Assembly (NCBI GenBank): GCA_016205145.1 | Contig: JACQJH010000001.1 | Location: 480,001-512,000, forward strand | Direction: 5' to 3' | Origin: Candidatus Iainarchaeum sp. | GTDB lineage: Archaea; Iainarchaeota; Iainarchaeia; Iainarchaeales; JACQJH01 | DNA: 32,000 bases | Shown: piece by piece, positions 1 through 32,000 of the stretch | Layout: each line of letters begins with the position of its first letter | Numbering within the stretch: the stretch's first letter is position 1 | Position numbers and translations under genes: made by a program | The notes under the pieces: generated by a model | The model's input: the letters and a program-made list of their open reading frames with translations, nothing else | Told to the model about the DNA's origin: nothing | Databases searched by the model: none

Positions 1-157
1 GAGGCTGAAAAACGGCAAGGCGTTTGTGCGCGCCGGCGCAGGCATTGTCTTCGATTCGGTGCCGGAAAAGGAATTCGATGAAACCGGGCGCAAGGCGCAG
101 GCCTGCCTGAATGCAATCGAAAGCGCGAACAAAAAAGCCGGGGCGGCGGGAAAATGA
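1..157 (+). CDS. trpE: anthranilate synthase component I, C-terminal fragment (N-terminus lies upstream of window)
   Basis: Frame 2 reads RLKNGKAFVRAGAGIVFDSVPEKEFDETGRKAQACLNAIESANKKAGAAGK*, matching the conserved TrpE C-terminus (AGAGIV.DS.PE.E..ET..K). Stop TGA 155-157 overlaps the next ATG. trpG/D/C/B/A follow. Confidence 0.8.
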   Translation, partial: RLKNGKAFVRAGAGIVFDSVPEKEFDETGRKAQACLNAIESANKKAGAAGK

Positions 158-534
158 CTGCAATTATTAACCTGTCTTTTGATGAAGCTATGGCAGTTTA
201 TGAGGAAGTCATGCTTGCAACGGATTCGAAACCGGCTGTCAGGATTTCCGGCACTTTGGAGCACATCCTGCTTTCATGCGAGAATTCGTTTAACGGCGAA
301 AATGATGCCTTGTTTTTCAAGGCGGCTTTTTTGCTAAAGGAAATAATTTCAAAGCACCCTTTTATGGATGGAAACAAGCGCGGCGCTCTGGCCATAACCG
401 ATGCTTTTCTGAGCCAAAACGGACAATTTTTGGAGTTTGAAAGGCAGGATGTGGCATTTTTGGAAGAAATAGACTTCAAAAAACTGCGGGTTGGCACGAT
501 AAAAAAATTTTTGGAGAAAAAGGTGAAAGTCTAA
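154..534 (+). CDS. doc: Doc (death-on-curing) / Fic-fold toxin
   Basis: 126 aa with HPFMDGNKRGA, which fits the Fic/Doc signature H.F.(D/N)(A/G)NKR. Size and layout are Doc-like. ATG overlaps the trpE stop (ATGA). G+C is visibly lower than the flanks (by eye). Confidence 0.8.
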   Translation: MTAIINLSFDEAMAVYEEVMLATDSKPAVRISGTLEHILLSCENSFNGENDALFFKAAFLLKEIISKHPFMDGNKRGALAITDAFLSQNGQFLEFERQDVAFLEEIDFKKLRVGTIKKFLEKKVKV

Positions 535-668
535 TGGCTCGCCAAAACCTTGTAAATTTCAATGTTCCTTTTGACTACTTTGCGGGCAACTTTCCTGAAT
601 TTTTCGTCAGCCATATTAATATCTCTGCGATAAGTGCATTTAAACATTTGCAGGCGGCGGGAAAATGA
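534..668 (+). CDS. 44-aa bridge ORF (hypothetical); its 3' end duplicates the trpE 3' end
   Basis: ATG overlaps the doc stop (TAATG) and the stop overlaps the next ATG (ATGA). The terminal AAGK* is encoded by the 16-nt direct repeat. It is below the ORF-track size cut-off and no family was recognised. Confidence 0.25.
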   Translation: MARQNLVNFNVPFDYFAGNFPEFFVSHINISAISAFKHLQAAGK

Positions 669-1465
669 GCAGCAAACAAAGAACACCGGTTTCACCCACA
701 AGCCGGCTGAGAAATTTGATAGCCGATTCTTATTTCAGGGCGTCTCCTCGTGCCAAAACGGATTTGCGCACGGGGCTGAGTGAAGGCCACGGAGGGAGTC
801 ATCCGGATTATCCGAACAGGGGCGCAATGAATGTTTTTGAGGTAATTGATGATGGGAAACCGTTAAGGGGCATTAGGAAAAGTTTCCAATTGGCTCTGCG
901 TCTTGTGGCTGATTTCCATGGCCGGCCGGCAACTGGCATTTTGAGAATGGGCAAAGCAGGAATAAGGCGCAAAGTTAGCGGCGAAGCGGCACATCTTCTT
1001 CCGGGGCACGGGCTTGCCGGGCCACAATTTGTTGAGCAGAAGATTTTTGAAAATGTTCCGCCCGACAAACTTGAGCTTTTCATTGATATTGCCAGAAAAA
1101 ATAAGGGCGAGCCGTTGGCGAGGTTTCTGGAACGTGAAACGGTTTCCGGAATATATTCTGATGAGGAACGGGCAGCCCTTTGCGAAGGGTTTCCGACCGT
1201 CGGCAGGCTTTTGGCGGCCGTAAGGGCCGGTTTGCTTGTAAAGCTGACCGAACAGGCGATAGTAGAACTTGCATATGCGCACAGAGTGCAACTTCCGAAA
1301 CCGTTTACTGGCAGGCCCCTAAAAACGCACGTGATTTTGGAATATCTTGCGCCAAAATATCCTTCGCGCGAGGCGATGATTGCCGACATTGAACGGGTTG
1401 TGCAAGAAATTCCCGGGTACCAGTTTGTTGCCGAACTGGAAAGAGTTGAAGGTGAAAAAAGATGA
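665..1465 (+). CDS. hypothetical protein embedded in trp operon (266 aa; alternative start ATG 827)
   Basis: ORF coupled at both ends by ATGA overlaps (665 and 1462). The C-terminal two thirds has ordinary globular composition. The first ~54 aa are S/R/P-rich, so M55 at 827 may be the true start. No family recognised. Confidence 0.55.
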   Translation: MSSKQRTPVSPTSRLRNLIADSYFRASPRAKTDLRTGLSEGHGGSHPDYPNRGAMNVFEVIDDGKPLRGIRKSFQLALRLVADFHGRPATGILRMGKAGIRRKVSGEAAHLLPGHGLAGPQFVEQKIFENVPPDKLELFIDIARKNKGEPLARFLERETVSGIYSDEERAALCEGFPTVGRLLAAVRAGLLVKLTEQAIVELAYAHRVQLPKPFTGRPLKTHVILEYLAPKYPSREAMIADIERVVQEIPGYQFVAELERVEGEKR

Positions 1466-2100
1466 GCAAAGGCAAAAGAGGAAAAGGCGCGCGAGGCAAG
1501 GGCATCAACGTTTTGTTCATCGACAACTTCGATTCTTTTACATACAATCTTGTGGACGAGTTTGCGAAACGCGGTTGCCGCGTGAAGGTTTTCCGCAACA
1601 ACATCGCCATCGCAAAAATCAAAAGCGAGGCGAAAAAGTTCAAGGCTCGGCTGATTGTCATTTCGCCCGGCCCCTCGACGCCGGAGCGCGCGGGCAATTC
1701 TATTGCGGTCATAAAAGAGTTTGCCGGAAAAATCCCGGTTTTCGGCGTTTGCCTTGGCCTGCAGGCAATGGTTGTTGCCTTCGGCGGAAAGGTTGCAAGG
1801 GCGCCTGAAACCGTGCACGGCAAGCCGTCTGACGTGGTGCATGACGGCAGAACCATTTTTGAAGGAATTACAAATCCTTTTTCGGCGGGAAGGTATCATT
1901 CCCTTTGCGCTGTCAAAGTGCCATCCTGCCTGCAGGTTTCGGCTTTGTCGGAGTCGAAAGTCGTCATGGCTTTGCGGCACGAAAAATCGGGGAAGACTTT
2001 CTGTGAGGGCGTTCAGTTCCATCCCGAAAGCATTTTAACGCAGGAAGGCGGAAAGATTATTGAAAACATAATTAAAATGGCAGAACGTGATGGCAGATGA
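1462..2100 (+). CDS. trpG: anthranilate synthase component II (glutamine amidotransferase)
   Basis: Motifs FIDNFDSFTYNL, GVCLGLQ (catalytic Cys), GRYHSL and GVQFHPES. There is a K/G/R-rich 17-aa N-terminal extension; an alternative TTG start lies at 1513. Confidence 0.9.
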   Translation: MSKGKRGKGARGKGINVLFIDNFDSFTYNLVDEFAKRGCRVKVFRNNIAIAKIKSEAKKFKARLIVISPGPSTPERAGNSIAVIKEFAGKIPVFGVCLGLQAMVVAFGGKVARAPETVHGKPSDVVHDGRTIFEGITNPFSAGRYHSLCAVKVPSCLQVSALSESKVVMALRHEKSGKTFCEGVQFHPESILTQEGGKIIENIIKMAERDGR

Positions 2101-3113
2101 TCCGTGACAGCCTTTCAAAACTGGTTGAGCGCAAAAGCCTTTCCGATGCGGAAATGCAGGTATGCGTTTCGGAAATGATGATGGGTGAAGCCACGCCGGG
2201 CCAGATAGGCGCGTTCCTCGCGGCAATGCGCATGAAACCTGAAAGTGCCGGGGAAGTCGCTTCCGCAATGATGGCGATGCGCAAATTCATGGTTCCGGTG
2301 AAACCCAAAACAACCGAACCGCTTTTGGACATTGTGGGCACGGGCGGCGATGCCGTGAAGACTTTCAATGTTTCGACGTGCGCGGCAATCATTGCAAGCG
2401 CTGCAGGCTGCAGGGTTGCAAAGCACGGCAACCGCTCTTTCACAAGCAAATGCGGCTCCGCGGATGTTTTGGAAGCTTTGGGCGTCAAGGTCGGCCTCGA
2501 TGCGGAAAAGTGCGCGGAAATGATTGACAGGATCGGAATAGCGTTCATGTTTGCCCCGACGCATCATCCTGCAATGAAGTTTGCCGGCCCTGTGCGCAAG
2601 GAAATCGGTTTCAGGACAATCTTCAACCTGCTCGGCCCGCTCACAAACCCGGCAATGGCGCAGACAATGGTTGTCGGCGTGTACGAAAAGGAACTGGTTG
2701 AAAAGACAGCCAATGTTTTGAAAACTGTCGGAGTGGAGCACGCGCTTGTATTGCACGGCCTGGACGGATTGGACGAGTTTTCGACTGTCGGGCAGACTTT
2801 TGTCGCCGAGCTTTCAGGCAAAAAGATTTCAACCAAGACTTTTTCGCCTAAGGATTTCGGCTTCAAAAAGGCGAAAGCGCAGGACATTGCCGGCGGTTCG
2901 GCTGAAGAGAATGCCAAAATAATTCTCGCAACCCTGAGCAACGAGGAGAAGGGAGCGAAGCTTGACATTGTCTTGTTGAATGCGGGCGCCGGCATTTTCG
3001 TGAACGGAAAGGTGAAAAGCGTGAAGGAAGGCGTTGCGGTGGCAAGGCAGGCAGTCGAATCGGGTGCTGCGCTGAAAAAGCTGGGGCAATTAAAGGAGTT
3101 GTCGAACAGATGA
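2097..3113 (+). CDS. trpD: anthranilate phosphoribosyltransferase
   Basis: Motifs GTGGD, KHGNRS and NLLGPLTNP. ATGA overlap with trpG. Confidence 0.92.
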   Translation: MIRDSLSKLVERKSLSDAEMQVCVSEMMMGEATPGQIGAFLAAMRMKPESAGEVASAMMAMRKFMVPVKPKTTEPLLDIVGTGGDAVKTFNVSTCAAIIASAAGCRVAKHGNRSFTSKCGSADVLEALGVKVGLDAEKCAEMIDRIGIAFMFAPTHHPAMKFAGPVRKEIGFRTIFNLLGPLTNPAMAQTMVVGVYEKELVEKTANVLKTVGVEHALVLHGLDGLDEFSTVGQTFVAELSGKKISTKTFSPKDFGFKKAKAQDIAGGSAEENAKIILATLSNEEKGAKLDIVLLNAGAGIFVNGKVKSVKEGVAVARQAVESGAALKKLGQLKELSNR

Positions 3114-3889
3114 CTTCCGTCAATTTTTTGGAAGGCATTGTTTCGGCTAAAAAGCGCGAGCTTTGCCTGAAAAAGGAGAAGCTTCCGTTCGAGCGCATGA
3201 AGAAAGCCCTCAATCCTGCGGAAAAGGATTTTAAGGCCGCGATCGAGGGCAAGCAGAAAATCTCCCTTGTCGCGGAAATCAAGATGGCGTCACCTTCGGC
3301 GGGAACGCTTTTGCAGGGCGCATCCCCCGTAGAGATTGCGGCGCTTTACGCAAAATACGCCGACGCGGTTTCATTTGTTTCTGACAAATCTTATTTCAAG
3401 GGCAACATCGCGGATTTGCCGAAAGTCTCATCGGTTTCCGGCCTGCCAGTGCTGATGAAGGACTTCATAATAGACGAGTACCAGATTCTGGAAGCGCGCT
3501 TTTTCGAAGCGGATGCGGTTCTGCTGATTGCGTCCATGCTGAAAACCGAAACCCTTGCCGATTTCATTTCAACCGCTGAAAGGCTTTCAATGCATTGTGT
3601 TGTAGAGGTGCATTCGCGCTCCGAACTTGACAAGGCGCTTGAGGCCGGCGCGGAAATAATCGGCATCAACAACCGCAACCTCACGGACTTTTCAATCGAC
3701 ATGAACACGACAAAAAACCTTGCGCCGTTCGTGCCCAAGAAAAAGGTCGTCATTTCGGAATCCGGTTTTTCTTCAAGGCATGATGTTGAAAAGTTCCGCG
3801 GCGAAATCGACGCAATCCTTGCCGGAACCGCCATACTCAAGGCGCAGGACAGGGAAGCAATGCTGAAGGAGCTTTCAGGAAGGCAATGA
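3110..3889 (+). CDS. trpC: indole-3-glycerol phosphate synthase (monofunctional, no fused TrpF)
   Basis: Motifs SLVAEIKMASPSAG, KDFIIDEYQI and IGINNRNL. 259 aa. ATGA overlap with trpD. Confidence 0.9.
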   Translation: MTSVNFLEGIVSAKKRELCLKKEKLPFERMKKALNPAEKDFKAAIEGKQKISLVAEIKMASPSAGTLLQGASPVEIAALYAKYADAVSFVSDKSYFKGNIADLPKVSSVSGLPVLMKDFIIDEYQILEARFFEADAVLLIASMLKTETLADFISTAERLSMHCVVEVHSRSELDKALEAGAEIIGINNRNLTDFSIDMNTTKNLAPFVPKKKVVISESGFSSRHDVEKFRGEIDAILAGTAILKAQDREAMLKELSGRQ

Positions 3890-3940
3890 TTGGAGAATTC
3901 GCGGATGAAGAATTCGTGAATGAAGGATATTTGAAACTGG

Positions 3941-5137
3941 ATGTTGGTTTTGATGGCTGGGATCGGCAGGTTTGGAAAGTTCGGCGGCATTTTCGTGCCG
4001 GAAACCCTTATGCCGGCGTTGGAGGAATTGCAGGCGGCGTTTTCAAAGTATTCGAAGGACAAGGCTTTCAACCGCGAGCTTGATTATCTGCTTAAAGAAT
4101 ATGCTGGCAGGCCCACGCCGTTGACTTTCGCGGACAACCTTTCAAAAATCGTCGGGGCGAAAGTTTACCTGAAGCGCGAGGACCTGCTGCATACGGGCGC
4201 GCACAAGCTCAACAATGCTTTGGGGCAGGCCCTGCTTGCAAAGCGCATGAAAAAATCCAGGCTTATTGCGGAGACCGGCGCTGGCCAGCACGGCACGGCT
4301 GTCGCGACCGCGGGTGCAAAACTGAAATTCAAGACCGAAATTTTCATGGGCGAGGTTGACATTGAAAGGCAGAAGCCGAACGTTTTCCGGATGAAACTGC
4401 AGGGGGCAAAGGTTGTTCCGGTTTCAAGCGGGGGAAAAACCCTCAAGGACGCGATCAACGAGTGTTTGCGCGACTGGGTTGCAAGTTCCGGGTACACGCA
4501 TTACCTTCTCGGTTCGGCTTTGGGCCCGCATCCTTTTCCGGGCATGGTTGCGCATTTCCAGAGCGTCATTGGCAAGGAAGCCAGACGGCAGATTTTGAAA
4601 GCCGAGGGCAGGCTTCCGGATTCGGTTGTGGCGTGCGTGGGCGGCGGCTCGAACTCAATCGGCATTTTCAGGGAATTCCTGAAAGACAAAAAGGTCGGCC
4701 TGCTCGGAGTCGAGGCCGGCGGCCTGGGCATTGAAACCGGAAAGCATGCCGCGCGGTTTGCTGACAAAAAGCTGGGCAGGCCCGGCGTTATCCACGGCAC
4801 TTACACTTACGTTTTGCAGGACAAGTTCGGGCAGATTTACAACACGCATTCCGTGAGCGCGGGCCTGGATTACAGCGCTGTCGGCCCTGAACATTCGCTC
4901 TTGAAGGAAGCGGGCAGGGCAAAGTATTCTTACGCTACTGACCGGCAGGCATTGAATGCGTTCAAGGTCTTGTCGGAAGAAGAAGGAATCATTCCGGCTT
5001 TGGAAAGCGCGCACGCTGTCGCGTACCTGCTCAACCACAAAAACGAGTTCAAGGGCAAGACCGTTGTCTTGAATCTTTCCGGCCGCGGAGACAAGGACAT
5101 TTTCCACGCGGCAAAACAACTGGGTGAGGAAATTTGA
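3941..5137 (+). CDS. trpB: tryptophan synthase beta chain (TrpB1 type)
   Basis: Motifs [26 protein letters not shown] (PLP lysine), ETGAGQHG and GGGSN. An in-frame stop at 3932-3934 fixes the start at 3941 or later. Confidence 0.93.
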
Positions 5138-5961
5138 AAAAAACAGGGGAAACGCGCGAAACGCGCTTTGAAAAAAGGTTTTCTGAATTGCGCTCGGCCG
5201 GGCGGCATGCCTTTGTGCCGTTCGTGGTTTTGGGCGACCCGGATTTTGAAACCTCGCTTGAAATAATCAGGACGCTGATTGCTTCCGGCGCTGATGCCCT
5301 TGAATTGGGATTTGCCTTCTCCGACCCGATTGCCGACGGCCCCGTGATTCAGGAAGCCGACCAGCGAGCGCTCGCATCCGGCATGGACACAGACAGGAAT
5401 TTCGAACTGTTGAAAAAAATCCGTTTGCTTGACGCGGAAATTCCAATCTCGCTGCTAATCTATTCAAATCTTATCCTGCAATTCGGCATTGACCGGTTTT
5501 ACAAAAATTGCGCGGAATGCGGCGTTGACGCGGTTCTCGCGTCAGACGTTCCAGTCGAGGAATCGAAGCCGTTCCTTGCCTGCGCGAAAAAATTCGGAGT
5601 GCACCAGATTTTTTTGGTCACGCCGAATGAAACCGAATCGAGGCTGAAAAAAATCCTCGCGGTCTCAAACGGTTATGTTTACGTTGTAGCGGTTCTTGGC
5701 GTTACCGGCGCGCGCGAAAACGTGCAGTCCGTGGCAAAGGGCCTGCTGCAAAAACTGGCAAAAAAAACAAGGCTGCCACTGCTCGTGGGATTCGGCATTT
5801 CGAAGCCGGAGCATGTGCGGGAAATCATTGCGTCCGGCGCGGACGGCGCGATTGTCGGCAGCGCAATCGTCAGGAAAATCGGCGAAAACCTTTCTGACAG
5901 GGAAATGCTTTTGCGTGAACTTAAGAAATTCGCCTCCAGTCTGAAAAGTGCTTCGCTCTGA
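5134..5961 (+). CDS. trpA: tryptophan synthase alpha chain
   Basis: Motifs [18 protein letters not shown] and VGFGIS. TTG start overlaps the trpB stop (TTGA). Confidence 0.9.
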
Positions 5962-5971
5962 CAAAAATTTG

Positions 5972-5980
5972 CTTTAAAAA
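5972..5980 (+). promoter_or_regulatory. putative TATA box for the tRNA-Ala transcription unit
   Basis: CTTTAAAAA in an A/T-rich context after the trpA stop, about 110 nt upstream of the tRNA. This implies a transcribed leader of roughly 80 nt. Confidence 0.4.
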
Positions 5981-6030
5981 CCCTTGCCAGAAAAATTTTT
6001 CTAATCGGTTATCGCAGGCTGTCGCAGGCA

Positions 6031-6087
6031 GAGGGTTTGAGCGTAGCGAGAACCCTCAACGTCGCACCCGCCGGGCGATGACGGCGA
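6031..6087 (+). repeat. structured tRNA 5' leader module, copy A (hairpin L1 + CAACGTCGCAC box + hairpin L2 with loop GGCGATGA)
   Basis: L1 stem is GAGGGTT (6031-6037) / AACCCTC (6051-6057). L2 stem is CGCCG (6069-6073) / CGGCG (6082-6086) with loop GGCGATGA, ending 1 nt before tRNA position 1. A homologous copy lies at 24016-24140. Confidence 0.6.
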
Positions 6088-6160
6088 GGGCCTGTAGCTC
6101 AGCTGGTAGAGCGCCGCATTCGCATTGCGGAGGCCACGGGTTCGAATCCCGTCGGGTCCA
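6088..6160 (+). tRNA. tRNA-Ala(CGC)
   Basis: 73-nt cloverleaf folded by hand: acceptor GGGCCTG/CGGGTCC with G3:U70, D arm GCTC/GAGC, anticodon loop TTCGCAT, T arm ACGGG-TTCGAAT-CCCGT, discriminator A. No encoded CCA. Confidence 0.93.
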
Positions 6161-6226
6161 AACACGCGCTTTCGATCGCGTGTGCCGAAACCAAGGCGTA
6201 TCACTGTCGTGATACGCCGGGTAAGC
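6161..6226 (+). repeat. structured tRNA 3' trailer module, copy A1
   Basis: Hairpin ACACGCG/CGCGTGT (6162-6183), linker GCCGAAACCAAGGCG, 10-bp hairpin GGCGTATCAC/GTGATACGCC, tail GGGTAAGC. Confidence 0.65.
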
Positions 6227-6230
6227 AAAA

Positions 6231-6261
6231 ACGCGCTTTCAGCGGGACCGAAACCAAGGCG
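6231..6261 (+). repeat. truncated second trailer-module copy (A2)
   Basis: Weak CGC-GCTTTCA-GCG hairpin followed by CCGAAACCAAGGCG (6248-6261). No second hairpin follows. Confidence 0.4.
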
Positions 6262-6300
6262 TACCGATGCTGCAGTTAACCGCGCGGGCTTGATTGTGAA

Positions 6301-7488
6301 TCAGGTTTTTGCAATCGCGTTTTCAAGTTCCGCAATCAAATCGTCCGCATTTTCTATTCCCACGCTCAGCCTCAGCAGGCCGTCGGTGATTCCTTTCCTT
6401 TTGCGCTCTTCCGGCGGCAGGGAACTGTGCGACATTGTCGCGGGGTGGCTGACCAGGCTTTCGACTCCGCCCAGGCTTTCGCCGTAGGTCCAGATGTGCA
6501 GATGTTCAACGAGTTTTTCCGCTGCCTTCAGCCCGCCTTTGAGCTCGAATGAAACCATTCCGCCGGATCCGGTCTGCTGTTTTTTTGCAAGGCCGTGCTG
6601 TGGATGCCCTGCCAGGCCTGGGTAATGCACTTTTTCCACTTTCGCGTTGCCTTCGAGGAATTCCGCGACTTTTTGCGCGTTCTTGTTGTGCTGTTCCATT
6701 CTCAGGTGCAGGGTTTTCAGGCCCCTCAATGCAAGGAAGCATTCCATCGAAGCCATTATGCCGCCGGTCGCGCGCGCATTGAACCGCAGGTTTTCTATGA
6801 GCTCCAAATCATCCGAGCTGATGCTGCCGCCGACCACGTCATTGTGCCCGGCATAGTATTTTGTGAGGCTGTTCAAGACAATGTCTGCGCCGAATTTTTT
6901 TGGCTTCTGGAAATGCGCGGTCAGGAAAGTGTTGTCCACAAGCAATGGAATGCCGCGGCGTTCACAGGTTTCCTTCATCGCCTTGATGTCGACAAGCTTC
7001 AGCATTGGGTTTGTGGGTGTTTCGACAAAAACAAGCTTTGTGTTCGGCTTGAGGCTTTTTTCAAGATTTTCGGGTTTTGTCAAATCAACGAAGTCGGCCT
7101 GCGCCCCGAACTTGTCCAGGACGCGCTTTGTCAGCCTGTAGAACCCGCCGTAGCAGTCGTCGTTGAAAATGATGTGGTCCTTGTTCGAGAGCGTGTGGAT
7201 CAGTGCCAATGACGCGGCAATGCCCGAGCCGAAGCAGACGCTTTGCCCGTAGCCTTCAAGATGCGACATCGCCTTTTCAAGAACCTCGCGCGTCGGCGTT
7301 GACATCCTGCCGTATTCGAAGCCGTGCGGCCTGCCGATGCCGGCCTGCCTGTAAGTTACGGCCTGGTGGATGGGCGTGCAAATTGCCCCCGTTGCGGCGT
7401 CCTGCTGGTTGCCGCCATGCACGCACAAGGTCTCGAAGCCCAGCTTCTTTTCCTCGCCCTTCCCAATCACGTCAAGTGTGTACGCCAT
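6301..7488 (-). CDS. Cys/Met-metabolism PLP-dependent enzyme (cystathionine gamma-synthase / beta-lyase / methionine gamma-lyase family)
   Basis: Motifs GFETLCVHGG, VFVETPTNPMLK and SLTKYYAGHNDV (PLP lysine). The ORF extends to 7548, but that 20-aa extension covers a TATA-like ATTATAAAAAG, so M21 at 7488 is preferred. Confidence 0.88.
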   Translation of the reverse strand: MAYTLDVIGKGEEKKLGFETLCVHGGNQQDAATGAICTPIHQAVTYRQAGIGRPHGFEYGRMSTPTREVLEKAMSHLEGYGQSVCFGSGIAASLALIHTLSNKDHIIFNDDCYGGFYRLTKRVLDKFGAQADFVDLTKPENLEKSLKPNTKLVFVETPTNPMLKLVDIKAMKETCERRGIPLLVDNTFLTAHFQKPKKFGADIVLNSLTKYYAGHNDVVGGSISSDDLELIENLRFNARATGGIMASMECFLALRGLKTLHLRMEQHNKNAQKVAEFLEGNAKVEKVHYPGLAGHPQHGLAKKQQTGSGGMVSFELKGGLKAAEKLVEHLHIWTYGESLGGVESLVSHPATMSHSSLPPEERKRKGITDGLLRLSVGIENADDLIAELENAIAKT

Positions 7489-7668
7489 CGAAGAAAACCC
7501 TCTGCTTACAGAAACCCCCTTTATTCTTTTTATAATAATTGTTGACATGATTATTCAAATGTGAATTTAGGCTTTTGAATCCGCTTTGCCGGAGCCCCGC
7601 GCCGGGGAAAAAGCTTTTTATTACCTTTAACCCTTATTCTGTCAAAATTTTTTTAGTTTGGTGGTGGT

Positions 7669-8283
7669 TTGTTGAAAAAATCGTTTATTGCAGTTTCAAT
7701 TTTCTTCCTGATTTTCCTTTTGGGCTGTGCGCAGCAGGGCACCGGCATTGGCGGAGTTTCCCTGAAGGACTGCGGCAATGACGCGACCTGCTTCGACGCG
7801 GCTTCGCAGAAATGCGAGGCGGCGAAAGCAACGCTTTCACAGTCAACCGAACAGGGCTCCGTTCAAACCTATGCGGAGAGCAGGGGCAAGTCCGGCGGAA
7901 ACTGCGAATTTTATTCCAAGATAATCAAGTTTGACATTGCCACGGATGCCCCCGGGGTTTCGCCCGAATTTTCGGCCAAGGTGAATGCTCTTGTCAAGGG
8001 CCTTGAAGGCAAGGACATGGTATGCAGGGTTCCGGAGGACAAGGCAAAATCCCAGGTGCTGGACTTTGCCGAAAGCCAGGACCTTTTTGAAAAGTACTGC
8101 TCCGGTGCGCTGAAAGACGAGCTTTCAGCACTGCAGTCCAAGCTTGCGGATTTGGTGCAGCAGGAACTGCAGGCGCAGATTGCGGCAGCAGGCCCACAGT
8201 CCGGAACCGCTGACCCAACGGCTGAACAGCCCGCATATCCTGACTATGCTCCGCCGGTTGATGAAACGGGAAGCGCGCAATAA
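7669..8283 (+). CDS. secreted lipoprotein-like protein, unknown function
   Basis: N-terminal hydrophobic signal with lipobox-like FLLGC. Cys-containing globular part and a Q/A/P-rich tail. TTG start. Confidence 0.6.
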   Translation: MLKKSFIAVSIFFLIFLLGCAQQGTGIGGVSLKDCGNDATCFDAASQKCEAAKATLSQSTEQGSVQTYAESRGKSGGNCEFYSKIIKFDIATDAPGVSPEFSAKVNALVKGLEGKDMVCRVPEDKAKSQVLDFAESQDLFEKYCSGALKDELSALQSKLADLVQQELQAQIAAAGPQSGTADPTAEQPAYPDYAPPVDETGSAQ

Positions 8284-8295
8284 GCGCTTCTCCCC

Positions 8296-8318
8296 TTTTC
8301 TTTTTTTTTTAATTTTTT
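8296..8318. terminator. bidirectional oligo-T/A terminator between convergent genes
   Basis: T4, T10 and T6 runs (8296-8299, 8301-8310, 8313-8318) between the stop codons of the 7669..8283 and 8318..8941 genes. Confidence 0.55.
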
Positions 8319-8941
8319 CATTTGCCGAGAATTTCGGTCCTGCCGGAATAAAGCTTTTTGAATTTCTCGGCGTCCGCAGCCGAGCCCACAATGCTCGCGT
8401 AATGCATGGGCACGGCAATTTTCGGCCTGATTGTTTCAGCCGCCTTTGCTGCTTCTTCCGCGGTCATCACATAGGTTCCTGAAACGGGCAAAAACGCGAC
8501 GTCGATGTTTTCGAGCCCTGACATTTCCGGAATGAAATCCGTGTCGCCGGCGTGGTAAACGCGAATTCCGTCCATTTCAATTACAACGCCGATGCCCAGT
8601 CCCTTCGGATGGAATTTCTTGTTTGTGTTGTACGCCTCCACCGCGGAAATTCTGGCCCCGGCAATTTCAATGCTTTCGCCTGCGGACAAGCCGCTTGCGT
8701 TTTTGCCGATTTTTGCGGCACAGCTTTTGGCGCAGACGATTTTTGTCTTTTCGGACGAAATTTTTGCGATATCCTGCAGGCTCAGGTGATCGAAATGTTC
8801 GTGCGTTACAACGATTATGTCCGCCTTGAAACCGGCGGCAATCCTGAACGGGTCGATGCACACTGTTTTCGAGCCGGAAATCTTGGCCGAATCATGGCCC
8901 AGAAGCTCAAATGAAACATTCCTGAATTCAAGTTTTCCCAA
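8318..8941 (-). CDS. metallo-beta-lactamase-fold hydrolase (UPF0173-like)
   Basis: Metal-binding motif VVTHEHFDH. 207 aa. TTG start. Confidence 0.8.
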   Translation of the reverse strand: MGKLEFRNVSFELLGHDSAKISGSKTVCIDPFRIAAGFKADIIVVTHEHFDHLSLQDIAKISSEKTKIVCAKSCAAKIGKNASGLSAGESIEIAGARISAVEAYNTNKKFHPKGLGIGVVIEMDGIRVYHAGDTDFIPEMSGLENIDVAFLPVSGTYVMTAEEAAKAAETIRPKIAVPMHYASIVGSAADAEKFKKLYSGRTEILGK

Positions 8942-8980
8942 TCAAACACCGCCAGCATGTTTTGGTGCATTCCGGCTTTT

Positions 8981-10135
8981 TTATTTTTTGCCCGCATTGA
9001 GCACGACGATTGCGGTTGCGCTTGCCAGGGCGCTGAATGCGAATGCCGCCTGCGCCCCGAAAGCGCCCCACAGCACTCCTGCGATAATGCTTGCAGGCAA
9101 CAGCAGCAGTCCCGTTATGCCCTGGTACGTGGCAATGGCACCAGTCCTTTTTTCCTTCGGGACAAGCTCCGAGGCAATCGTGCGCTGAATGGTTTCAGTG
9201 CCGGCTGTGGCAATGCCATAAAGCAAAAGAAGCACGACTGCAATCCAGATTTCATTGGAGATTGCGAGCAGGGCGAAGGAAACCGCGAACAACGCAAATG
9301 AGACTGACAATCCATTTTTCCTTCCAAACCTGTCGGCAAGCCTGCCCAATGGAACCGTGAACAGCGCATACGCAATGTTGAATGCAAGGTATGCAAGCGG
9401 CACGAAAGCTATCGGCATTCCAAGCTCCTGGATTCTTATAAGGAGAAACGCAAGGCTCATGTTTCCGGCGGCAAAAACGCATGATGCCAGAAAGAACCGC
9501 CTGTAGCCAGTGCCTTCGCCGGCTAAAACCTTTTCCTCGGACGCCTTTGCATTTTTTGCCGCCGGTTCCCTTACAAGCACGAATATTGCCACCAGTGCCA
9601 CAACTGCCGGAATGAACGAGAGCAGGAAAACGAGCCTGAAATTGCCGGAAAAAACCGCGAGAATTGCGAACGCCAATAGTGGGCCGATTATCGCTCCAAG
9701 CGTGTCCATTGCGCGGTGCACGCCGAAAGAAAACCCGCGCGAACTCTTATCGGAAGAATCGGCTATGAGCGCGTCCCTCGGCGGCCCCCTGAGGCCTTTT
9801 CCGGCGCGGTCAACGAACCTGACTGCAAGGACATGCCACCACACGGTTGAAAGCGCAAAAAACGGTTTTGCTATCGCCGACAAACCGTAACCGAAAATCA
9901 TCGCGCTCTTTTTTTTGCCGAAAAACTTTTCCAGTTTGGGCGCGAGGAGGCTGAATACGCTGGCGGTCGATCCGGCAATGCCCTCGATCATGCCTATGGC
10001 CGCCTTGTCAAGCAGGAGCACGCCTGACATGAATGCCGGCAGAATGGAAAAAATCATTTCGCTTGAAATGTCGGTAAGCAGGCTGACAATGCCCAGAACA
10101 AAGACATTCGGCTTGATTTTGTCAAAAAACCCCAT
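8981..10135 (-). CDS. MFS transporter
   Basis: 384 aa, hydrophobic throughout with about 12 predicted helices. MFS motif-A-like GRLADRFGRK. Confidence 0.8.
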   Translation of the reverse strand: MGFFDKIKPNVFVLGIVSLLTDISSEMIFSILPAFMSGVLLLDKAAIGMIEGIAGSTASVFSLLAPKLEKFFGKKKSAMIFGYGLSAIAKPFFALSTVWWHVLAVRFVDRAGKGLRGPPRDALIADSSDKSSRGFSFGVHRAMDTLGAIIGPLLAFAILAVFSGNFRLVFLLSFIPAVVALVAIFVLVREPAAKNAKASEEKVLAGEGTGYRRFFLASCVFAAGNMSLAFLLIRIQELGMPIAFVPLAYLAFNIAYALFTVPLGRLADRFGRKNGLSVSFALFAVSFALLAISNEIWIAVVLLLLYGIATAGTETIQRTIASELVPKEKRTGAIATYQGITGLLLLPASIIAGVLWGAFGAQAAFAFSALASATAIVVLNAGKK

Positions 10136-10159
10136 CCTGCACCGCCGCGCCCAAAACCT

Positions 10160-11278
10160 TCAGGTGTTTCCGACCGCGCTTTTTTTGATTTCGTGGACCG
10201 CCAGCACGAACAATCCAGCAGTCCACGCGAAAGGCTTTTCGCATTTGAGCATGAATGAGTTTGCCGGAACGCCTTTTTCGTCGAGTATTTCAGGCGAGGC
10301 ATTGGCCATGTTTATGATGCCTGCGATTGCCCTGAGCTGCTGTTCCGCTTCCTTTGACAACCCCATCTGTTTCATTGCAACCGCGTTCAGGCAGCCGATC
10401 CACGGCCAGCTGAAGCCGTTATGGTAATGGTATGCCCTGAACGGCAGGAGCAGGAGCGCAATGCGCCATGGCGGATAAGGCGGAAAATTGGTTTTCATGG
10501 GCACTTTCGCAAGCTGCCTCTGCTTCACGTAATTCTGCACCATCTGCGCCTGCACACCATCGGCTATTCCCCAAAGGCACGCCAAAACGTTTCCGTCCGA
10601 GGAGAAAAAATCCTGTTCCCAGAAATCGAACCAGTCGTTGTAATAGCCGCCGTTCCAGAACCGCTGGTTCAATTTTTCCCTGACGCGTTCCGCAAGCCGT
10701 GCATGTTCTTCCGCAGGTTCCTTTTTCCCGGCAATGGCGCAAAGCTTTGAAAAATCCGACAACGCCCTGCAATAACAGCAGTTCGTGTAAAGCACGTTCC
10801 CGAATTTGAGGACAGTGTCCATCCAGTTGGCGAAAAGCCCTTCCTCGATGAGGAAATCACTGTTGCGGTCCCCCGCTTTCAGCCAGGCCATCGCCTTTTC
10901 TGCCTTTTCAAAATTGTCCAACAGGAATTTCCTGTCATTGCTTTTCTGCACATAGTCAAGGAATGCCATGAAAAAAAGCGCCTGGCTGTCGATGCAGGGC
11001 GAAAAAAGCATGGGCTTGTACGATGGCCTGAGCTTCCTTGAAACCCTGCCCGGCAGCAAGCCGTCCTTTCTCTGCAGGGAAAGGAACAGCGACAGGTTCT
11101 TTTTGGAAATTTCAAAGTCCCCGAGGCAGTTCGCGCCCAAAGAGGCGAAAAAGGAATCCCGCGCCCAGTACTCGTTGAAATTCCTCAGGCCTGCTACAAT
11201 CCCGTCCTTTGAATAGCATCTGCGCAGGTCGCCGGCCGCGGTTTCATACGCGAGCGCAATCTCGGTTTTTTCGGGCAT
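10160..11278 (-). CDS. (alpha/alpha)6-barrel glycosidase, amylo-alpha-1,6-glucosidase (GDE_C) / neutral-invertase-like
   Basis: YWARDSFFA and YHYHNGFSWPW motifs typical of GDE_C/GH100-type six-hairpin glycosidases. Confidence 0.7.
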   Translation of the reverse strand: MPEKTEIALAYETAAGDLRRCYSKDGIVAGLRNFNEYWARDSFFASLGANCLGDFEISKKNLSLFLSLQRKDGLLPGRVSRKLRPSYKPMLFSPCIDSQALFFMAFLDYVQKSNDRKFLLDNFEKAEKAMAWLKAGDRNSDFLIEEGLFANWMDTVLKFGNVLYTNCCYCRALSDFSKLCAIAGKKEPAEEHARLAERVREKLNQRFWNGGYYNDWFDFWEQDFFSSDGNVLACLWGIADGVQAQMVQNYVKQRQLAKVPMKTNFPPYPPWRIALLLLPFRAYHYHNGFSWPWIGCLNAVAMKQMGLSKEAEQQLRAIAGIINMANASPEILDEKGVPANSFMLKCEKPFAWTAGLFVLAVHEIKKSAVGNT

Positions 11279-11415
11279 GCCGCAAAGAATAGGAGCAAAA
11301 AAGCTTTAATGCTTTCAATTTGGCTGGCTTTTCTTCCGCCTTACCGGAAAAGCTTTTTAACCCCTTTACCTTTAATTAGTTCAGGTTTTTTTTGAGTCGC
11401 GGGGGAGAGAAAAAA

Positions 11416-13941
11416 GTGCAACGCTGGCATGCGGCTTTTCTTGCACTTCTCGCCGTATTGGTCCTTCCCGCAGGCGCATTCGCCGCGGTTTCACTCTCAA
11501 TCGCAGGCGGCGCGGCATACACCAACACCGCGACGCCGCAACTCGCCATAACCGCAGATAACACGACCGACGCCAACATGTTCTTTTCCTGCACTGGCGC
11601 GGTATGGTCAGCATCACAGCCATTCCAGGCAACTTATTCGTCTTTCAACATCACTTCCGGCGAAGGCTGTTCGTCTGGCGACGGCCTGAAACCGGTTCAC
11701 GTCAAAGTCCAAAAGCAAACCGGCGAAGAAACCGACAACAAAACGATAACCCTTGACACGTCGGTTCCGACAATTTCCGGCCGGACTCCGGCAAACAACA
11801 CTTACACTTCCAACACACTGCCGGCAATAATTTTCGATGCCAACGATTCCGGCTCAGGCATCAACGATTCAAACACGGTTTTGAAAATCGGCGGCTCCGC
11901 TGTCGACCTGACCGGCAAGAAAACCGCCACAAGCACGGGTTACAGGATTTCATACGCGATTTCCTCTGCCTTGTCGCATGCCCAGACCGTGAGCCTTGAG
12001 GCAAGCGCGGCCGACAATGCAGGAAACACTGTTTCCTCGTCCTGGTCTTTCACAGCGGATTTGCAGGGTCCATCAACCGCAAGCGTTTCATCTTCAAGCG
12101 ACACAAACAATGCGAATGTCAAGTTTTCCATAAGCAATGTTTCGGATTCCGGCATCGGCGTGACCCAAGGCAATGGAAAGGTTGCGTTTTCATGCACGAA
12201 TTCTCTGCCTTCAACAAGCGTTGCGTTCGCATCAGACGTAAACTTTGACATCACTTCGTCAAGCCACGGCTGTTCTTCTGGCGAGGGCGCAAAAGCCCTC
12301 TATTTCTGGGTTGCCGATGACTTGGGCAACTGGATGCAAACCGCTGCGCAGAAAACTGTAAACTATGATATAACAAAGCCGTCCACGCCTTCAACGCCCC
12401 GCATCACAGTCGGCGACAGCAAGATTGACCTTGCATGGGATGCGGCGTCCGACAACCTGAGCGGCCTCAAGGAATACGTCATTTACCAGGACAACGCTCT
12501 TCTCACCACTACCACGTCGACAACTTACACTGTAACCGGCCTTTCAAACGGTTCGACTTATTCTTTCAGCCTGAGTTCGCGCGACAATGCCGGCAACCAA
12601 AGCGACAAGTCCGGCAGTTCCGCTGGCGTGCCGGTGTCGTCTTCCGGCAGTTCCGGAAATTCCGGCTCTTCCGATTCATCCGATGATTCTGACAGCCCCG
12701 CGCCAACTGTGCTTGTCGACTCCACCCTGCCTGATGTTTCGTTTGTCAATCCTTCCGCGGGCGACAATGTCAAGGGCATTTTTGAGGTTAAGGTGAAGGC
12801 GACGGATGCGCGCGCGATTTACAATGTGGGCCTTTACGTCGACTCCAAGGATGAAAAAAACCTTGTCGCGGCAAAGGACGTTTCGGAGAACGACGAGTTT
12901 GCCTTTTCGGTTGATTCCTCGAAATGGCCTGACGGCAGCCATGAACTGATTGCGGTTGCAACGGACTTTTCGCCTCAGCGCAACAAGAACGAGGCAAAGC
13001 TTGCGGTTGTTTTCGCCAACGCCGAAAAAAAGCCGGAGCAGGCAGTGCAAAAGAAGGCCAAAACCGAAGAGCAAAAGCCTGAAACGGTTTATTCAAAAGT
13101 TTACATTATGCCTTCCAGGGAAAGCGCGGCAAAGGCCCTGGCCTTGCTTGGATTGGGTGCCAATGCAAGCGCAGAGGCCGCGAACACTGTTTCCAATGGA
13201 ACGCTTGAAAGGAAAATCGAGATTTCGTCTGATGCGGACAGCAACGGCTTGTTCGGCTTGAAAGTGCGGATTTCATTCACGAACGTTTCCGGCGGCGGCA
13301 GCCTGAAGGTCCTGGAATTCGTGCCAAAGGAAATAGCAGAAAAGGCTTCTTTAATCCGGTCGGAACTCCCCTTCAATGTCATTGCCGACGACCCGGTAAT
13401 AGAGTTTGACGTGAACGCGGATGCAAACCAGAGCGTTTCAATCGACTACTGGCTTGAGGCGGATTTGAACAAGGCCGAAGCGGAAAAGCTTTCAAAGGCA
13501 AACCTTGCATCCAAATTCAGCGCGCCCCCCGTTGTTCTGCCCGCGGAGACCAAAATAGATTACGCTTCGATAAAGGCCGCGGTTGAACCAAAACCGGATG
13601 ACTTGCTTTCCGGTTTTTCCGGCCTGCTGAGCCTCGCCGACATGAAGCTTCCGTTCGGGCTGAACGCGGGCATGGCTGTCCTCGGCATAATTGCGGTTTC
13701 ATTGGTGTTTTTGTTCGGAGCGTCGTTTTTGAGGAAAGCGCATTCGCCGGCTGAACAAGGCGAGCCGGGGGAAGAGCTCGGCGAAAAGGTTTTCGTCGAA
13801 GCCGACGAGACAATTGCAACGGAGCCTGTCACGGCTCCAGGGCAGATAATAAAAAGGCCCGCCGATAAAAAGCGGAAAAAGGATTCCCTGGAAAAGATTG
13901 AGGACAAAATAAAGGGCCTGCGGTCGAAAGAAGATTTATAA
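11416..13941 (+). CDS. large cell-surface protein (signal peptide, Ig/FN3-like repeats, Ser-rich linker, C-terminal TM anchor)
   Basis: The ORF opens at 11392 (TTG). GTG 11416 is preferred because it follows GGGGGAGAG and gives a WHAAFLALLAVLVLPAGAFA signal. Contains an FN3-like segment (DLAWDAASDNLSGLKEYVIYQDN...YTVTGLSNGSTYSFSLSSRDNAGN), an SSSGSSGNSGSSDSSDDSDS linker, a C-terminal TM helix GMAVLGIIAVSLVFLFGASFL and a K/E-rich tail. Confidence 0.75.
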   Translation: MQRWHAAFLALLAVLVLPAGAFAAVSLSIAGGAAYTNTATPQLAITADNTTDANMFFSCTGAVWSASQPFQATYSSFNITSGEGCSSGDGLKPVHVKVQKQTGEETDNKTITLDTSVPTISGRTPANNTYTSNTLPAIIFDANDSGSGINDSNTVLKIGGSAVDLTGKKTATSTGYRISYAISSALSHAQTVSLEASAADNAGNTVSSSWSFTADLQGPSTASVSSSSDTNNANVKFSISNVSDSGIGVTQGNGKVAFSCTNSLPSTSVAFASDVNFDITSSSHGCSSGEGAKALYFWVADDLGNWMQTAAQKTVNYDITKPSTPSTPRITVGDSKIDLAWDAASDNLSGLKEYVIYQDNALLTTTTSTTYTVTGLSNGSTYSFSLSSRDNAGNQSDKSGSSAGVPVSSSGSSGNSGSSDSSDDSDSPAPTVLVDSTLPDVSFVNPSAGDNVKGIFEVKVKATDARAIYNVGLYVDSKDEKNLVAAKDVSENDEFAFSVDSSKWPDGSHELIAVATDFSPQRNKNEAKLAVVFANAEKKPEQAVQKKAKTEEQKPETVYSKVYIMPSRESAAKALALLGLGANASAEAANTVSNGTLERKIEISSDADSNGLFGLKVRISFTNVSGGGSLKVLEFVPKEIAEKASLIRSELPFNVIADDPVIEFDVNADANQSVSIDYWLEADLNKAEAEKLSKANLASKFSAPPVVLPAETKIDYASIKAAVEPKPDDLLSGFSGLLSLADMKLPFGLNAGMAVLGIIAVSLVFLFGASFLRKAHSPAEQGEPGEELGEKVFVEADETIATEPVTAPGQIIKRPADKKRKKDSLEKIEDKIKGLRSKEDL

Positions 13942-13977
13942 TCAATAATGGTGCAATAAAATCGGGGTTGAAATTTT

Positions 13978-14754
13978 TTGGGCGAAAGCTTTCTTTTTTG
14001 TTCGGGGAAAGGCGGAGTCGGGAAGACTTCTTCCGCGATAAACCTTTCCTTCGCTTTGGCCGAGCTTGGCAGGCGTGTCGCGCTCGTCGACGTCAATGTC
14101 CCGAATCCGAACATCGCGTTCCATTTGAAGATTCCGGATTACGTTGAAACCCTGAATGAATTGATGCTGGGGAAAAAGCAGCAGCACAAGATTCCCGGCT
14201 ATTACAACTGGCGCCTTCGCATTGTTCCCGCGGCGTTTTCCGTGAGGGCAATGGAGAGCTTTGACCTCCGCTCTTTCAGCGCAGCGCTCAAAGGCATCTG
14301 CTCTGAAACCGATGTCATGATGCTTGACTCCGCACCAGGCCTCGGCGCGGAAGTCGTGGCGTCGCTTGAGGTTTCCGACAAGGTTGTCATAGTCACAAAC
14401 CCTGAAATTCCGGCCCTGGCGGATGCGGCAAAGACAATCCACATAGCAAATGACCGCGGCATAGAGGTTTCCGGCGTAATAGTGAACAGGGTGGGAAGGT
14501 TCAGGCACGAGCTGAAGCGCAGTGAAATCCTGAACGTGATCGACAATGTTCCGATTCTGGGCGAGATTCCCGAAGACCCGTTTGTTTCAAGCGCCGTGCG
14601 TTCCGGACAGCCGGTCGTGCTCAAATATCCTGCGAGCAAGGCGGCGCGCGAATACAAGCGCATTGCATCCAAGCTCATAGGCGAAAAGTTCGTCGACAGG
14701 ACCGGCGTTGTGGACCGCCTGCAATTGTTCCTTGAAAAATTCAAGCCGGTCTGA
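13978..14754 (+). CDS. MinD/ParA-family P-loop ATPase
   Basis: Deviant Walker A CSGKGGVGKTS. 258 aa. TTG start. Confidence 0.82.
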   Translation: MGESFLFCSGKGGVGKTSSAINLSFALAELGRRVALVDVNVPNPNIAFHLKIPDYVETLNELMLGKKQQHKIPGYYNWRLRIVPAAFSVRAMESFDLRSFSAALKGICSETDVMMLDSAPGLGAEVVASLEVSDKVVIVTNPEIPALADAAKTIHIANDRGIEVSGVIVNRVGRFRHELKRSEILNVIDNVPILGEIPEDPFVSSAVRSGQPVVLKYPASKAAREYKRIASKLIGEKFVDRTGVVDRLQLFLEKFKPV

Positions 14755-14804
14755 GGCAATTGTTTTAATTCCGTCATTGCATTGGTCTTTCAGGTGGTTG
14801 TCTT

Positions 14805-15449
14805 TTGAAAATTGCCGCATCAGTCCTGTCAGCCGATTTTTCGCGCCTTGGCGAGGAAATACGCGCTGTTGATGGCGCGGGCGTTGACTGGCTCCAGTTT
14901 GACGTCATGGACGGCATTTACGTTCCGAACATTTCTTTCGGCGCGCCAATAATCGCGTCGGCGCGCAAAGCTTCAAAGCTTTTTTTCGATTCGCATTTGA
15001 TGATTGCCAAACCGGAGCGGTTCATAAGCCAGTTCGCGGAAGCCGGCAGCGACAACATCACTTTTCACGTCGAAGCAACAAGGAATCCTGCGAAAACAAT
15101 AAAGATTATCCACGACAACGGCTGCAAGGCGGGGGTTGCGGCAAACGCAAAGGTTCCGGTCAAAAAACTTCTGCCATTCCTTTCAGAAGCCGACCTGGCG
15201 CTCATAATGACGGTCAACGCCGGTTTTTCAGGCCAGTCATTCATTTCCGGGTGCCTGAAAAAGGTCGAGGCCGTGGCAAAAACCAATGAAAGGGAAAAGC
15301 TCGGCCTTGAAATACAGGTCGACGGCGGAATAAACGCAAAAACCGCGCCATTGTGCCTTGCCGCGGGGGCAAACAACCTGGTTTCGGCTTCGCACATTTT
15401 CAAATCCGCCGATTATGCGAAGGCAGTGCTTTCGCTCCGGGGCCGGTAA
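14805..15449 (+). CDS. rpe: ribulose-phosphate 3-epimerase
   Basis: Motifs ASVLSADFSRLGEEI, QFDVMDGIYVPNISFG, HLM and QVDGGI. Confidence 0.9.
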   Translation: MKIAASVLSADFSRLGEEIRAVDGAGVDWLQFDVMDGIYVPNISFGAPIIASARKASKLFFDSHLMIAKPERFISQFAEAGSDNITFHVEATRNPAKTIKIIHDNGCKAGVAANAKVPVKKLLPFLSEADLALIMTVNAGFSGQSFISGCLKKVEAVAKTNEREKLGLEIQVDGGINAKTAPLCLAAGANNLVSASHIFKSADYAKAVLSLRGR

Positions 15450-15450
15450 A

Positions 15451-16806
15451 ATGGACGCCGCGGAAAAAATGCGCATTCTCGATGCAAACCTCGCATATTA
15501 CGGCATTTCGGTTGCGGATGCAATGGAAAACGCCGGCAAAGGCGTTGCCTCGGAAATCGAAAAGCGCTTCTGCCGGGGCAAGCGCAAAAAAATAGCTGTT
15601 TTCTGCGGCCTTGGCAATAACGGCGGCGACGGCCTGGTTTGCGCGCGTTATCTTGCAAAAAAAAACTCCGTTCACGTTTTCCTTGCCGGCAGGCCTGAAT
15701 TGATAAAAACCCCGGAAGCAAAGCTGAATTGGCAGAGGCTCAAAAAAACCAATGCCAAAGTGAAATGCATTTCTTCTGCATCGGAAATTTCCGCCGGCAA
15801 ATTCGACATTGTAGTCGAAGCCTTGGTGGGTTTGGGCGTTGAAGGCAGGCTGAAAGAGCCATTGCATTCCATTGTCGCAAAACTGAACGCCTTGCATGCA
15901 GGCAAGGTTGCAGTGGATGTTCCCGCGCCGGGCTTCAAGGCTGATCTGACCGTCTCCCTTCACAACGCAAAAGTGAATGGCGCCGTCGTGGTCGGCATCG
16001 GCATTCCAAAAGAGCTGGAAAACTTCACCGGCCCGGGCAATGTGAAAATCCTGAAACGGCCGGCCAAAAACAGCCACAAGGGCGAGAACGGAGTCGTTTT
16101 GCTTGTAGCAGGTTCAAGGAAATGGCATGGCGCCCCGGTTTTTGCCGGCCTCACGGCTTCAAGGCTCTGCGACCTGGTTTTGTTTGCCACTGCCCGGGAA
16201 AACATTCCAATAGCAAAGAAGGCTTCGCCGGAATTCATTGTCTTTCCCCTCCAATCTGCCTTGAAGGAAATAAACAAGGCTGACTGCGTGCTCATCGGCC
16301 CGGGCCTTGAGCCGAGCGCTTCAAACAAGGCGCTGATCAAAAAGCTTCTTTCGCACAAGGACAAGAAGTTCGTGCTCGACGCAACCGCGCTCCGGCTTGC
16401 GAACCCGTACTGGCTGAACGCAAATTGTGTTGTGACGCCGCACCGCGCCGAATTCAAGGCACTGTTCAAAGCCGGGCCGAACGAAAAAAACGTGAAGGCA
16501 ATGGCGAAAAAGTTCAACTGCATTGTCGTCCTGAAAGGTTCCGTCGACCTCATTTCCGACGGCCGGGCGGTTTACAAGAATTTTTCCGGCAACCAGGGCA
16601 TGACCAAAGGCGGCACTGGAGACGTGCTTGCCGGCCTGATTGCGGGCTTTGCGGCAACAAACGATTTGCTTTTGTCGTGCCTTGCCGCAGCTTTCCTGAA
16701 CGGCTTTGCCGGCGACTTGCTGAAAGAAGAGCGCGGATTCATGTTCAATGCCCAGGATTTAATGGAAATGATTCCCCGCGCAAAAAAACTTTTGGATGAA
16801 TTGTGA
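15451..16806 (+). CDS. nnr: bifunctional NAD(P)H-hydrate epimerase/dehydratase (YjeF_N + YjeF_C)
   Basis: Motifs GLGNNGGDG (N domain) and TKGGTGDVLAGLIAG (C domain). ATG 15451 lies 1 nt after the rpe stop. The ORF-track start 15358 overlaps rpe and is unlikely. Confidence 0.85.
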   Translation: MDAAEKMRILDANLAYYGISVADAMENAGKGVASEIEKRFCRGKRKKIAVFCGLGNNGGDGLVCARYLAKKNSVHVFLAGRPELIKTPEAKLNWQRLKKTNAKVKCISSASEISAGKFDIVVEALVGLGVEGRLKEPLHSIVAKLNALHAGKVAVDVPAPGFKADLTVSLHNAKVNGAVVVGIGIPKELENFTGPGNVKILKRPAKNSHKGENGVVLLVAGSRKWHGAPVFAGLTASRLCDLVLFATARENIPIAKKASPEFIVFPLQSALKEINKADCVLIGPGLEPSASNKALIKKLLSHKDKKFVLDATALRLANPYWLNANCVVTPHRAEFKALFKAGPNEKNVKAMAKKFNCIVVLKGSVDLISDGRAVYKNFSGNQGMTKGGTGDVLAGLIAGFAATNDLLLSCLAAAFLNGFAGDLLKEERGFMFNAQDLMEMIPRAKKLLDEL

Positions 16807-16813
16807 ACGGGCT

Positions 16814-17689
16814 TTATTCGGAGTCGACGCCTTTCACGCCCTTATCCGTTTCATGGCCCGGCTTTTCCCGGTTTTTCCTTAAGCGAAGGTATGCCGCATA
16901 GACTATTCCGAGATACGCAAAGTATCCGAGCACCTGCGACAGGGATGGCGCGGTGTCATATCCGACAATGCCTTTCAGGATTCCGCCGACTGCGCCTTTC
17001 TCGTGCATCAATGCGTAGCTGCCGTCGGCATTCATCGGCGGCGTGATGTCGTAAACGTGTTCCACTATGACGGGGAGCGCACCGGCTTCCTCCAATTCAT
17101 GGATTCCCTGTGAAAACAGGCCGGCCGCCAGCAGAACGAGAATTATGCTTGTGAATTTGAAGAACCTGCTCAATCTGACGTGCACGATGTGCCTGAAAAT
17201 AAGGTATGCCGCCACAACCGCCAAGGCAAACCCGATTGCAACCGCAGCAATGCTCACGGCTCCGGAGGAAATCCTGATGCCGTTAAGGAAAAGCACTATT
17301 TCAATGCCCTCGCGGAATATGTTCACGAATGACAGCATTGCAATGCCGATGCCGCTGCCAAGCATTGCCTGCCTGCCCACGCCCCGCTCTACTTCCTGCG
17401 CGATTTTCCTGTGCTTTAACATCCAGAGTATGAGCCATGTCACGAGAGCAGCCGCAACAATGAGCGTGACTCCTTCAAAAAGCGCTTCGACCGGCTCGAA
17501 GGCTTCCTCTGCAAACCCGAACAATGCCGCGGCAAGAACGCTCGCGATTCCCGCAAAAGCCGCGCCAATCCACACGTTTCCGGCAAACCTGCCGTTGCCG
17601 GTCTTGTAAAGGTACGCGAGCATTATGCCCACAAGCAATGAAATCTCGAAAAATTCCCTGAACGCAACAATGAATTCCGCAAGAGCCAT
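16814..17689 (-). CDS. FTR1/EfeU-family high-affinity iron permease
   Basis: Two REXXE motifs (REFFE, REGIE) in a multi-TM protein. Start taken at MALAEF (17689). The ORF-track extension to 18172 crosses the divergent promoter. Confidence 0.8.
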   Translation of the reverse strand: MALAEFIVAFREFFEISLLVGIMLAYLYKTGNGRFAGNVWIGAAFAGIASVLAAALFGFAEEAFEPVEALFEGVTLIVAAALVTWLILWMLKHRKIAQEVERGVGRQAMLGSGIGIAMLSFVNIFREGIEIVLFLNGIRISSGAVSIAAVAIGFALAVVAAYLIFRHIVHVRLSRFFKFTSIILVLLAAGLFSQGIHELEEAGALPVIVEHVYDITPPMNADGSYALMHEKGAVGGILKGIVGYDTAPSLSQVLGYFAYLGIVYAAYLRLRKNREKPGHETDKGVKGVDSE

Positions 17690-17766
17690 TTGCACCAGTT
17701 TTGCAGTTTTTTTCCCATTTATTTTTTGAAGCCGCCAAGTCACGCCGGCCCAAAAAGCCAGTTCTA

Positions 17767-17790
17767 TTGTGGAACATTGTTGTGGAACAT
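17767..17790 (+). promoter_or_regulatory. tandem direct repeat TTGTGGAACAT x2 (candidate operator) in a divergent promoter
   Basis: Exact 11-nt copies at 17767-17777 and 17780-17790, between the FTR1 start (17689) and the regulator TATA box. Confidence 0.5.
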
Positions 17791-17827
17791 ATTTTAAACC
17801 TTTCCCGTTCCTTCCGCCGGCGCAAGC

Positions 17828-17836
17828 CTTTAAATT
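17828..17836 (+). promoter_or_regulatory. putative TATA box for the wHTH-PAS regulator (leaderless)
   Basis: CTTTAAATT centred about 27 nt upstream of ATG 17859. Confidence 0.5.
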
Positions 17837-17858
17837 CCTGAGCCGCCTATTCTTTTGC

Positions 17859-18443
17859 ATGGTTTCCGAAGCGGAAATAATCAGGGCGCTCGATTCATCC
17901 GGACGCGGCCAGTCGATTTCCGAGCTTTCCGGCAGGCTCAAGGCCGACAGGCGCACTACCGCCAAACTGCTTGAAGTGCTCAAGGCGAAAGGCATTGTAG
18001 AGTTCGAGCGCGTGGGCATGGTCAAATTGTGGTCGGTTTCCAAGTCGCCGATAATTTCACTGCTTTTGAAGGACGACGAGCAGAGCGTCGTGCTGAAAAA
18101 CATCCTCAACTCGCTTGACGAGGGAATAAGCATTCTCGACAAGGACCTGAAAATCATCTGGGTAAACGACACCGTAAAAAAAATGGCGAAGCGCCTGACG
18201 CACCTGCAGGGCAGGCGCTGCTATGAAACCTACCTGAACCGCAAGGACATCTGTGCAAAGTGTCCTGCAATGAAAACCTTCAGCTCCGACAAAATGCAGA
18301 AATCCGTAGAGCGCGGAAAGGACAAGAACAACAACTCCTACCACTACCAGTTCATCACCGCGCCGATCAGGGGCAGGGACGGAAAGGCAATCGCGATAAT
18401 CGAAACGATCCGGGATTTGTCCGACTTGACAGGCAAAGCCTGA
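17859..18443 (+). CDS. winged-helix + PAS-domain transcriptional regulator with Cys motif
   Basis: N-terminal wHTH-like SISELSGRLKADRRTTAKLLEVLKAKGIVEFERVG. PAS-like LDEGISILDKDLKIIWVND...RDGKAIAIIETIRDLS containing CYETYLNRKDICAKCP. Confidence 0.7.
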   Translation: MVSEAEIIRALDSSGRGQSISELSGRLKADRRTTAKLLEVLKAKGIVEFERVGMVKLWSVSKSPIISLLLKDDEQSVVLKNILNSLDEGISILDKDLKIIWVNDTVKKMAKRLTHLQGRRCYETYLNRKDICAKCPAMKTFSSDKMQKSVERGKDKNNNSYHYQFITAPIRGRDGKAIAIIETIRDLSDLTGKA

Positions 18444-18444
18444 A

Positions 18445-18452
18445 TTTTTTTT
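18445..18452 (+). terminator. oligo-T terminator
   Basis: T8 run immediately after the stop of the 17859..18443 gene. Confidence 0.5.
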
Positions 18453-18539
18453 GATTGCCTGCGCAATTCAAATCACCGGCAACCCGCCTGTGTTCGCTTA
18501 AAAAACCCTGGGCAGTTCAATTTTTCCAAGCTGATTCAA

Positions 18540-19835
18540 ATGGCCGAACCTGTCGATATGAACCATGCGTTTTCAAAGGCGCTTGAACTGATGGAAGGGA
18601 CGCGCAAAAACGTTTTCATTACGGGAAGGGCGGGCACGGGCAAATCGACCCTGCTGGGCCATTTCAAAAGCGTTTCAAAAAAACGGCTTGCTGTAATCGC
18701 CCCGACCGGTGTTGCGGCTGTCAACGTCGGCGGCCAGACAATCCACTCGTTTTTCGGCTTCAAGCCGAACATCACGGTCGGCAAGGTGAAGGTTTCAAAA
18801 AAGCGCAGGATATTCGAGGCCCTAGACGCAATCATCATCGACGAAATTTCGATGGTGCGTGCCGACATCCTGGACTGCATCGACCGTTTCCTGAGAGTCA
18901 ACCGCGGCAATCTTGGCGAGCCGTTCGGCGGCGTGCAGATGATTTTGTTCGGCGACCTCTATCAGCTTCCGCCGATTGTGTCTGGTGCTGAGCGCGCGCA
19001 CTTTTCGACTTTTTACCGAAGCCCATACTTTTTCGACTCGGATGCCTTTGAAGGCCTCGGGCTTGAAATAATCGAGCTTGACGAGGTTTACAGGCAGAAG
19101 GACAGGGAATTCGTAAGCTTGCTTGACGGGGTAAGGCATAACAGGATTTCCGACGAGCACCTGAAGCGCCTGAATGCACGGGTCATGCCGTCCTTTGAGC
19201 CGAAAGAAAACGAATTTTACGTGCGCCTGTGCACGCTGAACAGCATGGCGGATGAAATCAACGCGGCGGAACTCGAAAAAATCAAAGCCTATGAATACCG
19301 CTTCCGCGCGGCATCGGAAGGCGATTTCGGAAACGAGTACATGCCATGCGAACAGGAACTCAAACTCAAACTGGGCGCGCAGGTGATGTTTTTGAACAAC
19401 GATTCGGAAAAGCGCTGGGTGAACGGCTCGATGGGAAAAGTCATAGGCTTCCGCAGGGAAAATGAAAACTATGCAATCCAGGTCGAACTGCCCACAAAGG
19501 AAAAGGTTGCCGTAAACCCGCACACCTGGGAACTGTTCAGGCCGAAACTCGACCCGCTCCGGAACGCGCTCGCATATGAAACGATCGGCTCTTTCACGCA
19601 GTATCCTTTGCGCCTGGCCTGGGCCATCACAATCCACAAAAGCCAGGGAAAAACGTTCGAAAAGGCGATAATCGATTTCGGCCATGGAACATTTGCGCCG
19701 GGACAGGCTTACGTCGCCTTGAGCCGGTGCACGACGCTTGAAGGCATGGTCCTCAAAAGGCCGCTTGAAAAAAGGCACGTGATGGTCGACAAAAAAATCG
19801 CGGACTTCATGGAAAAAGCGAAAAAGCCGGGATGA
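18540..19835 (+). CDS. PIF1/RecD-like SF1B DNA helicase
   Basis: Walker A GRAGTGKST, IIDEISMV, GDLYQLPPI, TIHKSQGKTF and YVALSRCT. Confidence 0.85.
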   Translation: MAEPVDMNHAFSKALELMEGTRKNVFITGRAGTGKSTLLGHFKSVSKKRLAVIAPTGVAAVNVGGQTIHSFFGFKPNITVGKVKVSKKRRIFEALDAIIIDEISMVRADILDCIDRFLRVNRGNLGEPFGGVQMILFGDLYQLPPIVSGAERAHFSTFYRSPYFFDSDAFEGLGLEIIELDEVYRQKDREFVSLLDGVRHNRISDEHLKRLNARVMPSFEPKENEFYVRLCTLNSMADEINAAELEKIKAYEYRFRAASEGDFGNEYMPCEQELKLKLGAQVMFLNNDSEKRWVNGSMGKVIGFRRENENYAIQVELPTKEKVAVNPHTWELFRPKLDPLRNALAYETIGSFTQYPLRLAWAITIHKSQGKTFEKAIIDFGHGTFAPGQAYVALSRCTTLEGMVLKRPLEKRHVMVDKKIADFMEKAKKPG

Positions 19836-19939
19836 TGGCTAGAACCTAGGGCGCCCAAAGAAATGACTGGTCAAGTGGATAATTGTATGGGTAGATAATT
19901 AATAACATTCATTCAATAAATTAAATTATTTTTTGAAGT

Positions 19940-20650
19940 TTGCGTGTCTGGGTGATTAATATAGGAAACCCAATAAATTTTGTCAAAACAAGTTTTAACA
20001 AAATAATAATCAGCACAAAAATTCAAAAAATCAATTATGTGCAACGAATTCTCCTGCTCGTAGTGTCTTGGACGCTTATTGGCTCGATTATAGGAATAAA
20101 TCTAGTAAAATTTAATCTCATTGAAGTTTCAAATTCGTCAATTATTGGTTTGTGTATTTTTAATTGTAATAATATTCAAAATGTCCAAGACAACAAAATA
20201 ACCGAAGAACAAAGGCAAATTGAATATAATAAACATCTGAGGCTTGTGGATTCAACTATTGCAGAGCTAAAAAACAATAGGGGTATTGCTAATCAGTATT
20301 TTGATGATAACAAATCGTATCTAGTTTATCACTACCTATTTTCAAAACGATTTAAAACGACCCAGCTTGAAACGCTAATAAACTCTTCAGATTTTAGAAA
20401 CAATAGCATTATGGGACTTCTAGGTATAGTTGAAACAAACACCAAAAGTGCAAATAAATATCTTGACAATTTAGAACAAATGTTAAAACAAATTGAAACT
20501 GAAGGGCAGTATGATCAATATGGTAAATATGAAGAAACATTTCAAAATATTTTTGAAAAAATTATTAAACCGCTGAACCAAGCGCAAGAAACATTAATTC
20601 AGTTATTAACAAAATACAAGGTTTCTGTGGGCATTAATTCTTTTCCGTGA
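19940..20650 (+). CDS. hypothetical membrane-anchored coiled-coil protein in an AT-rich islet (start uncertain; GTG 20039 plausible)
   Basis: The only long ORF in a strongly AT-rich ~0.8 kb block. Contains the TM-like LLLVVSWTLIGSIIGINLV followed by N/K/Q/E-rich helical sequence. No family recognised. Confidence 0.5.
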   Translation: MRVWVINIGNPINFVKTSFNKIIISTKIQKINYVQRILLLVVSWTLIGSIIGINLVKFNLIEVSNSSIIGLCIFNCNNIQNVQDNKITEEQRQIEYNKHLRLVDSTIAELKNNRGIANQYFDDNKSYLVYHYLFSKRFKTTQLETLINSSDFRNNSIMGLLGIVETNTKSANKYLDNLEQMLKQIETEGQYDQYGKYEETFQNIFEKIIKPLNQAQETLIQLLTKYKVSVGINSFP

Positions 20651-20698
20651 GCAAATAAAATTTTGTGTGGCGGTTATTGAATCTTGGTCCTTTTGTTA

Positions 20699-22531
20699 TT
20701 ATTCCCACTCGATCGTCGCGGGCGGCTTGTGCGTTATGTCGACGTACACTCCGCTGATCTTTGTCTTCGGCACTTTTTCCAAAAGCTTTTTCACGAACTT
20801 TTCGGGCAGGGGGAAAAATTTTGCGGTCATTGCCTCGCGGCTCTGCACCGGCCTCAAGACAATCGATTCGCGGCGCCTGCAGTCCGTTCCAACTGGAATC
20901 AAAACTGTCGGGAACTGCCATATTTCATTCATCAGGCCCTGCTTTTCGACCAGCTTCATCACAATCTCATCCATTTCCTGCAGCAATTCAATCCTTTTAG
21001 CGTTCAAATCCTTTGCGAACAGGTTGATGCTTTCCGCCTTTTCCCGGTTAACGCAATAGACAACCCTGTTGACTTCCGGCACTTCGTTTGTGATGCGCGT
21101 TGAAACGAATTCAAGGGCCTTCCAGCCGCTTTTGCCGAACAATGCCATGACATGCTTGTACGAGCGCGAATCGCCCTGGACGCCGACGCTTTTCAATGGC
21201 AAAACCTTTGGCCGCAAACCGGATTCGGCGCAGATTCCGGAAGCCTTTTTTTCGATTGCGGCAATCTCCTTTGCGCTGGAATCACTTTTGCCATTTGAGC
21301 ACAATGCCCTGATTGCAAGTCCCGGCCCGGGAAACGGGTGCCTCAAAACCATTTCATTGGGCAAACCGATGCTTTCGCCCAGCGCCCTGACTTCATCCTT
21401 GTACAACTGCTTCAACGGCTCTATGACAATGCCTTTCGCAATCATTTCCTCTATGACCGGAACGCGGTTGTGGTGCGTCTTGATTTTAGAGGCAAACTTT
21501 GTTCCGGCAGTCTCAATCGTGTCAGGATAAATAGTTCCCTGGCACAAAACCCACTGCTCATGGTTCAATCCGAGCTTTTCAATTTCCGCCTGCATTATTT
21601 CAACAAACAGGTTGCCTATGATTTTTCGCTTTTCCTCCGGGTCGAAAACGCCCTTAAGCGCCGCGAAAAACCTTTTCGACGCGTCAACGGTTGTAACATC
21701 GCACAATCCGAGCTTTTTGAACGCCTTTTTCACGCTTTTCGATTCATTCCTGCGCATGAAGCCCGTGTCAACGTGCAAGGCAAAAACCCTGTCACGCGGC
21801 AGGGCCTTACTCACCAAAGCCAATGCAACAGTGCTGTCGACTCCGCCGGAAACAAGGCTGAAAACCTTCCTGTCGCCGACAGCCCTGACAATCTCGATTA
21901 TCTCCCTTGAAAGATAATTTTCCATTGTCCAGTTTGCATCGCAGCCGCACACGTCAAAAACAAAATTCTTGAGAATCTGCATGCCGTTCTCAGTATGCGT
22001 GACTTCAGGATGAAACTGCAAACCGAAAAATTTCCTGCCTGCATCAGCAACCGCCGCGGCTTCACAGTCGTCGGTGCTGCCAATCACTTCAAACCCTTCC
22101 GGCAGTTTCTCGACAGTGTCGCCGTGCGACATCCACACCTTTTCATTGCCCTGCAACAAGTGGAACAGCCCTTCGGATTTTTTGACGTGCAGGAAAGCCG
22201 AGCCGTACTCCTTTGTCTTTCCGGCAGAAACCGTTCCGCCAAGCGCCTGTGCCATTAATTGGTGGCCATAACAAATGCCCAGCACCGGCTTGCCCAGTCC
22301 GAGAATCTTCCTGTTGAACGGCGGAGCATTCCTGTCGTAAACCGAGTTCGGCCCGCCGGACAAAATTATCCCGCAGCAGTTTTCAAGCTCTTTTTCGGAA
22401 ACAGTCGGCTCCTTTATCTCCGAAAAAACGTTCATTTCGCGGACGCGCCTTGCAATCAGATGCGCGTACTGCGCGCCGAAGTCGATTACAACTATGCCCT
22501 TCTGTTCCTGCATAAACTCAGATAACATCAA
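20699..22531 (-). CDS. guaA: GMP synthase (glutamine-hydrolysing), fused long form
   Basis: GATase motifs GICYGHQL and QFHPE. ATP-PPase P-loop SGGVDS. C-terminal KPPATIEWE. An extra segment lies between GVQGDSRSY...NRVVY and the terminal dimerisation motif. The likely true start is M7 (22513), given GTTTAAAGG at 22541-22549 on the minus strand. Confidence 0.9.
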   Translation of the reverse strand: MMLSEFMQEQKGIVVIDFGAQYAHLIARRVREMNVFSEIKEPTVSEKELENCCGIILSGGPNSVYDRNAPPFNRKILGLGKPVLGICYGHQLMAQALGGTVSAGKTKEYGSAFLHVKKSEGLFHLLQGNEKVWMSHGDTVEKLPEGFEVIGSTDDCEAAAVADAGRKFFGLQFHPEVTHTENGMQILKNFVFDVCGCDANWTMENYLSREIIEIVRAVGDRKVFSLVSGGVDSTVALALVSKALPRDRVFALHVDTGFMRRNESKSVKKAFKKLGLCDVTTVDASKRFFAALKGVFDPEEKRKIIGNLFVEIMQAEIEKLGLNHEQWVLCQGTIYPDTIETAGTKFASKIKTHHNRVPVIEEMIAKGIVIEPLKQLYKDEVRALGESIGLPNEMVLRHPFPGPGLAIRALCSNGKSDSSAKEIAAIEKKASGICAESGLRPKVLPLKSVGVQGDSRSYKHVMALFGKSGWKALEFVSTRITNEVPEVNRVVYCVNREKAESINLFAKDLNAKRIELLQEMDEIVMKLVEKQGLMNEIWQFPTVLIPVGTDCRRRESIVLRPVQSREAMTAKFFPLPEKFVKKLLEKVPKTKISGVYVDITHKPPATIEWE

Positions 22532-22638
22532 AAACCTTTAAACACGAACACAACACCAAAAACCGCACGAACGCCTTGAATGCAAAAGAGAAAAAGAGTG
22601 TTTCCCGAAACCGCGGAAATTATGTCCAATCCCAAAAC

Positions 22639-22650
22639 ATATTTAAAAAG
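22639..22650 (+). promoter_or_regulatory. putative TATA box (ATATTTAAAAAG) upstream of the structured non-coding block
   Basis: A/T-rich box about 25 nt upstream of a G-rich start near 22672-22679. It is near-palindromic, so the strand is ambiguous. Confidence 0.35.
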
Positions 22651-22674
22651 TTGCAGGCAAAAACCTTGAAAGTG

Positions 22675-22950
22675 TTGGGAGTTGAAGGGGCGAGTCATAC
22701 CGCTTGCGGTTCCCTGGCTTGCCCTCTCATTTTTATCCTGAGCCGCTTTCGTCCGGCTCGCCGTCTCGTCCGGCGGGTACGTTTTGTGGTGTTCGCGCCG
22801 TTGCGGAACACCACGCATGCTTTGCGGGGTTTGCAAGGGGTGCAACCCCTGCGTTTTATCCGGCTGGTTCGAAACCAAGGCGGCCTGCTGTTGCAAGCCG
22901 CCGAGTGAGTCAGTACTCCTGACCCTCCCCCGAAATTCCTGATTTTTTCC
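22675..22950 (+). ncRNA. candidate structured ncRNA / decayed tRNA-flank block (unclassified)
   Basis: GC-rich and dense in hairpins: ACCG-CTTG-CGGT at 22699, GAGCCG-CTTTCGTC-CGGCTC at 22740, GTGGTGTTC/GAACACCAC, and one more hairpin near 22835-22850. Possible closing stem 22687-22697 with 22920-22930 (9 of 11 bp). Orphan trailer-module copy at 22870-22910. T6 at 22943-22948. No convincing ORF. Confidence 0.35.
22870..22910 (+). repeat. orphan trailer-module copy (D), not attached to a tRNA
   Basis: CGAAACCAAGGCG, then the 10-bp hairpin GGCGGCCTGC/GCAAGCCGCC (one mismatch), then GAGTGAGT. Confidence 0.5.
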
Positions 22951-23031
22951 CACAAAAACCATTAAAAAACTCCCTGACCAAGAATAGTTCAAGGCACCGG
23001 AATCAAAGTGCCAAAAAGCCACCATCAAATT

Positions 23032-23235
23032 GCGGGGGTGGCGGAGCGGTCTAACGCGCCAGCCTTGAGAAACCTTTTTCTTTCTTGAGAAGAAAGAAAA
23101 AGCTTCAATGCAAAATCAAAGATTTTGCATGCATCAAAAATTTGATTTTTGATGTACCAAAAAGAAAGAACCGTTCTTTGTTTCAGGCAAGCTGGTATCC
23201 GAAAGGATGCGCGAGTTCGAATCTCGTCCCCCGCG
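23032..23235 (+). tRNA. tRNA-Ser(UGA) with a ~120-nt intron
   Basis: Class II tRNA. Acceptor GCGGGGG/CCCCCGC, 3-bp D stem, anticodon stem CCAGC (23059-23063) / GCTGG (23191-23195), loop CTTGAG^A, variable arm TATCCGAAAGGATGC, T arm GCGAG-TTCGAAT-CTCGT, discriminator G. Mature length 84 nt. Confidence 0.85.
23070..23189 (+). other. tRNA intron (canonical 37/38 position assumed; boundaries +/-1-2 nt)
   Basis: Central helix is CTTG (32-35) with CAGG (23184-23187). The 3' bulge is CA^A. The 5' bulge can be drawn as only 2 nt (relaxed BHB). Interior has four hairpins, including a perfect 13-bp one at 23074-23102. Confidence 0.7.
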
Positions 23236-23300
23236 AGCACGCAGTTTCGGCTGCGTGGAGCGAAACTAAGGCGGTTCACACTGTGAACCGCCGAGTAAGC
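23236..23300 (+). repeat. structured tRNA 3' trailer module, copy B
   Basis: Hairpin CACGCAG-TTTCGG-CTGCGTG (23238-23257), linker GAGCGAAACTAAGGCG, 10-bp hairpin GGCGGTTCAC/GTGAACCGCC, tail GAGTAAGC. Confidence 0.65.
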
Positions 23301-23387
23301 AAAAAAATCACATCGCGTTTTTCGCCTTGCAAAACCGGTTTCGTTTTTAAACATTTTCCACCCAATCTTGGACAAGGTGAGTTGTGG

Positions 23388-23942
23388 ATGAAAAGGCTTG
23401 CAATCGCTTTAATCGCAATCTTATTGCTTTTCGGCTGCACCGTGCCGAAAAAGCCGTCAGGCAATGACAATAATGCGGCTGTAAATCCCCCAGTTGGAGT
23501 TGATTTGATGAAAAACGTTGTGGAAAAAGGCGACACTGTCAAAGCCGACTACATTGGCACGTTTGTCGACGGCAACAAGTTTGATTCTTCGATTGACCGG
23601 AAAGAGCCGCTGGAATTCGTGGCCGGCGCCGGACAGATGATAAAAGGCTTTGACGCCGCAGTCATTGGCATGAAATTGAACGATGAGAAGAACATAACTC
23701 TCCAGCCCAAGGACGCGTACGGCGAAAAGGACCAAAGCCTGGTCAAGCAGGTTCCGAAATCCAATCTTACCGACCAGAACATTTCACCCGAAGTCGGCAT
23801 GACCTTGTTCGCGAACGGCCAGCAGATTGAAGTCACGGCAGTCGACGAGAACACAGTCACTTTGGACTTCAACAGCAGGATGGCGGGCAAAACCCTGAAC
23901 TTCTGGCTCAAAGTGGTCGGAATAACCAAAAAGCGGGCTTAA
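23388..23942 (+). CDS. secreted/lipoprotein FKBP-type peptidyl-prolyl isomerase (SlyD-like with IF insert)
   Basis: Signal with lipobox-like LLFGC. Motifs DTVKADYIGTFVDGNKFDSS and EFVAGAGQMIKGFD. AAGGTGAG lies upstream of ATG 23388. The ORF-track extension to 23085 runs through the tRNA intron and trailer. Confidence 0.85.
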   Translation: MKRLAIALIAILLLFGCTVPKKPSGNDNNAAVNPPVGVDLMKNVVEKGDTVKADYIGTFVDGNKFDSSIDRKEPLEFVAGAGQMIKGFDAAVIGMKLNDEKNITLQPKDAYGEKDQSLVKQVPKSNLTDQNISPEVGMTLFANGQQIEVTAVDENTVTLDFNSRMAGKTLNFWLKVVGITKKRA

Positions 23943-23958
23943 ACCAAGCCTGCCCCTC

Positions 23959-23965
23959 TTTTTTT
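23959..23965 (+). terminator. oligo-T terminator after the FKBP gene
   Basis: T7 run 17 nt after the stop codon. Confidence 0.5.
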
Positions 23966-23969
23966 ATTC

Positions 23970-23978
23970 TTTATTTAA
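23970..23978 (+). promoter_or_regulatory. putative TATA box for the tRNA-Ser(GGA) unit
   Basis: TTTATTTAA about 165 nt upstream of the tRNA, implying a transcribed leader of roughly 135 nt. Confidence 0.4.
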
Positions 23979-24015
23979 CAGCTTTTGGTATGTTAGGATA
24001 AGCCGCCGGGCGGCA

Positions 24016-24140
24016 GAGGCATTGAGCTTTTGCGAAATGCCTCAACATCGCACGTTGGCGACGAAAACGCGCTGAAAGCGCGTAGGGCTATGCGAGTGAA
24101 ACGAGCATAGTGCGTCGCACCAGACGGGCGATGACGTCTT
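24016..24140 (+). repeat. structured tRNA 5' leader module, copy C (expanded)
   Basis: L1 stem is GAGGCATT (24016-24023) / AATGCCTC (24036-24043), followed by CAACATCGCAC. Two extra hairpins follow: ACGCGC-TGAAA-GCGCGT and CTATGC-GAGTGAAACGA-GCATAG. Then GTCGCACC and L2, AGACG (24122-24126) / CGTCT (24135-24139), with loop GGCGATGA. Confidence 0.6.
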
Positions 24141-24324
24141 GCGGGGGTGGCGGAGTGGTCTAACGCGCCAGCCTGGAACTGCCCTTTCTTTTCTTTGAAA
24201 AAGAAAAGAAAGTGCAAGGTGCCCAAAGAAAAGAAAACGGGCCATTGCCCGGAAAAGGCGCTTTGCAAGGCACCAACAAGCTGGTTTCCGCAAGGAAGCG
24301 CGAGTTCGAATCTCGTCCCCCGCG
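24141..24324 (+). tRNA. tRNA-Ser(GGA) with a 100-nt intron
   Basis: Exons are nearly identical to tRNA-Ser(UGA). Anticodon stem CCAGC (24168-24172) / GCTGG (24280-24284), loop CTGGAA^A, variable arm TTTCCGCAAGGAAGC, discriminator G. Mature length 84 nt. Confidence 0.88.
24179..24278 (+). other. tRNA intron at the canonical 37/38 position with a good hBHBh' motif
   Basis: The 5' bulge is AA^C. Helix h' is TGCC (24180-24183) with GGCA (24269-24272). The central helix is CTGG with CCAA (3 of 4 bp). The 3' bulge is CA^A. A perfect 13-bp hairpin lies at 24184-24212. Confidence 0.8.
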
Positions 24325-24388
24325 TGCCGCTTTCGGGCGGCAGTGCCGAAACCAAGGCGTATTGCTAATCGCAATACGCCGAGTAGGC
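24325..24388 (+). repeat. structured tRNA 3' trailer module, copy C
   Basis: Hairpin TGCCGC-TTTCGG-GCGGCA (24325-24342), linker GTGCCGAAACCAAGGCG, 10-bp hairpin GGCGTATTGC/GCAATACGCC, tail GAGTAGGC. Confidence 0.65.
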
Positions 24389-24443
24389 TCAATCAGGCAA
24401 AAAGGCTATTAAGCTTTAGCAGAAAGAATTAATCTTACTCAAA

Positions 24444-24526
24444 GCGGGGTTACCCAAGCGGTTAACGGGAGCGGGTTGAGGGCCCGTAGCTTAGTGCTTA
24501 CAGCGGTTCGAATCCGCTACCCCGCA
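24444..24526 (+). tRNA. tRNA-Leu(GAG)
   Basis: 83-nt class II cloverleaf: acceptor GCGGGGT/ACCCCGC, D arm CCC/GGG, anticodon stem GCGGG/CCCGT, loop TTGAGGG, long variable arm, T arm AGCGG-TTCGAAT-CCGCT, discriminator A. No intron and no trailer module. Confidence 0.9.
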
Positions 24527-24587
24527 AAAGAAAATTGCGTTCTGTTTTGACCCCCTGCTTTTATTTGAAAAAGGCAGGAGGGTTTGT

Positions 24588-25709
24588 ATGATTAAGACAG
24601 AATCGCAGCTTTCAAACTACTTTTCTGGGTTCGAGGAACAGATAGGCAAGCACAACGCCCAGTTAATAATTGCTTTTGCCGAAAAGCACAGGGCGACCGT
24701 TACAGAGCCGAGCCTTCAACGAATTAGCACGGTTTGCATTCGTTTGAAGTCTATTGCCAAGTGGCTGAACAAGCCTCTGGACAGGCTAACCGAAGCCGAC
24801 CTAATCAGGCTTAACACGGCAATGCGCGACAAGGGCATGAAGTCAAGCGCGGACTACCGGCAATGCCTAAAGCACTTTTTCAAGCTGACCGACAAAAAGC
24901 GTTTCTATGACCTCATTGAATCAGAATACCTGCGAAACGTCAAGAAAAAGGGCACAGACCAGCTTGTGGACGCGGAAGAATTTTGGAGTCAAAGCCAATG
25001 CAACGATTATCTCATGGAAAGCCTTAACCGTTCCAAAAGGCACGGTGCGTTTGCTGCAATTTGGTTGTCGTGTGGCATGAGGCCGCATGAAATAATGGGT
25101 TTGCATAAGGCAGACCTTGAATTGGATGGACAAAGCCTTGTAGTCAAGGTTCGGAGCGGCAAAACCGGCAAAAGAACAATCGTGTTAAACGGCAACGAAG
25201 GAACAGGGGTTTTTCGATATGTTGAGCCTTACCTTGACACTTTGAAAGACAACGAAAAGCTATTTTCCCTGACTTACAAGGCCGTTGAAAAATGCCACCA
25301 CAACATTTGTGAAAAAATAGGCTTGCCGGAAGGCAAAAGCCGAAAGCTTTACATGAGCAGAAAACGGACTTTGACACGCTGGTATAACGAGTTTGGGCTT
25401 GTCAAGGCCGCCAAAATGTGCGGCCACGTGCAAGGCGGTCGGGCAATGAAACACTATTTGGACATGACCGACGAGGAATTGAAGGAAAACAAGCGGCCGG
25501 AACGCCTTGAAAACAAGGTTTGCCCCAATCCAAATTGCAAGCAAGTCAACGAACCGCTTAGCGGCCTATGCTCCAAATGCAGCAGCCCGCTGGACAGGGA
25601 ACGCTTTGACGAGCTGATAAAAAGCAGCTTGGACGAACTGGTTGAAACAAAAATTGCGCTGGCAATCGTCAAACTCCAAAATGAAGCCCTGAAACTCAAA
25701 ACCCAATAG
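24588..25709 (+). CDS. tyrosine recombinase / integrase with C-terminal zinc ribbon
   Basis: Catalytic-region motifs GMRPHEIMGL (Arg), KTGKRTIVL and GHVQGGRAMKHY (His..Arg..Tyr). CPNPNC...CSKC ribbon near the C-terminus. Confidence 0.85.
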   Translation: MIKTESQLSNYFSGFEEQIGKHNAQLIIAFAEKHRATVTEPSLQRISTVCIRLKSIAKWLNKPLDRLTEADLIRLNTAMRDKGMKSSADYRQCLKHFFKLTDKKRFYDLIESEYLRNVKKKGTDQLVDAEEFWSQSQCNDYLMESLNRSKRHGAFAAIWLSCGMRPHEIMGLHKADLELDGQSLVVKVRSGKTGKRTIVLNGNEGTGVFRYVEPYLDTLKDNEKLFSLTYKAVEKCHHNICEKIGLPEGKSRKLYMSRKRTLTRWYNEFGLVKAAKMCGHVQGGRAMKHYLDMTDEELKENKRPERLENKVCPNPNCKQVNEPLSGLCSKCSSPLDRERFDELIKSSLDELVETKIALAIVKLQNEALKLKTQ

Positions 25710-25735
25710 GCTGCCCTTCATGTGCCAACAAAAAG

Positions 25736-25744
25736 GTTATAAAT
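25736..25744 (+). promoter_or_regulatory. putative TATA box for a leaderless small membrane gene
   Basis: GTTATAAAT centred about 26 nt upstream of ATG 25766. Confidence 0.45.
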
Positions 25745-25765
25745 GCCAGACGATTTATTTACTGT

Positions 25766-25921
25766 ATGAATAGTGCCGGAGCAGGCAATGTTGATGCAAT
25801 AGCTGTTTTTGGTGTTGCCGGAGCGATTTTAGGCGCAATTTTTCCCATTTTTGGAACCAACACCGTCATAGTTGGGCTGTTTGCCGGCATAATAATAGGG
25901 TTCCTTATACAACGGGGGTGA
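25766..25921 (+). CDS. small membrane protein (51 aa), probable 5' part of a frameshifted gene
   Basis: MNSAGAGNVDAIAVFGVAGAILGAIFPIFGTNTVIVGLFAGIIIGFLIQRG*. Two hydrophobic helices. Below the ORF-track cut-off. Confidence 0.5.
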   Translation: MNSAGAGNVDAIAVFGVAGAILGAIFPIFGTNTVIVGLFAGIIIGFLIQRG

Positions 25922-26207
25922 TTTTCTGGACACCCCAACATATATAGCAATTTTTGGGCTGTTTGCAGTTCTCCTTCTAATATACCGAAAATTCGTTCTG
26001 AAAAAAGAACTGTCATACAGAATTTATTTTGTGGTTATTCTCGGAACGTTATCTGTTGCAGAAGCCACGTCCGCAATCATTTTGTATTTTTTTAATTTGG
26101 ATTTGGGGATTATAAGCAAAGATTTGCTGTTTGTCGTTGCGGGTGGCTTAATGCTTTTGTTTTCTTTGGGTTTTGTTTTTCGGGAAATTCGCGAGACCGA
26201 AAAATAA
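25899..26207 (+). pseudogene. open +1 frame encoding further TM helices with no canonical start (3' part of the frameshifted membrane gene)
   Basis: The frame is open from 25899 and reads ...LDTPTYIAIFGLFAVLLLIYRKFVLKKELSYRIYFVVILGTLSVAEATSAIILYFFNLDLGIISKDLLFVVAGGLMLLFSLGFVFREIRETEK*. The first canonical start (GTG) is not until about 26030. Confidence 0.45.
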
Positions 26208-26259
26208 GGTTAAGAGCGCTGGAAAAAGGAAAGAAAGGCACATTAGCGGTAGACTAAAA

Positions 26260-26736
26260 CTAATTCTTGCGTTTTCTATTTGAAGTCCTTCTTTTTGCTT
26301 TTGTCTTATAAACTTCGTTTACCAACTTGTTAGAGTAATAACCCCTAATATCTATGCCCAATTCTTCACATGCTTTTTTTCTGGATTTGCCTTGCCGCTT
26401 TTTATTTAAAAGCCTTTTTTTCAAATATTCTCGGTTGTGTTCTGGGCGAATGCCAGAAACCAAAATTTTTTGCACCTTGTTAAACTGTCTTTTCTTAATT
26501 ATCGACTTTTTCGACTCACAATAAAACCCATTTCTAAGAATATAACTGATTGAGCTAACTGGCATTTTCATTATTTCCGCTGTTTTTCTGATTTCAAATT
26601 CTTCCAAAAAGACCTCAAAAATATGTCTAACCTTGTTGGCTGCTTTCTTATCAATAGTCAAAACCTGTATTACCTTCTTTTCTAGTTTATAGCCTAGCGG
26701 GGCACGCCACAAAATTTTATTGCTCATACTAATCAC
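26260..26736 (-). CDS. serine-recombinase 'recombinase domain'-like DNA-binding protein lacking the resolvase catalytic domain
   Basis: APLGYKLE...LTIDKKAANKVRHIFEVFLEEFEIRKTAEIMKMPVSSISYILRNGFYC resembles the recombinase domain that follows the catalytic domain in large serine recombinases. Basic C-terminal tail. AT-rich, on the opposite strand to its neighbours. Confidence 0.55.
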   Translation of the reverse strand: MISMSNKILWRAPLGYKLEKKVIQVLTIDKKAANKVRHIFEVFLEEFEIRKTAEIMKMPVSSISYILRNGFYCESKKSIIKKRQFNKVQKILVSGIRPEHNREYLKKRLLNKKRQGKSRKKACEELGIDIRGYYSNKLVNEVYKTKAKRRTSNRKRKN

Positions 26737-26838
26737 ACTAGTTCTAACTGGGTTTTAAACCAATATGTGGGGTGGCTTCTTGAACAGTATTCGTCAAACT
26801 TTTTTAGAAATGTTTTTCTTGGTCAAAGGGGGTATACT

Positions 26839-27003
26839 ATGGGGATGATTATGCCATCACAAAAACGATTCGGGAAAAAAATGAAACTTTGCGTTAGCGA
26901 GGCAATGTTTGCCCGTTTGCAAAAACTCGCCAAAAAAGAGGAGACGACAATTGCGGAAATCGTTCGCGCCACCCTGAAAAGGGAAGTAGGGGCGGAATTA
27001 TGA
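26839..27003 (+). CDS. ribbon-helix-helix (CopG/Arc-like) protein
   Basis: KKMKLCVSEAMFARLQKLAKKEETTIAEIVRATLKRE fits a beta-strand/helix/helix RHH pattern. AGGGGG lies upstream of ATG 26839. The ORF opens at 26767. Confidence 0.6.
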   Translation: MGMIMPSQKRFGKKMKLCVSEAMFARLQKLAKKEETTIAEIVRATLKREVGAEL

Positions 27004-27110
27004 CCTTGTTCGCTGGAATTCCTGTGGAGAAAATTCGAAAAAGTGCGGAACTCCGCGAGGCGTTCCTTGAACTCAAAAAGGCTTTCGAGCCGGGGCGCAT
27101 TGAAAAATAA
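27000..27110 (+). CDS. 36-aa hypothetical ORF coupled to the RHH gene
   Basis: ATGA overlap with the RHH stop. MTLFAGIPVEKIRKSAELREAFLELKKAFEPGRIEK*. Below the ORF-track cut-off. Confidence 0.3.
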   Translation: MTLFAGIPVEKIRKSAELREAFLELKKAFEPGRIEK

Positions 27111-27151
27111 AAAAAGGCGAGGCCCTGCAAGACCTCGGCCAAAAAGAAGGT

Positions 27152-27415
27152 ATGCCAATGCAGATTACGATTTCTAGAAATAAAAGCACGGGGCTGGCGC
27201 TTTACGACGGCAAAGCCTGCGCGGTTTGCGGGGCAACGAAAGGAGGGGCAAAACGTTGGGTGTTTGTGTTTTCATACTGTCAAAAAGCCAAGGTTTGCGG
27301 CCCGTGCGTTTTTCAAATAGGCCCAGCAAATGTTTCCGAGTGGCTTGAAAAAAAAGCTGTTTTTGACAAAAAAGGCTATTTGACCGGCTTTCGGCCGGGG
27401 GTGGTCGTCCCGTGA
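27152..27415 (+). CDS. small zinc-ribbon protein
   Basis: CAVCG...CGPC pairs of cysteines. 87 aa. Confidence 0.5.
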   Translation: MPMQITISRNKSTGLALYDGKACAVCGATKGGAKRWVFVFSYCQKAKVCGPCVFQIGPANVSEWLEKKAVFDKKGYLTGFRPGVVVP

Positions 27416-28014
27416 CCTCTACACCGGATGAAACAACAACGCTTGAAGAGAGCAGGCGAGTTTCGGAATTGAAGCACCTGAGCAAGGAAGCTTTTTTGAT
27501 ACAGATTACCGCAACGGAAAAGAAGATTCAGGAAGCTTTAGTAGCTGTGAAAAAACTCCATGCCAATGCCGAAATTATTTTGCAGGGAACCGCACTTGGC
27601 AAATTTGGAAAACTCGCAGACAAAGCTTTTACAGTTCTTCAAAAAAATGGCCAATTTTCAACAAACGATGCTAGCAAATTTGGCGTATTTGGTTCAAGAG
27701 ACCTGGACAAACTCTTCACTGAAATCTCAAAACGTTATCCTGAAGTGCGAACACAAAAAACCACGTTGTACGGCTCCAACCAGAAAATTCGGGTCGCAGT
27801 AATTGACGTACACGAGTTCGAAAAGGCAAAATCTGGGCCTTACAATGACATTCGCAATTTTGTCGTTGAGAAAAATCCGACACGTGACCAACTCATTGAA
27901 AAGTTTGGCTGGGGCGAAAAAGTCGCTAATGATACAATCGCATTGCTTGCGCGGAAGGGAATGCTTTGCTGGTCAGATGGCAGATATTCCTGGGAGGACG
28001 CTCAACTAGTCTGA
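27412..28014 (+). CDS. hypothetical protein with C-terminal winged-helix-like region (candidate Rep/iteron-binding protein)
   Basis: 200 aa, overlapping the previous stop. C-terminal NPTRDQLIEKFGWGEKVANDTIALLARKGMLCWSDGRYSW. Lies immediately upstream of the iteron-like region. Confidence 0.5.
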   Translation: MTSTPDETTTLEESRRVSELKHLSKEAFLIQITATEKKIQEALVAVKKLHANAEIILQGTALGKFGKLADKAFTVLQKNGQFSTNDASKFGVFGSRDLDKLFTEISKRYPEVRTQKTTLYGSNQKIRVAVIDVHEFEKAKSGPYNDIRNFVVEKNPTRDQLIEKFGWGEKVANDTIALLARKGMLCWSDGRYSWEDAQLV

Positions 28015-28177
28015 GGGAGTTGGGTTGTTGTAGAGTAGTATAGTAGAGTTGAAAACATATATCTCAACTAACTCCCCCCTACTTAGTTGGGTACGTTATA
28101 GGTCTATGAAAAATTATGAGAGAAAAGGAATGTTCCCAACTGGTTAAGGGGAGTTGGGTATTTTGTAAGGTGTTTTT
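28015..28177 (+). repeat. iteron / inverted-repeat region (candidate origin or operator)
   Basis: GGGAGTTGGGT at 28015-28025. GGGGAGTTGGGTA at 28148-28160. TAGTTGGGT at 28084-28092. Inverted CCCAACT at 28135-28141. Inverted pair GGGAGTT (28015) / AACTCCC (28070-28076). AGTTGA/TCAACT around the A/T core AAACATATATC. Confidence 0.6.
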
Positions 28178-28438
28178 GTGAAAAAGTCTGAAACTCAGCT
28201 TGTCCGAACAAACCTTTTGTTGCCTGAGTCTTGCCGGGCTGTGTTGAGGTTAGTTGGCTCTGGTAGCTTGTCAAAAGGTTGCAGAATTTTGGCACAGCAG
28301 GCGATTAAAACAGAGTTTGCGGCTGGCAGGCCGCGAAAATTTGACGGCGGGAAAGGCAAGGAAAATGTTGCGCATTACCACACTGGTTTTCAGAGTGCTT
28401 TCGATATACTTGAACAGCAAAAGAAGGTGGTTGGTTGA
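28178..28438 (+). CDS. hypothetical RHH-like small protein
   Basis: GTG start. VRTNLLLPESCRAVLRLVGSGSLSKGCRILAQQAIK fits a strand-helix-helix pattern. Confidence 0.45.
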   Translation: MKKSETQLVRTNLLLPESCRAVLRLVGSGSLSKGCRILAQQAIKTEFAAGRPRKFDGGKGKENVAHYHTGFQSAFDILEQQKKVVG

Positions 28439-28659
28439 ATAAAAAGAAGCGGCAAAGGCGTGTGCAGGAGTTTCTGTTTTTGGACGAGCCAACGCCCACA
28501 GCCTTGTTCCTGAAGCTGAACCGGCTTTCAAGGCAAGGCTGGCGAACCGAAATTACTGACGTCCACCATACCGAGTTTTTCCGTTCCTGCACGGCTGTTG
28601 TTTCGTGGCGTCGTGTCATGCCGCGTTTTAGCATTTCCTACACGGGAAAGGGAAACTGA
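28435..28659 (+). CDS. hypothetical basic protein (74 aa)
   Basis: TTG start overlapping the previous stop. No family recognised. Confidence 0.35.
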   Translation: MNKKKRQRRVQEFLFLDEPTPTALFLKLNRLSRQGWRTEITDVHHTEFFRSCTAVVSWRRVMPRFSISYTGKGN

Positions 28660-28678
28660 AGTCAAAGGAGGACTGACT

Positions 28679-29044
28679 ATGAAAAATGCAGAAATTAAGA
28701 AAACAAAAGAAGAAACGCCATCAACCCTTGGGAACGAAACGTCTGATGAGGAAGCCGAACCAGGGCCGAAACCCAAAGGCAGGCCGCCGAAATCTTCCAT
28801 AAAAATCGAAGGCGAACCGCAGCAGGACGCGTGCGAAAAAATGCAGCAGTTGGCAATTTGTTTGACCTCGATTGACATGAGCAAGCTTTCATGGCTGAAG
28901 AGGAAAGGCCATTTTTCATACCTGTCCGAAACGATGCGGGAACTCGTGCGTGCCGAGTTTTTGCGGCTGCACCCCGAACCACCATTGTGGCCGGATGATA
29001 GTGTTTGGAAGAAACAGGGGAAGGACAAGACGACGGTTGGTTGA
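28679..29044 (+). CDS. hypothetical protein with acidic/AT-hook-like N-terminus and RHH-like C-terminus
   Basis: AGGAGG lies 7 nt upstream of ATG 28679. Contains PKPKGRPPKS and QLAICLTSIDMSKLSWLKRKGHFSYLSETMRELVRAEF. Confidence 0.5.
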   Translation: MKNAEIKKTKEETPSTLGNETSDEEAEPGPKPKGRPPKSSIKIEGEPQQDACEKMQQLAICLTSIDMSKLSWLKRKGHFSYLSETMRELVRAEFLRLHPEPPLWPDDSVWKKQGKDKTTVG

Positions 29045-29053
29045 GGCAAGAAG

Positions 29054-29260
29054 GTGGTTTGTTTGGTGAAATCGAGGCGAAAGCTGCTCAACGAACTCGG
29101 CGGCTTGAGGCGCAGCAATAACGCTTTGAAAAGCGAGCTTGACGCATTAAGATTGCCGGAAGGCGAGCTTTGGCGCAAGGCGCATACATTGTTTCAAGAA
29201 AACCTGCGGCTTCGTGCAGAATTGGAACAGATACGAAAACAGAGGGCTAGTTTCCCATGA
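29054..29260 (+). CDS. small coiled-coil protein
   Basis: Heptad-like L/E/R-rich sequence ALKSELDALRLPEGELWRKAHTLFQENLRLRAELEQIRKQ. Confidence 0.4.
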   Translation: MVCLVKSRRKLLNELGGLRRSNNALKSELDALRLPEGELWRKAHTLFQENLRLRAELEQIRKQRASFP

Positions 29261-29346
29261 AACCCGCAGCAATCGCACAGGATTCACACAACTTCTGACA
29301 GGATTGCAACCAAAACAGACCTTTTTGGGCGTTTTTCAGTCATTTT

Positions 29347-29369
29347 AAGCCCATTTTGGGCTTGTTTTG
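29347..29369 (+). terminator. hairpin plus T-run (possible terminator of the 28178-29260 gene block)
   Basis: AAGCCCA-TTT-TGGGCTT (29347-29363) followed by GTTTTG. Confidence 0.35.
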
Positions 29370-29543
29370 AAGCCTTTTCCGGCTGCTTTCTCGGCCGGTG
29401 AGGGGTGTGTGTGAGATGCTTTTTGCTGGGCTACTTTTATCTGTAAACCCCATTAAATGATTCGCAAAGTAATTTGACGATTACCAAAAAAATTTTTTTC
29501 GATGGCAACTGCTGCCGCAATAGCATTTGTTTAGGGTGGTTGG

Positions 29544-30068
29544 ATGGCTCGGAAAATCATTGGGCGATACCTATTATCGAGAGGTGTCTCTATTATTGGC
29601 CGGTCAAAAATCAAAAACAAAGCCAATTTTCCAAAAAATTTTCAGAAAACCGAGTATCGACTCGACGAAAAGAAAAGCGTTTACTTGCAATGGGCTGAAA
29701 TCAGGGATGCGTGGGTTAACTTCCAAAGCCTCGATGACCTGACCACTTGGCTGGAAGACATTTTGCCTAACGCTTCCGGCAAATATTATATCAGATGCTT
29801 CGCTGAATGGCACGCGTTCATTCCCCAGCCAACCACAAAGAAACGGTTGAAAAGAAAACGCGGCCGACCGTTCAGCAAAAAGGAAAGAAAGTTTAGAATT
29901 GGTTGGGACATCATTTGTGCCTTTGCCATAGAATCCGGCACGGTAATGAGAGTCTTCGCGCACAAGCGAGGCAAAACCGATTATTCGCCGAAGCGGCGGA
30001 ATGCTTACTGGCTTTTGGGTGCAATCCAAGACCAGAAGGAAGGCAAGCATGTCTTCGACCAGATTTAA
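29544..30068 (+). CDS. hypothetical protein (174 aa)
   Basis: GGGTGG lies upstream of the ATG. The composition looks more protein-like than the overlapping minus-strand ORF. Contains a basic KKRLKRKRGRPFSKKERK stretch. Confidence 0.5.
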   Translation: MARKIIGRYLLSRGVSIIGRSKIKNKANFPKNFQKTEYRLDEKKSVYLQWAEIRDAWVNFQSLDDLTTWLEDILPNASGKYYIRCFAEWHAFIPQPTTKKRLKRKRGRPFSKKERKFRIGWDIICAFAIESGTVMRVFAHKRGKTDYSPKRRNAYWLLGAIQDQKEGKHVFDQI

Positions 30069-30597
30069 AGGCGGGCAAAGCCTACATGCTTTTTTCGCAA
30101 ACCATTTGCCTTCAACCCGCAACGCCCTGCCCCGCAAACGGTTAAGGCATTGCCAGCAAGGGAGTTTAGTAGAAAAGCCCCGCATTTGCCTTCAAGCCAA
30201 GCAGGAGCGCGGGCGCAAAAGCCTTGCAGTTGAAATTAAGCCATGCCAACAAAAGATTAACCATGCTGGCTGCGCGTCCATAAAATCATTTGCGAAAATC
30301 GCAAGCCAAAAGGGCAGGAGTTGTGAGGCCATTTCTCATTAAGGCCTTAACACTTTTGAAAAGCGTTGACGAATACAAGCCCTTTCCCGAAAACCCTTTC
30401 GACTATTCCAGCCAGCCCCTTGTGCAGAAAAGCCCCACAGAAGGCTTCAAGGCTTTCCACTTCACCGGCGAAAAATGCCTAAAGAATAGTTCAACATATG
30501 CAGCAAAAACATTGCGCTTTTGAAAAGTGTTTGCCTTTCAATCAAAAGCCTTCAACGCTTCTCTAAAGGGTCAATTGTTTTTCATTCATTTCTCGTT
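30069..30597 (+). repeat. repeat-bearing, probably non-coding region of the element
   Basis: Exact 13-nt CATTTGCCTTCAA at 30103-30115 and 30183-30195. Related GTTTGCCTTTCAA around 30529-30542 and AAGCCTTCAACG around 30546-30557. Only weak basic ORFs (30001..30342, 30290..30523). Confidence 0.4.
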
Positions 30598-31446
30598 TTA
30601 TTGGAGTTGCACTTCAATTGGAATTGCTATTTCTGGAGTGCCACAAATAATAGAATATGGCGTCACTGAGTTGTCAACTTGTCCAACACAAATGGTAACT
30701 GAGCCTGCTTCATTCTGGCTTGTAGAGCCATAACTCGAATAAGCTATTTTTAGTACAGTGCTTTGTTTTGGTCTTAAATTATATAACTCATCTTCGAACC
30801 CTATAATACCAACGTTATGCGATGTGCTATTAATTGACGTTCTAATGCCCTGCACCTCAAAATCAGAATCGTTTGTTATTGTAAGTGTTTTTTCATCCTT
30901 ATAGACCGTTTCTTTGATACTTGGTTCGTTTGGATAAACCGGCATGCTTTTCGGAGTCAAATCAATTTTTTTCGGGGCGACTTCCAGTTTTATTTCTGGC
31001 GGTGGAATTTGGAATGTTTTGCAGTCGGATGAATTAGACACGCAATAACGGATAGGGGAAATTTCTAGAGACTCTGATTGCAACAGTATGCCAATGAGAG
31101 AAGCTGAACAAACACTTTGTGGTTCACAAGAAATAGTGGTTGGCAAAGAGTCCACCGCGCTAATGCTATCATAATATATATTTAGCTCAATAGCTTTACC
31201 TTCATTTGACTTATTTTCAAATTTTACCTCTGCTGTTCCAATGGGTCTTATATCTTGTTTTGCGCCTATCGCCGCCATATCAATTGGATAGATAGATTTC
31301 CAGTTTGCCCCTTTAAATTCAATCGAGTCTATTTTAGGTTGGGCTTGTTGGATACAGCCGGTTAAAAAAATTCCTGTCAAAAAGACTGCAATCAAGATTA
31401 GCAAAATATTCCGGCCAGGTCCTAATTTTTCCCAATTATTGTTCAT
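30598..31446 (-). CDS. secreted lipoprotein-like protein, unknown function (AT-rich)
   Basis: N-terminal TM/signal ILLILIAVFLTGIFLTGC with a lipobox-like LTGC. The remainder is beta-rich with S/T/N/I composition. Confidence 0.6.
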   Translation of the reverse strand: MNNNWEKLGPGRNILLILIAVFLTGIFLTGCIQQAQPKIDSIEFKGANWKSIYPIDMAAIGAKQDIRPIGTAEVKFENKSNEGKAIELNIYYDSISAVDSLPTTISCEPQSVCSASLIGILLQSESLEISPIRYCVSNSSDCKTFQIPPPEIKLEVAPKKIDLTPKSMPVYPNEPSIKETVYKDEKTLTITNDSDFEVQGIRTSINSTSHNVGIIGFEDELYNLRPKQSTVLKIAYSSYGSTSQNEAGSVTICVGQVDNSVTPYSIICGTPEIAIPIEVQLQ

Positions 31447-31535
31447 TATACCACACTCTTATTGTCAAAACCCAGTATAAATATGTTACGTTACTGTTAC
31501 TCTGGCTTTAATTTAGGGGTTCAGTCACTAATTCT

Positions 31536-31784
31536 ATGTCTGAGTATGACCTGTTGGCGCAGATTAGGCGCGGCAAGATTAAACCCCAAATCCTTAAGCT
31601 TTTACAAGAACCAAAAACGCCAACAGACTTGAAAAAGATTATCGGAGCCCATAGAGAAACAATCAGCAGAGCAATACTCGAAATGGAAGAAAAAGGCCTA
31701 GTAACTTGTCTGAACCCAAAACAACCAAACTTTAGGTACTATCAAATTACAAACAAAGGAAAAAACCTATTGAAGAAAGTATGA
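31536..31784 (+). CDS. small winged-helix transcriptional regulator
   Basis: 82 aa. PTDLKKIIGAHRETISRAILEMEEKGLVTCLNP...YYQITNKG fits an HTH plus wing pattern. Confidence 0.6.
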   Translation: MSEYDLLAQIRRGKIKPQILKLLQEPKTPTDLKKIIGAHRETISRAILEMEEKGLVTCLNPKQPNFRYYQITNKGKNLLKKV

Positions 31785-31802
31785 GAATTTCTTATTTGCA
31801 CC

Positions 31803-32000
31803 CTAGTTAAGTAATTTTTCGCATTCTGCACTTGATTCACGCCATATACAAAATGTTACTTCTTTTTCTAGGGGGTATGACTGTTCTGTGCAATTTTCAC
31901 AATAGAGGGATACATTTAATTTGTGTAAGCCCACGGGGACGTTTTCTGGGTTACACTTTTGTTTATGTGCCCCGTCTGGCCTCTCGCTGCAGGCATTGAA
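31803..32000 (-). CDS. C-terminal fragment of a Cys-rich protein (N-terminus beyond window)
   Basis: The minus frame is open from the window edge to TAG (31803-31805): ...CSERPDGAHKQKCNPENVPVGLHKLNVSLYCENCTEQSYPLEKEVTFCIWRESSAECEKLLN*. Confidence 0.35.
   Translation of the reverse strand, partial: FNACSERPDGAHKQKCNPENVPVGLHKLNVSLYCENCTEQSYPLEKEVTFCIWRESSAECEKLLN

Follow-up and report, generated by a model that had tools for sequence, protein, structure and literature searches.

A compact two-gene module with a Doc-family toxin gene and a candidate convergent peptide antitoxin in an archaeal tryptophan operon

The tryptophan operon of an Iainarchaeota-like DPANN archaeon carries, directly after trpE, a short cassette that encodes a Doc-family protein and, on the opposite strand, a 27-residue peptide that is likely to be its partner. 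As a rule, a toxin–antitoxin module forms an operon that is self-contained and autoregulated. In our judgment the module described here represents a new architecture for Doc toxin–antitoxin systems, in which the module is translationally coupled to anabolic genes. The sequence analyzed, called the window below (W among the locus labels), is a 32,000-nt stretch of Candidatus Iainarchaeum sp. (assembly GCA_016205145.1, contig JACQJH010000001.1, forward strand, positions 480,001–512,000); the other loci compared are designated L001, L084–L088, and L095–L099. No matching description was found in the literature on Doc in DPANN archaea, operon-embedded toxins, or convergent peptide antitoxins.

The window begins with the 3′ end of trpE (1–157, plus strand; Pfam Chorismate_bind), the gene for anthranilate synthase component I, whose full length (559 aa) is seen in L001 at 947–2626. 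A preliminary description of this DNA reported a 16-nt direct repeat at the end of trpE, and indeed GGCGGCGGGAAAATGA occurs exactly twice in the window, both times at a stop/start overlap. The left copy (142–157, plus strand) comprises the last trpE codons (AAGK and stop), a G-rich stretch resembling a Shine–Dalgarno (SD) sequence, and the doc ATG (154–156), which is overlapped by the trpE stop codon TGA (155–157). The right copy (653–668, plus strand) gives orf266 its SD-like stretch and its ATG (665), which overlaps the stop codon of orf44. No third match exists across the 32 kb when up to two mismatches are allowed. Shuffled sequence is expected to contain 0.08 matches, and two or more were observed in none of 100 shuffles. 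The coupled chain noted earlier, trpE-ATGA-doc-TAATG-orf44-ATGA-orf266-ATGA-trpG, is likewise unbroken.

Between the repeats lies a unique segment of 495 bp (158–652). Since this segment is bounded by two copies of the trpE stop/start junction, doc and the gene that follows are provided with identical initiation regions. Its G+C content is lower than the window mean (0.408 versus 0.496), as had been noted, although at approximately the 10th percentile of 495-nt windows (standard deviation 0.055) it is not extreme. Empty junctions were found in relatives: trpE abuts trpG with a gap of at most 100 nt in 73 of 77 related archaeal loci, and doc is present in none of those 73. The native trpE/trpG junction in these relatives reads G-rich...AAAATGA-ATG and resembles the window repeat, which supports the view that the repeat is a duplicate of a native-type junction. 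A cassette-free allele would read trpE-GGCGGCGGGAAAATGA-orf266, and a circular junction would read ...CATTTGCA-repeat-CTGCAATT.... Short G-rich SD-plus-ATGA junctions also recur within the trp operon of the window.

The doc gene (154–534, plus strand) encodes a 126-aa protein of the Doc/Fic family with the motif H68-PFMDGNKR76. The protein matches the Pfam Fic profile PF02661 (E = 2.6e-9, 38.2 bits, cutoff 24), which is precomputed on all 11 members of its subfamily, and falls just under the cutoff of NCBIfam TIGR01550 (DOC_P1; 38.4 bits, E = 1.2e-9, cutoff 38.65). A profile search of the PDB returned the Doc-family structure 9vzc (2.9e-9) and P1 Doc (3k33, 6e-5), and the best Foldseek matches of an AF2 model (pLDDT 65) are the P1 Doc structures 3dd7, 3kh2, and 3k33 (probability 1.00, TM 0.62–0.66, E ∼0.06). 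In the Doc-type motif, Lys replaces the second Gly of the Fic motif. The window protein conforms to this type, HxFx(D/N)(A/G)NKR, and its residues H, F, D, G, N, K, and R do not vary across a 6-sequence alignment; the subfamily motif is HPF[ML]DGNKR, with HTFMDGNKR as the L095 variant. Judged by these profile, motif, and model matches, the original assignment holds, and the protein belongs to the Doc branch of the Fic/Doc family. No relatives were found in the viral contigs searched.

Unlike in the canonical Phd/YefM–Doc operon, the gene directly upstream of doc is trpE. Searches of all window frames by tblastn with P1 Phd and E. coli YefM gave a best E value of ∼0.6, so that the absence of a Phd-type antitoxin, first noted for the upstream position, extends to the entire window. 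By the overlap of its ATG with the trpE stop codon, doc is positioned for translational coupling to an enzyme gene instead of to phd.

The segment was initially thought to carry only doc. This proved incorrect, for it also contains as27 (531–614, minus strand), a 27-codon open reading frame (MADEKFRKVARKVVKRNIEIYKVLASH) that is convergent with doc and whose stop codon overlaps that of doc. These two are the sole genes inside the 495 bp, where there is no transposase or recombinase. Copies of as27 are found in 11 loci (10 full-length and one partial), and the gene was annotated by an independent gene caller in L099. All 10 full-length copies are exactly 27 codons long with invariant start and stop, and residues N17 and L24 are invariant as well. 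Pairwise differences by codon position number 356/273/522, and for close pairs the pN/pS ratio is ∼0.13–0.25 in the as27 frame versus ∼0.7–1.1 in the antisense plus frame. These substitution patterns are a clear indication of purifying selection on the as27 frame and of none on the antisense frame.

A TATA-box-like element, TTTAAA (639–644, minus strand), is located 24 nt upstream of the as27 ATG, and TTTAWA is found 22–25 nt upstream in 9 of 9 loci. This spacing fits a leaderless archaeal promoter, which the element may represent. In the promoter region of the host trp operon, CTTTAAATA is situated ∼30 nt ahead of the trpE ATG, and the tRNA genes of the window provided no informative calibration of TATA-to-start spacing. 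Past the as27 stop codon, T-runs are present 10–50 nt inside doc.

Searches of Pfam, PADLOC, and PDB profiles revealed no homology of as27 to Phd, known families, or solved chains. When as27 is anchored by its C terminus to Phd(52–73), each of the six Phd hot spots is occupied by a hydrophobic residue or by the invariant N17 or L24, and in both peptides the gatekeeper Leu is followed by 3 final residues. This Phd-like pattern is weakly significant (z ∼2, p ∼0.03). The as27 peptide is strongly basic (+4 to +6), whereas Phd neutralization peptides are acidic (−3/−4), and no compensating charge change was found in Doc. The affinity of the 22-residue Phd(52–73) for Doc is picomolar, and the peptide prevents phosphorylation of EF-Tu and restores growth (PMC9207808). 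The fact that this fragment alone neutralizes Doc makes a peptide antitoxin plausible, and we consider as27 likely to be the partner of Doc and a candidate antitoxin.

The recognition of as27 changes the interpretation of orf44 (534–668, plus strand), which had been counted as a gene in the coupled chain. Its frame, an antisense shadow of as27, is not conserved as a protein and gives no sign of purifying selection. The plus frame is nonetheless open to the start of the next gene in 7 of 8 embedded loci, and as27 avoids TTA, CTA, and TCA codons. Thus, orf44 may be an open “bridge” frame that takes ribosomes from the doc stop codon to the next start. The next gene, orf266 (665–1465, plus strand), is a lineage-specific ORFan of normal G+C content between the cassette and trpG. 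It has no Pfam or NCBIfam match and retrieved only itself in searches of 5.8 billion and 1.8 billion proteins; its sole homolog, at 30% identity, is located in L085, where it precedes doc. Its AF2 model (pLDDT 44) was too poor for structure search. A 230-aa open reading frame at the equivalent position in L097 has no detectable relatedness to orf266. The operon continues with trpG (1462–2100, plus strand; anthranilate synthase component II), whose N terminus is extended by a K/G/R-rich stretch of 14 aa that relatives lack, and with trpD, trpC, trpB, and trpA (2097–5961, plus strand).

The Doc subfamily is rare and is found in few genomic settings. Only 11 clusters were recovered among 5.8 billion proteins, after which the score falls from 167 to 78 bits. 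Three are in trp operons, six directly follow pyrD, and two (L087 and L088) stand alone. The contexts seen are trpE|doc|trpG, orf266-like|doc|trpG, pyrD|doc|pyrK (3 loci), and pyrD|doc|other (3 loci, one of which is cut after as27). Junction repeats flank the cassette in the window, L086, L095, L096, L097, and L098; both junctions are visible in seven embedded loci, and these six are among them. These repeats are 12–18 nt long when exact and 24–31 nt when imperfect, are spaced 510–516 nt apart, and have cores that are identical within a genome and different between genomes. In L084 and L085 there are no clear junction repeats, only window-repeat-like fragments on one side each. Conserved synteny without repeats, the pattern that the preliminary description had set against an insertion, is therefore seen in these two loci and is contradicted by the pyr-operon loci that keep their repeats.

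Doc homologs in the trp operons of relatives are 64%–67% identical, and Doc divergence matches that of TrpE/TrpG and of PyrD/PyrK. Because Doc divergence tracks that of the host enzymes, the cassette appears to be an old resident that has been inherited mostly vertically. The earlier proposal that a cassette was dropped into the operon is thus upheld insofar as a junction contiguous in relatives is interrupted, but the event was not simply recent.

The explanation we favor, with somewhat better than even confidence, is that a compact two-gene Doc module resides in the trp operon, with a Doc kinase driven by the operon, as27 as its neutralizer, and repeats that are footprints of insertion or relocation in an otherwise vertical history. 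By analogy with the action of P1 Doc on EF-Tu, Doc would inactivate aEF1-alpha, the elongation factor. Its synthesis would require transcription and translation of the host operon and would rise and fall with them. The as27 peptide would be expressed independently and would neutralize Doc as a minimal equivalent of the C-terminal neutralization helix of Phd; it might also act as an antisense RNA or through convergent-transcription interference. The occurrence of the same module in the trp and pyr operons of relatives suggests that toxin synthesis is tied to the expression of biosynthetic operons. If Doc follows the operon and as27 does not, then strong induction, as under tryptophan or pyrimidine limitation, would tip the Doc:as27 ratio toward growth arrest. 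This link to starvation is a conjecture.

The repeats could have a different meaning if the cassette is a purely selfish, mobile addiction unit with no physiological role in starvation sensing, a possibility that we take seriously while considering it unlikely. A recombinase or repair process acting in trans would insert the ∼0.5-kb unit at stop/start overlaps and duplicate at least 12–18 nt of target, and residence in essential, tightly coupled operons would ensure expression and make imprecise deletion lethal. Such movement is consistent with junction-derived repeats whose boundaries vary by locus (after ATGG in L086, after ATGGGTGA in L096), with three different cassette arrangements among trp operons, and with the low G+C content of the cassette. 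It also agrees with the standalone L088 copy, in which a pyrD-type junction remnant, GGAGCTGCGCATG, precedes doc and matches L097 at 12 of 13 positions. A tyrosine recombinase gene is present elsewhere in the window. However, the cassette itself has neither a recombinase nor terminal inverted repeats consistent across loci, and its repeats vary in length, whereas transposases produce duplications of fixed length. The equal divergence of Doc and host enzymes, together with the small number of clusters, indicates that mobility would be rare, and 9 of the 11 copies are confined to two operon types.

A more elaborate version of the favored module, to which we give somewhat less credence than to selfish mobility, is that Doc and as27 form a built-in starvation brake in small-genome archaea. 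Such archaea may have no other link between precursor supply and translation. Doc would ride on trp or pyr translation while read-through of the operon progressively shuts the convergent as27 promoter, and precursor limitation would thereby lead directly to phosphorylation of the elongation factor and to slower growth. Termination–reinitiation coupling between enzyme-subunit genes would be preserved by the duplicated junction and the open bridge frame. A homogenizing process, such as short-patch conversion or repeated excision and re-insertion, would maintain the identity of the repeats.

That as27 acts chiefly as RNA, either as a type I-like antisense repressor or by transcriptional interference, with the peptide secondary or serving another role, seems to us improbable. 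The convergent geometry, the coding overlap of 4–11 nt across loci, and the position of the T-runs, which could be terminators, would suit such a mechanism, as would the basic character of a peptide compared with an acidic Phd helix. There is also precedent in Bacillus, where antisense RNAs such as SR7 have a dual function and encode a peptide as well (PMC7834092). In contrast, the many synonymous changes under purifying selection and the invariant length, start, stop, N17, and L24 argue for a functional peptide, and type I toxins are small membrane peptides rather than Doc kinases.

Less probable still is that Doc has been domesticated to regulate the neighboring enzymes or their pathway, for example by phosphorylating TrpE/TrpG, PyrD/PyrK, or a pathway-specific factor. 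The cassette does sit exactly between the genes for the two subunits of a heteromeric enzyme, and it does so in two pathways that are unrelated; and its long vertical co-divergence with these enzymes fits a domesticated function as well as it fits an addiction module. However, nothing points to one kinase recognizing two unrelated enzyme pairs, two copies stand alone, and the downstream gene is neither pyrK nor trpG in L097, L098, and the window, where it is orf266. A conserved, tightly linked partner gene is, moreover, typical of toxin control. Chance similarity among recurrent G-rich SD-plus-ATGA junctions and a fortuitous small open reading frame in ordinary intergenic or overlapping sequence are very unlikely given the shuffling result, the same architecture and 510–516-nt spacing in five further loci, and the selection on as27.

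The two-gene module shares several characteristics with Phd–Doc of phage P1 and Salmonella. The toxin is of the same family, fold, motif, and approximate length (∼126 aa), a small partner gene is tightly linked, and the last 22 residues of as27 mimic the Phd neutralization helix in the spacing of hydrophobic hot spots and at the C terminus. In contrast, a Phd/YefM DNA-binding domain is absent, and no antitoxin gene is co-transcribed from upstream. The 27-aa partner is basic, downstream, and on the opposite strand with its own putative promoter, whereas doc lacks a separate promoter, is coupled in translation to a biosynthetic gene of the host, and resides in an archaeon. VbhA/VbhT, a class I Fic system, offers another parallel in that the proposed blocker of a Fic-fold active site is a short helical peptide with its own gene. 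However, as27 lacks the (S/T)xxxE(G/N) inhibitory motif, the VbhA gene is upstream on the same strand, and Doc is a kinase and not an AMP transferase.

Type I systems such as bsrG/SR4 and SR7/SR7P also have a convergent antagonist whose transcript overlaps the toxin mRNA at its 3′ end, and the SR7 RNA likewise encodes a small peptide. The window toxin differs in being a 126-aa Fic-fold enzyme instead of a membrane peptide, the selection pattern of as27 points to a functional peptide, and the system is archaeal. Integron cassettes and casposons resemble the cassette as small, discrete units in which one gene depends on outside expression signals or which are flanked by direct repeats similar to the 12–18 nt seen here; casposon target duplications are 14–15 bp. 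Unlike these elements, the cassette has no terminal inverted repeats, no linked integrase or casposase, and no attC-like palindrome at its right end aside from the TTTAAA box. Its flanking genes, trpE, orf266, and trpG, do not identify an integron, its variable repeats are located at stop/start translation initiation regions, and its inheritance is mostly vertical.

These findings indicate that annotation pipelines can overlook a partner gene such as as27 and call its antisense shadow instead. The toxin appears to borrow the promoter and start context of genes for amino-acid and nucleotide biosynthesis, and the 27-residue product of the opposite-strand gene is presumed to be its antidote. If this is true, as27 would be the smallest of the natural antagonists of Doc, and it would parallel in nature the synthetic Phd peptides that inhibit Doc. 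Junction duplications that match exactly within each genome yet differ from one genome to another would then present a mechanistic puzzle, and the module would provide a testable example of an archaeal growth-arrest enzyme wired directly to the expression of metabolic operons.

The doc gene of the window (154–534, plus strand) belongs to a chain of overlapping genes. The window starts within trpE (Pfam Chorismate_bind), of which the last 51 codons are present, and doc (126 codons) is followed on the same strand by orf44 (534–668, 44 codons), orf266 (665–1465, 266 codons), and trpG (1462–2100), after which come trpD, trpC, trpB, and trpA. As the preliminary description had claimed, a stop/start overlap (ATGA or TAATG) is present at each junction from trpE through trpC. 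Its 16-nt direct repeat also proved real: GGCGGCGGGAAAATGA is located at 142–157 and 653–668, with no third copy in the window when up to two mismatches are allowed. Shuffled sequences are expected to yield 0.08 matches to this repeat, and none of 100 shuffles carried two. The 495-bp segment between the repeats is indeed lower in G+C (0.408 versus 0.496 for the window), near the tenth percentile among equal-sized windows. At the other end of this region, the TrpG N terminus has a 14-residue K/G/R-rich extension (MSKGKRGKGARGKG, 1462–1503, plus strand) that is absent from ∼75 relatives, whose TrpG begins at the equivalent of residue 15. The TrpG of locus L015 carries a Lys-rich extension that is longer still.

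The window toxin belongs to the Doc family. The proposed Doc/Fic homology of the 126-aa protein was confirmed by HMM search (Pfam Fic, E=2.6e-9), and the score against TIGR01550 DOC_P1 is 38.4 bits, slightly below the cutoff of 38.65. Profile matches link it to two solved structures, 9vzc of the Doc family (2.9e-9) and 3k33 of P1 Doc (6e-5). The protein carries the Doc-type motif HPFMDGNKR, and the best structural matches of a moderate-confidence Doc model are P1 Doc chains.

Among contigs representing one genome per species, the nearest TrpE relatives (≤64% identity) are from DPANN archaea labelled Iainarchaeum, Woesearchaeota, or Nanoarchaeota; three Logan assemblies contain the identical locus. 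Empty sites are abundant among these relatives. The trpE and trpG genes lie ≤100 nt apart in 73 of the 77 related loci in which both genes are present, and the gap exceeds 250 nt in two, with unrelated genes inside. This Doc is encoded in none of the 77. At the native junction of relatives (e.g., GGGCGAGGCAAAATGAATG), a G-rich Shine–Dalgarno-like stretch is followed by AAAATGA, and the trpG ATG overlaps the trpE stop. From this form it follows that the window repeat is a duplicated native-type junction. In the window, ∼1.3 kb consisting of doc, a small region, and orf266 is interposed between trpE and trpG. The trp operons of relatives are interrupted by other genes too, including a HAD-like hydrolase between trpG and trpD in several Iainarchaeota-like genomes (L006, L007, L016, L030), a Nudix-like gene between trpE and trpG in L011 (2166–2672), and a 145-aa ORF without assignment at the same position in L071 (7603–8040), a locus labelled Neomarinimicrobiota bacterium.

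The cassette had been thought to carry only a Doc gene, but a second gene, as27, is present on the minus strand (531–614). An initial set of Doc homologs spanned only four other clusters; in each, the ∼130 nt 3′ of doc carry a minus-strand ORF that is exactly 27 codons long and has a stop overlapping the doc stop. After loci were added, the set comprised ten full-length as27 copies plus a partial one, with the consensus MVRK....L.K.(I/V)KDNLKVYKELAKH and invariant residues N17 and L24. Close pairs analyzed by the Nei–Gojobori method exhibit many synonymous and few nonsynonymous changes in the as27 frame; for L095/L096 the values are 12.0/14.7 synonymous versus 7.0/63.3 nonsynonymous, and those for the antisense (orf44) frame are 3.0/13.3 and 16.0/64.7. 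Counted by codon position in as27, the pairwise differences are 356/273/522. A TTTAWA box is located 22–25 nt 5′ of the as27 ATG in 9/9 loci where the region is present, which, from what is established about archaeal promoters, is the spacing expected of a leaderless transcript. In the host trp promoter region, CTTTAAATA lies ∼30 nt before the trpE ATG. Oligo-T runs are found beyond the as27 stop on the as27 strand, and the L099 annotation, made by an independent gene caller, includes the 27-aa gene. Judged from its sequence, as27 is a real gene. In the preliminary description orf44 had a place in the gene chain, but this ORF is an antisense shadow of as27: Its frame shows no purifying selection, its length differs from locus to locus, and the plus frame of L086 has no ATG at the doc stop.

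In L086, the doc start (MAKIK, 764–778) and the as27 start (MAKSK, 1207–1221) form a 15-nt inverted pair that is 80% complementary; pairing of the first five codons is inconsistent in other loci. Small helical ORFs of 33–36 aa are also found on the same strand 3′ of distant archaeal Fic/Doc-like genes (L091, 1099–1600; L093, 2242–2720) whose identity across the motif region is 33–43%. These ORFs hint that archaeal Doc-like proteins may commonly be accompanied by a downstream mini-partner.

In 7/8 operon-embedded loci, a single plus-strand frame runs open from the doc end until a stop overlapping or abutting the next ATG. None of the 32 Leu and Ser codons of as27 is one that would place a stop in this frame (naive P = 0.006, with shared ancestry ignored). 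These patterns are only suggestive of a plus-strand frame that may be kept as a ribosome bridge, its amino acid sequence not being conserved. Farther downstream, orf266 has a host-like GC content, and no family assignment was made. Very large protein collections yielded no homolog beyond a fragment of itself, its predicted model is unusable, and nothing was found that points to an antitoxin or a recombinase. Its only detectable relative, at 30% identity, sits 5′ of doc in L085 (3–842), on the other side of doc compared with the window, and a 230-aa ORF unrelated to orf266 occupies the equivalent slot between the cassette and pyrK in L097 (994–1686). The first 6–7 nt of orf266 (ATGAGCA) and of the L097 ORF (ATGACT) are also those of the downstream gene that each displaces.

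Elsewhere in the window, a tyrosine recombinase gene (Pfam Phage_integrase, 2.8e-6; 24588–25709, plus strand) lies directly 3′ of a tRNA-Leu (24444–24526), and patches with a GC content of 0.35–0.38 follow at 26.0–27.0 kb and 30.5–32 kb. This region could represent an integrated element, for which no att repeat was found within the window. A 184-nt Rfam tRNA match (24141–24324, plus strand, 43 bits), for which ARAGORN makes no call, may be an intron-containing archaeal tRNA.

Profile searches define a Doc subfamily of 11 clusters scoring 167–222 bits; the next-best matches fall to 78 bits and are generic Doc proteins. Nine of the 11 copies reside inside an anabolic operon, most of them exactly between the genes for both subunits of a heteromeric enzyme and with a doc start that overlaps the upstream gene's stop. 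The trp arrangements are trpE–doc–as27–orf266–trpG in the window, trpE–doc–as27–trpG in L084, and orf266-like–doc–as27–trpG in L085. The order pyrD–doc–as27 is followed by pyrK in L086, L095, and L096, by the 230-aa ORF and pyrK in L097, by a HAD-like gene in L098, and by the contig end in L099. Copies in L087 and L088/L089 are standalone, behind AT-rich regions.

Direct repeats, one copy holding the doc ATG and the other that of the next gene, also flank the cassette in L086 (15 nt exact, spacing 510 nt), L096 (18 nt exact, 510 nt), L095 (13 nt exact, 24 nt at 83%, 513 nt), L097 (17 nt exact, 31 nt at 84%, 516 nt), and L098 (12 nt exact, 25 nt at 84%, 516 nt). In pyr loci the left copy codes for the PyrD C-terminal tail, ending VGAAHG (VGVAHK in L095), and the repeat boundaries vary: L086 has its repeat end after ATGG, L096 after ATGGGTGA. 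No clear repeat was found in L084 and L085, which have only one-sided fragments like the window 16-mer. In L095 (5950–6001), the doc ATG within the left repeat is changed to ATA, with in-frame GTG and TTG shortly 5′ of it, and the gene caller took an internal ATG (112 aa). This doc may use an alternative start or may be beginning to decay. Upstream of the standalone L088 doc ATG (1095–1115; also L089) is GGAGCTGCGCATG, which matches the pyrD junction of L097 at 12/13 positions, yet no pyrD is nearby and a uppS-like gene adjoins. This match suggests that the L088 cassette moved from a pyr operon with one repeat copy attached. A TTTAAA lies 25 nt 5′ of this ATG, and the cassette looks as if it had gained its own promoter on relocation.

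Doc identity follows host-enzyme identity across the compared pairs: 85% for Doc and 90% for PyrD (L086/L096), 74% and 82% (L086/L095), 76% and 72% (L097/L098), 62% and 61% (L086/L097), and, for the window and L084, 64% for Doc, 62% for TrpE, and 65% for TrpG. This correspondence indicates long vertical co-inheritance of the cassette rather than recent independent acquisitions. Within any one genome the repeat cores are nevertheless identical, and from genome to genome they vary at synonymous positions in the PyrD tail (GGT GCA GCG, GGC GCT GCG, GGG GCA GCG, GGT GTT GCT); three substitutions relative to L086 are present in both L095 copies. Such identity could result from recurrent excision and reinsertion of the cassette or from its local relocation, the latter being suggested by the three different cassette arrangements among trp operons. 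Alternatively, both short copies could be homogenized by conversion or slippage.

The anatomy of the cassette, its coupling geometry, its independent promoter-like element, and the selection on as27 are established, and we consider the structural findings solid. Membership tests rejected a canonical Phd–Doc operon, a type I system, a transposon, and an integron cassette. A type II Doc module is closest in working, but here the antidote would be cut down to a neutralization helix encoded on the opposite strand, and the toxin is tied into host anabolic operons. Literature searches found no account of an arrangement with such a Doc cassette.

A peptide of as27's size could plausibly neutralize Doc, because picomolar binding to Doc has been reported for a 22-residue peptide from the Salmonella Phd C terminus, which also inhibits EF-Tu phosphorylation completely and restores growth (PMC9207808). 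A 23-residue Phd peptide is present with Doc in PDB entry 3dd7. In an alignment anchored at the C terminus, the Phd hot spots F56, I59, M60, H63, L67, and L70 (PMC9207808) correspond to as27 positions 10 (I/L; A in the window), 13 (I/V/M), 14 (I/V/F), 17 (N), 21 (Y/F), and 24 (L). Both peptides end three residues past the position-24/L70 Leu (...LRELADK versus ...YKELAKH). The anchored score is modestly above those of shuffles (z ∼2, p ∼0.03). However, as27 is basic (+4 to +6) whereas Phd peptides are acidic, which counts against the likeness, and no compensating charge change was found in Doc. The resemblance is thus a lead and not proof.

In the mechanism we propose, Doc would act as an elongation-factor kinase, as27 would neutralize it, and the balance between the two would be set by expression of the operon. 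The functional reading, in which as27 serves as the antitoxin and the toxin is coupled to starvation, has in our judgment about an even chance of being correct.

Follow-up and report, generated by a model that had tools for sequence, protein, structure and literature searches.

Conserved hairpins in the 5' leaders and 3' trailers of tRNA genes in a Diapherotrites subclade

The tRNA genes and their leaders

The window analysed here, a stretch of 32,000 nt, belongs to a 'Candidatus Diapherotrites' MAG of the DPANN archaea. Its genes are otherwise ordinary and include a trp operon, a Cys/Met PLP enzyme, an MFS transporter, a GMP synthase, an FKBP isomerase, and an integrase. Four tRNA genes are present, the first of which, tRNA-Ala(CGC), has trpA just upstream; the trpA product shows 100% identity to a Candidatus Diapherotrites protein encoded on a 613-kb contig. 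An earlier note on this DNA had described two hairpins, L1 and L2, in the regions upstream of tRNA-Ala(CGC) and tRNA-Ser(GGA). The tRNA genes and the features of these two leaders are as follows.

5963-5981 and 5991-6002, plus strand: two A/T-rich TATA-like blocks of the tRNA-Ala leader, upstream of L1
6031-6057, plus strand: L1 of the tRNA-Ala(CGC) leader, stem GAGGGUUU / GAACCCUC, apex GA-GC-GUA-GC-GA
6058-6068, plus strand: single-stranded conserved tail of the tRNA-Ala leader, AACGUCGCACC (family consensus YCGSAC)
6069-6086, plus strand: L2 of the tRNA-Ala(CGC) leader, CGCCG (6069-6073), loop GGCGATGA (6074-6081), CGGCG (6082-6086); position -1 is A6087, unpaired
6088-6160, plus strand: tRNA-Ala(CGC), found by ARAGORN and Rfam
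23032-23235, plus strand: tRNA-Ser(UGA), with an intron at 23070-23189 and without L1 or L2
23959-23980, plus strand: A/T-rich TATA-like block of the tRNA-Ser(GGA) leader, kept in the related contig L111
24016-24043, plus strand: L1 of the tRNA-Ser(GGA) leader, stem GAGGCAUU / AAUGCCUC, apex GA-GC-UUUU-GC-GA
24044-24053, plus strand: first tail copy of the tRNA-Ser(GGA) leader, AACAUCGCAC
24054-24111, plus strand: inserted domain, in the Ser(GGA) leader only, read from the sequence and kept in L111
24112-24121, plus strand: second tail copy of the tRNA-Ser(GGA) leader, GCGUCGCACC
24122-24139, plus strand: L2 of the tRNA-Ser(GGA) leader, AGACG (24122-24126), loop GGCGATGA (24127-24134), CGTCT (24135-24139); position -1 is U24140
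24141-24324, plus strand: tRNA-Ser(GGA), found by ARAGORN and Rfam
24179-24278, plus strand: intron of tRNA-Ser(GGA), 100 nt, limits read from the sequence
24444-24526: tRNA-Leu(GAG), without L1 or L2

Both elements lie where the earlier note had placed them: L1 with its tail CTCAAC(G/A)TCGCAC occupies 6031-6067 and 24016-24053, and each copy of L2 ends 1 nt short of tRNA position +1. Written as RNA, L2 is CGCCG-GGCGAUGA-CGGCG in the Ala leader and AGACG-GGCGAUGA-CGUCU in the Ser leader. The domain inserted into the Ser(GGA) leader, of about 65 nt, has the direct repeat (A/G)UCGCAC on both flanks and contains two hairpins, one at 24067-24083 and a second, bracketed by GA dinucleotides, at 24088-24110 (CUAUGC-GA-GUGAAAC-GA-GCAUAG).

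The leader thus stands directly 5' of tRNA +1 with a promoter-like box upstream, the position expected for the leader of an RNase P substrate. In every tRNA-linked copy of the leader, including those in the relatives described below, a TATA-like A/T block has its centre 24-47 nt before L1 begins, and no such block occurs between L1 and the tRNA in any of them; the primary transcript would accordingly begin at L1 or close to it. The block of tRNA-Ala, ctttaaaaaccc, is kept in the orthologues L080 and L082; the sequence around it is not. Judged from the position of the box, the proposal that the leader lies downstream of a promoter and is transcribed is probably correct.

Two further observations concern the neighbouring tRNA genes. 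The long introns of the tRNA-Ser genes (100-120 nt, position 37/38) share a family of elements consisting of a polypyrimidine/polypurine hairpin, CCUUUCUUUU...AAAAGAAAGG, and a following ...CCCAAAGAAAA. This element is found at 23070-23189 and 24179-24278 of the window, at L104:10850-10940, 10980-11060, 12670-12740, and 15000-15085, and at L112:3090-3200; among relatives it forms the intron of tRNA-Ala(CGC) and of both tRNA-Ser genes, and it also serves as a 3' trailer directly after tRNAs. A tyrosine-integrase-like ORF (24588-25709) lies directly 3' of tRNA-Leu(GAG), and the region past it (25700-32000) has a G+C content of 0.41-0.47 versus about 0.52. This arrangement suggests that an element has inserted itself at the tRNA gene, and a search for an att-like repeat of the tRNA 3' end found none within the window.

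Covariation and conservation of the leader hairpins

Relatives were collected by a metagenome scan that used the 3' trailer module (see below) as its handle, followed by filtering, and additional related contigs (Logan) were found through homologues of trpA and the FKBP gene. The trailer pattern had a single match among the GTDB representative genomes, which do not include the species of the window; this match was in an alphaproteobacterial MAG and was taken as chance. A scan of viral contigs returned 18 matches, none with the hairpin. Three independent Logan assemblies of the same species (L001, L101, and L102) all end at the equivalent of window position 6114, 153 nt past trpA and within tRNA-Ala, an effect expected of a sequence repeated elsewhere in the genome.

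The earlier note had proposed that the leader idea be given up if the genome held no further copies. Copies are in fact present before tRNAs in related metagenome and MAG contigs: before tRNA-Ala(UGC) within a 16S-23S spacer (L014), before the orthologous tRNA-Ala(CGC) in L080 and L081 (trpA 94% identical) and in L082 (trpA 81% identical), before tRNA-Pro(GGG) (L017), before both tRNA-Ser(UGA) and tRNA-Ser(GGA) in the close relative L111, and before tRNA-Ser(GCU) in L112, a MAG of low G+C content with an FKBP of only 56% identity. An orphan unit resembling the leader, with no tRNA after it, is found at L033:1902-1975, about 60 nt past the trailer of a tRNA-Gln and its T run. It consists of L1 and an L2-like hairpin (1902-1956), with L1 reading GCGGCAUC-AAGCAACAGCGAC-GAUGCCGC, the tail AAACCGCAU, and the hairpin AGCCG-GCCGA-CGGCU, followed by CGGCGGAUGAAAUCGC.

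Eight copies of L1 from different tRNAs and genomes were aligned outwards from the invariant apex, with one bulged nucleotide taken out of each of two rows to keep the columns in register. Standard pairs make up 96.3% of this alignment versus 67% in shuffles, and changes on both sides of the stem occur at 7 of 10 pairs. The covariation score is 0.84 compared to 0.21 in shuffles, was reached by none of 500 shuffles, and is lost when the pairing register is shifted. Four cells of the alignment hold G-U pairs; these would be A-C mismatches on the opposite strand, and the structure must therefore form in RNA with the sense of the tRNA. L2 behaves similarly, with 95% standard pairs against 75% in shuffles (eight copies), double-sided changes at four of its five pairs, and no shuffle out of 500 that attains its score; its stem variants include CGCCG/CGGCG, AGACG/CGUCU, AGCCG/CGGCU, and AACA/UGUU. 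RNAalifold recovered each of the two hairpins independently. The central proposal, that unrelated tRNAs share a structured leader, is therefore borne out by covariation of both L1 and L2 across the copies.

The position of L2 is held closely as well. Seven tRNA-linked copies have a local L2 hairpin, and the spacer to the tRNA is 1 nt in five of these and 0 nt in two. When each 30-nt upstream stretch is shuffled, an equally good hairpin ends 0-1 nt before +1 in 0.6-10% of cases, and a G+C-rich hairpin in this place is absent from all 15 leaderless tRNAs compared. At the orthologous tRNA-Ala(CGC) of L080 and L081, a duplicated 14-nt unit (GGACGAAAUCGCCG) is found and no local L2 hairpin lies beside the tRNA.

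Conservation of the L2 loop does not extend as far as the earlier note supposed. The loop described there as invariant, GGCGAUGA, is found only in the window genome and in L111 Ser(GGA), and relatives carry GGCGAAAU, UGCGUGA, GGCGUGC, GGCGUU, AACGAAAC, or GCCGA, the sole constant part being C-G at loop positions 3-4. What had been taken as the invariant element is thus the least conserved, and the parts that are invariant, the L1 apex and the tail, had been missed. The apex motif RA-GC-N3-4-GC-GR is the most conserved stretch of the entire leader: a G-C and a C-G pair close a loop of 3-4 nt, and these are followed by an invariant A.G and then by one or two purine-purine oppositions. L1 with its tail was found at Diapherotrites loci only in a scan of the 717 kb of collected sequence. 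The 8-mer GGCGATGA taken by itself occurs four times in the 32-kb window, where 0.96 matches are expected; 2 of 100 shuffles also reach four, which is not significant, and the case must therefore rest on comparison with other sequences.

Several other pairings involving the leader were considered and rejected. For the two window copies, the minimum-energy fold given by RNAfold has, in place of L2, a helix that joins the tail to the L2 loop (GUCGC.CC of the tail pairing with GG.GCGAU). Across the family this competing helix does no better than shuffling (73.6% paired versus 73.4%), and L2 is thus the conserved fold. A pseudoknot between tail and L2 loop amounts to 3-6 bp in varying registers, which is at chance level. 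Pairing of leader with trailer, as a processing stem or BHB, is predicted only for the tRNA-Ser(GGA) copy of the window and is not kept in L111, and a kissing contact of an L2 loop (CGAAA) with the trailer loop (UUUCG) is feasible in L014 and L080 and not in the window copies.

Known RNA families do not account for the leader. With Rfam 15, which includes the hammerhead, pistol, HDV-like, hatchet, and twister families, only tRNAs reach the gathering score in these sequences and everything else stays at or below about 24 bits; permissive thresholds on short regions likewise yielded nothing but tRNAs, with neither leader nor trailer matched. Box C/D sRNAs have box C (RUGAUGA) close to their 5' end, box D (CUGA) close to their 3' end, and a terminal stem; this identity was discarded, as the leader has its sole C-like box (GCGAUGA) at the 3' end, offers no CUGA partner, and gives no C/D match above noise. 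A hammerhead formed by GAUGA and GAAAC, which would need a CUGANGA core, a stem II hairpin, and GAAA in that order, with stems I and III about an NUH site, was likewise set aside, given that GCGAUGA lacks U4, GAAAC lies past the whole tRNA, and there is no three-stem junction. H/ACA-like guides are defined by an ANA box 14-15 nt from the stem base and a pseudouridylation pocket (bioRxiv 10.1101/016246); the stem of L1 is continuous and without a pocket, with no ANA at +14/+15 in the window Ala copy and an ACA at +3 in the window Ser copy.

A K-turn is built on tandem sheared G.A and A.G pairs, both of which are required. The earlier note had suggested that L7Ae might bind the L2 loop, GGC-GA-U-GA, as a K-loop, and this reading of L2 fails on geometry, with a single nucleotide between the GA dinucleotides, and on conservation, with GAUGA missing from L2 in five of seven homologues (L014, L082, L017, L112, and L111 Ser(UGA)). 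The idea can be transferred from L2 to L1, with the L1 apex and the hairpin at 24088-24110 binding L7Ae as a K-loop or K-turn RNP that would mark or recruit the precursor. Five of the eight L1 apices do have the outline stem-GA-loop-GA-stem, the Ser leader has a second hairpin of the same form, and a K-loop is by definition a K-turn that has fused with an apical loop (bioRxiv 10.1101/016246). L7Ae is present in Diapherotrites (PMC4919917) and is a subunit of archaeal RNase P (PMC4245976). The detailed structure of L1 argues against this: the A.G pair is invariant in all eight copies, but the pair next to it is G.A in only five, being G.G in L111 and A.A in both L112 and L033, and with two G-C pairs formed within the loop there is no 3-nt bulge. 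Box D, ACA box, and Rfam C/D or H/ACA matches are also all absent, and we consider L7Ae binding of this kind unlikely. As a side observation, a similar A.G / A.R motif lies beside a C-G pair at the base of the second trailer hairpin, so that the purine motif recurs in leader and trailer.

The 3' trailer module and its distribution

Three of the four tRNAs in the window are followed by a conserved 3' module that the earlier note had missed and that is more widespread than the leader. The module is about 65 nt long and consists of a hairpin with a UUUCG loop, CGAAACYAA, a 10-bp hairpin GGCG.../...CGCC, and GRGURRGC. The copies in the window are the following.

6161-6228, plus strand: first trailer copy of tRNA-Ala, with a UUUCG-loop hairpin, CCGAAACCAA, hairpin GGCGUAUCAC/GUGAUACGCC, and GGGUAAGC (E = 1.2e-20)
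6231-6291, plus strand: second, degenerate trailer copy of tRNA-Ala, in tandem (E = 0.85), then a T run at 6306-6310
22845-22912, plus strand: trailer at the 3' end of an unannotated RNA (E = 3.5e-15)
23236-23302, plus strand: trailer of tRNA-Ser(UGA) (E = 3.9e-19)
24325-24390, plus strand: trailer of tRNA-Ser(GGA) (E = 2.4e-19)

Copies elsewhere are located at L014:169-235 and 490-557, L017:3074-3141, L033:1778-1846, L044:1457-1524, L073:94-161, L080:1525-1592, L082:2103-2169, and L108:405-473. Both hairpins covary in an alignment of 15 copies, with changes on both sides in 5 of 7 pairs of the first and 6 of 10 pairs of the second, and none of 500 shuffles does as well. A covariance model of the module, with E values of 1e-13 to 1e-21, places it behind tRNA-Ala, both tRNA-Ser genes, tRNA-Pro(UGG), tRNA-Gln, and tRNA-Lys, and also matches the 3' flank of 16S rRNA and the end of the unannotated RNA; all of its matches fall within this clade, and more distant relatives give none. 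Complementarity between the UUUCG loop and the CGAAA that comes after it holds in 92% of cells, both sides being unvarying, and a UUUCG:CGAAA pseudoknot may form. T runs follow the trailer, suggesting that it is transcribed before termination. A ribozyme of the pistol, HDV, or hatchet type found no support, given the absent Rfam match and the variable distance of 0 to 4 nt between the tRNA 3' end and the trailer.

The unannotated RNA that carries one of these modules is about 235 nt long (about 22675-22912, plus strand) and is conserved in L111 (L111:215-420), where its 5' part, GUGUUGGGAGUUGAAGGGGCGAGUCAUACCGC..., is the same. It has its own TATA-like box, acatatttaaaa, at about 22648-22660, a UUUCG-loop hairpin at 22741-22760, and the trailer module as its 3' end, and it had no match in Rfam at E values up to 10. 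In the 16S-23S spacer of L014 (L014:240-340), the 16S flank ends with a trailer, which is followed by a TATA-like box, aaaaaatttaaaacc, and then by the unit of L1, L2, and tRNA-Ala. This order suggests that the 16S rRNA and the part comprising tRNA-Ala and 23S may be transcribed separately.

Both modules are patchy within the clade. The earlier observation that tRNA-Ser(UGA) and tRNA-Leu(GAG) have no leader holds for the window, but tRNA-Ser(UGA) is not free of elements altogether, as it carries the 3' trailer. The same tRNA-Ser(UGA) lacks L1 and L2 in the window and in L108 and has them in L111, and trailer copies have been duplicated or replaced. L104 (trpA 61% identical) has neither leader nor trailer; it keeps the gene order of trpA, tRNA-Ala(CGC), ..., tRNA-Ser(UGA), tRNA-Ser(GGA), tRNA-Leu(GAG), with TATA-like boxes about 30 nt from the tRNAs. 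The more distant relatives L103, L106, L107, L113, and L114 have none of the modules either. Leader and trailer modules are thus gained and lost between orthologous tRNA genes.

A two-sided system of proposed precursor modules

Leader and trailer together form a two-sided system that is matched by no Rfam family. With moderate confidence, we interpret L1 and L2 as the two conserved hairpins in a structured 5' leader that is transcribed as part of tRNA precursors, forms a pair with the 3' trailer, is attached to stable-RNA genes in one Diapherotrites subclade, and is cut off by RNase P, as the trailer is by RNase Z. The hairpins, their location on the tRNA strand, their position, their conservation, and their distribution are established by the comparisons above. 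The primary transcript would start at or just before L1, which would cap its 5' end, and L2 would fold the G+C-rich 3' part of the leader upon itself, so that pairing with the acceptor stem would be prevented and only nucleotide -1 would stay unpaired. Cleavage by RNase P between -1 and +1 would free the leader, and RNase Z would free the trailer. Removal of the leader by RNase P is plausible, as the full set of five RNase P proteins is encoded in Diapherotrites genomes (PMC4919917). The L1 apex (RA-GC...GC-GR), the tail (YCGSAC), and the C-G of the L2 loop are probably contacted by a protein that takes part in maturation. The leader appears to be dispensable for tRNA maturation as such, as L080 and L081 do without L2 and the window tRNA-Ser(UGA), tRNA-Leu, and several tRNAs of relatives are leaderless. 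A stable hairpin at -2 might even be a hindrance rather than a help to RNase P.

A comparison with known systems shows both similarities and disparities. Ordinary tRNA leaders are short, have no structure, and show no conservation from one tRNA to the next. The leader described here resembles those removed by RNase P in lying directly 5' of +1 and downstream of a promoter, with a presumed cut at -1/+1, but it is 60-130 nt long, has two covarying hairpins and conserved unpaired motifs, and is common to Ala, Ser, and Pro tRNAs, while relatives with the same gene order have essentially none. The K-turns and K-loops of box C/D RNA, H/ACA RNA, and RNase P RNA share with the L1 apex and the hairpin at 24088-24110 the closure by tandem G.A / A.G beside the loop, and the L2 loop of the window genome contains a box-C-like GAUGA; the leader differs from them in having no 3-nt bulge, box D, ACA box, or guide architecture, and in that the second sheared pair of L1 is not conserved. 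The boxB-boxA elements of bacterial rRNA operons, a hairpin and a single-stranded box in the leader and the 16S-23S spacer, offer a possible analogy, as the leader too has a hairpin and then a conserved single-stranded box at stable-RNA genes, including the 16S-23S spacer of L014. There is, however, no sequence similarity between the two, and archaea are not known to have NusB-dependent antitermination of the bacterial kind. Other structured RNAs that share a transcript with a tRNA, and have RNase P or RNase Z sites as their limits, are the 3'ETS-leuZ sponge of E. coli and those of tRNA-snoRNA and tRNA-C/D sRNA dicistrons, from which the leader differs in having no known trans function, guide boxes, or target.

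This last comparison bears on the alternative that the leader, and the trailer with it, is a small RNA in its own right, for which the tRNA would act only as a processing signal. Such an RNA would be released by RNase P and RNase Z, protected by its terminal hairpins, and active in trans through the conserved tail. Its appeal lies in the structured ends of the leader with a sequence-conserved single-stranded tail, in the orphan L1 and L2-like hairpin of L033, which has no tRNA, and in the presence of the trailer module on an RNA that is not a tRNA. No target complementarity was found when the tail was compared by eye with trailers and loops, where matches stayed at chance level, and the strict placement of L2 at 0-1 nt from +1 would be needless for an RNA acting in trans. 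We regard this alternative as improbable.

The patchy occurrence at orthologous genes, exemplified by tRNA-Ser(UGA), could also be explained by a functionless repeat family that spreads around tRNA genes by duplication or gene conversion. Trailer copies in tandem and swapped, the direct repeat that flanks the Ser-leader insertion, the duplicated 14-nt unit of L080, and the orphan copy in L033 would all be consistent with such a family. It is rendered quite unlikely by the compensatory changes seen between lineages that share only 56-94% identity in the neighbouring proteins, by loops and tail that are conserved while the stems vary, and by the copies always being on the tRNA strand in the same register to +1. 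A chance likeness of two G+C-rich upstream regions, which the insignificance of the 8-mer alone in the window would allow, is refuted by the comparative data (covariation of L1 and L2, fixed position, and an L1 and tail limited to the clade) and can be given virtually no weight.

The interpretation as a structured leader and trailer of stable-RNA precursors can be carried further, to a highly speculative proposal that this DPANN clade has a stable-RNA maturation system of its own, which would recognize its substrates by these modules. The GA-bracketed hairpins may recruit L7Ae, and thereby RNase P, in cis. Alternatively, L2 and nucleotide -1 may mimic an acceptor stem and its discriminator, so that RNase Z and not RNase P makes the tRNA 5' end; RNase Z leaves a 5' phosphate on the downstream product. 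The compact and possibly pseudoknotted trailer might be a new self-cleaving or nuclease-blocking RNA.

What flanks a tRNA in its precursor is usually regarded as disposable. In this subclade, unrelated tRNAs, a 16S-23S spacer, and one RNA of unassigned family have the same 5' and 3' modules, which are kept by compensatory evolution, and the gain and loss of these modules between close relatives amounts to a natural experiment. Should the modules direct RNase P or RNase Z, or serve as binding sites for a common protein, they would be the first family of conserved cis-acting signals for maturation of stable RNAs to be described in archaea, and Rfam would gain two new RNA motifs.

Follow-up and report, generated by a model that had tools for sequence, protein, structure and literature searches.

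A Conserved Two-Hairpin Module Downstream of tRNA Genes and in rRNA Operon Spacers of a Groundwater Diapherotrites Clade

Introduction

In a small clade of groundwater Diapherotrites, which are uncultured DPANN archaea, most tRNA genes and the spacers of the rRNA operon carry, downstream and on the same strand, a module composed of two hairpins and conserved single-stranded parts. The module has a defined position and strand, its pairing and its unpaired parts are conserved, and its copies turn over between relatives. It is previously undescribed and new as a motif: in a search of the window (the whole 32-kb stretch of DNA that was analysed) with the 4227 models of Rfam 15, only tRNAs pass the gathering score, nothing meaningful is found over the modules or the region of the diverged copy, module D, even at E-values up to 5-10, and the searchable literature holds no description of the motif or of its sequence. 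The statement of the initial annotation that no element with such a layout had been described is therefore borne out.

The 3' flanks of tRNA genes are usually regarded as disposable sequence, and no description of conserved structured trailers common to unrelated tRNA genes was found for archaea. Should the module serve as a signal for processing or for docking of a protein, it would indicate that this lineage matures its stable RNAs with a step of its own. If it is released as a stable RNA, it would constitute a new family of tRNA-linked small RNAs, and if it is only a repeat, it is an example of a palindromic repeat that is exactly targeted to the 3' ends of stable RNAs. The covariance model (CM) described below is directly usable on DPANN genomes.

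Modules in the 32-kb Window

Three full modules of about 65 nt, termed A, B and C, start 0-2 nt past the discriminator of tRNA-Ala(CGC), tRNA-Ser(UGA) and tRNA-Ser(GGA), respectively, the gap between the discriminator and the first hairpin being 1 nt in module A, 2 nt in module B and 0 nt in module C (Table 1). Each module consists, in this order, of a first hairpin (HP1) of 7-9 pairs with a loop of the U-UUCG-G/A type, a linker of 11-13 nt, a second hairpin (HP2) of 10 pairs with a variable 3-5-nt loop, and the tail GRGUARGC. All three fold as two hairpins with z-scores of about -4.4 to -5.1, which none of 200 shuffled sequences equals. The coordinates and sequences initially reported for these modules proved accurate when rechecked on the sequence.

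Table 1. Features of the window and module copies on related contigs. Contig names precede positions outside the window.
Feature	Position	Strand	Basis
tRNA-Ala(CGC), discriminator A at 6160	6088-6160	+	ARAGORN; Rfam tRNA 70.9 bits
Module A, whole	6161-6226	+	CM 84.7 bits, E=3e-19; fold z=-5.1
Module A HP1, ACACGCG/CGCGTGT, loop with TTTCG	6162-6183	+	sequence, fold
Module A conserved linker GCCGAAACCAA	6184-6194	+	pattern count, alignment
Module A HP2, GGCGTATCAC/GTGATACGCC, loop TGTC	6195-6218	+	sequence, fold, pairing test
Module A conserved tail GGGTAAGC	6219-6226	+	alignment
Decayed tandem second copy after module A	6234-6289	+	CM 13.5 bits, E=0.15
First T5 run after tRNA-Ala trailer, possible termination signal	6306-6310	+	sequence
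Linker CGAAACYAAGGCG sites	6186, 6249, 22870, 23261, 24347	+	pattern count
TATA-like box before module D unit	22640-22651		sequence
Conserved non-coding unit, module D at its 3' end	~22655-22948	+	alignment with L129, L131
Module D (full but diverged)	22843-22910	+	CM 43.9 bits, E=4e-9
T6 run ending module D unit	22943-22948	+	sequence
tRNA-Ser(UGA), ~117-nt intron at 37/38	23032-23235	+	Rfam tRNA 39.1 bits; sequence
Module B, whole	23236-23300	+	CM 78.6 bits; fold z=-5.0
Module B HP1, CACGCAG/CTGCGTG	23238-23257	+	sequence, fold
Module B linker GAGCGAAACTAA	23258-23269	+	sequence
Module B HP2	23270-23292	+	sequence, fold
Module B tail	23293-23300	+	sequence
T5 run downstream of module B	23318-23322	+	sequence
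tRNA-Ser(GGA), ~97-nt intron at 37/38	24141-24324	+	Rfam tRNA 43 bits
Module C, whole	24325-24388	+	CM 79.3 bits; fold z=-4.4
Module C HP1, TGCCGC/GCGGCA, zero gap from discriminator	24325-24342	+	sequence, fold
Module C linker	24343-24355	+	sequence
Module C HP2	24356-24380	+	sequence, fold
Module C tail	24381-24388	+	sequence
tRNA-Leu(GAG), without module	24444-24526	+	ARAGORN; CM
Integrase gene, downstream of tRNA-Leu	24588-25709		gene calls
Copy behind tRNA-Pro(UGG)	L031	strand of tRNA	CM
Copy behind tRNA-Gln(CUG)	L069	strand of tRNA	CM
Copy behind tRNA-Lys(CUU)	L087	strand of tRNA	CM
Copy ~110 nt past 16S rRNA 3' end	L027 171-233	strand of 16S	CM
Copy behind tRNA-Ala(UGC), before 23S	L027 493-555	strand of tRNA	CM
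Two tandem copies behind tRNA-Ser(UGA)	L131 344-404, 408-471	strand of tRNA	CM
Module D orthologues	L129 342-418; L131 5-62		CM

The 13-nt linker CGAAACYAAGGCG occurs in the window with at most one mismatch at five sites, every one on the plus strand, where 0.18 sites are expected and shuffled sequences never reach five. Two of these sites had been interpreted in a way that needs to be amended. The truncated extra linker reported at 6248-6261 is present as a linker (6249-6261, an exact match) but does not stand alone: it belongs to a degenerate second copy in tandem with module A, in which the linker is kept, the hairpins have decayed and the fold has no advantage over shuffled sequences. The copy reported at 22870-22910 indeed has no tRNA, but is not an orphan. 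It is part of the full module D, which is located within a conserved non-coding unit and is composed of a diverged HP1 region, the linker TTCGAAACCAA, HP2 of GGCGGC.../...GCCGCC and the tail GAGTGAGT.

Modules follow three of the four tRNA genes of the window, the exception being tRNA-Leu, which abuts an integrase element. The results of the CM scan and the position of the integrase gene confirm the early observation that this tRNA lacks the module and has the integrase element in its 3' flank; no att repeat of tRNA-Leu was found within the window. Module C is situated in the 119-nt spacer upstream of tRNA-Leu. CCA is not encoded by the tRNA genes of the window. ARAGORN detects only tRNA-Ala(CGC) and tRNA-Leu(GAG), and both tRNA-Ser genes, which it misses because each has a long intron at 37/38, come from the Rfam tRNA model.

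Copies in Related Contigs

Related contigs were obtained by a pattern scan of metagenomes and, for orthologous contigs, via the FKBP gene. A covariance model built from seven copies detects at least 13 copies in the window and related metagenome contigs at the acceptance threshold of E<1e-4. Four of the related contigs were identified through the pattern of the module itself, which biases the module counts of these contigs. Among the matches listed in the metagenome pattern scan, at least four are true loci, and most of the others fall by chance in coding DNA. In the representative genomes of GTDB, a scan for the exact pattern yielded two chance matches only, and the viral contigs scanned for the pattern likewise yielded chance matches only.

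All 13 copies are on the same strand as the neighbouring stable-RNA gene, and minus-strand CM matches cover only the palindromic HP2. The tRNA-linked copies all start 0-4 nt past the discriminator; this is the range in L031, L069, L087, L027 and L131, and it narrows to 0-2 nt in the window. The tRNAs bearing such copies are tRNA-Ala(CGC), tRNA-Ala(UGC), two tRNA-Ser, tRNA-Pro, tRNA-Gln and tRNA-Lys. The association with unrelated tRNAs, always on the tRNA strand, which was proposed from the window, thus holds and is extended by the related contigs to Pro, Gln, Lys and Ala(UGC). The copy of L031 is located between two tRNA-Pro genes. L027 is a fragment of a 16S-tRNA-Ala-23S operon, and the module is therefore present in both of its spacers. 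Accordingly, the view of the module as a tRNA-trailer element is correct for the copies behind seven tRNAs, but not as an exclusive description, given the copies in the rRNA spacers of L027 and in the module D unit.

Within the clade, three tRNAs lack the module: tRNA-Leu of the window, tRNA-Pro(GGG) of L031, downstream of which is A+T-rich DNA, and the tRNA at L087 26-127. In more distant Diapherotrites, four loci (L130, L137, L145 and L146) contain no module and have T-runs directly after the tRNAs. This absence indicates that the element is limited to a narrow clade and, together with the module-less tRNAs inside the clade, that it is not essential for tRNA maturation in general. The GMP synthase (GuaA) of the window is 100% identical to MBI4052881.1, encoded by a Candidatus Diapherotrites MAG. 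The homologues of the FKBP and GuaA proteins of the window are named Diapherotrites or Iainarchaeum, and show at most 61% identity outside a few groundwater metagenome contigs. In a 90%-identical relative, synteny at the tRNA-Ala locus is broken and no tRNA is located there.

Conservation of Pairing and of Unpaired Parts

In the CM alignment of the 13 copies, which is fitted to the same structure as that under test and in which cells are not independent events because the copies form subfamilies, 94.1% of 221 cells form standard pairs across both hairpins. Sliding the 3' partners by 1-3 columns drops pairing to 22-46%, and none of 500 shuffles matches the observed values. Both sides have changed in 12 of the 18 pairs (5 of 8 in HP1 and 7 of 10 in HP2). 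By contrast with these variable stems, the linker and tail are nearly invariant across copies, and seven copies behind six different tRNAs share 32 invariant columns in the loop, linker and tail. The stems thus vary yet stay paired while the unpaired parts remain constant, indicating a real signal, which is probably exerted at the RNA level. This agrees with the initial annotation, in which the stems were described as held by compensatory changes and the linker and tail as constant. Sequence patterns that would speak against such a structure had been named there beforehand, namely a lack of covariation in a larger alignment and a dispersed repeat with neither tRNA association nor strand bias; neither pattern is found.

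DNA-level correction of palindromes can likewise produce 'compensatory' changes. G.U pairs (8) are not clearly more frequent than A.C pairs (4), and wobble pairing therefore does not point specifically to the RNA strand. As most of the unpaired positions never vary, no covariation backs pairing inside the conserved loop. An ACY/RGU helix was considered; it is paired in 81% of cells, yet 58 of 500 shuffles reach its overall pairing, and it is unsupported.

A loop E/bulged-G (sarcin-ricin) motif, as speculatively proposed in the initial annotation, is a tentative candidate for the conserved loop. Most module copies have GAA 5' and AGUA 3' of HP2, the former being found in 11 and the latter in 8 of the 13 copies, with GGUA, GAUA, AGUG or degenerate sequences in place of AGUA in the others. 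The module differs from this motif in five extra nucleotides (ACYAA) opposite a single G on the HP2 side, and a loop-E closing helix (columns 48-50 with 89-91), with 43.6% of cells paired, is not supported.

Transcription Context and Proposed Role

Archaeal transcription usually terminates at T-runs. Such a run, of nine or six T, begins 8-10 nt past the tail in L069 and L087, and in the window, T5 or T6 runs are located about 27-80 nt downstream of modules A, B and D, the distance from module A to its T5 run being 80 nt. T-runs are thus found after the module and not between tRNA and module, which places the module upstream of likely terminators. Module C and the copies of L031 and L027 are located between co-oriented, closely spaced stable-RNA genes. 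Together with the positions of the T-runs, this is most simply explained if the primary transcript includes the module. No tRNA precedes module D or its orthologues; their unit is preceded by a TATA-like box and followed by a T6-T8 run. Over its first ~110 nt, the module D unit is 100% identical to L129, although the neighbouring proteins are only 78% identical.

The preferred reading, to which a probability of roughly 0.45 is given, is that stable-RNA precursors are transcribed together with the module as their trailer or spacer, which would be cut off at the tRNA 3' end, with hairpins that insulate or protect and a loop that docks a protein. RNA polymerase would read through the tRNA into the module before reaching the T-run or the next stable RNA. 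The tRNA 3' endonuclease (tRNase Z in archaea) would then cut after the discriminator, 0-2 nt before HP1; tRNase Z cuts past the discriminator irrespective of the trailer sequence. The two G+C-rich hairpins, HP1 capped by a UUCG-type loop and the 10-bp HP2, would prevent pairing between flank and tRNA and would block exonucleases. The invariant CGAAACYAA on the 5' side and GRGUAAGC 3' of HP2 would constitute an irregular internal loop that docks a putative processing or chaperone protein. The RNA so released would start 0-2 nt before the UUCG-capped hairpin and end after the 10-bp hairpin, and is expected to be exonuclease-resistant. From these features of the sequence, we infer that the module is transcribed and cut off behind the tRNA, that its loop binds a protein and that its hairpins protect or insulate.

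The same released RNA might instead be a functional tRNA-linked small RNA, with the conserved linker and loop acting in trans, an alternative that deserves attention although it is unlikely. Its 5' end would be set by tRNase Z and its 3' end by termination at the T-run, and the terminal hairpins would make it long-lived; in trans, it would bind a protein, as a sponge or ligand, or would seed base pairing, its abundance being coupled to stable-RNA synthesis. In line with this idea, HP1 is so close to the predicted cut (0-2 nt) that the 5' end would be protected, the copies of L069 and L087 have a T-run immediately after them, and the module D unit, with its TATA-like box and T6-T8 run, suggests that a copy may be expressed on its own. 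A conserved single strand between two stable hairpins is also the layout of many regulatory small RNAs. The search for partners of the linker argues otherwise, since it reveals no outstanding target: the most stable duplex within the window has -23.2 kcal/mol, compared with -19 to -20 kcal/mol for shuffled sequences. Moreover, the linker of the module D orthologue in the closest relative (L131) has strongly diverged, and the rRNA-spacer copies would need further processing for release.

RNAs that are linked to an upstream tRNA and matured by the tRNA 3' endonuclease include bacterial 3'ETS-leuZ, the tRNA-C/D-box units of Nanoarchaeum equitans, plant tRNA-snoRNA genes and MALAT1/mascRNA. Like these, the module is a second structured RNA directly 3' of a tRNA, on the same strand, in one transcription unit and upstream of T-runs, and its 5' end would come from a cut after the discriminator. 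In the known cases, one RNA is linked to one tRNA, whereas the module recurs behind many tRNAs and within the spacers of rRNA operons; C/D and H/ACA boxes are absent from it, and any target or accumulation is hypothetical. A broader proposal is doubtful too. In it, the module represents an abundant small RNA or RNP platform of a new class, which would be produced in stoichiometric amounts with tRNAs and rRNA, released by the tRNA 3' endonuclease from nearly all stable-RNA transcripts and protected by its two terminal hairpins. The invariant loop would in that case titrate or recruit a protein, thereby coupling some process to stable-RNA output, and a conserved 5' leader hairpin of the tRNAs (see below) would belong to the same lineage-specific precursor architecture.

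Turnover of Copies and the Repeat Interpretation

The FKBP proteins of the window and L131 are 92% identical, and the 3' half of tRNA-Ser and the downstream promoter region are almost identical between them. Despite these near-identical flanks, the tRNA-Ser(UGA) trailer of L131 has an extra module, with two copies in tandem and stems differing from those of the window. In the module common to both, both stems have changed, and the linker and tail are kept. Hairpin types also recur behind different tRNAs: HP1 is identical in the tRNA-Ala copy of the window and the tRNA-Gln copy of L069, HP2, including a C.A mismatch, is identical in the tRNA-Pro copy of L031 and the tRNA-Lys copy of L087, and both tRNA-Ser trailers of L129 open with one variant hairpin. 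Replacement of trailers and recurrence of hairpin types indicate that copies move or are converted from one locus to another, so that not all of the compensatory differences arose independently in situ. This suggests that the copies constitute a repeat family, homogenised and reshuffled between loci via duplication or gene conversion. The initial annotation had contrasted a selected RNA structure with a recently copied repeat. The selected pairing is upheld, but the contrast is lost with the replaced and duplicated trailer of L131 and the recurring hairpin types: judged by its copies, the element is both a selected structure and a copied repeat. Rapid replacement, tandem duplication and decayed copies look more like a repeat family than like a tight cis signal, which speaks against a trailer signal.

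In its strict form, the repeat interpretation holds that the element is a selfish or neutral palindromic DNA repeat of the REP/BIME or MITE type, or a by-product of gene conversion at tRNA flanks, and that its stems are kept by DNA-level quasi-palindrome correction or by transposase hairpin recognition, not by RNA selection. This would account for the change in copy number and stems at an orthologous site, the tandem copies (6161-6289 in the window; L131 344-471), the decayed copies (6234-6289 in the window; L129 756-812), the recurring HP1 and HP2 types and the similar numbers of G.U and A.C pairs. A repeat nature also explains why assemblies break at tRNA loci in these genomes, as short-read (Logan) contigs end at these tRNA flanks. 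In common with REP/BIME elements and MITEs, the module is short, rich in G+C and present in several copies, forms hairpins and lies in non-coding DNA that is transcribed, with tandem and decayed copies, compensatory stems and fast copy-number change between relatives.

REP-like elements, however, are scattered over many intergenic regions in both orientations. The module has one orientation in 13 of 13 copies and an exact position at stable-RNA 3' ends, with the tRNA-linked copies of seven tRNAs starting within 0-4 nt of the discriminator. In the window, which is a small sample but was not selected on the module, copies are confined to two tRNA-bearing regions and none is found in the other intergenic regions, nor is dispersal in both orientations seen. 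The module also differs from REP/BIME elements and MITEs in having two unlike hairpins with invariant unpaired flanks, and free stems with fixed unpaired parts are the reverse of what transposase hairpin recognition would require. No transposase is present in the 32-kb window or near any copy. With these points against it, a purely DNA-level repeat is unlikely.

Transcription Signals, Ribozymes and Other Known Motifs

A role as a transcription-level signal, in termination or bidirectional insulation or in modification of RNA polymerase like boxB-boxA, is very unlikely. The closely following T-runs of L069 and L087 would suit such a role, and a simple scan rates HP2 with the following TTGGTTTCG, read on the minus strand, as terminator-like. 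In addition, the module resembles boxB-boxA and other rRNA-spacer elements, being present in both the 16S-tRNA-Ala and the tRNA-Ala-23S spacer, also after the spacer tRNA, and joining a hairpin whose sequence is free to a linear element that is conserved. Its sequence is, however, unrelated to bacterial boxA, and we know of no archaea with NusB. Archaeal termination relies on T-runs without hairpins, and copies lie both before terminators and inside read-through operons (L027, L031 and module C), so that neither a terminator nor an antiterminator role fits all of them. A terminator with a T-run at each hairpin was likewise rejected, being true for L069 and L087 and failing for L027, L031 and modules C and A.

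That the module is a small self-cleaving ribozyme, forming the tRNA 3' end by cleavage at its 5' boundary, is hardly credible: variable stems, an invariant core of ~25 nt, a length of ~65 nt and a position exactly at the tRNA 3' end are as in HDV-like and hatchet ribozymes, but no Rfam ribozyme family matches at E-values up to 5-10, a hammerhead core cannot be assembled on inspection, the sole candidate tertiary pairing (UUUCG with CGAAA) is sterically implausible, and L027 171-233 and module D adjoin no mature RNA end, leaving no obvious cleavage role.

That pairing would correspond to an H-type pseudoknot, in which (G)UUUCG(G) of the HP1 loop would pair with (C)CGAAA(C) of the linker. The complementarity is perfect, but a strand of about 3 nt must cross a 7-bp stem, and the pairing cannot covary because both sides are invariant. 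The complementarity may reflect an alternative pairing, or a coincidence of the UUCG-type loop.

Other candidates were rejected on inspection. A kink-turn has no register with GA opposite GA beside a 3-nt bulge, box C/D is excluded as the module contains no UGAUGA or CUGA, and H/ACA, HDV-like fold and attC-like readings each fail a defining feature. The bulge-helix-bulge stems of archaeal rRNA precursors are not matched, as both hairpins are continuous and neither the tRNA junction nor the internal loop has that geometry; moreover, the module also ends single tRNA genes before T-runs. A CRISPR repeat is not consistent with copies that are single or double behind tRNAs and with a sequence after GAAAC that is conserved, not variable. 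As for the hammerhead, GAAAC is present, but there is no CUGANGA before HP1. GAUGA is present outside the module, in the loop of a separate 5' leader hairpin; for a hammerhead assembled from this GAUGA and the trailer GAAA, the pairing of leader and trailer is out of register by one in tRNA-Ala and is missing from the other copies. The SSU models of Rfam give no match over the modules. By eye, in comparison with L027 1-59, the linker and HP2 bear a tentative resemblance to the 3' region of 16S rRNA (CGUAACAAGG, the 10-bp helix 45 and GGAUCA).

The conserved 5' leader hairpin ends 1 nt upstream of the tRNA 5' end. Besides the module, the tRNA genes of this DPANN host have unusually long introns and structured leaders.

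A 5' leader module of tRNAs

Several tRNAs have a common 5' leader module which is distinct from the trailer module. In this leader, a hairpin (e.g., GAGGGTTT...AAACCCTC) is followed by the box CAAYGTCGSAC and then by a last hairpin, the stem of which covaries (CGCCG/CGGCG vs AGACG/CGTCT) and the loop of which is GGCGAUGA (or GGCGAAAU, GGCGUU). The last hairpin ends exactly 1 nt upstream of the tRNA 5' end, and therefore these pre-tRNAs would carry hairpins abutting the acceptor stem at both ends. Like the trailer module, the leader module is found at some loci and is missing from the orthologous locus in a relative. In Logan contigs of the same organism (L001, L002, L134, L135, and L136), short-read assembly breaks at tRNA leader and trailer regions, consistent with the tRNA flanks being multi-copy repeats.

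Features in the window and in related metagenome contigs (L027, 16S-tRNA-Ala-23S operon fragment; L129 and L131, relatives of the window locus; L031, carrying two tRNA-Pro genes)
Feature	Source	Positions	Remark
5' leader module	Window	6029-6087, 24000-24140
5' leader module	L027	340-418
5' leader module	L129	500-582, 1545-1679
Tyrosine-integrase gene	Window	24588-25709	Starts 61 nt past tRNA-Leu
tRNA-Pro(GGG)	L031	3488-3560
Conserved non-coding stretch	Window	22655-22780	Unit about 22640-22948
Conserved non-coding stretch	L129	190-330
HP2 read as terminator-like	Window	6195-6218, 22879-22902, 23270-23292, 24356-24380	Minus strand, simple scan
PLP-enzyme gene	Window	6301-7548	Minus strand
16S rRNA 3' region	L027	1-59
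tRNA-Ser gene	Window	23032-23235	Intron at 37/38, about 117 nt
tRNA-Ser gene	Window	24141-24324	Intron at 37/38, about 97 nt
tRNA-Ser gene	L131	188-342
tRNA-Ser genes	L129	583-753, 1680-1863

Signs of integration at tRNA 3' ends

The DNA following the integrase gene, to position 32000, is of lower G+C content (41-47%) and contains many small ORFs without Pfam matches; on account of this and of the integrase gene, 24588-32000 is probably an integrated element, which would explain the absence of the trailer module at tRNA-Leu. No att repeat was found within the window. The other in-clade tRNA without the module, tRNA-Pro(GGG), is directly followed by A+T-rich DNA atypical of the host, a hint that here, too, DNA has integrated at the 3' end of a tRNA gene.

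A conserved non-coding unit

Over about 110-120 nt of non-coding DNA, the window and L129 share 100% identity, in contrast to 78% for the flanking proteins. Upstream of this stretch is a TATA-like ATATTTAAAAAG; downstream are module-like hairpins, module D (a diverged copy not behind a tRNA) and a T6 run. The stretch matches no Rfam family at E up to 10, and may be a new gene for a small stable RNA.

Likeness to terminators and 16S rRNA

On the minus strand, the second module hairpin (HP2) followed by TTGGTTTCG gives a terminator-like score in a simple scan, and module A, after tRNA-Ala(CGC), is located immediately 3' of the PLP-enzyme gene, which is convergent to it. The SSU model has no match over any module; by eye only, there is a loose resemblance between the 16S rRNA 3' region (UGUAACAAGG followed by helix 45, of 10 bp, and by GGAUCACCUCC) and the module's CGAAACYAAGG, 10-bp HP2, and tail GRGUAAGC or GGAUAAGC.

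Introns of tRNA-Ser genes

The introns of both window tRNA-Ser genes are very long, A+T-rich, and hairpin-forming, and such long-intron genes were detected by the Rfam tRNA model only, being overlooked by ARAGORN. Intron length varies among close relatives, in which the Ser-UGA gene is 204, 155, and 171 nt long.
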